A DNA stretch of 62,987 nucleotides, the filler included, from Folioceros fuciformis (lineage: Eukaryota), in NCBI GenBank assembly GCA_049999805.1. It is 4 parts of 4 records of this genome, joined end to end, with 100 filler letters (N's around TTAATTAATTAA, not from the genome) between each part and the next. Parts side by side here need not be neighbours in the genome. Positions count along the whole stretch, not along the records: positions 28,899 to 57,969 come from JBNGIO010006081.1; 3 more parts are not named here. One strand, given 5' to 3'. Of the stretch, positions 1 through 62,987 are shown one piece after another. The translations under genes and the position numbers were made by a program. How positions within the stretch are numbered: position 1 is the stretch's first letter; every line of letters starts with the position of its first letter. The notes beneath the pieces are model-generated. The model made no database searches, was not told the origin of the DNA, and saw only the letters and a list, made by a program, of their open reading frames with translations.

Positions 1-330
1 AAGTCTCTATCTTGCTTTCTAACATTGTGTCTCGTTCTTATTGTACAAAGTCTCTATCTTCTTATTGTATGAAGTCTCTATCTTGCTTTCTAACATTGTG
101 TCTCGTTCTTATTGTACAAATCTCTATCTTACTTTCTAACATTGTATCTCTCTTATTGTACAAAGTCTTTCTAACATTGTATCTCTCTTGTTGTACAAAG
201 TCTCTATCTTGCTTTCTAACATTGTATCTCTCTTATTGTACAAAGTCTCTATCTTGCTTTCTGACATTGTATCTCTCTTATTGTACAAAGTCTCCATCTT
301 GCTTTTCGACATTGTGTCTCGTTCTTATTA
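1..330. repeat. Degenerate tandem minisatellite, ~46-bp unit (aagtctctatcttgctttctaacattgtatctctcttattgtaca)
   Basis: About 7 imperfect copies read directly; the overlapping ORFs are repeat artefacts. Confidence 0.9.
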
Positions 331-1243
331 TACGAATTCTACGATGTTGTTATACAAATTGATAGCTTGTGCCATAAAGTTAGAAAAAGACAGCCCAATG
401 ACCATAAAGTAAGAAAGAGGTAGCACAAGAAAAAGACAATCTACCACCATGAAATGAGAAGAGGAAACCGAACATTCAATGTGATTAAATTCAATACGTG
501 ATTTCAAAATTTTATCCAAATACATACCATGAAAGCCTGAAAGGGATCAAACACTCCAAAACAGCCATCCACAAAGAATTTTAGTAGTGGGGTTGAAAAT
601 TATATCAACTTTGAAACATTGAAGAGAGAATACTTACAACAACTTAAGGCCTATAACCACCTTTCAGCAAAAAAGATCTGGTTGGCACGCTGCATCCACT
701 AGACAAGGCGGCCCGCTACCCTTCGGCCTTCGTGCGTGCTTACTAACATTGAGTGATATGAACGGGAATTTTTTTTCCCGTACATGCACAAAGAAGTACC
801 TGGAAAACTTTGTCCGAAGACGTAAATGTGTGTAACTGGAAGAGCGAGCACACGACCCACGCTTCAACCCTACTTGGTGAAAGAGAAAAGATGTAAACCC
901 ACCTTCCTTTCTTCTGTCGCAAAGAAAAATACCAACATGTTCAGAGAGTCCAGCTCTTTCTCACAGACGTTATCGAGAAGGCTTCCCCTCATGCTTTAAT
1001 TGGGAAGGCACAGTGCGGAGGGAGGACTTCGGCACAGGGCAGCCAAGAATGCCTTGCTGCAATGGAGACTATACATTGGGGGGACGCAGACAGACAGCCT
1101 ACAATGCTACAGAGGAAAGGGGGAAAGAATCATTCACATTGCTAGAGCGGCATGACTGAACAATCTGCCTGCAAAGAAATAAAGTTACCTCACCGCGGCA
1201 TACAGGAGGAGCGACGAACCCTACAAACTTGAATGTTGCACCT

Positions 1244-2719
1244 CTACTTCAATATCTTGTACTTAATCAATAGGTTCTTGGTTATCTCCTGGCAAATGAC
1301 TCTCCATTTTCTGTCGTCGTCTGCATTGTTATGGTCAGGGTGGTAGGCAGTTAGAGCCCTCCGGAAAGCATTCCTCGTGTTGTCATTCCCCAGTTGCAAA
1401 TCGATGGCATCCGGCCTGCGAGGAGGATGAGCCTTGTACACGTATGCCAGAAACTCAGCCGGACCCAGGTTCTTAGCTTCTGTCTCCAACTGCTTTATCA
1501 CATTCTTCACCTCCTCGTACGCCTGTCTCATCTGCTTGTCTTGACTCGCCACTTCTTCGTGCACCCTCGGCGGATTGAAGAGCCTCTTCAGCCTCTGCAG
1601 AGCAGATCGAGCTCGTCTGTACCACTCACCCTTCAACTGTAAATTGGGGTTCCTCTTCACAAGGTCGAGAGAGTTCTCGTAGTATGGCAAAGCGTTCTTC
1701 TCCATTTTCAGGGCTGAACTGTACACGTTGCCGACGCAACACAATGCCAGTGCCTCAGCTTCCACGTCCACGCCCTTGGCAAGACTAGCAGCCACCTTGT
1801 ACTTATCCAGGGCAAGATAAGCCAAATTCTTCCTCTTCAAGGTGTCCGTATCCACAGCAAGGGCTTCAGTGAGGAATTTGTCACCCGCCACCCGGGCCTG
1901 GATAGACTCGCACAGGAGCTGCTGGGATGCCACCTTGGACCTCAAGGCTTTGACGTCTTCGACAAACTCAACCTCATCCCAGCGTGCATGTGCCTCCGCC
2001 ACCTTCAGGGGCTGATAACAATCCGCCATGAGAACCAAACAGGCCTTGTAATCACCAGGGTCTCCTTCCCAAGACTCCGTCTTCAGCAAAGATGCCCCTT
2101 GCTCCAGAAAATGCTCAGCCAACGCTCTGTGTAGAATGGCACTAGCTTGCGACTTGCAATTGACTGCCACCTGGGAACTGAACACTTGGCAGAGGTCTGC
2201 CAGAAGACTGTTGAACTTGCAACTCAAGGAGAGACGATACGCCAAGGGGACATTGTACGCAGAACCCAGCAACCCCAAATCGCGCATCCTCTCCACCACC
2301 GAAGTCGCCATATCCTGCAGACTCAGTTGAATGTTTTCCAGCCATTCCCTTGACTGACGGGGGTGCTTGCTACCGTGCTCCACAGCCGCTAGAAAATTCC
2401 TCGCGCTCGGCAACACGTTAAATATGAGATGCTTGTCGTCCGGACTCACAATCGAGCTGACCTCCACAAGATCAAATCCCAGCTTGGTGAGTCGCCAGTA
2501 AGCAGCTCCCAAGTTTTTGCAACACTTGGCTCGGTCGGATTCGGACACGCTACATGCCAAGGCCTCGCTGTAAAGAGCACAAGCCTTCTGTAGTCGAGAG
2601 CGCCGAATACACGGGGGAAGCGCAGCAGAGATACTGTCTGAGAAGACCTCATTTCCTTTGTCCCGCAACCTGTCGCACTGACGTTGAGCACTGGGAGAGG
2701 CAGACCCTGGAACCTGCAT
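1244..2719 (-). CDS. Intronless TPR-like helical repeat protein with a C-terminal J-domain-like (HPD) segment, ~491 aa
   Basis: Long open ORF with first ATG at 2719 (MQVPGS). TPR-like segments DRLRDKGNEVF...LYSEAL, CCKNLGAAYWRL and GNVYSSALKMEKNALPYYENSL; C-terminus NAFRRALTAYHPDHN...CQEITKNL. Confidence 0.75.
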   Translation of the reverse strand: MQVPGSASPSAQRQCDRLRDKGNEVFSDSISAALPPCIRRSRLQKACALYSEALACSVSESDRAKCCKNLGAAYWRLTKLGFDLVEVSSIVSPDDKHLIFNVLPSARNFLAAVEHGSKHPRQSREWLENIQLSLQDMATSVVERMRDLGLLGSAYNVPLAYRLSLSCKFNSLLADLCQVFSSQVAVNCKSQASAILHRALAEHFLEQGASLLKTESWEGDPGDYKACLVLMADCYQPLKVAEAHARWDEVEFVEDVKALRSKVASQQLLCESIQARVAGDKFLTEALAVDTDTLKRKNLAYLALDKYKVAASLAKGVDVEAEALALCCVGNVYSSALKMEKNALPYYENSLDLVKRNPNLQLKGEWYRRARSALQRLKRLFNPPRVHEEVASQDKQMRQAYEEVKNVIKQLETEAKNLGPAEFLAYVYKAHPPRRPDAIDLQLGNDNTRNAFRRALTAYHPDHNNADDDRKWRVICQEITKNLLIKYKILK

Positions 2720-3483
2720 ATTTGCCAAGCATGCCACCCAGCTCAGTGCTCTCTTTGAGCTTATCCGAGCTGCTGCTGCTGGTGCGTGCACGACGCGGGT
2801 CACCTCAAACCGCACATTCAACCTAATTGGGAAGTGAATAGCTCCAAGCTTTGCCGCAAGGGCACCACGAACTTACGCCCCGCCATAACCAATCCCCTCA
2901 AGCTGCAGGCAACTCCCTGAGTGCGAGAATCACCATGACCGCCAAACAAAATGAAGTTGCGACTGCACAATAAAGCACCTCACTCAGGCCTCCTGCGTGG
3001 GCATGCCGCCTGCTTCCTCGCACATAGAGAGGGAAAGAGCCGGACCTGTCGCGACGGCTGTGCCTTGCCAAGGGCGTGTGGTGCTTTGTCCGACGATGTG
3101 GCCAGCTGCCTCATAAATATCATAATGCCACCGAAGGGCCCCAAAGTGAACCGGGGCATTTAAAGACCTGCCGACTAGAGTACGTTGTTGAGTAGGTAGA
3201 GCCGATGAACAAGAGGCTCACGAACTGGAAGCCGTGTTCCCCTACCTACAGTAATTTCTGATCATATTAAACCGTTTCTCCATTTGCGACGACGCGTTCT
3301 TACCGTTTTTGCATTTTCCTGGTTTGCGACAAACGGGTCCCTTTTGCAAAACTTGGACGCGCTCACCGACCCTATTTCGACAGTCAAACGCGACTCAGAC
3401 TGCCGTTTCACCACCTGACGTAATGTTTGAGCCCCGTCACTAAACACTGTTTGAGCACATCCGTCAACTGAAACAAAGAAAAT

Positions 3484-3580
3484 GAGCAACAGTGACAGGA
3501 TAGGTACGTCCCTGAGGGCCGAGCAACAGTGACAGGATAGGTACGTCCCTGAGGGCCGAGCAACAATGACAGAATAGGTA
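3484..3580. repeat. 37-bp tandem repeat, ~2.6 copies
   Basis: gagcaacagtgacaggataggtacgtccctgagggcc is repeated just downstream of the PAC1 stop. Confidence 0.85.
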
Positions 3581-3605
3581 GGGGGTCCTTAAGGGATAAC
3601 CGATC

Positions 3606-4849
3606 CTAGACATACAATTGATGCAAGGGAGGCTGGCCCTTGAGCTCCCAATCTGAAGAAGACCAGCCGGTGGATTTGGCCAGCCCAGGCGCTATCAGAG
3701 GAACGATTACTTCGGCCAGCCGTTGTACGCTGTAATACTCAGGCCATGTCGCCAACAGTCTTCCGGGAATGCCCCGCACTTGACACTGCAGCAAGCCGGT
3801 GAGAAAATCACAGCCATTTAGATCAAGGGAAGAGTGGAAATTTGCTACTCGAAGCCAGGACTAGGATTACTTACGTAGGTCAGAAGAGCTGCAGATAAAC
3901 CCTCAATGAGACTCCCGGATGGAAAATATGGCGCAGGTTGGGCTTGATTTCCATCTTCAAACTAGGGATGACAGTGTTAGGCACCTACTCAATCAGTAAC
4001 GCCCTCCTCCATTTCACCAAGACAGGAGTGTTCAACTTCAAAGTGGAGTCATCACTCTGGGTCATTATTTTCACCTTCTGCTGGTCAGTCTTCAACAAGA
4101 ATATCCGCTCCTCGTCAGCCGACAACGGTCCCCTGAAGTTCTCCCTCGACACTGATCCCAGAATGATAACCCTACAAGTAGGAACAGTTGCTAGACCTGT
4201 ATAAGCATGGAGTGGAGACTGACATAAAGCACCGAATGAAGAAACGAGGAGAATACCTCCGATACGTTAGCGACTCTAGCAATGTGCCTGCCCAGATTGT
4301 GGCGTGCTCCGTCGGGATCGAATACTGAACAGATACCAGAAGGCAGCGACGGGCAGAATATATGTAGCAGGCCTTCTCATCAATACCTCCTCCCAGTGTG
4401 TTGCCTGCCTGGAAACCAACTTTCCCAGATGAGACTAGTCAATTGAAGCTGTTTCAAGAAATTCAGCTGCTCGCAGACACTCTCACCATGCTTAGCCCTG
4501 CCTGTATCACAGAGCCGACGAGCTCTGATCCTGGAAGATGGTTTACGAATTGCTTCCCCGGCCTTGACAGGGCCACAACCAGCACATCTGTTTCAATTTT
4601 CAATGTCTCTCTCGAAATTGAAGGTGACCACTGCATGCCAGAAACGATCAGATGCAAAACCGAGGCAAATTAGAGCAAGGACCTCAGCTGAGTCCTAACT
4701 CCTAAATTGTGTGGAAGAAGAGATGAGCACATATTCAATACCAGGATGCTGGGAGGTGACAGCGCAGTGTCCGCCGCCGCACTGAAAATGTCGAGCTCGT
4801 CTGGATCGGAGCGTGACGGGGGGCCCGGCTGTGTGAGAGGGTCCTCCAT
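3606..4849 (-). CDS. PAC1: Proteasome assembly chaperone 1 (PSMG1/PAC1-like), multi-exon
   Basis: Exons translate to MEDPLTQPGPPSR.., VLVVALSRPG..LVGSVIQAG, VIILGSVSRENFRGPLSADEE, PYFPSGSLIEGLSAALL and CQVRGIPGRLLATWPE..LYV*, matching recalled plant PAC1 motifs. Confidence 0.8.
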
Positions 4850-5011
4850 GTCGCCTGAACTGGAAGACGGAGAAGAGCAGCTTTGCCTCCAACCGGAGCA
4901 AAGATGTTAACCAGAGGTTTGTTTTTGGTAACCAGTACTATCTCGTAGTTGAGCTTTCGTTCCTTGATGAAGGCGCGAAGCGGGAATTTTGTAAACGCTC
5001 AAGCTCCCGGC
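4850..5011. promoter_or_regulatory. Putative bidirectional promoter/5' UTR region shared by PAC1 and POLD3
   Basis: Only 162 bp separate the divergent ATGs; contains an E2F-like GCGGGAAT motif near 4980. Confidence 0.5.
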
Positions 5012-7618
5012 ATGGCGGATCCAGGAGCTGCGGGTTCTGACGTTCAGATTCTAAGCCAGCTAGAGGCCCTCGTCGTTGATTGTCTCCAAGTGGTGAGCGA
5101 ATGGTTGCTGCAAGTTTTGCTGGTTCTGCTCACTTGCAGGCGTTTGTTTCTCTTGTGCCTTTGCTGTGTTGGAGGAATTTGGCGTTGCTGTTATTCGTCT
5201 ATTAGACACGCCCGTCCGCAGGTGTCTTATAAGTGGCTCTGTCGGAAGTTCTCCATCCACTCCAACCGAGCAAAAAGGTGCTTCTATTAGCCTCGTCTTC
5301 CGGGAGGTGTGAATCCTCTCGCCTATTCCTGTCGCAAAGGCCCTGATTCCCGTCTGAACACGTCAGGATCGCTGGACGGACGATTTTGGACCGCCACCCT
5401 GCAAGAGCTGGATTTGAGTGATTTCTGCTTCTGTGGTATGTGTAGGATTCTTCGAGAGTTTGTGGACCAGAGTGGAAGTGACCTAAACGTTGTGTACGCC
5501 GTATCAGGCTGGACTGACCCTGAGCAGCGGAACTATTCGGTGCAACTGGTGCCCAGAAGCAAGTTGGAAGGTGACAAGGCTTGCCCTTGATGTGGCTGTT
5601 TTTTTTGGAGCTAAGATGTGAGCTCGTTGTCTGAGATACTGTTCTGCGGAGTGCAGGGGCGAAGAATGCTTTAGTGGGCTCTTCTTCTTGCCACGTCTAC
5701 AGTCTTCAATGTTCCCTGCCTAAAGATCCTGCTCAGCTGTGGAGTGTAGACTTCGTTCAGGCAGAAGAACTTTTTAACCAGCCTATTCACGTGAATAACT
5801 GCTTGCGAGATAACAGGTTTCATCTTATTCCTTTCTGTTGTGCAATTCCTGAAAGAGCGTCCTTTAAACATGAAGCAAGCTTGGACGCATGAGCAAACAT
5901 ATCTGCGTGCAGGTTCAGTGCTGTGGAATGTGCCTTAGCTACCCGCAAAGTAGACGAGGCAGTCATATCTGCAGGTAAAGTTGCTGCCAGCGCTCCAGCT
6001 CCTGCTGTGCAGGCGATAGCTTCAGGTCGTCCCTCTCTCAAACCTCTCAAGGAAGTTGAAGCCGCTCGGGCAGAGCAGCCAGTACAACCACCTATCCAAT
6101 CAGGTGCCGCTGTAGCAGCCAATGAAGCGCTCCCTGGCTCAACACGGGCGGGGAGCACGGATCGGAAGGAGTCCAATGTCAGGCAAGCAGGTGCACAAAC
6201 CAAAGGAACGTCAGGTTCTGGAGCTGCAACAAAACGAAAGGCACCTGGCCCATCCGGACAAGGAGGTTCTTTGGCAAATTTATGGGGACGGGCATCCACT
6301 AAATCTAAGGAGATTGCAGCTGGTGTGGAGAACGATGTGCTTCCGCATGCTATAGCAGGTATCTCGTGGCATTCTGGTCATGATTTGACCTTCAGTTCTG
6401 TTAGCTTCCCCTCGCAGTATCTTGTTAGATTTATGATTCGTACCTCGTGGCATTTCTAGTCATCGAACATCAACCATGGCAAGGAATATTGTAGGTTTTA
6501 CTAAGAAAAGGATCACCAACCGCTAACATTTTGGTCTGGTGCTGGTCAGTGGCAGGTGGTGCAGAAGCTAGATTGCAAGCCTTGGAGGGTGCCAGTGAGG
6601 CCAGCAGTGACGATGATGCTTCAGCTTTTTCTCGTCTTAGAAGAGGCCAGACCAAGAGAAAACAGCGGCAGGTTATATTCCAGAATGACAGTTCAGACGA
6701 TGAGGATGATCTAGAGGCAGTTGTCAGCTTGGCTTCACCAGGTCTACCCCGAGCTGTCCCCGAACAGACAAAGCCGGCTAGTCCTTCTCAAAGGCAGGAC
6801 TGTGGCAAAGCAGGATTGCATGAGCAAGCTGGAGCTGATGCATGCACTGACGCTGGACATGCGAATGATGAAGATGTACAAGTAAGCTGTGACTTGGAGG
6901 AGAAAGAAGTAGCTTCACCAACTAGTGTCATAAATTCAGAAACAAGGGCTAGCCTCCACTCAGTAGAACTTGAGTCAGCATCAATTCCAGAGGTGAAAAG
7001 GGATGCTGGACCTGGGGCAAGGGAAATGGCCGATGTCCAGAGAGCAGACTTGAAGAGGAGGAGGCTGGTAAAAAAGACCATAGATGAACGCGGCCGTGAA
7101 GGTTTTTGTCGCTGCCTCTATCTTCAAGATGACTTTGTGATCCTGCCTCTTCTTGTACCCCTTCCTCAAGGCAAGTGTATTGTATTGTAATTGTGAAATT
7201 CCAGTCTACGAGGCTTCTGGTGCAGCAGAGCAGTCTGAGGAGAAGGTAATGATCCCGTTGCCAGCCATGCCTTCTGCGGCCAGTAACTCAAGAACGCATC
7301 CGGCAAACAAGTATGAATACCGTGCATTTTGATCTGTCAAGTTTATGTTTTGGTGCTGTTTGTGTTTTGGTGCAAGCGTGTGATTAGACTGCCTACGTCG
7401 GTGAACCTTATCTCTCTCTCTGTTTATTTTTTCTCTTGTTCAGGCAAGTCCCTCCAGGGGTTGTGTCCGGAGACTTGCCGGCTAAAAAGCAGAACTCTGT
7501 GATATCTGCACAGCAACCAAGGGTTGTTCCTAAGGTGACCAGCAAAGCTGCAGGGAAGGCCACAGCGAAAGGGCCGCAGCAAGGCAACCTGTTCGCCTTT
7601 TTCAAGAAGAAGACGTGA
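5012..7618 (+). CDS. POLD3: DNA polymerase delta subunit 3 (p66/Cdc27), multi-exon
   Basis: N-terminal LEALVVDCLQV|VSYKWLCRKFSIHSNRAK, CHVYSLQ, KRRRLVKKTIDERGRE and a C-terminal PIP box QQGNLFAFFKKKT*. Confidence 0.9.
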
Positions 7619-7739
7619 AGAGTTGTTGTGTAAGCTGTGGTGCCTGATTCTGAACATGCGTTTCAAAGCCTAAGCGTGTCCTTGTTGCATTTGTCAAGAG
7701 CAAAGGCATCCGATGTGATTCATTTTGTGGGCCCTTCTC

Positions 7740-7900
7740 TGCGATATAATCTTGCAACCCTCGTTCACCAGTCCCTCGTGACTGCATGTTGCTAAAAGAT
7801 AAAGTGAACGTGACATCATTAGGCTGAATACCGGCGACTAACATCTCAAAGCAAGCTCCAAACAAGCTGTGTATGCACTGTGCTGTGACCATTGTAAGTA
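7740..7900 (-). pseudogene. Degenerate PPR-motif fragment
   Basis: FEMLVAGIQPNDVTFTLSFS resembles the PLS-PPR consensus M..G..PN.VTF. Confidence 0.4.
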
Positions 7901-8227
7901 CCTCGCCCAGCTTACCGGAGGGGGCCACATCTCTGTCAGCAAACTCACTTAGGGCTAGTTTCCATGGGCAAGTTTTCATCAACTTTTCATATTATTATAT
8001 ATATACATTATAATAAAAATTAAGCGGGTTTGGGGGAAGTTTCAACCAACTCCCACGATGATTGGAGACAAGCGGGTCTAGTGAGTTTTATGGCAATTGG
8101 GTACCGGAATCCACGGTGTTACGTTACGGTTTCCCGGTCTCCGCGGACTTACAACATGGGCAATTACAACATGGGCAATTGCAAGGACACGAGACAATTG
8201 TGCACTCGATCAAGAAGGCACCCGCTT

Positions 8228-8412
8228 GGGCAAGAAGGGAAAGCAAGGGTACGAGCTGAAGCAATGGTGATGGCTGAAGGCTTGGAGCAGCCATCTCAAA
8301 GATACAGCTTGTCATTAAGTGGGCAAGAAGGGAAAGCAAGGGTACGAGCTGAAGCAATGGTGATGGCTGAAGGCTTGGAGGAGCCATCTCAAAGATACAG
8401 CTTGCCATTAAG
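8228..8412. repeat. 93-bp tandem duplication
   Basis: gggcaagaagggaaagcaagggtacgagc... occurs at 8228 and 8321. Confidence 0.85.
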
Positions 8413-8543
8413 GGCGGTGCCTTCGAGTTCTTTGCTCCCCAATTTTTCCATAAGTTCTGCATTACCTTTGGCTTTGATCTTGCCTTTCACTTCTCCAGCC
8501 AAGGCCTGTCACCTCACAAACTGATATACCCACAACAATAGTC

Positions 8544-8719
8544 ATGAGCCAGGGCCCGTCTACACATCAAGGATGAGCCAGGGCCCGTCTACACATCAAG
8601 GATGAGCCAGGGCCCGTCTACACATTAAGGATGAGCCAGGGCCCGTCTACACATCAAGGATGAGCCAGGGCCCGTCTACACATCAAGGATGAGCCAGGGC
8701 CCGTCTACACATCAAGGAT
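8544..8719. repeat. 29-bp tandem repeat x6
   Basis: atgagccagggcccgtctacacatcaagg copies lie head-to-tail with no spacers. Confidence 0.95.
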
Positions 8720-8763
8720 TTAAGGCACCAAGGAAAGTGTGAACATTGTAGGAGCTTCACATT

Positions 8764-9637
8764 TTGCAAGCAGCTAAGAAGATTAATCATGAATCCAGTG
8801 TGATGGGAGGCAACAGGGAAAAGAACAGGAAGGGTACAGAACGGTGGGAGGAAGTGGCACGCTACTGCTACATGAATAGTGTAGTGTGTACTGCTGGTCA
8901 AGCGAAAAGTAAGTGGAACAATCTTGCACAGGATTGGAAAAAAATCAATGACCATTGCCGGCATGCGTTAAGTGCACAAGATACATAGTGGCTGATGAGT
9001 GTGGAAGAGAAGAAGGCTCAGAAATTGCCCCCTAGCTTTGAGCACAGCTTGTTTATAGCAATTGAATTGCAGTTTGCCGATTCACAAGCCGCTGCCCCAG
9101 ACTTTGCACACTTGGGTGACACCAGCACCATGCCACCAGGTAATACCTTTTGCTTGCTCCTCCTATCTACATTAATGACAATTCAGATGAATCTCAAGAC
9201 TTGCTGGCTTCTAATGTATGTGATTTTTTGCAGACACACCTAATTCTTCGAGAGAGGCCTCGCCTAGTGCTGCCCCTCCAGAACCTAGTGAGGAGTCTCC
9301 ATCACCAGCCGAGTCTTTGAACATAGGCATGGAGTCTGAAGATGCAATTGATACTTTAAAGGGTAGCCGGAAAAAAAGGAAGTTGCTCACTTCTAAACGA
9401 GGTGAAGAATTGTTCGTAGCTATGACTAACAATTTTGTGGAACAATTAAGAGACACAGAAGCCAACAAAGGCAAGGGACACAAAGCTCACACGGATTTCC
9501 AAGGGAGAGTGCACCAGGACATTATGGAGCATAATCGTGCTCTTGTGCAGTCACAGAACCAGATAGGTGAAGGTTTTGTACATGCATTCATGAAGATAGA
9601 TGATGCCTTGAACAAGATAGGAGATAAACTATCTTAG
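8764..9637 (+). pseudogene. Myb/SANT-like (trihelix) DNA-binding ORF of a PIF/Harbinger element, with an in-frame stop
   Basis: ERWEEVARYC..TAGQAKSKWNNLAQDWKKINDH..DT*WLMSVEEKKAQKLPPSF, probable intron ~9140-9232, coiled-coil tail; convergent with a DDE_Tnp_4 transposase. Confidence 0.75.
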
Positions 9638-9879
9638 AATCAGCCACTTGTGTCTTGCATTTCACAGTTGGACCACAAGAAAGTAGCGATGTTGTTACGA
9701 AGTCGGTTGGACCACAAGAAAGTACGAAGTCGGTTGGACCACAAGAAAGTCGCGATGTTGTTACGAAGTCGATTACCAGCTACATCTATACTGTGACAAG
9801 GGATAGTTCGGTAGCCAGCATCATATGTCTACTAGTCATCATTTTCCGTCATAGCCATCTCTCCACGGTCAATCAACAC

Positions 9880-10288
9880 GTTATGTAGGTAGCAGCACCA
9901 CATCAAGAGTGCCCACAATGTGTCAATGTCAGTCTTTCAAATAGTTCTCCCTAACATTCTCCATGTGCCTTTAAGCTTACCAAATGCTTGTTCTAGCACC
10001 ATGCGAGTAGAAGAATGCTTAAAATTAAAGTAGTCTTTCTTCACATAAATATTTCTCCCTGAAATGGTGTAAGGAGCCGCGACAGTGAGGGGTATGTAAG
10101 GAGCCGCGACAGTGNNNNNNNNNNGCCGCGACAGTGAGGGGTATGTAAGGAGCCGCGACAGTGAGGGGTATCCCGCGTCTCCCACAATGTACTCCCTGAA
10201 ACTGAAGTTGCTCACATCAATGTGCTTAACGTTCAGGACATCTCTTGCCATAGCTTTTTGATGAAGGCATGAATTACTCAAGATCCTT
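9880..10288 (-). pseudogene. C-terminal half of Harbinger (DDE_Tnp_4) transposase 1
   Basis: EYIVGDAGYP...FNFKHSSTRMVLEQAFGKLKGTWRML. Confidence 0.85.
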
Positions 10289-10327
10289 TGCGTAAAATGA
10301 GAGTAGGCGAGAGCAGACAGAACTTTG

Positions 10328-13300
10328 CTGACCCTCGGCCCAGGGACCAGGGGCTGATAGGGACCATCTCCACTCTGCCTTCAGGGGAAGAGCTAGCGCA
10401 GTGACTTCCTTAAGGTGGATGTCGACAAAAAGTCGCTCTCCTGATACACACCACTAAAATAATCCACTTCCTTCCCCACCACTAAAATAATCCACTTCCT
10501 TCCCCTCTTTGTTTATTAAAACTCCTCCGGCTGCCAACCTCTTAAATATCTTCTCCTTTAGCGTGCGTGACGGCTTTGCGGAAATAGTCACTGGAGCCGC
10601 CTCTCCTTCGGGACAAACCAAGGCCAGACATTGGTACTGGTCTCTCATTTTCCTAGCCACGGCTACATGTATCAACCTCGTGCCTGCTAAGTTGGCAGGG
10701 GCGCCTGGGAGTTCATCCTCAGGTGGGAGCGCGGTTGTTGAGCGAGCAGAGTCAAATCTCCTCTCCCTAGACACCACCGGCAAGGCAAGCTTGCTGTCCT
10801 CTGAGTTGTAGGCTATGCTGGCTCCTTCCTCATCCGAGAAACCTGCTGGCACTTCATGCCAGATTGGTTCAGGCTCTTCTTCTGCACAAGGGGTGGAAAA
10901 GGACTCCTCTTGCAAGGAAGGGGAAACAGTGTCTTCCAGGAGGGCTTAGACAGTTATAAAATGGGCTCTCAGCGACTGGTCCTCATCACCACCCTCCTTG
11001 GTGCCCTCTTTGAGTATGACCCCTTGATCCACTGCCCTAGACCGGAACACTTCCCCGACTTCCCTTGGACCTTGTCGCTCGCCAGAGATCTTTGCCACCT
11101 TCATGTCTGTATGTGTCAATCCTTTACCCAATCTGCTCTTCTTAACTTCAGGCGAGGCTGCAGCCTGGGTCCATCTCTGGACAGCTTTGTGAAGAGCCTT
11201 CCGCGCCACGGCCACAGCAATTTGGTCTTGTCGTAAGGATAATCCTGGGGAGTCATCCGATTTACACTCTCTTTTCCCTTTGCCCATAGCACTAGATGCA
11301 CTGACATTGGGTGCTGGTAGGCCGTCAAACCCAGACATCCTCCTATGTAGAGAACTCGCCTGAGCTTGCGGCTGTCCACCCACCTCGCTGAGATGGACGC
11401 TTTGCTGCCTCCCAGCCTTGATTCCCTGGCCTGGTGGGGCTTCCACACGTTTATCCCTGGTCTGGGAAGCAAGTGTAGATCCACTTGCGAACCAAAAGCT
11501 TGTCCTCCACACAGGCCAAATTCACAAGTTGTCCGGCTCTATTAAATCGGTGACTGAGGAGTCCAGCAGTCTGGGACTGCCATGTAGGGACCAGTTCTCT
11601 CGCCTCCACCCCTCGGCTTCTTCCCTTCTTACCGGAAAGAACAAACTCCGCCTCCTCCTCATAGCTCTCCTGCCCTCCCCCACTCCCCTCTTCCTGGCCA
11701 GCTTCCGCACTCCCTTGGTCCTGAGCACTTGGGAACGTTCCATGTGGTGATGTCTTCCACTTGTAACCCGTTCCCTCATGACCCTCCTCCAACCTGGAAT
11801 GCTGCAACTGAGTAGTAGACGCCAAAACAAGTCCATTGACGATCTGTCCTTCCCCCTGCCCAATGGAGTCCTTCATATTTCGAGCAGCTCCAATGTCCTC
11901 ACCCTTCAGGCTGCTTGGGTCTAGATATACCGGCAACTCTCCAGCTTGTCCTTCCCTCTACTGCACTCCACCACTAGACTGGTTACCTGACCACAGCCCA
12001 AGTGACATACCAGCATCTATTGGGTTAGCCTCCTTGTCACCTCTCGAGCTGACCCCGGGCAACCTCTCCACCTTCACAGGCCCAGGATCCAAACCGGAGC
12101 AAGCGGTTTGCCCTATCTCCATGCATATTGTCTCTTGGCCCTCCACCACTCTTTGAGCATACAGTTGGCTCGCGACTCATGGCTCTACAGTACACTTACC
12201 AGCAAGCACACAAGACAGCATCTGCATATACCCATTGGCCACCGGGGGCAACAAGTTACCATCGCCACCCCGAAGAGCTTCTCCTGGCTCTACAAGTCGC
12301 TTACCATCAGGTTCATAGGACATATTCTGGATTATTGCGGTACCTTTCAGGGGCGACAAGGTGCTACCACAACCCAAGGGAACTTCACACCCTGAGGGCT
12401 TACAGGACCCATCCGGCTTCGGGCACAAAGCATGACATCGACTGTCACTAGCTACATCATCGTTCGTGAGCACTCCAAACTGCTCTTCTCGACTACTGCA
12501 TCCCCCTGTCTCTATAACCCCACGTAACCAACCTTCCCTGTGGATTCCACTCTGGGGTGGAATGTGACCATTACCCTCAAGGGTTCCACCCAGTGGTTTG
12601 TCCACATCTTCCCCGGGGCGGGCGGGCTACGGTATTGCTAACATCACAGGACTCATCCGATTGAGGCTCCTGCTCCCACGACTCCGCCCGAGTAGCATCC
12701 CTTTCGAGAATTTCCTGCTTATCCTGATGCTGGAGCAGCCTCCTTGCCTTGGGTCCCTCGTTTATGAGGGCAGCCACGGAGACCGCTCCATCTTCGACCT
12801 TCGAGCTCCTCTTGAGAAGGCGTGGGCGCACGCCTAGTCTTCCTGGAGCACCAGCTGCCAAGCTCCCTCCCTCTGCCGACACTTTTGCAACAGCACCATC
12901 CAGGCTCGACTCTCTTCCAAGTTGACCTTGGTCAGCCACTAAATCACTGGCATCCACTCTGAGCCTAGCCAAGGGTCCCTACACAGACACCAACCTTGCT
13001 TCCTGTGGGCTCCTAGTAGTTTGCACATGGTTTGTAGAGCCCGACTCCTGCCTGGACACTCTGTCCTCACGGGCAAGCTGGATGCTTCCTTCTTCCTTGC
13101 CCGAGCCTCCCTCCAAAGTCGTAAACGTGCCTTCCGTCTCCGCACAGAGAGAGTGAAGCCACCCCATGGATGACAGTGTGGATTTACCCGAGAAATCGTG
13201 ACTCCGACAACCTCTCTTGAAGCACTCAGCGCCTGGAGTCGCCTCACCTCCCCCTTCCATCGTGAATTCTCTTGGAAGATTTTCTGGCGGCAACTCGTGA

Positions 13301-16200
13301 GTGTCCGTGAATCTCTTGCCTGTCATGCTAACCGACTAGCCTGGAGTAGCCACCAAATTCGGCACCGTGTCGCGCTAGCACTCCCTGAGCATCCGGCTAG
13401 ATACCACCCTGAGGATCCTCATCATACTTGCCAACAAGAACGTCGTCCAAGGTTCGCCTAGCATCACCGAGGTCCCGAGGCAGCGCTGAACTCTCTCCGT
13501 CCAGGGGCAAGCCATCCCTAGCCCGCGTGCCGGAACTCCTCTGTTCCGAACTCGATGCTTGGTGTCGACGCGGGGGAGGAGCGACCCCAACTTCAGCCCT
13601 ACCCCGCTGGGCTCCACTCCTTCCATAGGCCCCTGGATCCGGAGACCCACCTCCGCTTCCTTCCTTGTAAGGTCCCCCCCCTGGAGGGTTGTGAGGAGCT
13701 CCTCCCGGAACACCAACAATCGACACTTCTACAGCTTTTCCGGGTAAGCGGCGGACTGACTCCCGCGTCGACAGGCATTCCTGCCGTTTGGGGTCAAGCC
13801 CCAGCTATTCCCCCCGCTGAGGAGAGCTCTTAGGCCCTTCCAGCTCGTCTTCCTGAGGCGAGAACAACCTCTCCTAACCAGCCTCCTCACCGCCTCTTGT
13901 CTTGGCTGTTGTCCTATCCAGCCGAGATAATTCCCTGGACTTCCCTGAAGAGCGAAGTCCACGTTCTCTAGCTACCTCCTCACACCAGGAAGTGACCCCT
14001 CGGTGCCTGGCTTGTACCTAGCAGCTGGTGCTCTATCCTGCAAATTGCACAGTGGTGACTCGCCAATCTTCTTACCCTTACCCACTCCTGCACCTTTATG
14101 GGCCTTCTGTCTCAACTTCTGAGTAGGACACACAGAAGGTTCTGATTGTTTAGCTTTTGCATCCGAGCCCGCATCTAAACTTTGAGCTTGTGCGAGACAT
14201 GCCCTCAATTGTTGAGAATTGATAGGTGAAGCCTCCTATTGTGAGGGAAAGGCGGTACTGGGCGCCCCTGTAGAATCATGGGCTGGGTCGCGAAGCTCCT
14301 GCACTCCTGCCAGCCCATCGCTAAAGTCACCCGATAGACTTTGTTGAGAAACAGCTCCGCCTTGCCCCGTTTTTGCACCTGCCGACAGCCTCCTTTTGGT
14401 TCTCAGGTCTTGATTCGTCCTCACATCCCTCATTAGCTGCTCCTGCGAATCCGGAACCCCTTGCTTACCAGAACCCTGTGAGGCCACCTCTGCTTGAGTC
14501 TCAACCTCCATAGGCACCACCTCATCTTCCTCCATGTCTTCCTTCCACCTGAGCTCCCACTCCCCTGGTAACTTAATGGTGATTGGCGAGGACAACAGAC
14601 CAAGGAAACCAAGGTGGGCTTTAATCCCGGCTCTGGTAGCTAGTGTCACCTTGCCTCTGCCGAACTTTGCGTCTCTTACAAAAGCCAGCATCTTTATTCC
14701 CCTACCCACTGTGACTTAGAGTCGTTCAGTATTCGGCATTCCCTCCCAAGATCAAGCAAGGTGTTGAAATACAGGATCGCTGAGGATCCTTCAATCCTGT
14801 GGTAGACTAGGCTAAACCTCGCTTCCTGATAGACCTTGCTTGTGCAATCCACCCCTTCACCCAAACGTTCTTGAATCACGTTCTTGGCCCTTTTCCAGAC
14901 CGTCTCCCATAATAGTGCCATTCGATCCCCTTCTGTGGCTCCTAGCTGCATGGAGCGTGTAGGCAACGCATGCAACTCCTCCCCTTTCGGCATCCAGTAA
15001 TAAAAGGTGCTCTCCACCTTCTTTCGCACAAGCACACAAAGCTTAACCTGAGTCATGGTAGTGCCGACGAGACTCGGAAAAACAGTCTTGAATTCGGCGA
15101 GCCCATCGTTGTGTTGCCACACTCGCTCTCCAAGGTTTCCTCTGAGCACCTATAAATCCCGGTAGGGGTACAACCGGGATCTTCTCCGGCCTGACAGTTC
15201 TTCCTTCTGGATCTGATCTGAGCGGACACTCAAGTTTAAGGTGGTCAGTAAGGCCGCAATTTCCACACCGGATAGGAAGACCTGGGTAATCAACGAGCTG
15301 CATATAGGTCTTAGAAGCGTCTCCCGGATCTNNNNNNNNNNTAGGTCTTAGAAGCGTCTCCCGGATCTCTCACCACCACCCCAGCAGGCAAGGCATTGAG
15401 ATTGTCAACCCTTACGCCGAACCGGGGAGGCTTACTTCTATAAAAAAGCGGGAGGCTACCTGAGGCCTCTCCACCACCTTGCCGATTGTTTCCAGCATTC
15501 TGTCAACCAATGGGATGAGCTGAACCGGTAGGGCGGGCAGCCGCACCCAGATGAAGTGTCTCTTGATTTGGGACTGCATGATTGTACTCCCTGGCGACCA
15601 CGCCTCAACCAACACTGAAGTTGAGCCTCTAAAGGGCAATGTTGTCTGCAATAAAGCAAGAGCACCAGCCGTGTTGTCGCATTTGACTTGAAAGGAGCCA
15701 TCTTCCTTCAGGAAAACGTAAGCGGGGGGACACCCCGAGACCTAGGTTACCCACTCCTCCAACTCGCTTACCAAGGGCAGCCCTCCAGCAGAAATCCTCC
15801 CCACCACCAAACTACCTGCCAACCTAAATTCCTCCTGTTGGAAGTACCGTTCCTCGGTCAAGAGGTCGGCCAAAGGGCCAAGTTGGATGCCGTTCCCACC
15901 ATTCCCCGAGGCTGAAGCCGGATCTATACTTGCGCCTCATCTGTCCACTCCCTATCGATACCCTTCCCTAGATTCCTTACCTGAGCCATCGTCTCAGGTA
16001 CTGCTTTCTTCCTCCTAAGCTCGTCTGGGTTAGTTGCTTGCACTCCCAAGTTATTCTTCCATCTATTCTGCACGTCAGAACACATGCCGGCCACTTCAGC
16101 CCATGTGTGGACTGTCGAGCCCCCCACGGGGGGGCTCACTGCTTCCATAGAACCGTCACAATTCTAACAGCCTCTCCATGCCGCTCGCCATCGCGTCGAT
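10328..16200 (-). mobile_element. Degenerate L1-like LINE lying within or replacing part of the Copia 3' LTR
   Basis: ORF1 with LVEAWSP..IWVRLPALPVQL..IGKVV and zinc knuckle CGNCGLTDHLKLEC; fragmented EN/RT remnants (APGRLG, QSG, YLD..GQIVNGLVLA). Confidence 0.7.
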
Positions 16201-16289
16201 TTATCCAAGAACCTAACATTGTACAGATACTTGTTTTTTTACATGTTACAGATACTTGTTACATGGAGCTGTAACAGATACTTGTTTTT

Positions 16290-19200
16290 TACAGCTCCAT
16301 GTAACCACTGCTGAGCCCAGTAGATAGCAATATGTGGAAAGACTCCTTCATGCATCGGAATCTGAGGCCAAGTCAGCATCTGTGTAGCCTCTCAGAATAA
16401 GTTGCTTTTGCCCTGTGCTCATGTACATGAGTCCATATTTATGCGTCCCTATGAGATAACAAAATATCCTTTTGACAGCTACCCAGTGCACCCTAGCAGG
16501 ATTTTCCAGAAATTGCGAAACTATACTAACAGCATGTTGTATGTCAGGTCGAGTCCAGTTCGCAACGAATATCAGAGATCCAACAGCATGTCGGTAAGGT
16601 ATGTTTTGCATGTCCAACTTTTCAGCTTGTGATTGTGGGCATTGGTTCCTAGTCAATTTCGTGCTGGCAACATAAGGAGTGGCAATTGGCTTGGCCTCAT
16701 TGAGGTGAAACTTTTTGAGTATTTCGTTTATGTACTTGTACTTGTGGATAAACTATAGCCCGTCTTCCCTTACACGAAGCAATTGGATTCCCAAACAAGA
16801 TTTCAGCTCCCCTATGTCTTTCATGTCGAATCTGTTGCTGAGTTTGTCCTTCACACTTGCTAATAGCTTTTGGTCGTTTGTGGCAAATATAACGTCATCC
16901 ACATAAAGTGCTAGGATGACAATTGATGCTCCTTGAGTGAGCTTGTACACATTGCTGTCAGCTATATTTTGGACGAAGTCAATACTGAGCACATATAAGT
17001 GCATTGTAATGTACAAAACACGCCCGCTTTGTTTAAGGCCATATATGCACTTCAAAAGCTTTAACACTTTGTTGGGATGCTGCTTGTCTTCGTAGGCTTC
17101 AGGGTGCAACATATACAGCATACAAAAAGGTAGAACAAACGTCTATCCGTTGCAGATCAAGATCAAACTCAGTGGCATAAGCAAGCATAATTATGATGGA
17201 CTGTGTACGAACAACAGGCGAGAAGGTCTCTTGATAATCAAGGCCTTCCACTTGGGTAAACCCACGAGCCATGAGCCTTGCTTTATATCTGGCTACTTCT
17301 CCATGTGCATTGAGCTTGATTTTAAAAACCCACTTACAGCTAATGGCCTTTCTTCCAGGTGGGAGGTCTACAAGTACCCATGTCTTGTTTTTAATGAGAG
17401 ACTGGTACCCGTCCTCCACTGCAGCCTTCTATTGTTCACTCTGTGGACCATTGAAGGCCTGTTGTAGGGTGGTAGGCTCCTCTGGAACTTCAGGACGTGC
17501 AATAGCCAAGGCAGTAGCTTTAGTAAAGGAGGTTTGCCGAAAATCAATGGACTGGTAACGGGGTTCTGCCCACTAGTCAGGGGGTGGCCTGTGACATGCA
17601 GAGCGTATAAGTATAGGCTCTTGTTCATGTGGCTCGTCAGTAGGGGCTATATCATTTGGAGCATGATGTCCATTTACAACCTCCCCCTCTTTGACTAGAA
17701 TGGGAGCAGCATCCCTCTCGTAAATTGGAGGATGATCATTTTCCAAAACATAATGCTGATCATCCTACAGGTTCAGGTTGTTTTCAGGTTCAACATTAGG
17801 CACATCAAGTGCCACTGGTGGAGGGTCTGCCAACACGGCATCATCTCCATGTTCGTCAGCAAGGTCGTCAAATGTTTCAAGATCGGCAGGATCCATATCA
17901 TCGAGTGGGTAAGAGGCTAGGACTCCCTCTGTTTCATCTGTTTCCAATAGATCAGAGTATCCTCCTTCAACAGTTTGTTGATCCTGTGATTGAACTGGAG
18001 ATGGCTGTGTGGTAGGGGCCCTAGGCTCGGGAAGAGGAATGGCACCAGTCCTAGGATTGTAAAGTTTGTAGGCTTTGGTTCTTTCACTATAACCAACAAA
18101 AAGTAACCCTTGTGCTCGGGAATCCAATTTCTTTCGTTTCTCAACATGTATGTACCAAAAGCTTGTGCTCCAAAACCTCGCATATGTAAGAGGCTTGGCT
18201 TCTTATGCCAAAACACCTCGTATGGGGTTTTTTGTGGGACAGAACTTAATAGTACCCTATTCAAAATATATGTTGCTGTCACCATAACTTCTGCCCAGTA
18301 TCCTAGAGGCAATCTTGCCCAAATGAGCATACTGCGTGTCATTCCAAGCAGGGTTTGATTTTTCCTTTCTGATACTCTGTTTTGTTGTGGTGTGTAGGAT
18401 ACAGTGAGCTGCCTTAGCACTCCATGGTCCTAAAGGAAATAATCAAATGCGGCATTAACGAACTTTGTCCCATTATCATACCTAAGTATTTTTAGCAGTT
18501 TTCCAGATTGCCTTTGAGGAATGTGAAACCTGTCCTTGAAGGAGTCAAAAGTGTCACTCTTCAGACGCAAGGGAAAAGTCTAGGTATATCTACTATAATC
18601 ATCCGTTAGGATGAAAAAGTATTGAGAACCCCCTAGGGAAGGTACATGGATTTTTCCAGAGATATCCACGTGCACTAACTCAAGGACCTGAGTGGCTCTG
18701 TGTGCAGCTGCTTTAGGGAAGGGAGATTCCTTCTGCTTTGCCAAAATGCAGGACTCGCACACATGTAAGTTTTTGAAACACTTTGGTAACGGTTCCCTAT
18801 GACATTCAGTGATGGACATGTCAATCAATTTTCCTCTGTTCACATGCCCTAATCTTGCATGCCATAGCACCGCCTCCAGGAGCTCAGTAGTGAGTGAAGG
18901 AGTGGCGGTGGAATGACCTACATGCTGACTAGCTGCTGTATGTGTATAGACAATATCTAAGCGATATAACGAATTATCGGGGATGCCTCTAAAGACACAT
19001 CTATGAGAAAGTGACTTCTTGTAGAATGAGCAAAGCTGAGAATCAGCCACCATTGTGAAGGTACCTAGATGCATAAGCTGGCTCATAGACATGAGATTCT
19101 TTGTCATACTAGGTACGAAGAGAACATCTTCTACTATTAGGTTTGAGTGATCATGTAATCTGAATGCACACTGACCTTTTCCTTCTATATGCAGGCTAGT

Positions 19201-20346
19201 CTTAGATTGCTCATCACCTAAAAAGACCTTGTCATGGACATGAGCAAGGTTGAGGGAAGAAAACAACTCCCTCCTTTTGTAGATGTGCGTGGTAGCCCCG
19301 GAGTCGAGGTACCAGCTCTCTTCATCATATGTCGAACTTGATAAGCATATGGTGAGAATTTTAACTGGTGCCTTTTCAATAGGTTTGTCCTTAACTGCAG
19401 CACTTGCAGCAGGCTTTGCCTGTTTCTAGGGCTCACCAGCTTTACATTTGCAGCACTCACGTGCCCAGTGGCCAGGGATGCCGCACCAGTTACATGTGCC
19501 TGGTTGTTTTGAACTTGAAGATTTAGTCCTATCCTTGGGTTGTCCTGGGGAATTGCCCCCTCTGAATTTGCCCTTTCCTTAAGCGCAAAAATTCACAGCT
19601 AATACCCGTTCCCCTTTGTATTGTTTGTGCAGGCTAGCCGATGTCAATCGGGTCTGCTCTTCTTGGTAAAGGGCTCCTATTACATCTTCCATTGTAATAG
19701 CAGCTGCCTGAGTTCCTCCTGATGCAGCTGCTGCAACAGGGCCATTCTAATAGCTAGTGACAAAAGATTGATAAGATGGTGGCAGACTGGTGAGTAACTG
19801 GGAGACAGCTTCAGACTCCGTCATCTGTATTTTTGTGATAGACTGAATCTGAGCTTGAAGATGACGAAATTTGCTGGTACGTGCAGCTATTTTGTCACCT
19901 TCCTTCTTGCGTAGTGTATGGAGCTCCATACGGACTGTTGACAATGTGGCCATCGTGGTTGTGTGGTAGGTTTTCTCCAGTTGAAACCAGATGTCCTCCG
20001 CCAATGTGAGGAATTCCACATTGGGGATAAGGGCAGCATCTAGCCCATTGACGATGATGGCCATTGCGACACCATTATTGTGCTCCCATTTAGCATACTC
20101 CTTAGGTTTGGCTTGTGAGTCAGGTTTCTTAAAGGAACCATCAACACTGCACCATACACCACGCACTATGAGGATTGTTCTCATTCGTACTCGCAAGATG
20201 GAATAACTGGTACCTCTAAACCTATCCTTGTCTTTGACATTAGAGCTGTAAGAAACATGGGTTGCCATGTTTGTGTTAAGTGCAGGCTGCAAACTAAGGT
20301 TGTTGAAACTATTTATCAACGCATTTAGTTGTGAGGTTGTGGTCAT
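16290..20346 (-). pseudogene. Copia gag-pol polyprotein with stops and frameshifts
   Basis: Gag UBN2-like, CNWCGIPGHWAREC knuckle, WYLDSGAT protease, LWHARLGH and LELVHVDI integrase, YKARLMARGFTQ and LALYVDD RT, GYTDAD RNaseH. Confidence 0.92.
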
Positions 20347-20799
20347 AAGGTACCTATGGGCATTAAGAACTATGGTTTCTGATGAACAGATAAGTACACT
20401 TATACCTAAACTAAAAAAAAATGACTAGTGTAGTCTCAAAAACTTGATGAAACTGACCACTATATGCAGGAAGGGCGTGCTATAGAGATCAGCAAGGGAA
20501 AACCAACAACAAAACAAGGTGCAGGGCCCTGTTCATGCTGACCTCTTGAGCATGCCACTCAAGTCTACCGTGAACGGGCACAAAAACCTTAAAAATTAAA
20601 AACGTTTCATGTTCAAAAGACTTGCTCAAAGACAAACCCTAACTGTTGTGTCTTGTCCATGTGAAACGACAAATTAGGTACACCAATCACAAAGCTACAT
20701 GAAAGTTTCAGGAAGAGCTGCAAGGAAGAAAGCACCGCTTCAAATTTGGACAAGTATGGCTCCTGCTACTCTCGCTCCGCTCCTTTGCAGCGGAAGAAT

Positions 20800-21420
20800 T
20801 CATGGCGCTGTGGAATTTGATCCAGAATGGGAGCATCCAGCCTCCAAATCTTGCAGCTTTGCATCCATTAATCTGAGAAAACCAGCAACTTCGTTGATGT
20901 CTCTCTGGATGTGTTGCTTGCATTCGGTGATGGATTGCTTGGTGTTAGAATCCAAACTGTCCACTCTATCTTTGAGGAACTTTTGATTGGAGATGGCAAG
21001 GGAGAGTGCTTTCGCCACCTTGAATAAAAGCGCTTGTGTCTCGTCAACAACAATTTCTTGTGATTTGATGGTGTTTCTAATATATCTTTGCTCCCGCTGT
21101 GATGCAGAGTGTTGAGCAGATGGTAATCTCTTGGCTCTATGGTTGCGCTCACAATTAAAACGTGATCTGAACAGGGGGTAAGATAATCCAGAAGCCTCCA
21201 ATCGAGGAGCGTAGAACATATAAGGGTTTTCCCCCCTCCTCTCATAGTGCTTGCTATAGGGACAATTTGTTAGCCAAATAGTAGGGTAGTTGTATTCGTA
21301 GAGGTCCAGCACCGAATTACTTGGCAGGGGTGTTGAATGTTTTGGTGGACGTCCTCCATGACGAGATTGTCTCGGAGGTCCCCCACGACGAGGACCTCTA
21401 GAGCCACCCCACCTCGGCAT
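20800..21420 (-). CDS. Extra open ORF (206 aa; Arg/Gly-rich N-terminus, coiled-coil C-terminus) between the PBS and gag of Copia 1
   Basis: Uninterrupted ORF MPRWGGSRGPRRGG...LKDRVDSLDSNTKQSITECKQHIQRDINEV, in sense orientation with gag. Confidence 0.55.
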   Translation of the reverse strand: MPRWGGSRGPRRGGPPRQSRHGGRPPKHSTPLPSNSVLDLYEYNYPTIWLTNCPYSKHYERRGENPYMFYAPRLEASGLSYPLFRSRFNCERNHRAKRLPSAQHSASQREQRYIRNTIKSQEIVVDETQALLFKVAKALSLAISNQKFLKDRVDSLDSNTKQSITECKQHIQRDINEVAGFLRLMDAKLQDLEAGCSHSGSNSTAP

Positions 21421-21640
21421 TTTGTTCAAGCCTCATCAATAAAACAAAAACATGGCTCTGATACCATGTGTAAAACGAGCGTAGGCGAGAGCATACAGAA
21501 CTTTGGTAATAATGGAGGAATAATCATCTTAATGACAAAAACGTTTAAATACCATCCATGTGTCTATTGACTAGATAACCCTAGGTCAAGGTAACCTAAA
21601 TATAATCAAATGTGAGTTAGGTTTAATTTCCAAGCTAACA

Positions 21641-22390
21641 TCCTTGCATCATTTACAGAACTAGGGAACCCAGCAAACACATCTATAAAACACATCTTCA
21701 TGTCAACTACGCCCTGGATGCAGACATTGTAATCATTATTACGATCGAAGTAATCAGTTGCCATTTCCCAGGACATGAGCTCCATTTTGATGTGTGTTAC
21801 GTCAATTACGCCACAACAGTAGACTAATCCCTGATGCCTTTCAAATTCTGCCTTGTAGGTAGCTAGAGCTTCTCCTTGTGGCCAAGCAATGTGGTGTCTC
21901 CCTCTTCTGATCATGGCTCTTATGAATTGCTACACAATTTTTGAAGTTGTAGATTCAGCTACACCAAAGAGTTTCCTAATGGACTTGAGAGTATCCCCTG
22001 TGGCAAGTCTTCTGATTGCTATAGCCACTTGGATGTCAACCAATAGTTGCCTGTTTGGAATCCGTCGTAGAGCTAATGGTGTCTTCCTAGTCAGATCCAC
22101 AGTCACCAAGCTACACACATACTCAAATGTGGCAGTTGTCATACTTAAAAACTCTTTGAAACACTCAGGATCAGCTGTCTATGTTGCTTTCTTAAAAAGG
22201 GACCACCAAGCCAAACTCCTGTCCTTGATATATTGGTCACTAAGAGTACGTTGCTTGTGTGAAAAAACTGAAATGCGAGTGGAAGCAAGAAGGAACATCA
22301 TGGAAGAAATTGTGGTATGTGCACCTTCTTTAGTATTTAGTTGCCCTGCTTGCCTACATGAAGGAAGCCTTTTAGGTTGACAGTGAAGAT
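21641..22390 (-). pseudogene. N-terminal half of Harbinger transposase 1
   Basis: MTTATFEYVCSLV..QVAIAIRRLATGD..FGVAEST..CCGVIDVTHI..QGVVD..FPSSVNDAR; joins ILSNS at 10288 once the Copia is removed. Confidence 0.88.
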
Positions 22391-24280
22391 AATTCATTGC
22401 AGTAGGTGATGCAATTGCGAAAGCAAGACCTGAACACACAACGAGATTTTTATTCGGTGTCTTGAGTGGCCGTGCGCTAAGCTGCATCACGGGCTTCCAT
22501 CGGCAGGCGCTCAAAGTGAAGAATAACCAATCGCACTCAAGTGACTTGCATGAGTGCAAAGCTTGGTACGAAAGTTGAACTCGCATTAGTGCTGAGAAGC
22601 TGGTCGCTTGCAAGTGATGAGTAGCCGGTGAGTTCCTTTATTATTTACAGAAGGAATGCACATACCAAAGCCATCGAAAGTGGCAATATCGTTCTGGTCC
22701 AACTACAAGTTGAAAAAGCCGTTGTAAATATCGGCCCTTATGGAAACCATCCCTTATCCCAAAATCTATGTGTAGCTAGCTACCTTCGGTTCTTTCTGTA
22801 CTGCACCAATACTTACATAGGGCTTCAAGAGACAAGTAACGACAAAATGGTTTGCCATTTATGAAGCCCCTCATCCACTAGTCCCATTGAGAGGAAGCAA
22901 CTCTTCACCAAACACATGATGTGCATACCCACCGATCAAGGCCGTCCACAAGGCATGAGCCAATTTCCTTTGCATTTTGTGCATGGAGCAATTATTTTTA
23001 TAGTAATATAAGTAAAATTTTCATGAGCCTTTTCTCTTCACCACAATTATAATCACCTCGTTGTCCCTAAATATGGCATACCAACCAGATAGAGGGAAGG
23101 TTGCACTATTTTATGGTTTTCACCTTTGGTATCTAAGGGAATATACCCCAAGATGCTTTCGCTATTGTTTGGTTTTGGGCTTTATCCCAAAATGGACTTT
23201 TTCCACATCGGACACTCATATCTCTTTAGTGTTTTTTCTTAAAAACAATTCTCATGTTACATTCATCCATCATTCACCATTCATTCCATGGGTTAGGGTT
23301 TGCCCATTTAGGGTTTTTTCGGAGTTCCTTCAATGCACGCACAAGGCCTCACAGCCGCTAGGCTCTGCCACGCATTGCGGCTATCATTGCCTCAATTGTA
23401 ACTACATTTTGGATTGAGCCTCAGCCATGGCCACATCTCATAGGCATAACAAACAACAGAACCCTAACCGTTACTTCAGAAACCAAGCGAAAGCCTCGTT
23501 CCTTATGAGAAAGCTGTTTAAGAAACCAAAGCTTGGTTTCTTTTCTACCACTGCATACAAATTCCTCACGACCATGTGATGCATTCTTCCAGCACACCAG
23601 ACTAGCCCTCAGTCCTGTAAATCAAGCAAGATACCTACTTCAATGGTCCTCAACCCGTGTGCATCTAGCACACTACATCCAGGAAGGGGCCTCAACTGTC
23701 GAGCTTAAGTTTTGCTAGCTACAACAAAGGGTCGCTACATGAATCACGATAACTACAGGAATACAAAGTGAGTGTAGGCCGCGAGTGGGCTCGTTGAACT
23801 GCATTGGTAGAAGTGTGTGTAGGCTATGAGGGATAGGATAGTAGCATGTTTGAGTTGTGAGTGAGATGCGCTGCGCAGAACATTGTGAGACGTGAGTGAG
23901 ATGCAATGAGCGGAATAATGTGAACGGCCGCTTGTATTGTGAACAATGTAAACCGCTTGTACTGAAAACGGTGTGAAATTACCACATCAATTGAAAACAC
24001 TTGTGGGCAATTGAACTTGGTGGATCTATTTCACGACTAGCTAGCAAACGAGCTCCAGGCCTAATGCCTCGACTTAGCCTCGAATGTGAATGTTGTAGGA
24101 GGGAGGGGAGGGCTAGAGCTTGATTGCTTGAGACCTTTGGTGATTGCGATGGCCTGAGGGCTATTACACATGGCTGTATGAAGGAGAATGAGGGCAACAG
24201 ATCGAGCCCGAGGCCAACGAGGTCGGCGCCATCACGACTTGTGATGGCCTCGGGCCCAGTCTATAGGATGGAGGGAGGGA

Positions 24281-24380
24281 NNNNNNNNNNNNNNNNNNNN
24301 NNNNNNNNNNNNNNNNNNNNNNNNTTAATTAATTAANNNNNNNNNNNNNNNNNNNNNNNNNNNNNNNNNNNNNNNNNNNN
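24281..24380. other. Artificial scaffold spacer (N44-TTAATTAATTAA-N44)
   Basis: Six-frame-stop linker centred in a 100-bp N run. Confidence 0.95.
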
Positions 24381-24923
24381 CGATGTAAGATGCAGAAACA
24401 AACCCTACTCTACCTACCAGAGAAGGACGGCGAAGGGAAGCATTCCCACACACCCACTCTCCCCAAGAAGGTCTACTTGCAGATGGAGGGAGGCCCTCGC
24501 TGGAGTTCCCCTCCCTGCGAGCGATTTCGAAGTCGACGACGGTGAGGCCGACGTTGAGGGGTCAGATTGGATATGCGATCCCTGGAGAGTGGCCAAGAGC
24601 TGGAAGAAGAGGAGGAATTGGGTGCGGGTGGAATGAGCGGGACGGACGAAAGCAATCAAGTGCATCGGGCGCAGCGAACCCCGTCAAATCCCATCGAGGG
24701 CCCCACCACGACGACTTGCCCTGCCCACCTAATTCAGGTACCCCCGCTTTAATTGCGCACCCAACCGAGGCTGACGTGTGCGGAAGAAGGAAGCAGCGCC
24801 CCTGGGAGAGCTCAGTGGAAGAACGAACTCCACCACGCAAGAGCGTGAGGCCCGAGGGAGAAGCGCAGCGGGAGGGGACCGAAGCGTCCCCAATAGAGTT
24901 GGGTAGTTAGGATCAGACGTGGT

Positions 24924-25778
24924 AGAGGGGGTAGTTTAAGCGTTTAAAGACACCGTTTAATGCGCTTAAGCGTTGTGGCAGGTGAGAGACCATCAATGGC
25001 TGCCTACCCGACCAACCATCCCAACCGATAGTAACCAGGAACTCTATAAGAGTCATAGGGCTCAAGAGATAAAGTGGTCGTTCCCCGTTTTTCACCAAGC
25101 CTGAGCACACTTGTTCGTGTTCCAACGAGTGCGCTCCTGCCGGCTGCGTCGTCTGCAGTGTCTGGTAGCTTGGTGGGGATCGTGACGGCCCAGACGCCTG
25201 GATGTGAGGTGCCGTGTTTCGCACACACGCCTGCGGTGTCCAACCTGGGTGAGTTTGTCGAGAAGGGCCCGGGTCTTTGACTCAGCGCGAGCTGACTGGA
25301 GATCTTCGCTACCACCGCATCAATGGTCCTCCTCGTGAACGAAGTCAGGTAACCACTCCCCTGACGAAGGAAGAATGAAGGAGTTGCATAGGTAGGTATG
25401 GAGTAGAGGAGTTGAGGGAGTTGAGTTGAGAAGGGAAGGTTGGTTTGGGAGAATTAGATCGAGGAGAAGAAGAGACGAGAGCAAGAGAGGAAGTGTTGGG
25501 CTGGACACAAGGAAGTAACCGGGGAAGAGAGTGAGGAACGTGGGTGTCCTACCGGAGTGAGTTGCCCACAGCAGAGGCATAGTTGGGAGGCAGGAGGAGT
25601 ATTCAGGCTCGCGAGGATCGTGGTAGAAGAGAGGTACGAGTAGAGTCGTTCACACCCAATTGGGGCAGGCCCTCCTTCGAGGGAATGAAACCTGCTACAC
25701 TACACTCAGCGGGATAGGTGTGGCCGCTAAAGGGAAGCCCCTGGGTGTCCCAGGGTTTTTTCCACCACACCACCTACA
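24924..25778 (+). mobile_element. Possible PPT and 3' LTR of an LTR retroelement
   Basis: Purine tract AGAGGGGGTAG after an ORF end, then T(T)TAAGCG.. with TATA-like ctataaga, ending ..CCTACA before Copia-like sequence. Boundaries are uncertain. Confidence 0.35.
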
Positions 25779-26211
25779 ACAAGTTTTTCTCCAACCAACA
25801 GTGCATTGCCCTGATTCTGATGGCGAAAATGATCTACCCACCTTGATTGGAGATGAGACTAGTGAAGAGGCTGCAGTTGCACCACATTTTGTTCAGGGTG
25901 CCTTCGATCTGAATGATGAACACTCAGAGTCCACTAGTTCTCTCAAAGATACTGATGAGGTAATTGAACTATCAGATGGTGAGTTCCCGATTGACCAAGC
26001 AATGGGAGTAGCTGCAAACGAGCGTGTTGTAGTCTCTGAGCCTAGATATCCTACACGGGAGAGGCATTCCCGTGAACACTTGACAGAACCACCTTATAAG
26101 GCAATTGATTTTAGACAAGGTTTTCAGGCTCATGTTGCAAACTTCACAGTACCTAAAGTTCGTCCGGATCCACAAACTTATGACAAGGCTATTAATGGCC
26201 CTGATAGTTAG
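25779..26211 (+). pseudogene. Copia integrase-RT linker fragment
   Basis: PRYPTRER...PDPQTYDKAINGPDS motif. Confidence 0.6.
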
Positions 26212-26695
26212 AAGAGATAGCAGTCCACTTGAGTTATGTAACCCTAGGTCATGTTAGCTTAGCAAAGTAATTGTTAGGTTAATAATCTAGGCTAGTGAAT
26301 GGACACACCCTTTGGGGTGATGCCCATACAAGGACAACTAAGTGTACATCTAAATCATTCTTCTTAATTAAAACTTTATGTTTGAAGACACGCTTCCGCA
26401 TGTAGTCTTCCAACTTGGTATCAAAGCTTAAGGCTCATCTCCATGGTTTCTCGGCATTTTGGTTAGATCATGGAATAGTTCATACACTTACATGTGTGAA
26501 TTAGTATTATGTAAAAATATAAATAAAAAAAACAATTTTTGTTTGGTTTTTTACTACTTAAGGGGTATAGGCAAATGGCTTTTAAAGGAGAAAGCTAGGA
26601 ACATGGAGCCCTAAAAGCTTCTTTTCTCTTCAACGCTTTTTCTAGAAGCCATCCATTGCAAGTCTCCCTTCCACCACAAAATTCCCAATTCACAG

Positions 26696-28146
26696 ATGGG
26701 AAGGTATCATCGTCGCTCTCAAGCTTCAGCAAGACGAAGTGTTGAAGATCGGGTTCAAACTCATGGTCGTACGCATCGCAGTAGCAATGATAGGAGGACA
26801 GGGCGTTCTTACTCACCGAGAACACAACGTCTTCTCGGCAATAGGTGGTTGGATGCTCTCTTCCACACTTTGCAAGATCAAGGCTGGACTCCACCGATAG
26901 AAAGCCACCCTGGCAACACCAATTTGATGTCAGGTCATTCAAGATCTTTCTCTAATCGTCAGCAGAGAAGATCAAGTGCCCGAACTAGGAGAGATGGCAC
27001 TAATGAAATAGTTGCTTCCCACTCAAGCCTGAGTTCGGCACTTCGTGAAGGCACTCCACAACCCCGTGAAGGATATCGTACAACAACGCGCCAAAGCATG
27101 TCACCTGCAAGAGATCAGCCACCGAATGTCGAGGAATGGGGAGAAAGTGACGAAGAATTGTTGATCATCTCTCCATCATTTCGGCAAGTGAATAATCAAA
27201 GGAGGTGCCAGGCAACATCTACACATACAGGTGCCCCATTTGGTGGCTCCTCTCCTCAAATTGTCTCTAAATTTAATGCAAAGCCAAAAGAGTTGGTAAC
27301 TGGTTTCGTGGTGCAGGATCAGGACAACGCTGTCCAATTTTTGTTGAACAATCCAGGGCTAAGATCGCCCATCCAGGACGCCCAGGTGCATGGTGGAGGC
27401 GCGCCCAATTGCACATCAGCCGCCCAGATCGGGAAGGGCGAGCCGGAGCGCAGAGTGGGTGCGCTGGATCGTGGAGCAGGCGCGGCCGTAAACACACGGG
27501 GCGCGCTCGTCGAAGGGGGAGGCGTGCCCCCGTGCAGGGGGGGGGACGCTAAGCGGTAAAACCGCCCCCACCCCTTCGTCCGGTCGCCCTGAAGGACGAA
27601 CCTGTACAACGGGTATCCAACTTAAGTTGGATATCGGCTCTTAACGGACCGATACCCAACTTAAGTTGGATACCGGGTGGTGGAGGGGTACCCGTTCAAC
27701 GAACGGGTGTGACCCCCGATTATTTTATCGAGGCCTCTAATTCTGCAATATTTTCTGCTAATAATTCCTTTTCGGGTGATTCTAAAGTCGAATTTCCTGG
27801 TGATAATCGTGGCGCTCCTCCCCAACCACGACGGTTCCTAGCTATGCGATGTGTACCACCTGAGCACGATTTCCAAGTCAACACCTCAATCTTGACACCG
27901 GCTTTAGTAGCTGTTAAGGAGGAAATCAAATCTCCTGCACACGGCTTTGAGGCCCTGGAAGCTGCTTATATTGAGATCAAGTACAACGAGGCCCTATCTC
28001 AAACTTCCACCCTGGAACAACGCTCTCAACACTATCTAAAGCGTTGGGAGTCCATAACCAATTTGGTGAATGATGTGGAAACTGTCTGCAAACTCGAATC
28101 CGGCACCGAATGGGAGACAGCTCTGGACAGCAATCACTTGCTTTAG
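26696..28146 (+). pseudogene. Extra pre-gag ORF of Copia 2 (326 aa when reconstructed), split by a 464-bp insertion
   Basis: Removing 27271-27740 fuses ..PQIVS to NSAIFSANN.. in frame (981 nt); Arg-rich N-terminus, helical C-terminus. Confidence 0.6.
27271..27734. mobile_element. Unclassified 464-bp GC-rich, hairpin-dense insertion flanked by CTCTAA direct repeats
   Basis: CTCTAA at 27265-27270 and 27735-27740; multiple inverted repeats in 27550-27730. Confidence 0.7.
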
Positions 28147-28798
28147 CTACCAAATTGTGGTCCATAGGTGGTTGATATGACATTTACAATATTTTCCTTG
28201 ATATAATCTTCTACTTTGGTGTTATTCTAAGCCTTGTGTTATAACACATTACTTGCCTAACTCTCTGTTGAAGATTAAACCACAAGAATGTCAGGGACAA
28301 GTACTCCAATGTCCTCAATCCCTCCATCTATGGCACCGGTGATCAATGTCATGAATGTTTCTGCTGACTTCAAAGAAAAAGATGGTTCAATGGGACCAAG
28401 TATGAAGTTTGGTCTCGTCGGATGAAGGCGGCGTTGAATACGCGCGATCTTCTTCCACTTGTGGAAGGAACTTCACCCAAGCCTTTGGCACCATAGTCGA
28501 CTGTCGAAGCTTGGTTAAAACTTGATCGTCAAGCCATGCATATGTTAATATCTGGCCTTGATGAGACTATGTTACACCATACTGATGGTGCAACTACAGT
28601 AGTAGAAGCTTGGAAACAAATAAATGACATTTATCAATCCACCAACGTTATGACATTGGTCACCGTACGACAAGAGTTTTATACTCTTCGTATGCAGCCA
28701 GGCGATAGTATTGCCCACCATGTGAGTCGTTTTTGGTACCTCCGAGCACAGTTGGCTTCACTAGGCACTACTATATCAGAGTTCGATGCTGCTGTACA

Positions 28799-28898
28799 NN
28801 NNNNNNNNNNNNNNNNNNNNNNNNNNNNNNNNNNNNNNNNNNTTAATTAATTAANNNNNNNNNNNNNNNNNNNNNNNNNNNNNNNNNNNNNNNNNNNN
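28799..28898. other. Artificial scaffold spacer
   Basis: N-run with a central TTAATTAATTAA. Confidence 0.95.
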
Positions 28899-29141
28899 CT
28901 TCTTGGCCACCAGCCCTTCGAAAACCGCAGAACTGGTGTCTTTCTCGTCTTCCGCCTCCGGGATCTCCTCCTCCAGAAGCCTCTGCCCCAAGTGCTTGGT
29001 CCTCTTTGGCTTGCTTGCCTGCTCAAGCCTCAGAGCCTCCTCCAGCTGCCTCTCGTGCTCCACTCGTTGCTTCTCAAGGAGTTTGAAGCGCTTGCGAGGC
29101 GGGACTGCGTACAGCCTCCTTTCAAACTCATCCTCTTGCAT
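28899..29141 (-). CDS. 5' end of a probable plant Jade-1-like PHD protein, truncated by the gap
   Basis: MQEDEFERRLYAVPPRKRFKLL...GLVAKK resembles the recalled LPPLKRLRLL...LPAKKR N-terminus of plant Jade-like PHD proteins; the PHD itself is not visible. Confidence 0.45.
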
Positions 29142-29841
29142 TTCGATTGCCGGTATGTACCCCAAGATTGGTCAACAGAGCTATGCGAGACCGTCTACCT
29201 ATTCAGCTATCCACTCACAGTACGCCGCAATTCAGCAACTCTCCACAATCAAGCAATGTGGTTCTTGGTGCATGTCAAATTCCAGCTGAAACGAACTTGC
29301 TGCCCATGCACTTCACGAATCCCAGAGTCAGACCCGACAGCAACTCCAGAACAGAAAATACAGACATCGACAGCTGCCAAATTCGAATGTCGCAGAAGCC
29401 TCATGTAGCACGACGGCAGCAGTGCTAAACGGGCAGAGGGAGGAAGTGGGATTTGAGCCCTTCCGAGGTAGAGGCTTGCAGAGTTTCGAAATGCTCTCTT
29501 TGAACAGACCTGGCGGGAACAAGGTTCAACCGGTGGCGCGCGAGACAAACCCATGCTTCAATTGTCTGAGTTAAGCCACAAAAAAAAACCTCGGGCAAAC
29601 GAGAAATTGATTTTACACATTTGCACAATATCGAGTCTCAGCCTGCTCGACATAAATGGGATGAATGACATCTAGCTTAAATGTCTCTTCCATTTCAGCC
29701 TTGTGTTCTCCCGTAACACTACCTTCGTCGCCACGAAGTAGTGCATGTATGAAAACACTGGGCTGTTCATGGGAATGCGGGAACTGGAGGGCCGCTGCTG
29801 TCAGGCTAGCACCTGCAAAATTTTGGTGGTTGCACCCACTC

Positions 29842-32800
29842 TCAAATGCTCCTGTATCTATTTACATAGGCCAGAAAGCCAGAAGGTCGCGGGGCGGACC
29901 GCACCCTGGTTGACCTCCGTAAAGCAGCCTCTTCGACAGCTAGTCTAGCTGCCTGCTCCTTCGCTCTCTTCTGAAACGCAGTGCTGCGACCAAATAGACT
30001 TAACCCGGTTCAGATTGAGCACATCGAAAGAACCATATTCATGTGCAGAACTCAGGAAACTAAGAGTACCATATTTTGGCATAGTACGTCTCCAGTTGCT
30101 GCTGTAGGGCCGTCTCTCTAACTCCCTTGACATTGAGCCACCCTAGTAACGCATCAAGCTGGCAAGGAGACCCACAACAGACATTTAAAACACCATATTT
30201 TCAGAAAGTGACGACTTGGAGAGCAGAAAACTTGCTTACCTCATCTTTCCCACAATAATAACCCCACGCGTCGGAGTCTTTACTCTCCACAAACACACGA
30301 CCCTCTTTGCTGAAGAACCAGTAACGATTATGGTCACGATCCTTGCCAAGAGGAGAAGTACGGATGGAGCGTTTGTCGAACTCAGAGCCTTCTTTCTGCG
30401 CATCTCACGCAAAACGCAACCTCAAACAAGTGATACATGGCTTGTATACCAAGAAGTCACAAGAAGGCATTGACTACATTCACACAGCATCGTTGCTTAT
30501 CAAAGGAACAAGCTGCCCCCGAGGTTGTTGCTTTATCCTACCCGCATTTGCTTCTCAGCAAGTTTTTGCTCTTGAAGTTTACGCTCCGCTAGTGCCTCTG
30601 CTTGCTCTCTCCTCTTCTCCTGCGACCTTTTCTGTTCTTGGAGTAATCTCTTCTGCCTCTCATTCTCTTCCGCAATTCGCTTGTCTACCTTCAATTTCAC
30701 AATAGCATGTCTCGACTTGCTTGACGACATGGCTATGTCCGGCATGACATCCCTACAGGCGTTCAACAGTTGGTAGGAGGTCTGGGACCACATGATTGAC
30801 AGATCTGTACACATGTAACTATGACAGTACTTCCTCAACCAACAGGAAAGACACAAAGGTAACTGTAAAAGTGCTACTTACTCCACAACCTCGGGACTTG
30901 GCGATGGGGTGACTTCTAGAACTTTTCCATTTGGCTTTCGTTTTCTCTTACTCTGCCAACCTGTAGGCTTCTCAGCTTCATCCGAAGTCTCCACCGATCC
31001 ATTTGCCTCATTCCCCACTATACCATCTTGCTCCCCGCTGTCAAGTTGACCATTCACCTTATGCTCATCGATACCATCGTCAGAGCATTCCACAGGTGCT
31101 TGTTTGGATTTGTGCTGTTCCTCTTTGTTCTTCTTACCTTCACCCTGGTCCTTCTTGCGGATCACAACCAACTGTTGCTCCTCTACGTAGGAATCTAATT
31201 GAGCTCTTATGGTGCTGGTACAGATGGCTCGGTTTACCAATTCTTGTAGAATTTCCAGCTTAGACCTGGACTTGAGTTGCTTGTAGGAATCCTCCAGGAT
31301 TTCTTCAGCATGGCAACGAAGTGATTCTGAACCAACCACTTTGATGACATCGCAAACATCCTCCTTCCAGGTATTCAGGGTCGGCTGCATTGTCAGAAAC
31401 TTTTATCGTCAGCAAAAATGCATACGTCAGTGACATTATCTTCCACCAGGAAGCCCAAAAAACAAGCAACAACAAAATCTCAAAAGTCAACACAAAACTT
31501 GCAGCAGCAGCAGCAACGTATTTATATACTCCAGACCAGTTATCTTGCTCAAAAGGTGGATCGAAAAAGAAGAGTTACAAACAGCATGCTCGTACTTCAG
31601 CTTTCCTCTTCCGTTTCGCTTTGGCAATCTCCTCGCGTAGACTGGGATCACTGTAAGCTGCTCGGAGCAATGCAAAATGTATCTCCGCTAGCAGTGAAGC
31701 TTCTCCTTCTCGATACTCAAGAGCTTTCTCAAATTCATCAAGTGAGAATGGCGACAACGCCAGAGGTTTTGCAAATGACACACAGAAGTCCCAAACCATC
31801 AAAAGGTCACCAATGCACTCCACTGGCAGGATGAAATCTGAAGATGGGGTAGGACGCTCTGTGAAGGTAGGATCCTCGGGTGATGGCTTGATTAAAGTGT
31901 CCTCTATTGGATAGATTACTAGTGCTCCTTTCGAGCTCTGTGGTTCAGCTGGACAAATACGGAAAATGCAGATACATCAGAGCAGGTGCCACAAGGCTAA
32001 TACCATATCAATGGACTATGAAACCAGACAACTTGAAAATCTTGGAGCATATGAGTCACAGTGCAGACCTCTTGTTTGATCGTCCTCCCTTTTCCTACGC
32101 TTCCTGGTATTGTGAACCCCATTTTCACTCTCCTCAACCTGACAGCACACAGGCGTGGACGATCAGGATTTAGAAGTGCCCAAGCTGTTTCTCTCACGAA
32201 AGGTCTTCCACAATCGCAATGGAGAACATGATGCATGTACCAGCGATTCACCTTGATCCTCTTGCTTCGGTCAGTTCGCTGGCGTGGTTCATCTCCATTT
32301 TCATCGCCCTCAGATTCTTCAGGAGGTTCCAAGGGGATTTTGAATCTCCGTGTCAGCTTTTCTTGAACAGACCAAGGTGCATGCCTTGTGGCAGCACAAG
32401 TGGCTGACTCCTTTATGAATGCCTTCAATAGGGCTCTCGTAAAGGGGGGCTTCCTCCGCATCAGGTTTGCACAATTCTCAATGGTGGTGTCTCCCCGCTT
32501 GCCATCCCCCTCTGCCCAAGTAACTTCATATTGAGGGCTGTCATTTCCAACTTGTGACAATACCCGTACTATCCTACAGTGAAATTGATAATCACCACGA
32601 ATCCCCAGCACTTCCTCCCCTGCGACATACCGGTCTTTGAATGCTTTGTAAATTCTATCTACAAGTTCCTCTATCCTAAGCACGCCTGCACGGGATCAAA
32701 GCAGAGGGATTGTCAGCTATGGTGACGGAAGAATGGCTCAATCAGCTGCACCCAAGAGACAATCAAACAAATAGGACGTAGTCCAGTGTTAAGCCACAGA

Positions 32801-33399
32801 GCCACTTACTAAATTGCACCATGTGCAGAACAGGTCCCATAAACTCCTTGGGGAATTGAAGAACTTTTTCCGTGGCTTTGCGCTCTGAAACTAGGGCTTC
32901 CTCGTAAGTGAGGTTGGTCTTCCCTGACACTTTACACGTCCATAGTCGTTGGCGATACAGATTCATGCAATTGAGATACTCCCTGCACCAAAACGTGGTC
33001 AAGGAGAAACAGTAGAACAATGGAGAGTCGACGAGAAACGTCCGACTTGAACACGACCGCGTGCTGGTGTCTAGTCAGTCTGACAGCAAAGACGACATTC
33101 GTAACGCTGACATGGGTGAGCTACATTGCCCTCTCACAACATGTACAAAGGTGCAGGCCCCCGAGAGAAGACAAGCAAAGCACTCCCTCACGTATCCGAC
33201 ATGATGACACTCCCACTGGCGACAGCCGTACCAAAATCCAGCAAGGTTGCAGCTAGCAACAACAAGACGGGGAGCCGGCAGGATACTGATAGTCTCTGAA
33301 GACCTCTTTGGTGAATCGGACCTGATACAAGAGCTCATCCGGCTTCAAATCTTCGGGCCATGTCTTGATCTCGTAAGGAGTTCGCTTCAAGAGAGGCAT
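29842..33399 (-). CDS. WAC (Acf1 DNA-binding)-DDT-WHIM/WSD domain protein, ISWI partner type, multi-exon
   Basis: MPLLKRTPY..VRFTKEVFRDY|EYLNCMNLYRQRLWTCKVSGKTNLTYEEAL; IGDLLMVWDFCVSFAKPLALSPFSLDEFE (DDT); PLGKDRDHNRYWFF; LNVKGVRE; LRRSTRVR..YVNRYRSI*. Confidence 0.92.
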
Positions 33400-35789
33400 G
33401 GCAGTAGAAACGGGCACTCGAGCGCGAGCCCCCGGGAACAGAGACCCTAGCTGAGGAATAAATATGGCAGCATCTCCGAGCAGGTGAATTCCACACGCCG
33501 GGCTCGGGCGTCCGGTCTGTCCAAGAGCTCGAATTCACCAGGGCGCAGCACCGCAATCCCCGGGCCAGGCAGCCCCGCAGCAGCAATAAATAAGCGCCAC
33601 ACGGTCCCGCAAACGCTCCGCTCGCGGCCTCAGCAGCCGTGCCATAAAAGCGCTCCACATAATTCTCCGACACGCCACGGATCCCCCTTCCAATTGCTCA
33701 TCCGAACGAGCCTGCTCCGGCACCCGAGGCGAATCTTGCTAACTCCTTGAGGCACAGCAGAAAAGAAAAATCCCAAGGCCGAGCCCCGCAACGCAGAGGC
33801 GTGCCGTGTCCGCCAGTAATCATGCAGTCTCCAGTCCAATGATCCAGGCTGAGCAACTGGCTCGCAGTGGAGTAGGATCTATTCAGCCACCAGTGACCAC
33901 CAAGACGATAACTGTCCAGACTAGTCCAGCTATGAGATCCTACGATCTGCAGCAAGGCCCGGGCCTGGTGCACCACCTGGCCGCAGCGCCAAGGCAATTG
34001 CGAAGCTGGCGCGAATGGAGCAGTTTCAGTGTGGCAGACATTAGGGTCCCGTGCATCACAAACATTTGATGCCGGAACGAGGCCTAAGCAGCAGCAGGGC
34101 GCGGCAGTACCCGAATACACTTCCCAATCCGGTCCCGGGCCTGCAGTGACCACATTTCCCCGCTGCGCCCACCTGCTGGACCTCGCCCTCACCGCAATTT
34201 CTTCTCGCTTGCGCGCGCTCGCAATGCGTGGCGTCCTGCTGGAATTTGGCAATGGGCTCGCGTACGCGTTGGGCGTTCGCGCTCGCTCTCCCTCTCGGCT
34301 TTTGTTTTCGGCTCTCGCTTGCTCTTCGTATGCCCGGCCTCGGCCCCGGCCCGCCTCGGCTGCCGGGTACAACCCCGGGTTACTCCACAACAGGTAAGCC
34401 GCCCGCTGCGGGTTACCTTCACCCCGGCTGCCCGAACGAGAACACCTTTCTTTGCCAACGTCAAAAACTCCTGGCACCCGTCAAATCTCACTCTAGAGCT
34501 CTAACAGTTACTTCAAGCACGCGGCTGTTAAGCATGATGAGCTTAGGATATCCGTACCTAGAGTGCGTTGCCCTAGCGAGCGATGCCCTTATTGTACCGA
34601 GCTCCCTAAGTTCCAATGAAGATCTTCAACTAGAATGAATTTCTGTTCGTTAAGTTCCCTTTCAGAGGGATTAAGTGACCATCGACTTCTAAAATGCAAG
34701 TTGATATTTATTATAAAAAAAAAAAATCATCCACCTCACAAGAAAGAAGACTAGCCTAGCCTAAGGCCACCATGTATAAAGCTAATGACGATACCTAGTA
34801 TATGATGATCTAGAAATTGAAAGGATCTATCTACTATCGGAATCATTCCCTCCTCTATGTTATGCTTATTGTGTCATTTTGTACATAATGTTTACTAGTA
34901 TCTTTGTAGAGCGATGGAGCCAAGTTATCAAAAACCATTGTTGTATGAGACATAAAGGGAGACCAACCAATTGCTTCCTTTCTTTTGTAAGCCTTGGCTT
35001 TGATACATGTCTTAAGAAACTTGGAGAATGTCTTACTCCATGGATCTAGAGACGAGAAGTGTTGTTGCCTCTTAAAGAACTCGAAGATCGCCTTACTTTC
35101 CAAAAGTAGAGATGAAAAGTGCCAATTGGCGTTGCCTTAGAATGAATCATCTTAAGCTCAATCACCTCTATAAATATTGTTTTCTTTCTTATAGAGTAAA
35201 TTGGTTTCTGTTTTCATTATTTTTTTCAATATAATCTCATGTTGAAATATTTATAAAGTACATATGAGAGTGTTTTATTTAAAGAGATGGGAAATCCTTT
35301 CTACCCCAAAGAGGAGGAGGAAAAGACTTGTAGAGGGCTGAAAGCCAAAAGGGGGCTAGCCCTAGCAAATATTGGTCCTATAAGTACCCACAATCTATAA
35401 GGTGTATTATTGGAGATAGTGAAGGGTCTAACTGGAACTAGAGCCAACGATGATGCTGCTAGACATGCACTTGAAACCATGTAGTAAATCACTTGCACTT
35501 GTAGCCAACCTATAAATTGCATTTGGTAGACCCCTATATAGAGTGATGAAAACTCATGGCCAAACGAAGCTTACCATTGCAGAAAAGGGGAAGAAACCTA
35601 TTCTTTTGACCTTTGGCTTGCCCCTTTGGTCTTTCTTTGACCTCATGTCTATTAGGCCCTCATGTTTATCAGGCTAAGGCCCTCATGTCTATCAAGCCAA
35701 GGCCTCCCAAAGGTGATAGACATTGGGGGTGATAGACAAAGCTTCATGTTACTTGATCAAATCTTTGGCTATACATTTGAAAATATAAA

Positions 35790-35936
35790 GGCCTATGATG
35801 TCCTAATAAGCTTGCATAACTTGATCATCAAAATTCTTCAAACTTGATAAGACTNNNNNNNNNNAAGCTTGCATAACTTGATCATCAAAATTCTTCAAAC
35901 TTGATAAGACTATGATGTCCTCACAAGCTTGCATAA
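35790..35936. repeat. Short ~60-bp tandem repeat that forms the insertion site of the Sola-like element (continues at 43997-44033)
   Basis: aagcttgcataacttgatcatcaaaattcttcaaacttgataagac copies; the last copy is split at ATAA by the transposon. Confidence 0.75.
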
Positions 35937-36481
35937 AACACGACAAAGCTGCAAGGGTCTGAATAATGAAGGACACTTGTACATGCCGTGAAGTCTAATT
36001 TCCTAGATCTTAACCCTTCCAAAATGAGCTACATATTATTATGTGCAAAGGGTCACCACCTTGTGCACACCAACCTTTCTCAATTTTCTACTATTAAATC
36101 ACGCATACACGCCGATTGATGGTCAGGGCGTCGGCCGATTGATGGTCAGGGCGTCGGCTGACCGGCACCCTTTACTCCTTAATTGTTCAACAGTTGCATC
36201 TATGCTGTGCCCAATCAGCACAAAAACACTTAAACTAATAAACTCTAATGACCCTCATTCGCAAACACGGAGTCATACACTATAGCAACTCTTGTATGCC
36301 TTTGTTGGTCGTTTGTGTCGAAGTTTTCAATCTCTTCCAACTCCTTATCCACAAAATCACCGTCTTCCTTGGCCTCATCGGGAGCTTGCAGTGCTAGCCA
36401 AACCACCTCCTGTGGCATCTAACCTCCTTCCCCAGATGCACTGATAGGGCATTGAGCGCTCCATCGGTTGAAAGGCACAAC

Positions 36482-37500
36482 TTAGGCTTTCAAGCTGTTC
36501 GTGTCGCTAATGCAAACTTCCCTCGCCCAAAATTGCGACGGGCTCTTGCGATGCACGTCGAACGTTAGTTCCTCTTCCACATCAGGAAGAACCTCGTGGC
36601 CATTGATTCGTTGAGGTATGTAAGCCGCGCATGAAAAGTCCGCCTCAACTGCGATGCAATTTCTCCCCATCAATAGCCCTACCTGTGTCATTGTCCCGCT
36701 GCCTGAGCAAGTATCCACGACCCAATCTCCTCCCTTGAAGAACGCAAGCACAAGTTTCATCATAAGACCTAGCAGTTGCTGATACGAGCATACCACACGT
36801 TTATCGTGCGACAAATAGATTTGCTTCTTCGCAACCAAGTCATGGACTATGACAGATCTCCCTTTGTTGAATGGTGGATGGGATACTTCGGGAAGCATGA
36901 ATACTCTATCTTTTCCACTTCCCTCTTTTGCACCCCAAGCCATTGTGATGTACTCCACAGTCTCGTATCCCCCCTTGTCATTGGACACGTTCGCCTTGTC
37001 CCAAAGAAAGGAGGTCATGCCTCCAGCCCGACACCATTTCCGAAGGGCATGTCTAACTGTTTCCGAAGGGCATGTCCTCCACTCCATGCATAACAACCAA
37101 CCGATATTTGTCACAGGTCATCTTCTCAACAAAACTTTCCAACACTGTGCTTATCATGGGCTCATTGAAACACTTGTCCATAGGGCCCATGTCATAGCCA
37201 CTTGCCACATCCATAAAGAGGAGGGAGTATTTTCCTGGTCGAAGAAATCCTTTCATTTCCATAACACTCCTGCTCACCACTTGGTACTGTACTTGAGTAT
37301 CTACTCTGGGGATTGCGAAGGTGAACATTCCTTCTTGCAAATCCTTGTCTGCAAGAACCCATTGCTCTTCCTCCAGACCCTTCTAGTTGTTAACTTTGAA
37401 AATGAATTGTTGGAAAGCTTTCTGCAGGACTGACAAGTTGTCCAAATCTTTAAGTTGCTGCACATTATCAACAAATGACAACATGAATGTAAAGCCCTTG
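36482..37500 (-). pseudogene. Beta-class N4-cytosine/N6-adenine DNA methyltransferase domain (N6_N4_Mtase-like), frameshifted
   Basis: YSLLFMDVASGYD (degenerate motif IV), FLWDK, VEYITMAW, then YQQLLGLMMKLVLAFFKGGDWVVDTCSGSGTMTQVGLLMGRNCIAVEAD (motifs X-I-II), in beta-class order. Confidence 0.8.
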
Positions 37501-37681
37501 CGCTAGTGCCCGGTTAGAAATTCGAAAGGACGGGCTAAGGTTGCCGACCAGCCGGCGCCCTTACCCCACTGCCCTGTCACACACAACCTGGGCATAGGGT
37601 GCACCCAATTGAGGGCGCTAGCTAGTCGGCGCCCTCAGCCCAGCCTTCCCTGCCCATTAGTCGAACCTGTGGTATTGATGA

Positions 37682-39008
37682 CTACAAGTGAGGAAAGGCA
37701 CTGGCTGGCTGCAACGTTATATCATCGCCCATACCCTTCAAGTCAATAATGCATGCCAACACCTTTTCTGTTGCCATGATCAATATTTGTTGTCCACATT
37801 GTCCTGGAGGTATGCCTTGGAAAGACTTCCAGGGCTTGGTCAGCATGTCCTTTGGCTTCACATATCCTGAGTCAACCAACTTCGAGTCATCCAAGGGCTT
37901 CTCTTTCCCTTCCCTTTTTGCTAGTGCCCATTGTGGTATGCTTCTTTTGCTCTGGCAATTCTCGTGCTTCCCACCTGGTGAATATTTTGTCTATGTTCTG
38001 CCAGACCTTGCCTTCCAAATTTGCTATGCAAATGATGTGTGTTCGATTATCCACCTTGTTCTATTTGTAGACATCATCCTGCTGAGCCTCATCATCCTCT
38101 ATCAAGCCCAATACCTTGTAAAGGTTGAACTTCCATGACATAGTCATCTGCACATCATCCTGCTTTGCTATAATAAGTTCATCCTAAAGATACCTAACTT
38201 GCTCAATGAATAACATTTTCCACCTTTTGTTGGACATCATGTTGTAATTTGTTGCTAGAACCCTCATCTCCTGTAAGGTTAAGCCACAGTACACATGCGC
38301 TTCAATGTACTGAAAGCGTTGTTTACTGGGTGACATATCAGCAAGATGCTTCATCGCGGCATATGTATGGTTCCCACCCAAAACGCCCATTGTGTACTTC
38401 TCCGCCCTGAACTTGTCCCAGTCCATCTCCAGCATGTCTGAGCACTCCTCAAGATCTATCATGCACAATAATGGGAGGACCCTCTCCTCAATCCTCCCCT
38501 TCGAAATAACCCTAGCCAGGTAGTTAGTCCGCGCTTCATCGACTTTCGAGATCTGTGCATCTGGTGTCAAGAATGATGTTGGCCGAAGGTTCTCAAGTGT
38601 CACCAGAACAGTCTCCTTCACTACCTTCTTGTAGTATGCGTATTCCCGAATCTTTGTTAGCGGGTCTTCATCCATAGCCGCCTCCACCAACCACTCCTCA
38701 TCCATTGCCACATGCACAATGGAAATATGGGTTATTTCTCCACTTCCAGCCTCAACGGCCCTACTCCTCTTTCTTTTCTGGCCGGATGATTGAGTGAAGC
38801 TCGCTGACCGACTGCCGCCTGTATCTCAGGCCACCTTCTTGCCTTTTTGTTTTCTCCCACGGATTTCCAGGCCTCGTGGTTCATCGTCAGGGCTCCCACC
38901 ACTGTCCATTGTTCTCTCAGGTTGGGAGGCTACCCTCTCCCATTCTTGTGACACTGATGACCAGACAACTCTACCGTTCCACTCCTGCGAACGCTGGTCG
39001 GCTGGCAC
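37682..39008 (-). pseudogene. ParB/Srx-like N-terminal domain and linker, upstream of and apparently fused to the MTase
   Basis: VTLENLRP..KVDEARTNYLARVI..MGVLGGNHTYAAMK..IEAHVYCGLTLQEMRVLATNYN; the same frame continues through premature stops at 38826 and 38184. Confidence 0.65.
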
Positions 39009-39251
39009 CCTCCCCCTTCACCTTCAGCCTAGCAATTGATAAACCATTCTAGGTTTGGCGAAGGCAAGATGGCCACGGCCCAGCCATCGACATGGGCGCC
39101 GGTCGGCCAATGCCCTTGGGTGGCCTCTGCTCGTATTAGACTGTTGCAACCTCTAGAGACACTCCAGGCTCGAGGTAGTTCGGGAACATTACCTCCTTAT
39201 CAGGCACATCTCTCTTTGCATTCAAGCCCCCATCTTCAGAGTCTGATTGCC

Positions 39252-40195
39252 CTAAGAGGTTAGGGATCGTCCCAATTCACTGTCCTCCCCACTGCCATTC
39301 GGCATCACCATTGCCTCTACTCCTTGATGGGTTCTGGGAATAGCCATAGCTCGGCAATGAGCCTGCACTAAGTGGGTGATCTCCATATAAAGGCATTGTA
39401 TAAATGATTTCGCATATACCTCATCATGCAGCACCCACCAACGTAGCAGTCAGCAATCAATTTTGCTCCGATGCCAGCCCAACATGAGGTAGGGAGTTCT
39501 TACCGGTCGTTCTCGCCGACATTCCAATAACATCTGAACAAGACGCTGAGGCTCACACTTCTTTATCGTCATGGCGTTAAACAATAGGTGATATAGTCTG
39601 TAAGCATCAATAAAGTTGGAAATCTCGTCAAACGTCTGTTGCTGGGTAACGCAAAGAAGTAGCGCCTCCACTCCAATGTTCCCCATCTGTAATGTTGCCC
39701 ATATCACCCACCCTGCTCTTCTCCTTTGATTCGGATAGGCGCCCCTATACCCCATTATAAACAATTTGAAGAGAGGAGTCCAAATCCAGTAGTCCTCCTC
39801 TGGCTCCTCCTCCTGCACAAGGATCCAATTCCTCTCTATAACATCCTCCACTACTACCTTCGCCAATAATCGCTTTATCTTCATAGTCTCCTCATAATTG
39901 AAGGGCGATTGCATAAGAGGTGGCTCGCATTGGCGTTGGGAAGGCACAGTGCCTTCCATGTTCTCCCCTCCACCACTTGTAGTGCTCACCCTCCCACATT
40001 GCAAGCTATGAGAGCACGATGCTCCCCTTGTTGGGGATGCCATTGCAACGGGCATAGGATCCACTACTCGCGGTGGCAACCTTTAGGTGTAGGCTTCTTC
40101 TTCCCCACACGTTGCTTCTTCACAGGAGCGCACTCCCCTTCCTGGTCCCCAACATCCCCACCTGCCCTTGCCTTCGCCCTGCTTTTGGTTGCCAT
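39252..40195 (-). pseudogene. Unknown cargo ORF-A of the transposon (one frameshift, one stop)
   Basis: MATKSRAKARAG..KKQRVGKKK basic start, then a ~200-aa helical Trp-rich region that reads through the stop at 39450. Confidence 0.5.
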
Positions 40196-40859
40196 GTCCT
40201 CGAATGCGCAAAAGAGAACATATTCAATTCAGGCTTGCAGCTCCAATTTGCTTTTGATTACTACCACACGCCAACGCTCCGCTACAAGCTATGCGTAGTT
40301 GCGCCCAAATATGAACACCAAGGTTCCGTATACGACAACTAGTTGAAAGGCCTCTACCTGCACATTTGTAGCCTTTTATTTTGTCGTCTCAAATACGCTT
40401 AGTGTGTAGCAACCCTAGATCAAAATAGCAATGTCTTCAGGCCATATACATATTGGTATATATTTTACAGTACATCTAGTTATTGAAAAGGAGACAATCA
40501 TTACTAATTGGTTGATGGATTCGAAACCCGACAAATGATGGCGTTCCGCTACACCGTGAATCTCCACAATAGATACGGGTGCTGGCGTTCTTAATGACGC
40601 CGGCTCTGCTTAATGCGTACCGAAGGATACAATGTCGTTGTGACGTTGCTGTGTGCCCGCCAATGTTGTTGATGATCTTCAATCTGGTGCCACAAGACTT
40701 ATTGTCAAATGCTTGCAGATCCTTTCACCTGCATCATATTACTAGAGATCAGGCACCAATATGACAGCGTACCACACAATATTGACCGCGCTGCACAATG
40801 TGGAGGTCAACAATGTTAGCAATGCTTTTCGCTACCCCCGCTTTGCTATTGAAATTCTT

Positions 40860-43110
40860 CTAGCCTGTTGTGCTCTTCACCTCTGTAATCGCTGTAGTGG
40901 TTAGGTATAGGACGATTTGTCTACTTTCATTGTACAAGACCCAATGGGTAGATTGAAACGGAGGCGCCTCATATTGAACAAGCAGACATCAGGAGCATAT
41001 GGAAGTGTTGATAGGGCCGACTGCATTCCTCACAGATGGAAGGTACAAGGGCAGCACTACTTGCAACCACCACTAGCTTGTCCGTCGCTTGAAGGGCATC
41101 GCTGCATTACTGATCGTTGCTCCCGCCTTTCGCAGGGGGGAGGGGAGGAGGAAGAGGCCGATCAGGCCGCCCACACAGAGGGTGGGCGCCGGCTAGCCGG
41201 CGCCCTCCCTACGTGCGGGCTTTTGTGCTTATGGTAGACCCGCTCAACCCATTCCATGCGAAGCATAGCTAGGTTTTGTGGTGACACATGGCCCGTCTAA
41301 GAGTCCCCGAAAGTAGGGTTTAAAGGTCGCGAAATCCTACTCAAGTGTCGTTGCGGTGAGTTTGGCACTTGACAAAATGAATCTAGCAAATCAGCATGCT
41401 CAGTTCACTTGATATCCGAGCTCGTGCATGCAGAGAAGTACCATACTACTTTAGACACCCACCAAGATCGGTTATGCACAAAGCGTGCAAAGATGTCCAA
41501 GCATTAGAGCAAAAGCTATGTGTACTCACGGAAGTACCTGATGCTAGCAATCGATGGGATGGATCAAAAGAAAACAAAGATTCTGCACTTCGTACAATGG
41601 GCCAAGAACCTATTTGAGGAAAGCCGAGTGGCAATGCATGTAGTGGGGTGTATGGTGCACACATGTGTACAATGTGAAGGCATAGCTGCATCTGGTAAAC
41701 TTGCGGAACAACGCAAACTTGACTATATCAATGATCCAAAATGTCATTCTCACATATGTTGGCATATTGCCAAAGGTTCTATACTTACAATTGGACAACA
41801 CATTCAGAGAGAATAAGAACCAACTGCTCTTCGCATACCTAAATATGCTCATGGATATGGGAATGTTTGAGAAAATCAAGGTTGGTTTTTTGCTTATGGG
41901 CCACACACATGACAAAATAGACCAGATGTTTTCATGTTTCTCAAAGAGCTTGTAGCACAAAGAAGTGCACACAGTGCCTTCTTTGGCAAATACTTTGCAA
42001 AACGCATACACGCCTACTCTAGAGGTGAAGGTCCTCACAGAAGTCCCAAATTTCATATCCCTTGTGTGGCCAGTTCAAAGGGGAGCAAGACGTAGCTCGT
42101 ATAAAACGGCAGTGCGACGTTTGAATAATTTCTCGTTCTAACATAAATTCAAAATAACCTGCAAGTAGAGAGGGGACGAGGGCTCATTATAGTGATACGA
42201 AGTAAGCAGTATTCAACGTCTCCCACTTGGGAGACAAAAGGAGGCTTGGAGTTTTTGAAATTTGTCGCGATGGCCACTATCTTTTCTACACCACTCCTCT
42301 CTCTATGAGCAAGGGACAAGAAAGGAATTGATACTAATATGCAACTAGTAGCCGGGGTTACCCACTTGAAGGAGGGCCTTGCCATGTTACTTTCCTGCAT
42401 TTCGATGGAGGACAAGCTGTGGTAGGATGAGTTTTGAGAAACCCAACATGCAGTAGCAGAAAATGGTAGAGAACAAAATAGAGCTCCCTCTACAGGTTCC
42501 GTGAAAATGGTTTTCGAGGGATGCACCCAAGGAGAGTGCTAAACCATTGCAAGTTCCTAATGAAACGTTTCTTGATGAAGCAGTGTTGAGGGAACTCCCA
42601 TAGAGGGACATGTATATAGGCAACTACTGGTGGCCCATACAACAACAACAGCAGATGGATCCCATGAACGGTGATGTGTCTAAGATAAGGGAAGGAATGT
42701 TCATTGCTACCCCATGCTGCACAGATACAGACAATCGGCCTTCAAGAATAGGAAAAGTGGAGGAAGTGCGAATGGAAGGTGCCAGGCCAACCTTGCTTGT
42801 CCATTGGTACCGAAATGCACATACTGATGCATATGAAGGGAACTATGTAGAAGAATTCATTGTCAGAAACAATAGACCGCAGGACGTCGACAAGGCAAGC
42901 TAGCAAGGGCGGAAGGCCAAACATCGCAAAAATGTTCAAGAGGTGTTTATGGATGAGACTGTAATCCTCTATTACGGTTTCAACCTCACAACAAGGAAGC
43001 ATCTTTATGCCGCTGATAAAAAGGGGATTCAAAACAAACTCCATTAGTTGCGTGGAATGATAGAACCCCCAAGTGACCCTCAGATTATAGTCAGTGATGA
43101 TGAGTCACAG
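40860..43110 (+). pseudogene. Sola-like (DUF7869-type) DDD transposase with a C-terminal BAH/SH3-like domain, decayed
   Basis: LMLAIDGMDQKKT, LYLQLDNTFRENKNQLLFAY, KIKVGFLLMGHTHDKIDQMFS; tail GMFIA..RIGKVEEV..LLVHWYR. The 5' start is uncertain. Confidence 0.8.
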
Positions 43111-44459
43111 TAGATGCTTGTTGGCAGAGGCCTCCACCTGCCCCGTCTGTAGGTTTCCTAGAAGCAAATGCGTGTGAAATAGGGTGCCATGCCATTTTGG
43201 GATGAACCTTTGGCATGCACCTTCACCTTGGGACAGCAAGTGTCCCTGACAGTGAGAGGCTAGCGTTGCTATCCATCGGGGAGCAAGGGTTGGAATTGAC
43301 TAAACCCATTAGCGTTCATAAGATAGATGACGGTAGATAGCCACAATGTTAGGAGTGTAGTGAAACAAGGAATGTGTTCCATTACCGTTTGTATTGTCTT
43401 CATGGCTATAATGACAGAATTTGTCTGCATTATGTACAGCTGTGTACGAAGTTCCGATAGCAGTGGGTTGTAGCACATGATCCTAACACTGCCCACATTT
43501 GAATATGTAGACCTGCCTTCATCATGTAAGTGGGGCGATGACATGTGCCCGCCGGCCGATACCTTTCGATGCACAACTTCCATGTTGAAGATCGGTTTCT
43601 ATATTCCAAGGTGGGAAGATCATGTGTCCATACGAAAGTGGTATGGCCAATGAGAACAGGGAGCATGTGTTCCCATTGTCGGACCTAGACTTTGGTTGTC
43701 CAACAAGGATTCGCTTAATATCGTAAAACAATAAAGAAGACATCGGCATGGACGGTGTATGTTATGGGTTTAGATCTGCATATTGTGGGCGTGTTACCCG
43801 AGTGTCACACCATTACTGAGATAGACTAACCCCTATTATAGCACTTGCGTACAGCCGACTGTCCATGGTTGAACAACAATTTTGCAGCATATGGGCTTAA
43901 AAGCGCGGATTGCAACGCATGTTTGGGACCAATCCGAGTTTTTTGAGGCATTCACCCTCTTGAGCTTCATTTAGCCCTTTGCAACTTTGGCGTGTTATAA
44001 CTTGATCATCAAAATTCTTCAAACTTGATAAGAAAGTTGAAGAAGCAGCAATTGTCATGGTGTGCAACTTGACCTTTTACACAGTGTAGGAAAAGAAAAA
44101 AATAAATGTTGTATCATGATCCCTAACGTGAGCCAAGTCTTAGTTTAAGGCTACATATATAAATTTGTGAATAAACCTAGGAGGTCCCACTAGAACCCCA
44201 AAACCTACAATCCCTATGGGGAAGTGATATCTCCCCCCACATATTAAAAAGAGGGTATGATGTTTGAGGGGACCAAACCTTATATTTGGCAAACTTAACC
44301 CTAATAAGCCCCAAATGGAAGAGTTCTTAGGAGAAGAGTCAAAGGTTGGTTTTACCTTTCCCTTGGCTTTGAGGATATGAGTGTCGGTAAGTGTAAATGA
44401 GAAAATGCATTTCGAGAACTGATAGAGACAGTAGAAAACATCAACTTAAAATGCGTCAT

Positions 44460-45750
44460 GGCAAAGAGGGCACTCTCTAATGGATTCCCATGTTTGGTGT
44501 CGCTATCAAGTTGATAATAGAGATTCATTCCATGGTTAGATTATGTTGGAAGTAAAACTTGGATGAAGAACCATAAAATGAGTAGACAAATGGGATAAGG
44601 CCAATGAGTTGCCCTCACATTCTCGAGTTGTGAGAAAGTGACAACTTGGAAAAGTGTGTTAAAAGCATTCTCAATGTCCATCTACAAAGCCACCCAATAT
44701 GATTGTGACTTGAGGATAGTCTAAACACTAAAGATGGCAAACTCATAGCCGCATAAAAATGACAATCCCAAATTGGCGAGAAGAAAGATGTGCTTGAAAT
44801 TGCTTCCAAAGTTGCATTGCAATAATGCAACTAACAAGGCGCAAAACTACCTTCCCAATAGGAGTGGGATGGAATCCCAAAGTGGGCTTCTCCAAAGCAA
44901 GTAGCCTGCTTATCTCTAACACCTGGGACATCTAGTGAGGGGCGTCTAGACCTCTTTGCAAGAATTACCACCAAAGTAAAAAACATTAGAAAATCCAATT
45001 GAGAGATCTTGTATGGAGAAATAATCTCAAAGATGGTTCCAAAGCATCCCTAACATCCCTCTGAACAAAAGTAGTGGGGCGATAAAGTCGCAGGACGATG
45101 GAGAGGGCGCAACCAAAGACCAACTCGTTCAAACCAAAAGGCTCCTTCTTTTCATAAAGTCTAAAATGNNNNNNNNNNAACTCGTTCAAACCAAAAGGCT
45201 CCTTCTTTTCATAAAGTCTAAAATGTTGTGTCGAATGATGTTATGGGATTCAGGTAGAGAACACCTGCTGTCCCTATGGTGATCTTAGAAGGTGTGGCCA
45301 CAAGTGTTGAGCACAAAGCTTTAACAACTTGGGTGTACTCAACATCCCAACCTGGTGAGAGATATCTCTTAAGACTTGTGTTAAAAGGGTCTAGGCAAAG
45401 CTTATCCATCTTGGTAAACTCAAGCTAGAATTTTCTTGCAAATAAATCTTCCTCCTAAGGCCTACTAATCTCCTGATTGAAAACGTCAAACGAGAAGCAA
45501 TCTCTTGATATTTTAAAAGAATTGCCCCCTGGGGACACCACATACAATCAAAGGGAGGAAGAGAAACAAAATATGAGCATCCTCCTCCTTCGGGTTTTTG
45601 TGCTAGGTGCTCCAATGATAAGTAGGAGGGGAACCATGCGTCGTTATCAATATGCCTTGGGAGACATTGGAAGAGGTGAGGGCACAAAAAGCGAGCATAA
45701 AACAAGGCCATTAAGTGCTTTAATTACAGAAGCTTAAGCACTTGAATTCA
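44460..45750 (-). mobile_element. Relic of a CRE-like non-LTR retrotransposon reverse transcriptase
   Basis: LLALEKPTLGFHPTPIGKVVLRLVS..AHLSSRQFGI and MDIENAFNT resemble the L.K..GG.RPIA.GE..RRL..QFG..D..NAFN motifs. Confidence 0.6.
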
Positions 45751-46976
45751 AGGTAGTATTAGACCCACAACCAAGCCTTTGGTGGCAGCTCAAGCGGAGC
45801 CACCGAAAGAGGAGTAGGGGTAAGAGCGACATCAAAGAAAGGGATAAGAATCCTAGAGTTGCGCCTTTGTCAGGCAACAAGAGATCCAAAGAACAGGTCC
45901 ATGACATCCAAGAGGAAAGGAGAAGAGGGAAAAAAGAAAAAATGATGTAGACTTGTTCTATATATGGGTGTATCCATCCACCTAGCTAGAGAAGCTTAGC
46001 TTAGCTTAGCTTGGGTGCGAAGGAAGGTTACGAGGATACTAAAAAAAGACAAGGGAAACCATGCATCTATCTTATGTATGTACCTTGTTTTAAGCGAACC
46101 GAGCCAACGAAGGGCACCAGGCCGGGGAAGGTTAGACTAGGTTGGGTTATGCTAGGCGAGGGGAGGTGAGAGTAAAGTGAGCATCTGTCTACATGGAAGG
46201 AGAAGGGAACGGGCTTTTTTGGACTGGACAGTCAGATTCAATCACCTTGCCAAGGTTTGCTGCCACTTTCTCCGACCTTGACCCAGAACAGATTAGCCCA
46301 GCCGAACTCAGCCGAGCCGAGCCGAGCCCAGAGCGCGCAGCTTCCTGCATTCCAGGGCCTCTTCTCCTGCTCCAATTGTAGTCTACCGCTCGGCACGTGC
46401 AGTACCACAGGTCCTGGCCCTGGAAGGCATCTCGCACCCCGATGCGTCTCCTGGTGTATTCACAAGGTGCCACATTCCACCGCGGCTATGGCGTCCGCTC
46501 CTGCTAGTGACCTACCGAGCTGGAGAAGCAAGCAGGCATCGTCGAGCGGACGGGGATCGGGGTGCAATCGCGATCCGGTTCCGGACGAATGTCGGATGGG
46601 CTTCCGCTGGTAGCCCGTACTGCCCACTCCAGCTGCCCTTGAACCGCACGGCCTGCGCCGCGTCCATGCTTGAGCCGAACCATACTGAGCCGGTGAAGGG
46701 CGCGAGCTACTTGTAGGGGCATTGTATCTCTTGGTCAGCCGTCCCAGGAGGAAGACGTGGGCGGAGGATGTGACTGGAGGGGGCGAACGGCGGGAATTGG
46801 ACGTGGGAGGAATGACTGCGGGNNNNNNNNNNNNNNNNNNNNNNNNNNNNNNNNNNNNNNNNNNNNNNNNNNNNNNNNNNNNNNNNNNNNNNNNNNNNNN
46901 NNNNNNNNNNNNNNNNNNNNNNGTCGATACGTAAGGGACAGGGGCATTGTTGCTGCGTGAGCTGCGGGAGGGCAAG

Positions 46977-49900
46977 ATGAAGCTCCCAGCTTGTTCCATT
47001 TGTCAGATGACATTCAATGAGGATGATAGGGTGCCCATGATGCTGCAGTGCGGGCACAGCTTCTGCAAGGAGTGTCTGGCGCACATGTTTTCTGTGAGTA
47101 CAGATCACACCTTGTTGTGCCCCAGGTGCCGGCAGCCGTCCAAGGTGGGCAACAGTGTGGAGGCGTTGCGGAAGAACTTTGGGATGATGTCGCTTATTCG
47201 GAGGGCGTCGGCGGATGGGCCTGCGGACGACGACTCGGATGAGGACGACGAGCTGCTCGACTGTACCTCTAATCCTTACTCGGACCGGTCGCACGGGAAC
47301 ACCCCGCAGGCCAGCCCGGGCTGGCCTCCCGCCTGCGGGGGCATAATCTTGGATCTGTCATCCCATTCTCTGCGCCTTGTACGCCTCATTGGGGCTGGCC
47401 CTCGGTCGGGCCAGGATGTCTGGGCCGGCCTTATTTGTGGACCGGGTGGCTGTAGGCACAAGGTGGCTGTTAAAAGGCTGGATATTCCGGATGGAATGAG
47501 TTTCGACTGGATCCAGGCCAGGGTTGACCACCTTCGACGATGTGCCATGTGGTGTCAGAACGTCTGCACCGTCTATGGGGTGTGTGAAAAAGATCACAAG
47601 CTTTGCATAGTCATGGACAAGTATCTTGGTTCAGTGCAGAGTGTCATGGCCCAGAATGAGGGCCGGCTCACGCTTGAGCAGATCCTTAGGTACTGTTCTG
47701 CTGCCCTCAATCTGGTTTCTCTGTGGATGTTGGACACGCCAGTGCACCTCAACTCTAACCTGCATGGACATGTTTCATCCAAGGCATCATGCAGCGTTGG
47801 ATGACTCTTTGTGAAAGCGTGAAGAGTGTCTGAGTTTGGATGTTGAGTTGCTGGTAGAAGTTATTGTGAGCTTCGTGACGCTACCTGGATAGCAATTTTT
47901 TTTTTGGGCATTCCTTCCGCTGTCACTGCATGATGGGGGTGTTTTCTCCGTTGAGAAGTCAAGTTTGGGTTTGCTTGTCGCAAGGTCTATGGACGAGGAG
48001 ACACCTGTGCTCGTCACTGGACCTGCTCTGTCTTTGCTCAAGCCTTTCACTTAGCAGACAAAACCATTGAGTGATGTCTTCGGTCCCCTTCCGCACATGC
48101 AAGTACAGGCTCTGTCTTGTGTGGTCGTCTTTTAGTGAACGAGAACCAAAAAATGATGTCATGTCATGTCCAGACCTCTTGAAAGACTTGCTTGACCAGC
48201 GTTGCTCTGGGTACATTTTTAGAGGACTGTATTTTACTGTTTTAATCCGAATCTGATTGAACAAACTTTTTGTTCAGAGCTAGGCTTGAGCCCTGTCTCA
48301 AGCTTTTAATTCATGTGCAGATACGGAGCGGACATTTCTCGTGGAGTTGCTGAACTACACGCTGCAGGGGTTGTCTGCATGAATTTGAAACCTTCAAACT
48401 TCTTGCTTGATGCAAAAGGTCGAGCAGTTGTGTCGGACTTCGGCCTTTTGGAGATACTCAAGAAACCTCAGTGCAAAAAATCTCGTACTGCCAGCGAAGA
48501 TGGTGCAGGTCAGATGCACTCTTGTATTGATTGTACTTTGCTAAATCCCAATTACATGGCGCCTGAAGCCTGGGAGCCTCTTCGGAAGTCATCGTTGAAT
48601 ATTTTTTGGGAGGATCATGTCGGGGTTTCTGTGGAATCGGATGCGTGGAGTTTTGGGTGTACCCTGGTGGAGATGTGTACTGGTGCAATTCCGTAAGTGT
48701 ACTTCACCCAGTTATCTAGGATTCTAGGTATGCTGTTCAATACGAAAATTATTGGGGGTGTTGTTTTCACATCTTGGATTGCATGCGCCACAGATGGGCT
48801 GGTTCAACCATGGAAGAAATATATCGATCTGTGGTGAAAACTCGTAGGCAGCCACCACAGTACGTTGGGGTTGTTGGAGGAGGTATACCCAGGGAAGTTT
48901 GGAAGATGATCGGCGAGTGTCTACAGTTCAAGCCATCAAGAAGACCATCATTTCATGCAATGCTCGCGATTTTCTTGAGGCATCTCAGGGAGATGCCTCT
49001 CAGCCCCCCTCCAAGTCCAGACAAGTGAGTTCCAATCTTTATTCAGCACACAGGTCTTCAGGTTTACCCTAAGTACTCAAAGATGGTGTCTTGGCGACTT
49101 ATTGGCCTGTTTCCTTGACTAACTGATGTTCACTCATTACTGCAAGGTATTGGGATGTGAACAGCGATCCCGCAAAGGATTCAGATGTGACCAGTACAGA
49201 GCCATCACCATCATCAACACTTGAGTTTGGGCAAATTACACAAAGCACTCTCCATCGCCTTGTTGCAGAAGGTGACATAGAGGGTGTTAGGTGAGCCAGT
49301 CCTTTGTTTGCTGATCGATGCTGGGACCAAGCACAGGCAATTTATGAGCGTGTGCATGGTATTTGATCGATTCTTCAACTTGTCTTGCTGTAGAGAGCTT
49401 TTCATCAGAGCTGCAGCTGGGAAGGCTGGAGTATCTGTGGGTACCCTTTTGGAGAGCAGAAATAACGAGGGTCAAACAGCCTTACATATTGCTGCCATGA
49501 GAGGTTATTCAGACATGGTTGAGCTCATGCTCGAATATCCTGAGGCTGATGTGGAGGTCCTAGACAAAGATGGGGACACCCCTATTGTCTTCGCTGTGGC
49601 GTCTGGAACTCCTGAATGCCTGAAGGCTTTGATTAAGAAAAGGGCGAATGTAAACGCTAGGCTGAAAGAAGGGATGGGTCCAGCAGTAGCACACGTATGT
49701 GCTTTCCATGGACAACCAGATTGTATGAGGGTATGTGGACTCTTGTCTTAAGCAACACTTCTTTGGGCCTGTATCCTGTCATGCCTGAGCCCCGTCTCAT
49801 CTTTTATTTGTGGGGTATATTGCATTTCTCAGGAGCTGCTTCTAGCTGGAGCTGATCCCAACATAGTTGATGATGAGGGTGAGACTGTCCTTCACAGAGC

Positions 49901-52900
49901 TGTATCAAAACGGCATATCGAGTGTGCCATGGTTATACTTGAAATTGGAGGCTGTAAATCTATGGGTGTCTTAAATGCCAAACAGCTCACGTATGTTTTC
50001 CATTCGGAAATTGCTTTGTTTGGCTTGAAGTAGGTTCTGTCCAGCTGTCCCTTTGTGAATATGCTTGTCTGTTCCTTTGCAGACCTCTCCATTTATGTGT
50101 AGCCACAGCAACCGTAGCGGTAGTCAAAAAGTGGTTGGAGCTGGCATCTCCAGAGGAGATAACTGCTGCTATTGATGTTCCAAGCTCTGTTGGAACTGCT
50201 CTATGTATGGCTGCAGCTCTGAAGAAGGCGCACGAGGAAGGTACAGATTCTGCACCTTGTGTAGTAAATGAACAGTGGACTGTGGCTCAAGATTCAGGAT
50301 ATGACTGAATGGTTGAGCGGGGTATGCAGAACTTGTGTGATCAATATGTCTACCCTAAATTAGCCACGGCACAGATGAGCTGACCCCTTCCTACAAGACT
50401 TATCTCTCGGACATGCGCTAGGCAGACTGGACATCCTAAATATATGGATGCTGCTGCAGAAGCCAGAACCTTGGTGAAGTTATTGCTGGAAGCAGGAGCA
50501 ACTCCAACAGCGACGGACACTCAGCGGGGACAAACTGCTCTACATGCAGCTGCAATTGCGAATGACCTTCAGATGGTGACGGTGAGGGCATTCAAGTCTC
50601 ATCCACTGTGAAACAGTTTTGGTGGATGTCTGTCAATGGACCTTAATATCAACAACTTGGACTGTTTCCTCTAAGTGAGATTTGCACTGGCTCATGTGTT
50701 TCAGATAATTCTGGATGCGGGTGTTGATGTCGATGTTCGTGACTTACACACCACTACTCCACTTCATGTAGCCTTGGCAAGAGGTTCAAGGGCGTGTGTT
50801 GGCCTTCTGTTGGAAAGAGGTGCCAACTGCAACCTGCAGGTATTTGTCTTAGGGAATTCCAATCCTTGGACCTCTTGGTATTGGTTTCTATGGGCAATGT
50901 GTGGATGACCGTAGAGTATGCACCCATGTGGGAACCTTTTCATAGTCCATCTGCCAATTGTCTTACGTGTCAAGAGCCAGTCCAAGGTGGAGGTCTTCAT
51001 TTGTCAGGTTCCCTCTCTCTGTATGGTTGTTGTTTGATCTCATAATTCACTAGTTAGAGAGCTTATCTGTTGACGGCGCTCTGTATGTTGAGTGCTATTG
51101 GACAGCAATAATGTCTTCAGTATGGATTTGATACCAATGTGGGTCTTACGTGATGTGGATGATGGAGTGGGTAATGCTTGTGATTCGACTTTTTCGCTTG
51201 CATGTGTCAAGGTTTCCATGTACTGATCTGCCTTGTTATGTCTCAGGATGACGAGGGTGACAACGCTTTCCATATCGCAGCAGATATGGCAAAAATGGTT
51301 AGGGAGAATCTGGACTGGATTGTCACCATGTTAAAGCGACCAGATGCGGCAATTGATGTGAAAAATCACAGGTCTGTTAACAATTCTATGAATGGTTTTT
51401 TTAACATTGGACATTTCCGTCAACGTACACAGAAATGAGCTGTAGCCCATGTTCTTTTACATTTTCAGCGGTAGTTCAGGCTTTCGATTATGTCACAGAT
51501 TGTGGAGTAATACTTGATTTCTTTGAAACAGTGGCAAAACGCTGAGGGATCTCTTGGAATCCCTTCCAAGGGAATGGATCTCGGAGGACCTTCTCGATGC
51601 ATTGATTGAAAAGGGCATTCATCTCTCACCTACAAAGTTTGTCACCTCTCCTGAATGTGTTCCGTTGCCAGCTGTTGAGTGAGAGGGATGTCTCCTGTGT
51701 GCTCAACGCTTATCCTGCAACGCCACTGTTGTGCTACTGCGTCCAGCACCTCAGAACTTTGTCTTGTTCATGCAGCTATGAACCAGGAGACTGGATTAAA
51801 TTCAAGAGAACAGTAAAATTTCCAAAGTATGGTTGGCAAGGAGCAAAGCCAAAAAGTGTGGGATTCGTGCACAGTATTGTGGACAAAAGCAACTTATTGA
51901 TATCCTTCTGTTCAGGAGAGGCCCGTGTTGCAGCCGATGAGATTGTGAAGGTTGTCCCACTCGACAGAGGCCAGCATGTCAGGTTGAAAGCAGATGTGAA
52001 GGAACCAAAGTAAGTGAGGTGTTATGGTATGTGAATGCTGCCAGCCTTGTTGCTATGGAAATCAGAGAAATTGCAAACATCACACACTTCGTGAATTTAT
52101 GGGTCCATTGCAGATATGGCTGGCGTGGGCAGTCACGTGATAGTATTGGAACAGTATTGTGTATTGATGATGATGGCATATTGAGGGTTGGATTTCCTGG
52201 AGCGTCGAGGGGCTGGAAGGCAGATCCTGCTGAAATGGAGCGCGTTGAGGAGTTCAAGGTTGGAGACTGGGTGCGCATTCGACCTTCGTTGACAGCAGCA
52301 AAACACGGCTTGGGGCCTGTGACTCCTGGTAGTATTGGAGTTGTGTACAGCATCAGACCTGACAATAGTTTGCTGCTTGACTTGAGCTATTTGCATGGCC
52401 CATGGCACTGTGAGCCTGAGGAGGTGGAACATGTGGATCCTTTCAAAGTAAGCTATTTCTGATGTTTGGTTCCGTTTAGTTCCAGTCAGTACTCATCGGA
52501 CATACCTTGTTTCGCAGGGTCCGAGCATTATGCTGAAGTTCTCCTGAAAAAGTCTATTCCGTTGTAACTCTTTTTGCCGTCCATGCAGGTTGGAGATCGG
52601 GTCTGTGTACGAAGATCTGTAGCTGAACCACGATATGCCTGGGGTGGTGAAACACATCACAGCGTTGGCAAGATAAGCGAGGTGAGCAGCGATGGATTGC
52701 TCATGATTGACATTACAGGTCGACCGATTCTTTGGCAGGCGGATCCTGCTGACATGGAAAAGGTCGAAGACTTCAAGGTAAAAGTCTTCTGCACCCTTCC
52801 TTTCTGCAAGGTGTTCTACTCTGGCCGTTTATGTGGCCTCCCTTTTTGAAGGTAGATTGTATCTATCCAGGTAGGTGATTGGGTACGAGTGAAGGCCTCA

Positions 52901-54536
52901 GTTTCATCACCGAAGTACGGATGGGAAGATGTGACGAGGGGCAGCACTGGTGTTGTTCATTTCTTGGACGAGGATGGGGACATTGGGGTGGGTTTTTGCT
53001 TCCGGAGCAAGCCTTTTTCTTGCTCTATTACCGATGTGGAGATGGTTAGCCCGTTTGAAGTGGGACAGGAAATTCACATAGCACCCTCTGTGTCGGAGCC
53101 AAGACTGGGATGGTCTTCAGAAACATCAGCCACCACAGGGAAGATTGCCAGGATTGACATGGATGGTACACTGAACGTAAGTCTTCCTCTTTGCCCATTG
53201 TAGTACAAGTGTTTTGGTGCTAGCACGTCATGAATGCTATAGCGGTTACGAGGTACATGCTTCAAACAGCATATGTTATAAACTGCTGCAGGTAAGAGTT
53301 TCTGGGAGGAGTACGATGTGGAGAGTAGCTCCTGGAGATGCTGAACGGCTGTCAGGCTTTGACGTTGGAGACTGGGTCCGTCTAAAAGTTCCACTTGTCA
53401 TCAGACCAAGCTATGATTGGCATGGGTCTGGGAAAGACAGCGTAGCTGTTGTGCACAGCATATCAGATGCAGGTTATCTTGAACTGGCAGGTTGCTTCAG
53501 AACTGGGCGCTGGCTGACGCACTACTCCGAGGTTGAGAAGGCCCCTGCATTGAAGGTTGCTCAACATGTTTGCATACGTCCAGCAGGTGCAGAACCAAGA
53601 TGGGGCTGGAGAGGTGCTTCTATCAACTCGAAAGGTGTCGTCGTGGGTGTCCATGCTGACGGAGAGGTACGAGTAGCATTTCCAGGGCTTGCAGCTCCGT
53701 GGAAAGCAGACCCTGCGGATCTACAAAGAGAGGAGATGTTTGATGTTGGTGACTGGGTCAAAGTGAAGGAACCGGTGGGTGAACCTAGAAATGGGTGGAC
53801 GGGTGCTAGGGCAGGGAGCGTCGGAGTAGTTCAGGGCATCGCGTATGAAAGTGAGGGTGGACTTCAGGGAACAGCCATAATAGTGGGGTTCTGCGGAGAA
53901 CTAGATAGGTGGTTTGCTCTTCCCTCTGAGTTGGAAAGGATAGAGCGTATCCGTGTTGGGCAGCAGGTGCGAGTCAGGGAATCTGTCAAGCAGCCACGAT
54001 TTGGCTGGTCAGGCCATAGCCATGCAAGCCTCGGCACTGTTGCTTCTGTGGATGCAGATGGCAGGCTTAGAATCCATTCGTCCGTCGGATCTCAAAAGAC
54101 CTGGATGTTAGACCCAGCTGAGGTGGAGGTAGTTGACGAGCAACCAATCTGCATCGGGGACTGGGTGAAGGTGCGCTCCTCGGTACCTACTCCTGCTCAT
54201 CAATGGGGTGAAGTGACACACAAGAGCATTGGGGTGGTGCACCGAATTGATGACGACGGTGATCTTTGGGTTGCCTTCTGCTTCCTGGAGAGGCTCTGGG
54301 TTTGTAAGCCAGCAGAGATGGAGCGCTTGGATGCGTTTCACATCGGCGATCCAGTACGGGTCAAACGTTCAGTTGTTACTCCACGGTGGGGTTGGGGAAT
54401 CGAGACCTATGCGAGTAGAGGGGTGGTGTCAGGGGTGGACGCTGATGGCAAGTTGCGCATTAAATTTGCCCGTCGTGAAGGTAGGTTGTGGATAGGAGAT
54501 CCTGCAGATGTAGAATTAGATTTGGACACATTGTAG
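46977..54536 (+). CDS. KEG: E3 ubiquitin ligase KEEP ON GOING (RING, kinase, ankyrin repeats, HERC2-like repeats), multi-exon
   Basis: MKLPACSICQ..PMMLQCGHSFCKECL..CPRC; VVCMNLKPSN..VSDFG..YMAPEAWEP; GQTALHIAA ankyrins; many VGDWVR..PRWGW repeats ending WIGDPADVELDLDTL*. Confidence 0.97.
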
Positions 54537-54810
54537 TATTTTTTAACTTTGCAAAGCAGTTTGCATTCCGTCCATCACCGGGTAGATCATGTCGCCTGGA
54601 GGCACTGAACTGTATATATCTTGATTCAATCGGAGACATTGTTTGCGATATATTTAACAACGACGTAACTGGTCGCTGACAAAGAAGGACGTCACTAATG
54701 ACCTTAGGAAGGACAAAAACAAGGATATTATTAACAGCGTTCGGGCGGCCGCATGGGTGTGTAAAGAATGAAAGGAACAATGGCGTAGAATGACTCTAGT
54801 TTAGTATCTG

Positions 54811-55660
54811 TTAGCCACAGAGACCACCAGAGCAAGAACCACCCCCGCAAGATGGGGCAGGAGGATCTGCAAAACCAACACAGAACGGATCAAATTGGGG
54901 CAAAACTGGAGGGAGGGACAGCCGGAACTTCCTGCTTTCCTAAATCTTACAATTATCCAGTCCTCGGACGTTGTTCAATCCTCCACGAGGAGGAGGGTAC
55001 CCAGGTGCAGGACGGCCGCCTCCGCTGCCACCACCTCCGGGTCCCCATCCTCCAGGCCTACCGCCCCCGCCAGGTCCTGATTGTCTACTCGACCTGGACC
55101 TCCCGTAGGCCTCAGAGGCCTCCAACTGTGCACAACGTATCAATCAGCATCAGCCACCATACATAACACCGATTTTACAGAACAGAACGACACCGGGAAC
55201 GTTGCGCACCGAGAACATGGTGGTGAAAAACATCCCGATGTAGTTTAGGATGGCCCAAAACATCTCCGACACAGTGCTCACCCTCCAGAGTGGTTTGCTC
55301 TTTCTTACCTCTCCTACATCACGTACGAGCGTCAAGCACAAATGAGGCAAACTTTGAGACAACGGCGTCCTAAACCCTACAACTTGTCATCAGAACTCCA
55401 TACTGTCTGTCGTCCATGAGTGCGCAAACCCCCAGAATTCCTAACAATCCAGAGGGCACCCTCGCGGCATGGAGATGACGGAAATCTCATTGCATACACT
55501 GCCGTTGCTTCCATAAGACAGACAATGGCCAACAGAATCGACAGCTTGTACCGGCAAGACCTTCAAGGCATCCGCCCTTGCAAGCTAGGTTAGACATACC
55601 ACAATCCAACCCAGGCAAATGTGTTGGGACACCACCGTTACCTCCTGCTATGTATGCCAT
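54811..55660 (-). CDS. Selenoprotein K/G-like membrane protein (Cys form), 4 exons
   Basis: MAYIAG|GEVRKSKPLWRVSTVSEMFWAILNYIGMFFTTMFS|Gly/Pro-rich..NNVRGLDN|YPPAPSCGGGSCSGGLCG*, with GT-AG introns. Confidence 0.85.
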
Positions 55661-55969
55661 CTCCCACAGCTGAAAGTTGCGCCAATAATCGAAGTGTACG
55701 ACACACACCCGTGCCTGGTTCTGACGCACCAGTGCAGCTTTGTAGACGAAGAGAACTCTACACAAAGAGCAGCCTTCCGCGAAAAATGATACTGGCTTCG
55801 AGCATTTCTCAAATAGTAACTCAGAAATATAATATGTAGACGTGATTTTAAAGCCTCATTTTGTAGGCCCTAGATTCACAATTCGTTCTCATGCTGTGAG
55901 TTCTAAATAAGAATCTCTTTGAGGGGTCTATGCAGTCGGCAGGCGCGGTCCCAGCAAGAGCAAGAGGAA

Positions 55970-56850
55970 ATGGCTGGTGTGCACGAGCAAGCTGTCGCTG
56001 TGTTTCCGAATGGAAGCGCAAACAGACAGGAAGTCGAGGTGGAGACTTCGGATGCCGTTGATCAGTCGATGGGGCTACAGAGTTACTGGAATCCCTCTAT
56101 GAGAGATGAGAAAGCTAGGGAGGAATCCTTCGTTGCGTTGGTGAAGCAGCATTGGCACAGCAGGGATGAGAGGAAAGTAGGAAGGAGGACAGAAAGGAAT
56201 ACAAGAGGAGGTGTTGGGAGCTTCCTCTGATGAAATGCTGTTGCCGGGATGTGCTGCGGATGTGCACCATGAATTGCGTCAGCTTATGCAGGGTTTGTCC
56301 TCGTTCAGGGTGACCGTTCGATAGGGATTTGCTTCTGCCCTTGCGGTGGTGCTTGGTGCGGTAACGCATGTGCCTGGGGAAGCTGTGTTGAAGCTGGTGA
56401 ATAGGCCTTGTGCGTTGCCTCCTCCATGATAGGCTAAGAAGCAAGGGATGTACTGTCAGGGCGCCTGGTTGTGTACGGTGCACTGATACGGGGTGTCAGA
56501 GAGAAACCTTTGTCAGCGGAGCTGGTCCAGGAGATTATGCAGCTAATTTTGTTTCTTGAGCCCATCAAACATTTATGCCAGAGCCCGCCGATTTTGTGTT
56601 GCCAGAGTCTGCAGAAGGTCTGCATGCAGAGGGGTTGAGGAATGGCGTTTTTTTGCTCCCTTTTTTCAAGAATGGATCCAGGAGCTTGGCGCTAGCCCTG
56701 ATGCGTTGTTAGTGGCATTGAGATTTTTCCCGACTGCTGCAAGAGATTTTTCTCGTGAGCTCCAGCACTTGGCCTTCTTCTATTCCACGTATCCTAGGCT
56801 AGTAGGTGGATTGGAAGACTCGGGGTTCCTCTGGACACGACACTAGGAGG
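55970..56850 (+). pseudogene. MYBBP1A / DNA polymerase V(phi)-like N-terminal pseudogene fragment
   Basis: CAADVHHELRQLMQGLSSFRVTVR*GFASALAVVLG, RLVVYGALIR and SPDALLVAL lie in shifting frames. Confidence 0.65.
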
Positions 56851-57198
56851 ATGTAGAAGACGGGCAGGGCGGTGGAGAAGAAGAGTCTAAAATGCTAAGT
56901 CTTCATCACCACAAGACATGGATTTGTTGGGGTCTTATCCTAAGTTGTGTTAAGCTCTCTAAGTTATTGTCAAAAAAAAAAAACAATGACTCACTCCGTT
57001 TGGAGTGATTACTAGGATGGCGTGCTTGAGAGAAGGTAGCGGGAATGATATAGTGCTTCATAGAAATGATCTCTAACTCAATCTTATAGTTAATGTACTT
57101 GTAATAGTGTCCTTGAAAAAATTATTATTTATTTGAAAAAAACAAGATGGAAAATCCATCTACCCTTAAAAAAGATAAATCATGATTGGGATACTTAG

Positions 57199-57321
57199 AG
57201 GCTAACCCTTGAGGCCTAATGGGTACTAATAGCTTCTAAAGGCTAACTCTTGACGCCTAATGGGTACTAATAGTTTCTAAAGGCTAATCCTTGAGGCCTA
57301 ATGGGTGCTAATAGCTTCTAA
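57199..57321. repeat. 41-bp tandem repeat x3
   Basis: aggctaacccttgaggcctaatgggtactaatagcttctaa. Confidence 0.9.
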
Positions 57322-57969
57322 AATATCATGGTTTCTAAGAAGAAAGGGTCTACCTAAGTTATTGATTCTATCTCACTAGCCCATACTATTTACTTGAAGT
57401 GGGAAGGAGAACTTTTCCTATAGGTAGAACTTGGCTTTGATAAGCTAACATTCAAAAGTTAGCTATCAAAAGCTTTAGCTTGGAAAAAAGAAAAAGAAAA
57501 TGGATATATTTTATCAAGAGAAGAGATGGAGAAGACCACCTAGCTCCTAATGAAAATGCAATCTAAGACTCCTGTAGGTTTGGGGCCCTTTAAGAACTAG
57601 TTCTCTGTTTTCATATTATTTTTGCATTATTTTATTAATATTAATAAAATAAGAAAAAAAGTGGAGAAATCTCTTGTGGTTGCTAAATGCTAGTAATGAG
57701 CTCTATAATTTTAATAAATTAATGGGTAGGCTGGCTACGTAATGGACGTATAGGAATGTGTAGGAAGTGGAGGGAAGGGCAGGGCAGGGCAGTACCAGCC
57801 ACGGTTAATATAACTCGAAGTGGCAGCGGAAGGAGCGCGGCCCCACGCCAGCACAAAGAAGGAAGCTCCTATGGCAGGCAAAGGCTCGTCGGCTGGCTGG
57901 CTCACAGAGACGATCCATGAGGCCGCGTCTTCCCTTTTTGGGGCAGCCCACAGGCCAGGGGCCAGGGCA

Positions 57970-58069
57970 NNNNNNNNNNNNNNNNNNNNNNNNNNNNNNN
58001 NNNNNNNNNNNNNTTAATTAATTAANNNNNNNNNNNNNNNNNNNNNNNNNNNNNNNNNNNNNNNNNNNN
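57970..58069. other. Artificial scaffold spacer
   Basis: N-run with a central TTAATTAATTAA. Confidence 0.95.
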
Positions 58070-58811
58070 CGTAGCTGCTTGCTTCGACCTAAAACGTAGC
58101 TGCTTGTTGAGCATGAAACTTGCTAAGCTTTGTCAAAGTCCATAGGGACACTTGAGTTCGATCGCGAACAGGCCAAGGCCAGCCCGTTGTACTGAACCGG
58201 TGATGACCCGTTTCAGGCACTTGGCCACTCTCGGTCATGAGTTCCGGTATGGGATAGTTCACACGTAACTGGGAAAAAAATCCCTGGAAAAAACGCTTAG
58301 GGTGGTTCGGGCTACATGGGAACCTAGCATTACTTGGTACATTGGACCCGCCCGGGTCCTGACTCCTGATCCTGTGTGAGAATCCACGATTTCGTTTTCA
58401 TTGCCCCACATTGCTTCGCGACACTAATTTTAGCATTCACGTGCAATGTACCTTGTAGTTATTTAAAATTGAATTTAACCAAAATTTTATTTATTGAGGT
58501 AGGCATTTCCTTGTCCTCTACTAACCACCAAAAATCACAGATAGTCCTCTTTCTAAACACAAAAAAAAGTGCTTTCTTCACCAAAGGGCCAAAGGGCCAA
58601 AGGCTGGCCAAAGAGATGCATATGGAAAATACAAATGTGAGAAAGGAAGATAGTATAACTCGTTGCCTCTACAAACACTGCTTCCCAAAGTAGTGAGAGA
58701 CATTCTAAGAAATTTGGATAATGTGTTTTTTATACTTGACACATTTACACTTCTATAAAATGAGCAACTCTAAAGTGCATACCTTGTCGAAACACTTTGC
58801 TTAATTTGCTT

Positions 58812-60400
58812 TTATTTTGCAGTAATTATTTTGACCTTTTTGTATACCATGGTTAACACACAATTTGCTACACCAGTCTCTCCTATAGTTTTTGAGGATA
58901 GTGCATCCAAGGTATAATTGGTTGCAACACCGGGTCTACTTGGTGCAGTGAACCAAAACTCCTCATTGGAGTTGTGGAACAACCAAGTCTCTTGCAGTTG
59001 CTTCAAACAAAACAACCACAAATAAGAGGAAGGATCGGACAACAGAAAACGACGTTGAACTACTTGACCGTCCAATAATCGAAATGCAACTCGACAAGTT
59101 GCTCTTGATGGAGTGCACGATTCCTTTGGCTCCTCTGGAAGGTTGGTTGTTTCAAACCAAGGATAGCTAGCATTGTAATGTGTATCCTTGATGATAAGTC
59201 TAGACGGAAGATCCCATTGTACCACTTGGTCGCCCTCTTCAAATATGGTCCCCAATGGCAGTGCTTCCTCCATGATATCTCTTGTGTTGGGTCTTTTGTA
59301 AGTGAATGGCAACCATTGCTCTACCAATGCATCCGAGCTTATGTCACTTGCATCACATTGTTTCAATTTCTGCCCGGTAAGTGGGTCAATCACAAGTATG
59401 CAAAAAGTGCTCTCGCCTATGTTGTAAAAGGTCTTCACTTTTAAGATCTCTGTGCTGTTGATTGGGACTTTCCATTCAAGGAAAGACTGTACAATGAGAT
59501 CCTTCGAAATCTTGTTGTTGCAATTTTCCCACTTTCCAAAATGTGGGAATGCCATGATCTCGTCCCCATGGATGTAGGCTAGGAGCCACTTGCTCATTGA
59601 TAATGCCTTCAGCTTTGCATCATGCAAATTTCCCCAATAAGATTGCATGGACATAGATTTGAAACCATGGTTGACAGTGGTTGTTTCTTCATAGCTTTGG
59701 AACCATGGTTGTCCATTTGTAGCTTGCTCATCTGATGAAGGTTCTGATTCTTCATCAATTGTGAGTGGCCATGGTAGTTCACTTGCACCAGTCCATGGTT
59801 GCCCATTTGTAGGTTGTTCATCTGATGAAGATTCTGATTNNNNNNNNNNTCATCTGATGAAGATTCTGATTCTTCATCAATTATGAGCGGCCATGGGAGT
59901 TCACTTGCACCAGCCCATGGTTGCCCATTTGTAGGTTGTTCATCTGATGAAGATTCTGAATCTTCATCAATTATGAGCGGCCATGGTAGTTCACTTGCAC
60001 CTGCCCAGGGTTGTCCATCACTCCATGCTAGTTCACTTGCACCTGCCCAAGGTTGTCCATCACTCCATGGCTGTTCACTTGCACTAGTCCATGGTTGTTC
60101 CCTTGCACAGGCTGTGCATGGCTGTTTACTTGCTTCAATCCATGGTTGATCATCTCTAATTTGTGCATAAAGTTCCATAGACCATGGTTGTCTACATGCT
60201 ATTATAGCTTCTTCATGACTTGCACTCCATTGTCGTTCGCTAACTTCAATCCTATGTGGTTTGCCACGAATGGTTTGTTCACAGATTGTGTTGCATGGTT
60301 GTTGATGACTAGCATCTGTGCAAGTCTTATCCCACATCGCTTCATTAGCTTGGTTAAGAATTTCGCTCACCAATTTGTCTTCCCCAAGGTTACGCTCCAT
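58812..60400 (-). CDS. Divergent intronless UAS(thioredoxin-like)-UBX protein (PUX7-like) with N-terminal QPW repeats; frame broken only at an N-gap
   Basis: KWLLAYIH..ILVIDPLTGQKLK (UAS); LPEEPKE..CRVAFRLLDGQVVQRRFLLSDPSSYLWLFC..KTIGETGVAN (UBX). Sequence after the gap at ~59840 reads in frame into the 280-aa ORF. Confidence 0.75.
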
Positions 60401-61052
60401 TTTGGATCAAGGAAGCTCGATTTCAGACACTTAGTAGGGAAGCTAAGCAATATCCTCTCAAAAGGTGTTGCCCTTTGCCTTTCTTGAAGCGTAACAACAC
60501 AAGTAGCTAGGTTCACAATCTATATGCACTATGTAATCTCAAGAAGACATCAAGATGATAAACTTAATTGTGAGCTTGCAAAATAACCTAGAACGTCTAC
60601 TTGTATTGATAAAATAATATCATGTACAACACACATATATAGTATATGTAGCTCATTTACATATGATGGTATGTCATTTTGACATGATATCGAGCTTTAA
60701 TAAAGTATGCCTATAAAGTTTGTGGACAAAAAGGTATTACATATCTTCAGTTTCCCACGGGGATGGGATATGCAATGGATGGCAGTGGGACAAAGTATCC
60801 ACACGGTTTGAAAGAACTTCATATGCAAAGCACATTCACAGTGTGTACATTACTGTGGAGCGATGCTGTACAAAAGGCATTTCGCTAAACTACGCGCTCT
60901 CTGTTCGGACAATATGTGATTCCGAACGCGCTTGCTTCTATCGAGTTATCGGNNNNNNNNNNNNNNNNNNNNNNNNNNNNNNNNNNNNNNNNNNNNNNNN
61001 NNNNNNNNNNNNNNNNNNNNNNNNNNNNNNNNNNNNNNNNNNNNNNNNNNNN

Positions 61053-61130
61053 GCCGGGGTATTCTCCCTTCAGATAGCTCGGGGGCTCGCCGGAGAACGG
61101 GCCCATGTATTTGGGCCTGTCTGGGCCGTA
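61053..61130 (-). pseudogene. Lhcb (chlorophyll a/b-binding) exon fragment
   Basis: [26 protein letters not shown] follows a splice acceptor; the remainder is a gap and then unrelated sequence. Confidence 0.75.
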
Positions 61131-61524
61131 CCTACAAGCAAGATCCGTGTTCCTTGATTTAGATCGCGTTGCATGTCTCATGGCTGGCTAGCTCGATGCA
61201 TTCAAGAACGAACAGGTCTGGACGATTGCATCCCATGGTCTAGGTGAGAGGGTAACAAACGCAGCTCATTGAGGAGGAGCAAAGCACTTGGACGCGAGTA
61301 ATGGAGCAAAGGAAACTTGAGGTGTATGAGTGAACCGAGGAGAAAAGATTGCAAGCTAACTCTGAATTTGGGCGTGGAGTGGTCTAGGCAATGATCGGCA
61401 TATCTCTTGGGACCCGAAGTCTTAGTTTAGCTATCATAGAGGCAGCCCATATCAAGAAAGGGCGGGTAGAACTTACACAACATTCATTTCTCAACAACAA
61501 AGGGTTGAACATATGGTTTCTAGT

Positions 61525-62767
61525 TCATGAGTTCATCTCATTCCTCCATAACATGTGCATCAAGATGTCTCTCAACCCACTGTGACCTTCGGCACTACCG
61601 GGCCCAGTTGCCATGAAGTTTTGATGCATGCCATCTTCTTCGTCGTCCTCCTCGCCTGCCAATATTCTTGGATCTATCTCATCACCACGATCTATCCTAA
61701 TGTTGTGCAGTAGCACACATGCATAAGTCAACGCATTGAAGTAGTCGATGTTGCCTCGCCACACCCTCCTACCTAGTATCCGCCAAACCTTTTTCAGTGC
61801 TCCGAAAGCGTCCTCAACGACCATACGAGAAGAGGATAGCTTGAAGTCAAAAGACTCTTTGTCTGCCATCAAACCTTGACCAGGAAAGGGGATGATCAAC
61901 CATGGAAGCAAAGGGTAGCCAACATCTCCGATGATATACTCTCGCACTTCCTCGTTATCCACGAGCATGGATGGTCCATTCAGCCGTGCACCTGCATTGG
62001 CTTGGTGATATACCTCTGAGTTGTATAGAATTCTCGTATCATTTGCAGCTCCTGGCCAGCCTGTTACTACGTCTAAGAACTTCTTATTGGGGCCTACGAT
62101 ACCTTGCATTGCGACTGTGAGATCCTTGTATCTTCCTCGATACTCCCATTGGTTTTCTCCTACAGGCAGTTCCAACCGAAAATGGGTCACATCGATGGCA
62201 CCACAACAATCCATGAAGCCATGTCGTTCAAAGAATCCTGCCTTCACTTCCTCCAATTTGACCTGTTGATGGCCAGGCAAGGTGATGCCTAGCCTTCTAT
62301 ATGATTGCTTTGACAAAACGGTGAGTAATTGTGCAGGCAATTGACTGTCCCACTCCGAAGCTGTCACCTAAAGAGACAAAGCTATCACCTGTGGCCAGTC
62401 TCCTTAAGGCAATGGCAACTTGTTTATGCACAGAGATAATCCCCCCGGGGATGTTCACAAATCCAGGAACTGGAGTCGGGTCAAGAGCGTCATGAACTAG
62501 ATTGCAGATGTACGTAGAGGTTGCCCATGGGAATCCATAGAAACGGGCAAACCTTTTTGGATCCTCTTGTGCCACTTGAAGGTATAAAGTCCACATGTCC
62601 TGTACTCGGGGTTTCACATAGTACGTTGATAATTGAATGCCCGTTAGAAATCCCCTTGGTAATTGTCCTGTGCGGGCCGCAATTGCAAGAGCAGCCTCCA
62701 ATTGTTGACATGAAAGAACAGTGTTATCAAGAGCATCATCTAGAAGTCTTTGGTCATCCATGCTCAC
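61525..62767 (-). mobile_element. PIF/Harbinger transposase 2 (DDE_Tnp_4/HARBI1-like), one frameshift near 62300
   Basis: QVAIALRRLATGDS..FGVGQS; CCGAIDVTHF; GWPGAANDTRIL; YIIGDVGYPLLPWL; RMVVEDAFGALKKVWRIL; ACVLLHN. Confidence 0.9.
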
Positions 62768-62987
62768 ATATCTTAAAGATAGCCCGCAATCGGTGATGGC
62801 AACATCATTACTCCCCTCAAAGTAATTCAGTAAATAAAATAAGTCTCGAACTACACTTTAGTGTAGCAAGGGCTACGTCGTAGACGACCATTTGCCCCAC
62901 ATTGGCCATAGATTGTCAATCCCTGAGCTTCGACCTAAACCGTAGCTGCTTGCTTCGACCTAAAACGTAGCTGCTTGTTGAGCATGA

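Follow-up and report, generated by a model that had tools for sequence, protein, structure and literature searches.

A decayed copy of a repeated, probably transposon-linked gene joining a ParB-like domain to a beta-class methyltransferase in Folioceros fuciformis

The segment at 36482 to 38909 on the minus strand of the Folioceros fuciformis window (62,987 nucleotides, filler included; assembly GCA_049999805.1) is likely to be a dead copy of a repeated, probably transposon-linked ParB-methyltransferase gene. The copy itself is a pseudogene with no function left, and the stretch exists in its own genome as many diverged copies. As judged from sequence, the intact gene is predicted to encode one protein of ~650 to 800 residues, with a K/R-rich leader, a ParB/sulfiredoxin (Srx)-fold domain with a helix-turn-helix (HTH)-like part, a helical middle, and a C-terminal beta-class (N6_N4, PF01555) methyltransferase. 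The initial annotation had set the locus beside eukaryotic 4mC writers; the locus is no candidate for such a writer, since the gene is repeated and probably linked to a transposon, and this copy of it is dead.

Translation of the open reading frames (ORFs) recovered the three motifs that had been noticed earlier, on the minus strand and at nearly the same places. VLGGNHTYAAMK lies at 38384-38349 within an ORF at 38184-38825, with its GGNHTYAA box at 38378-38355; LFMDVASG lies at 37220-37197 within an ORF at 37053-37382; and both GDWVVDTCSGSGT (36730-36692) and GRNCIAVEAD (36667-36638) fall within an ORF at 36482-37117. On this strand motif IV (37220-37197) precedes the S-adenosylmethionine (SAM) motif I (36730-36692), which bears out the beta permutation read earlier from the sequence, and the same order is seen in all relatives bearing both motifs. 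A family profile of 729 positions was built from 12 full-length relatives, and the pieces of the locus are colinear with its positions 26 to 699, matching in order at 38900-37932, 37858-37736, 37274-37077, and 37060-36569.

All pieces of the gene lie on the minus strand. From translation, the probable start is an ATG at 38909-38907, followed by a K/R-rich leader (38826-38909) that is closed by an in-frame TGA at 38828-38826; the profile alignment begins at 38900, and similar K/R-rich leaders occur in relatives of the gene. The ParB/Srx-fold-like domain and the helical (HTH-like) region after it (37932-38825) match profile positions 26 to 326 with 81.6 bits. A short middle-region piece in another frame (37736-37858) matches positions 344 to 379 weakly (i-E of 0.1); it was also matched by phmmer to residues 296 to 349 of the relative P0007 and to P0020 (E of 0.002), and by tblastn with residues 307 to 349 of P0007. 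The N-terminal methyltransferase half (37053-37382), which holds motif IV (LFMDVASG), matches positions 468 to 537, again weakly (i-E of 0.045), and P0004 by BLASTP (3e-7). The C-terminal half (36482-37117), with SYQQL at 36787-36773, motif I at 36730-36692, and a TAA stop at 36484-36482, matches positions 541 to 699 with 79.1 bits.

Four in-frame stops appear in the translations, namely the TGA at 38828-38826 and TAG codons at 38186-38184, 38063-38061, and 37385-37383. The tblastn high-scoring segment pairs (HSPs) of P0007 and P0011 cross the stops at 38186-38184 and 38063-38061 and reach 37944. There are also three frame changes, one of which is a 7-nt excess that paralogous copies are without. 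At this break (37058-37070, minus strand), BLASTP alignments to P0004 place 13 nt against two residues; an imperfect 17-nt tandem duplication (37076-37060 and 37053-37037) lies beside it, and in paralogous contigs 5 nt are missing at 37061 and another 2 nt at 37072. The conserved motifs have decayed as well. The PYQKP motif, whose Q, K, and P are invariant in the family, reads SYQQL, and motif IV is lost, with DVASG aligned by BLASTP with DLPRG of P0004. The earlier description of motif IV as degenerate (DVAS) is thus confirmed, so that activity and specificity cannot be read from this copy.

An intron had been suspected near 37500-37690, with splicing to join the frames. At least 37511-37626 is instead a GC-rich palindromic insertion at the DNA level (116 nt; hairpin fold z of -2.4), absent from another genomic copy: in each of X1 and X2, two DNA runs of the same sample, one contig has 29 other letters in its place. 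The core of the insert is found again at 41184-41205. Two donor/acceptor pairs across 37734-37458, checked by eye, lead to a stop or the wrong frame, and splicing is replaced as an explanation by the in-frame stops and the 7-nt excess, which break the frames.

The C-terminal part was correctly recognized as a beta-class N6/N4 amino-methyltransferase, unlike plant 5mC enzymes, as evidenced by the motif order, the PF01555 and CcrM matches, and the fold of the relative P0006. The C-terminal ORF matches the NCBIfam CcrM family with an E of 3.9e-7 and PF01555 with an E of 4.2e-5 (24.0 bits, below the gathering score of 26.7 bits). The PF01555 cut-off is passed by all 10 relatives in one set (27.3 to 65.7 bits); in a second set of 10, three pass, two fall below it, and five have no match. 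A search with this ORF among 1.84 billion representatives retrieved 44 proteins at an E of ≤1e-3 (best, 2.8e-14), and a word-based homologue search with it gave no match. By BLASTP the ORF matches P0004 at 9e-21. In a small local database, P0002, P0001, and P0004 are matched by the motif IV ORF with E values from 1e-9 to 5e-6. The full-length model of P0006 (mean pLDDT of 56.8, with the methyltransferase core mostly at 75 to 88) retrieved CcrM, M.BceJIV, and M1.HpyAVI as top Foldseek matches (E of 1.5e-10), with target-normalised TM-scores of 0.51 to 0.77 to solved enzymes. A profile search of the PDB returned M1.HpyAVI (depositors' name, DpnA) at 1.8e-12, rotifer N4CMT at 5e-6, and PvuII at 8e-3.

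Motif I of the locus copy, VVDTCSGSGT, is of the glycine-rich SAM-binding type, which takes the form D-x-x-[SA]G[ST]G[ST] in 38 of the first 45 family proteins. Motif IV of beta-class enzymes is (D/N/S)PP(Y/F/W). The family departs from (D/S)PPY in every clade, with DLPR in the nearest relatives, D[FILV]PY/H in Chara-type and other members, and D[KM]Px[DE]W in the holothurian clade. The proposed kinship with Marchantia DN4MT1 and rotifer N4CMT did not hold, as the family has D[FILV]PYG in place of TSPPY at motif IV, and solved N6-adenine enzymes outscore N4C enzymes. We infer that adenine N6 is a more likely target of intact members than cytosine N4. The clade of the locus (DLPRG in the nearest relatives, DVASG in the locus) has no aromatic residue in its motif IV, and its sequences suggest that catalysis may be absent from it altogether. 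In a tree of the methyltransferase C-terminal half (33 rows, the phage outgroup being left out for its poor coverage), the locus copy forms a long branch (1.38) at a fork that the tree does not resolve.

The N-terminal part of the gene appears to have a ParB/Srx fold, a conclusion supported by the modelled homologous domain of P0006. The N-terminal ORF matches the N-terminal part of P0006 by BLASTP with an E of 1e-12 (31% identity over 95 residues) and that of P0007 with an E of 4e-8; in a small local database, it matches the N-terminal domain of all six long relatives at 1e-20 to 1.6e-5. A Foldseek search of the PDB with the P0006 N-terminal model (pLDDT of 77.3) gave a best E of 6e-5 and probabilities of 0.93 to 1.0, with Noc, ParB, and KorB at the top. 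Among the 31 matches listed, all are ParB, Noc, KorB, PadC, sulfiredoxin, SbnI, or ParB-like proteins. The TM-scores of this model to ParB are modest (0.35 to 0.46), and the ParB part of the full-length model has a pLDDT under 50. The structural neighbours of the domain are the NTP-binding ParB, Noc, and KorB, together with sulfiredoxin. Of the “ParB-like nuclease fold” first proposed, the ParB/Srx fold therefore stands, in the model of a relative, and “nuclease” falls away as a legacy fold name only.

Sequence searches with the N-terminal ORF of the locus gave no meaningful match in Pfam, NCBIfam, or the PDB. ParBc, which we take to be the Pfam family for the ParB N-terminal domain, matched neither this ORF nor any of seven aligned member domains, even at an E of ≤10. 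DUF6551 matched one of the seven members (E of 0.003), and the best hit of a PDB profile search with the domain was sulfiredoxin, at an E of only 2.2. According to the accessible part of a recent survey (bioRxiv 10.1101/2025.10.10.680097), an arginine in Box II is needed for nucleotide binding in ParB. This arginine is absent from the locus copy (GGNHTYAAMK) and from the holothurian clade (GGCHN[FYL]), and it is displaced by one place in Chara-type members (GGGHSREAR). Nucleotide binding by the locus clade is doubtful because its sequences have no Box II arginine.

The two parts once formed one protein, as had been supposed, since long relatives carry both, likewise arranged. Five of these (P0006, P0007, P0011, P0025, and P0038) were retrieved with just the C-terminal ORF, and the sixth, P0045, was found by a search with P0006; all six also have the N-terminal domain of the locus gene. 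The opposite proposition, that the parts are separate and unrelated ORFs, was checked and failed on these six fusions. Domain scans found no transposase domain in the long relatives and no chromodomain in the 20 relatives scanned. Among 15 matches, the named relatives are eight proteins of Chara braunii and three of holothurians; the family is multi-copy in Chara braunii and is also found in sea cucumbers. Named members include P0049, P0052, and P0053 of Chara braunii and P0055 of the sea cucumber Apostichopus japonicus. Truncated and degenerate members, among them P0020, P0046, and the duplicated P0011, have the look of decaying mobile copies. Full-text literature searches found no published description of a eukaryotic ParB-methyltransferase family, and supplementary tables (Iyer et al. 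2016; the ParB survey) may list members.

Run X1 yielded 235 contig pieces that match 35500-43500 with a likeness of ≥80%: 59 are ≥99% alike, 25 are at 95 to 99%, 43 at 90 to 95%, and 108 under 90%, so that 176 of the 235 are under 99% alike. One copy has a 1,015-bp internal deletion, and transitions account for 1,192 of the 1,859 difference places. In a further run under the same species label, presumed to be RNA, no match to this stretch was found, a result with no bearing on expression. The left edge of the repeated unit can be placed approximately at 35866-35937, where several contigs have loose ends (35809-35937) and the summed depth rises at 35767. A 38-nt core at 35874-35911 is repeated directly at 43998-44035. 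A search for terminal inverted repeats or a target-site duplication bracketing the unit found neither; decay may have erased the ends of the element. Upstream of the methyltransferase gene and on the same strand is an ORF of 210 amino acids (39450-40082, minus strand), in a region covered by diverged paralogous contigs. It revealed no Pfam or NCBIfam family and no similarity to any of 57 family proteins, including the N-terminal extensions of the relatives.

A decayed DUF7869 (DDE-transposase-like) gene (41387-42100, plus strand; PF25273 with an E of 3.8e-30 over 41686-41955) stands head-to-head with the methyltransferase gene, about 2.5 kb away. In its remnant an overlapping frame is seen, and a TAG follows immediately on 41955; its nearest clusters in the ESM Atlas consist of eukaryotic DUF7869 fragments. 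The DUF7869 region is likewise repeated in the genome. Over the ~2.4 kb between the two genes, the summed contig depth is about 20 to 27 versus 50 to 114, and no contig bridging them in another copy was found; the two may therefore be separate repeats side by side. The region between them is also covered by diverged paralogous contigs. Unrelated elements elsewhere in the window are a copia element at 17.9 to 20.4 kb and a Harbinger-type DDE element at 61.5 to 62.4 kb. The surroundings of the locus contain intron-rich, plant-type host genes, and its GC content is like the local background.

The colinear pieces cover nearly the whole family profile and have intron-rich host genes around them, and eukaryotic N4C writers of bacterial origin exist, as the accessible portions of the rotifer and Marchantia papers cited below describe. 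These points would suit a live host gene with introns, whose pieces are the exons of a functional 4mC/6mA writer. This is extremely unlikely, given that single tblastn HSPs carry the homology across the in-frame stops at both 38184 and 38061, that the break between motifs IV and I is a 7-nt excess where the relative has two residues and is absent from paralogues, that the supposed intron is missing from another DNA copy, that the conserved catalytic motifs are mutated, and that the two hand-checked splice pairs across 37734-37458 end in a stop or the wrong frame. Least likely of all is that the ParB-like and methyltransferase parts are unrelated neighbour ORFs with a chance resemblance to ParB. 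The lack of a Pfam or PDB sequence match for the N-terminal ORF would agree with this, but six independent long proteins have both parts in the same order, and the fold search of the homologous domain returned, among the matches listed, ParB/Srx-fold proteins only. An integrated phage, bacterial, or giant-virus remnant, by recent transfer or contamination, is quite improbable. The available part of the survey in bioRxiv 10.1101/2025.10.10.680097 shows fusions of ParB and N6_N4 methyltransferases to be enriched in phages and prophages, the IMG/VR ORF L003:9221-10663 has the same domain order, and the ESM Atlas clusters nearest P0001 are phage methylases. However, the 301 similar records retrieved by tblastn against 50,697 phage records are similar over the methyltransferase part only (24 to 29% identity). 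Nothing close emerged from two IMG/VR scans (none with a family alignment; four distant loci, methyltransferase only, with P0007), and a metagenome scan with the Chara-type alignment gave 556 pattern matches with none confirmed. A prokaryote genome scan gave 25 loci. For 24 of them the match is confined to 46 to 59 residues around motif I, and L024 alone has a longer one (174 residues, 29% identity). Moreover, the locus is multi-copy and old, lies among plant-type host genes and copia, and has a GC content like its surroundings.

The family could also consist of repeated host genes, satellite-like genes, or segmental duplicates that lie beside an unrelated DUF7869 remnant, in which case the methyltransferase is not transposon cargo. 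We consider this rather unlikely, although the summed depth falls between the genes (to about 20 to 27 from 50 to 114), no terminal inverted repeat or target-site duplication was found, no relative has a transposase domain, and the other unrelated elements in the window (copia and Harbinger-type DDE) make chance adjacency plausible. Against it stand the patchy range of the family (a charophyte alga, sea cucumbers, and Folioceros fuciformis) and its many diverged, truncated, and internally deleted copies, a picture usual for mobile elements and not for host families. Diverged paralogous contigs also cover the stretch from one gene to the other.

The preferred reading remains that the locus is the dead copy of a gene that is repeated and probably linked to a transposon; the gene would be, or would have been, cargo of a DNA transposon. 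The family may descend from phage-type ParB-methyltransferase fusions; phage descent of the whole fusion is unsupported because hhalign and tblastn covered the methyltransferase part only. In intact D[FILV]PYG members, the ParB/HTH module would hold the enzyme on DNA, possibly switched by a nucleotide, and the methyltransferase would then methylate an exocyclic amino group, with SAM as the donor. Such a mark might benefit the element, either through control of its own transposition or through escape from silencing by the host. A bolder reading, which we regard as possible though doubtful, takes the locus as the fossil of an undescribed class of eukaryotic DNA transposon. In an element of this class, a DUF7869 DDE-type transposase would be coupled to a phage-derived ParB-HTH-methyltransferase that writes 6mA (or 4mC) on the element's DNA to gate transposition or escape 5mC-based silencing. 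Horizontal transfer would have carried the element between echinoderms and streptophyte algae or plants.

Prokaryote-type amino-methyltransferases are rare in eukaryotic nuclear genomes, and the confirmed cases, rotifer N4CMT and Marchantia DN4MT1, each shifted views on eukaryotic DNA marks. The present family, multi-copy and found in a charophyte alga, sea cucumbers, and Folioceros fuciformis, belongs to a different enzyme class from the Dam-type enzymes that a recent preprint shows in retrotransposons, and is joined to a ParB-type module as in phages. Should its intact members be active, 6mA or 4mC targeted to the element would be readily available from them, and they would offer a test case for mobile DNA manipulating host epigenetics. 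If the DLPRG and DxPxxW types are inactive, the ParB/methyltransferase scaffold would have been reused for DNA binding only.

Among solved structures, the beta-class N6-adenine enzymes CcrM (6pbd), M.BceJIV (8urk), M1.HpyAVI (5hek/5hfj), M.MboIIA (1g60), and M.RsrI (1eg2) have the fold and motif order of the family and are its best structural and profile matches, at 16 to 20% identity. None of their matched chains exceeds 366 residues, which leaves no space for an N-terminal module. Canonically, motif IV is DPPY/DPPH-like in such enzymes, whereas that of the family is D[FILV]PYG, DLPRG, or D[KM]PxxW.

The phage and prophage fusions of a ParB fold to an N6_N4 methyltransferase, as covered in the accessible part of bioRxiv 10.1101/2025.10.10.680097, share with the family the succession of a ParB-fold domain, a helical/HTH part, and a beta-class methyltransferase whose motif IV precedes motif I. 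In the example from IMG/VR, ORF L003:9221-10663, the methyltransferase aligns with that of the family (hhalign probability of 91.5, E of 8e-7), with DFPYG over DPPWG. In contrast to the phage fusions, the family proteins have 650 to 1,000 residues and also possess a K/R-rich leader and a helical middle region, and their ParB part is not alignable to the phage protein. Box II of the family is GGGHSREA, GGCHN, or GGNHTY in place of GERRxR, its motif IV is without the first proline, and it occurs as a dispersed repeat in eukaryotic genomes.

Rotifer N4CMT (8s9m; PMC8885841) and Marchantia MpDN4MT1a/b (bioRxiv 10.1101/2021.02.12.428880) are, in the portions of these papers available, single or tandem host genes with a TSPPY-type motif IV and shown activity, and N4CMT has a chromodomain (PMC8885841). 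Like the family, they are bacterial-type permuted N6_N4 methyltransferases in a eukaryotic genome. Unlike them, the family is repeated and decaying and has a ParB module, a D-type or degenerate motif IV, and no chromodomain; N4CMT scores below N6A enzymes against the family, and DN4MT1 is set apart by description. The concept of a prokaryote-derived DNA methyltransferase travelling on a eukaryotic mobile element is shared with the Dam-type domains in DIRS and LTR retrotransposons (bioRxiv 10.64898/2026.05.21.726589) and the methyltransferases of giant-virus mariner elements (PMC3627910), as described in the accessible parts of both sources. Those cases involve another methyltransferase class (NPP-type Dam or others) carried by retrotransposons or virus-borne mariners, whereas the present family joins its beta-class enzyme to a ParB module that they do not have.

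The minus strand of the locus at 36482-38909 holds four stop-to-stop pieces in the ORF listing of the window. These are an N-terminal ORF (38184-38825) containing VLGGNHTYAAMK at 38384-38349, a short middle piece (37682-37990), a motif-IV ORF (37053-37382) containing LFMDVASG at 37220-37197, and a C-terminal ORF (36482-37117) containing GDWVVDTCSGSGT at 36730-36692 and GRNCIAVEAD at 36667-36638. The motifs and coordinates of the initial annotation were correct, since all of them sit in these minus-strand pieces as read. The N-terminal domain with its GGxH box also occurs in six long protein relatives, of which P0006, P0007, P0011, P0025, and P0038 were found with the C-terminal ORF and P0045 in a separate search; P0011 is a tandem double, with two tandem copies of this domain. 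The upstream ORF of the window matches the N-terminal domain of the relatives by BLASTP (E values of 1e-12 for P0006 and 4e-8 for P0007) and by local phmmer (all six, E values of 1e-20 to 1.6e-5), and tblastn of the relatives gives colinear pieces confined to 36545-38789, with none elsewhere in the window. A family profile of 12 full-length relatives (729 positions) aligns on the minus strand with positions 26 to 326 at 38900-37932 (81.6 bits), 344 to 379 at 37858-37736 (weak), 468 to 537 at 37274-37077 (weak), and 541 to 699 at 37060-36569 (79.1 bits); positions 380 to 467 are its sole internal stretch not found at the locus. With both parts present in the six relatives and colinear profile pieces at the locus, the proposed fusion is real, and the ParB-like and methyltransferase parts form one protein.

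The C-terminal ORF matches Pfam N6_N4_Mtase (PF01555) with an E value of 4.2e-5 (24.0 bits, slightly below the 26.7-bit cutoff, a threshold passed by all 10 relatives scanned) and NCBIfam CcrM with an E value of 3.9e-7 over 148 residues. Its relatives are scarce and remote, because HMMER retrieved 44 matches at E ≤1e-3 (6 at E ≤1e-10) among 1.84 billion representative proteins, the closest with 35% identity. A profile from ten full-length relatives, searched against the PDB, ranks M1.HpyAVI (DpnA in the depositors' naming) at the top (1.8e-12), followed by M.BceJIV, M.MboIIA, CcrM, M.RsrI, and then rotifer N4CMT (5e-6) and M.PvuII (8e-3). The AlphaFold model of P0006 has a low overall pLDDT (56.8), with the methyltransferase core mostly at 75 to 88; Foldseek with this model retrieves CcrM, M.BceJIV, and M1.HpyAVI first (E value of 1.5e-10), then N4CMT (1e-8) and METTL3 (1e-6). 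Intact members of the ParB-methyltransferase family would have methyltransferase activity, with adenine as the favored base.

The window N-terminal ORF retrieved nothing in Pfam or PDB sequence searches, and an aligned profile of seven such domains retrieved only sulfiredoxin from the PDB (E value of 2.2). One of the seven aligned members has a subthreshold match to DUF6551, a domain that pairs with the ParB fold in phage proteins according to the accessible text of a ParB survey (bioRxiv 10.1101/2025.10.10.680097). The N-terminal domain of P0006, a relative sharing 31% identity with the window ORF across 95 residues, was folded with the seven-row alignment to a pLDDT of 77.3 (below 50 for the same domain in the full-length model). 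All 31 Foldseek PDB matches listed are ParB/Srx-fold proteins, led by Noc, ParB, and KorB (E values of 6e-5 to 4e-3, probability of 1.0), with sulfiredoxin, SbnI, and PadC next. The Noc, ParB, and KorB alignments cover approximately 190 to 220 columns, spanning the N-terminal domain and the HTH, and TM-scores are modest (0.35 to 0.46). The N-terminal part thus does show a ParB-like character by modeled structure, not by sequence methods. Of the ParB-like nuclease initially proposed, the ParB/Srx fold stands through the model of a relative, and the nuclease does not, as the structural neighbors are nucleotide-binding clamps and ATP-binding enzymes. "Nuclease" is merely an old name of the ParB family. 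The Box II arginine is missing both from the window copy, which reads GGNHTYAA, and from the holothurian members of the family, and is displaced by one place in the Chara-type box (GGGHSREA); the accessible survey text states that mutation of this arginine abolishes nucleotide binding (bioRxiv 10.1101/2025.10.10.680097).

The window locus is a pseudogene. On the minus strand, the N-terminal frame carries three stops within or ahead of its region of homology, a TGA at 38828-38826 and TAGs at 38186-38184 and 38063-38061; for P0007 and for P0011, individual tblastn HSPs read through both TAGs. A fourth in-frame stop (TAG, 37385-37383) lies ahead of the motif-IV piece. Tblastn of the relatives reveals three frame changes. 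At the last, the match of the motif-IV ORF to the relative P0004 ends at residue 97 and that of the following ORF begins near residue 100; the 13 nt that stand in place of two residues are 7 nt too many. Paralogous contigs of the same genome, possibly different ones, are shorter by 5 nt at 37061 and by 2 nt at 37072. Motif IV reads DVASG in the window, versus DLPRG in the closest relatives and D[FILV]PYG elsewhere, and the family-invariant Q-K-P of the PYQKP motif has become SYQQL. The interruption near 37500-37690, initially taken as a possible intron, is instead a DNA-level insertion or replacement at 37511-37626, because the DNA sequencing runs X1 and X2 (same sample) have one contig each with 29 other letters in its place. 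This stretch is GC rich and palindromic (hairpin z of −2.4), and its core GGGCGCCGGCTAGCCGGCGCCC recurs at 41184-41205 (0 chance matches expected). The small palindromic element is present both in the pseudogene and at 41169-41220, near a DUF7869 gene, and looks like a miniature hairpin-forming repeat.

Contigs of X1 and X2, which carry the same species label and probably derive from the source sample, were compared with window 35500-43500 at a likeness of at least 80%. X1 gave 235 pieces (59 at least 99% alike, 25 at 95 to 99%, 43 at 90 to 95%, and 108 below 90%), with transitions at 1,192 of 1,859 difference places, and X2 gave 211; one copy has an internal deletion of 1,015 bp (37100 to 38116). 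Summed contig depth, which is not copy number, is higher at 35767-38970 and 41374-43500 than in the stretch between, which is likewise covered by diverged pieces. No inverted terminal repeats were found around the repeated stretch. The decayed DUF7869 gene (41387-42100, plus strand; PF25273 E value of 3.8e-30 at 41686-41955) lies head-to-head with the methyltransferase gene and is also repeated in the genome. Its D...D...H..D-type motifs presumably resemble those of a DDE transposase; its ESM Atlas neighbors belong to large clusters and are short DUF7869 fragments from eukaryotes, and DUF7869 is unmentioned in the full-text literature searched. The locus belongs to a repeated family that is probably transposon linked. 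In a third run of the same sample, X3, nearly all differences between the contigs and this stretch are C>T or G>A changes (893 of 1,166 difference places), which suggests a bisulfite- or enzyme-converted library; since they still match at a likeness of at least 80%, there is a hint that many cytosines on the repeat are protected. Exact 47-nt duplications flanking 10-N gaps at 35808-35911 and 45122-45225 look like assembly or gap-closing artifacts, not biology.

The window as a whole has a eukaryotic, plant-like content. A host gene on the plus strand (46935-54536) encodes a RING finger, part of a protein kinase, and numerous SH3 repeats of the MIB/HERC2 type, and we take it to resemble the plant E3 ligase KEG. 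On the minus strand are a copia-type retrotransposon fragment with GAG-pre-integrase and Pol beta-barrel domains (17917-20424) and a transposase gene of the PIF/Harbinger type (DDE_Tnp_4; 61525-62857), with a "Plant transposon protein" domain at 61.5 to 62.4 kb.

Beyond the window, a search with the N-terminal domain profile retrieved 15 proteins of 388 to 2,000 residues: eight named Chara braunii hypothetical proteins on separate scaffolds (four titled "DNA methylase N-4/N-6 domain-containing"), three sea cucumber proteins (Holothuria leucospilota and Apostichopus japonicus), and four unnamed. Chara-type motif IV is DFPYG, which has degenerated in some members (to FDFPCRY or FDFLYG, for example), and the relative P0020 is P0007 with an internal deletion. 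A tree of the C-terminal half resolves several clades, among them one of 4 holothurian rows and one of 10 Chara-type rows, and leaves the long branch of the window unplaced. The holothurian members (P0055 to P0057, P0038, and P0054) have D[KM]Px[DE]W as motif IV and GGCHN as Box II, and are full length and conserved between species despite alteration of both catalytic-type signatures; judged from these motifs, they might be domesticated or noncatalytic.

No close relative was found in IMG/VR, JGI metagenomes, or the prokaryotes scanned (one genome per species), and the accessible full-text literature searched, supplementary files aside, holds no description of a eukaryotic ParB-fold/beta-class methyltransferase family. 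In their accessible text, Iyer et al. (2016) describe other eukaryotic clades, including one of Dam-type enzymes that carry a ParB-type HTH and one in haptophytes that derives from ParB-terminase loci; rotifer N4CMT is said to have no eukaryotic homologues (PMC8885841); and the transposon-borne methyltransferases of a 2026 preprint are Dam-type domains in retrotransposons (bioRxiv 10.64898/2026.05.21.726589). A phage-like ParB-methyltransferase architecture thus appears undescribed in eukaryotes. Alignment to the phage proteins is confined to the methyltransferase part (hhalign probability of 91.5), and tblastn matches to 301 phage records, at 24 to 29% identity, all fall inside approximately residues 534 to 788 of P0006. 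The order of the modules is that of the phage ParB-methyltransferases in the accessible text of the survey (bioRxiv 10.1101/2025.10.10.680097), as exemplified by ORF L003:9221-10663 from IMG/VR.
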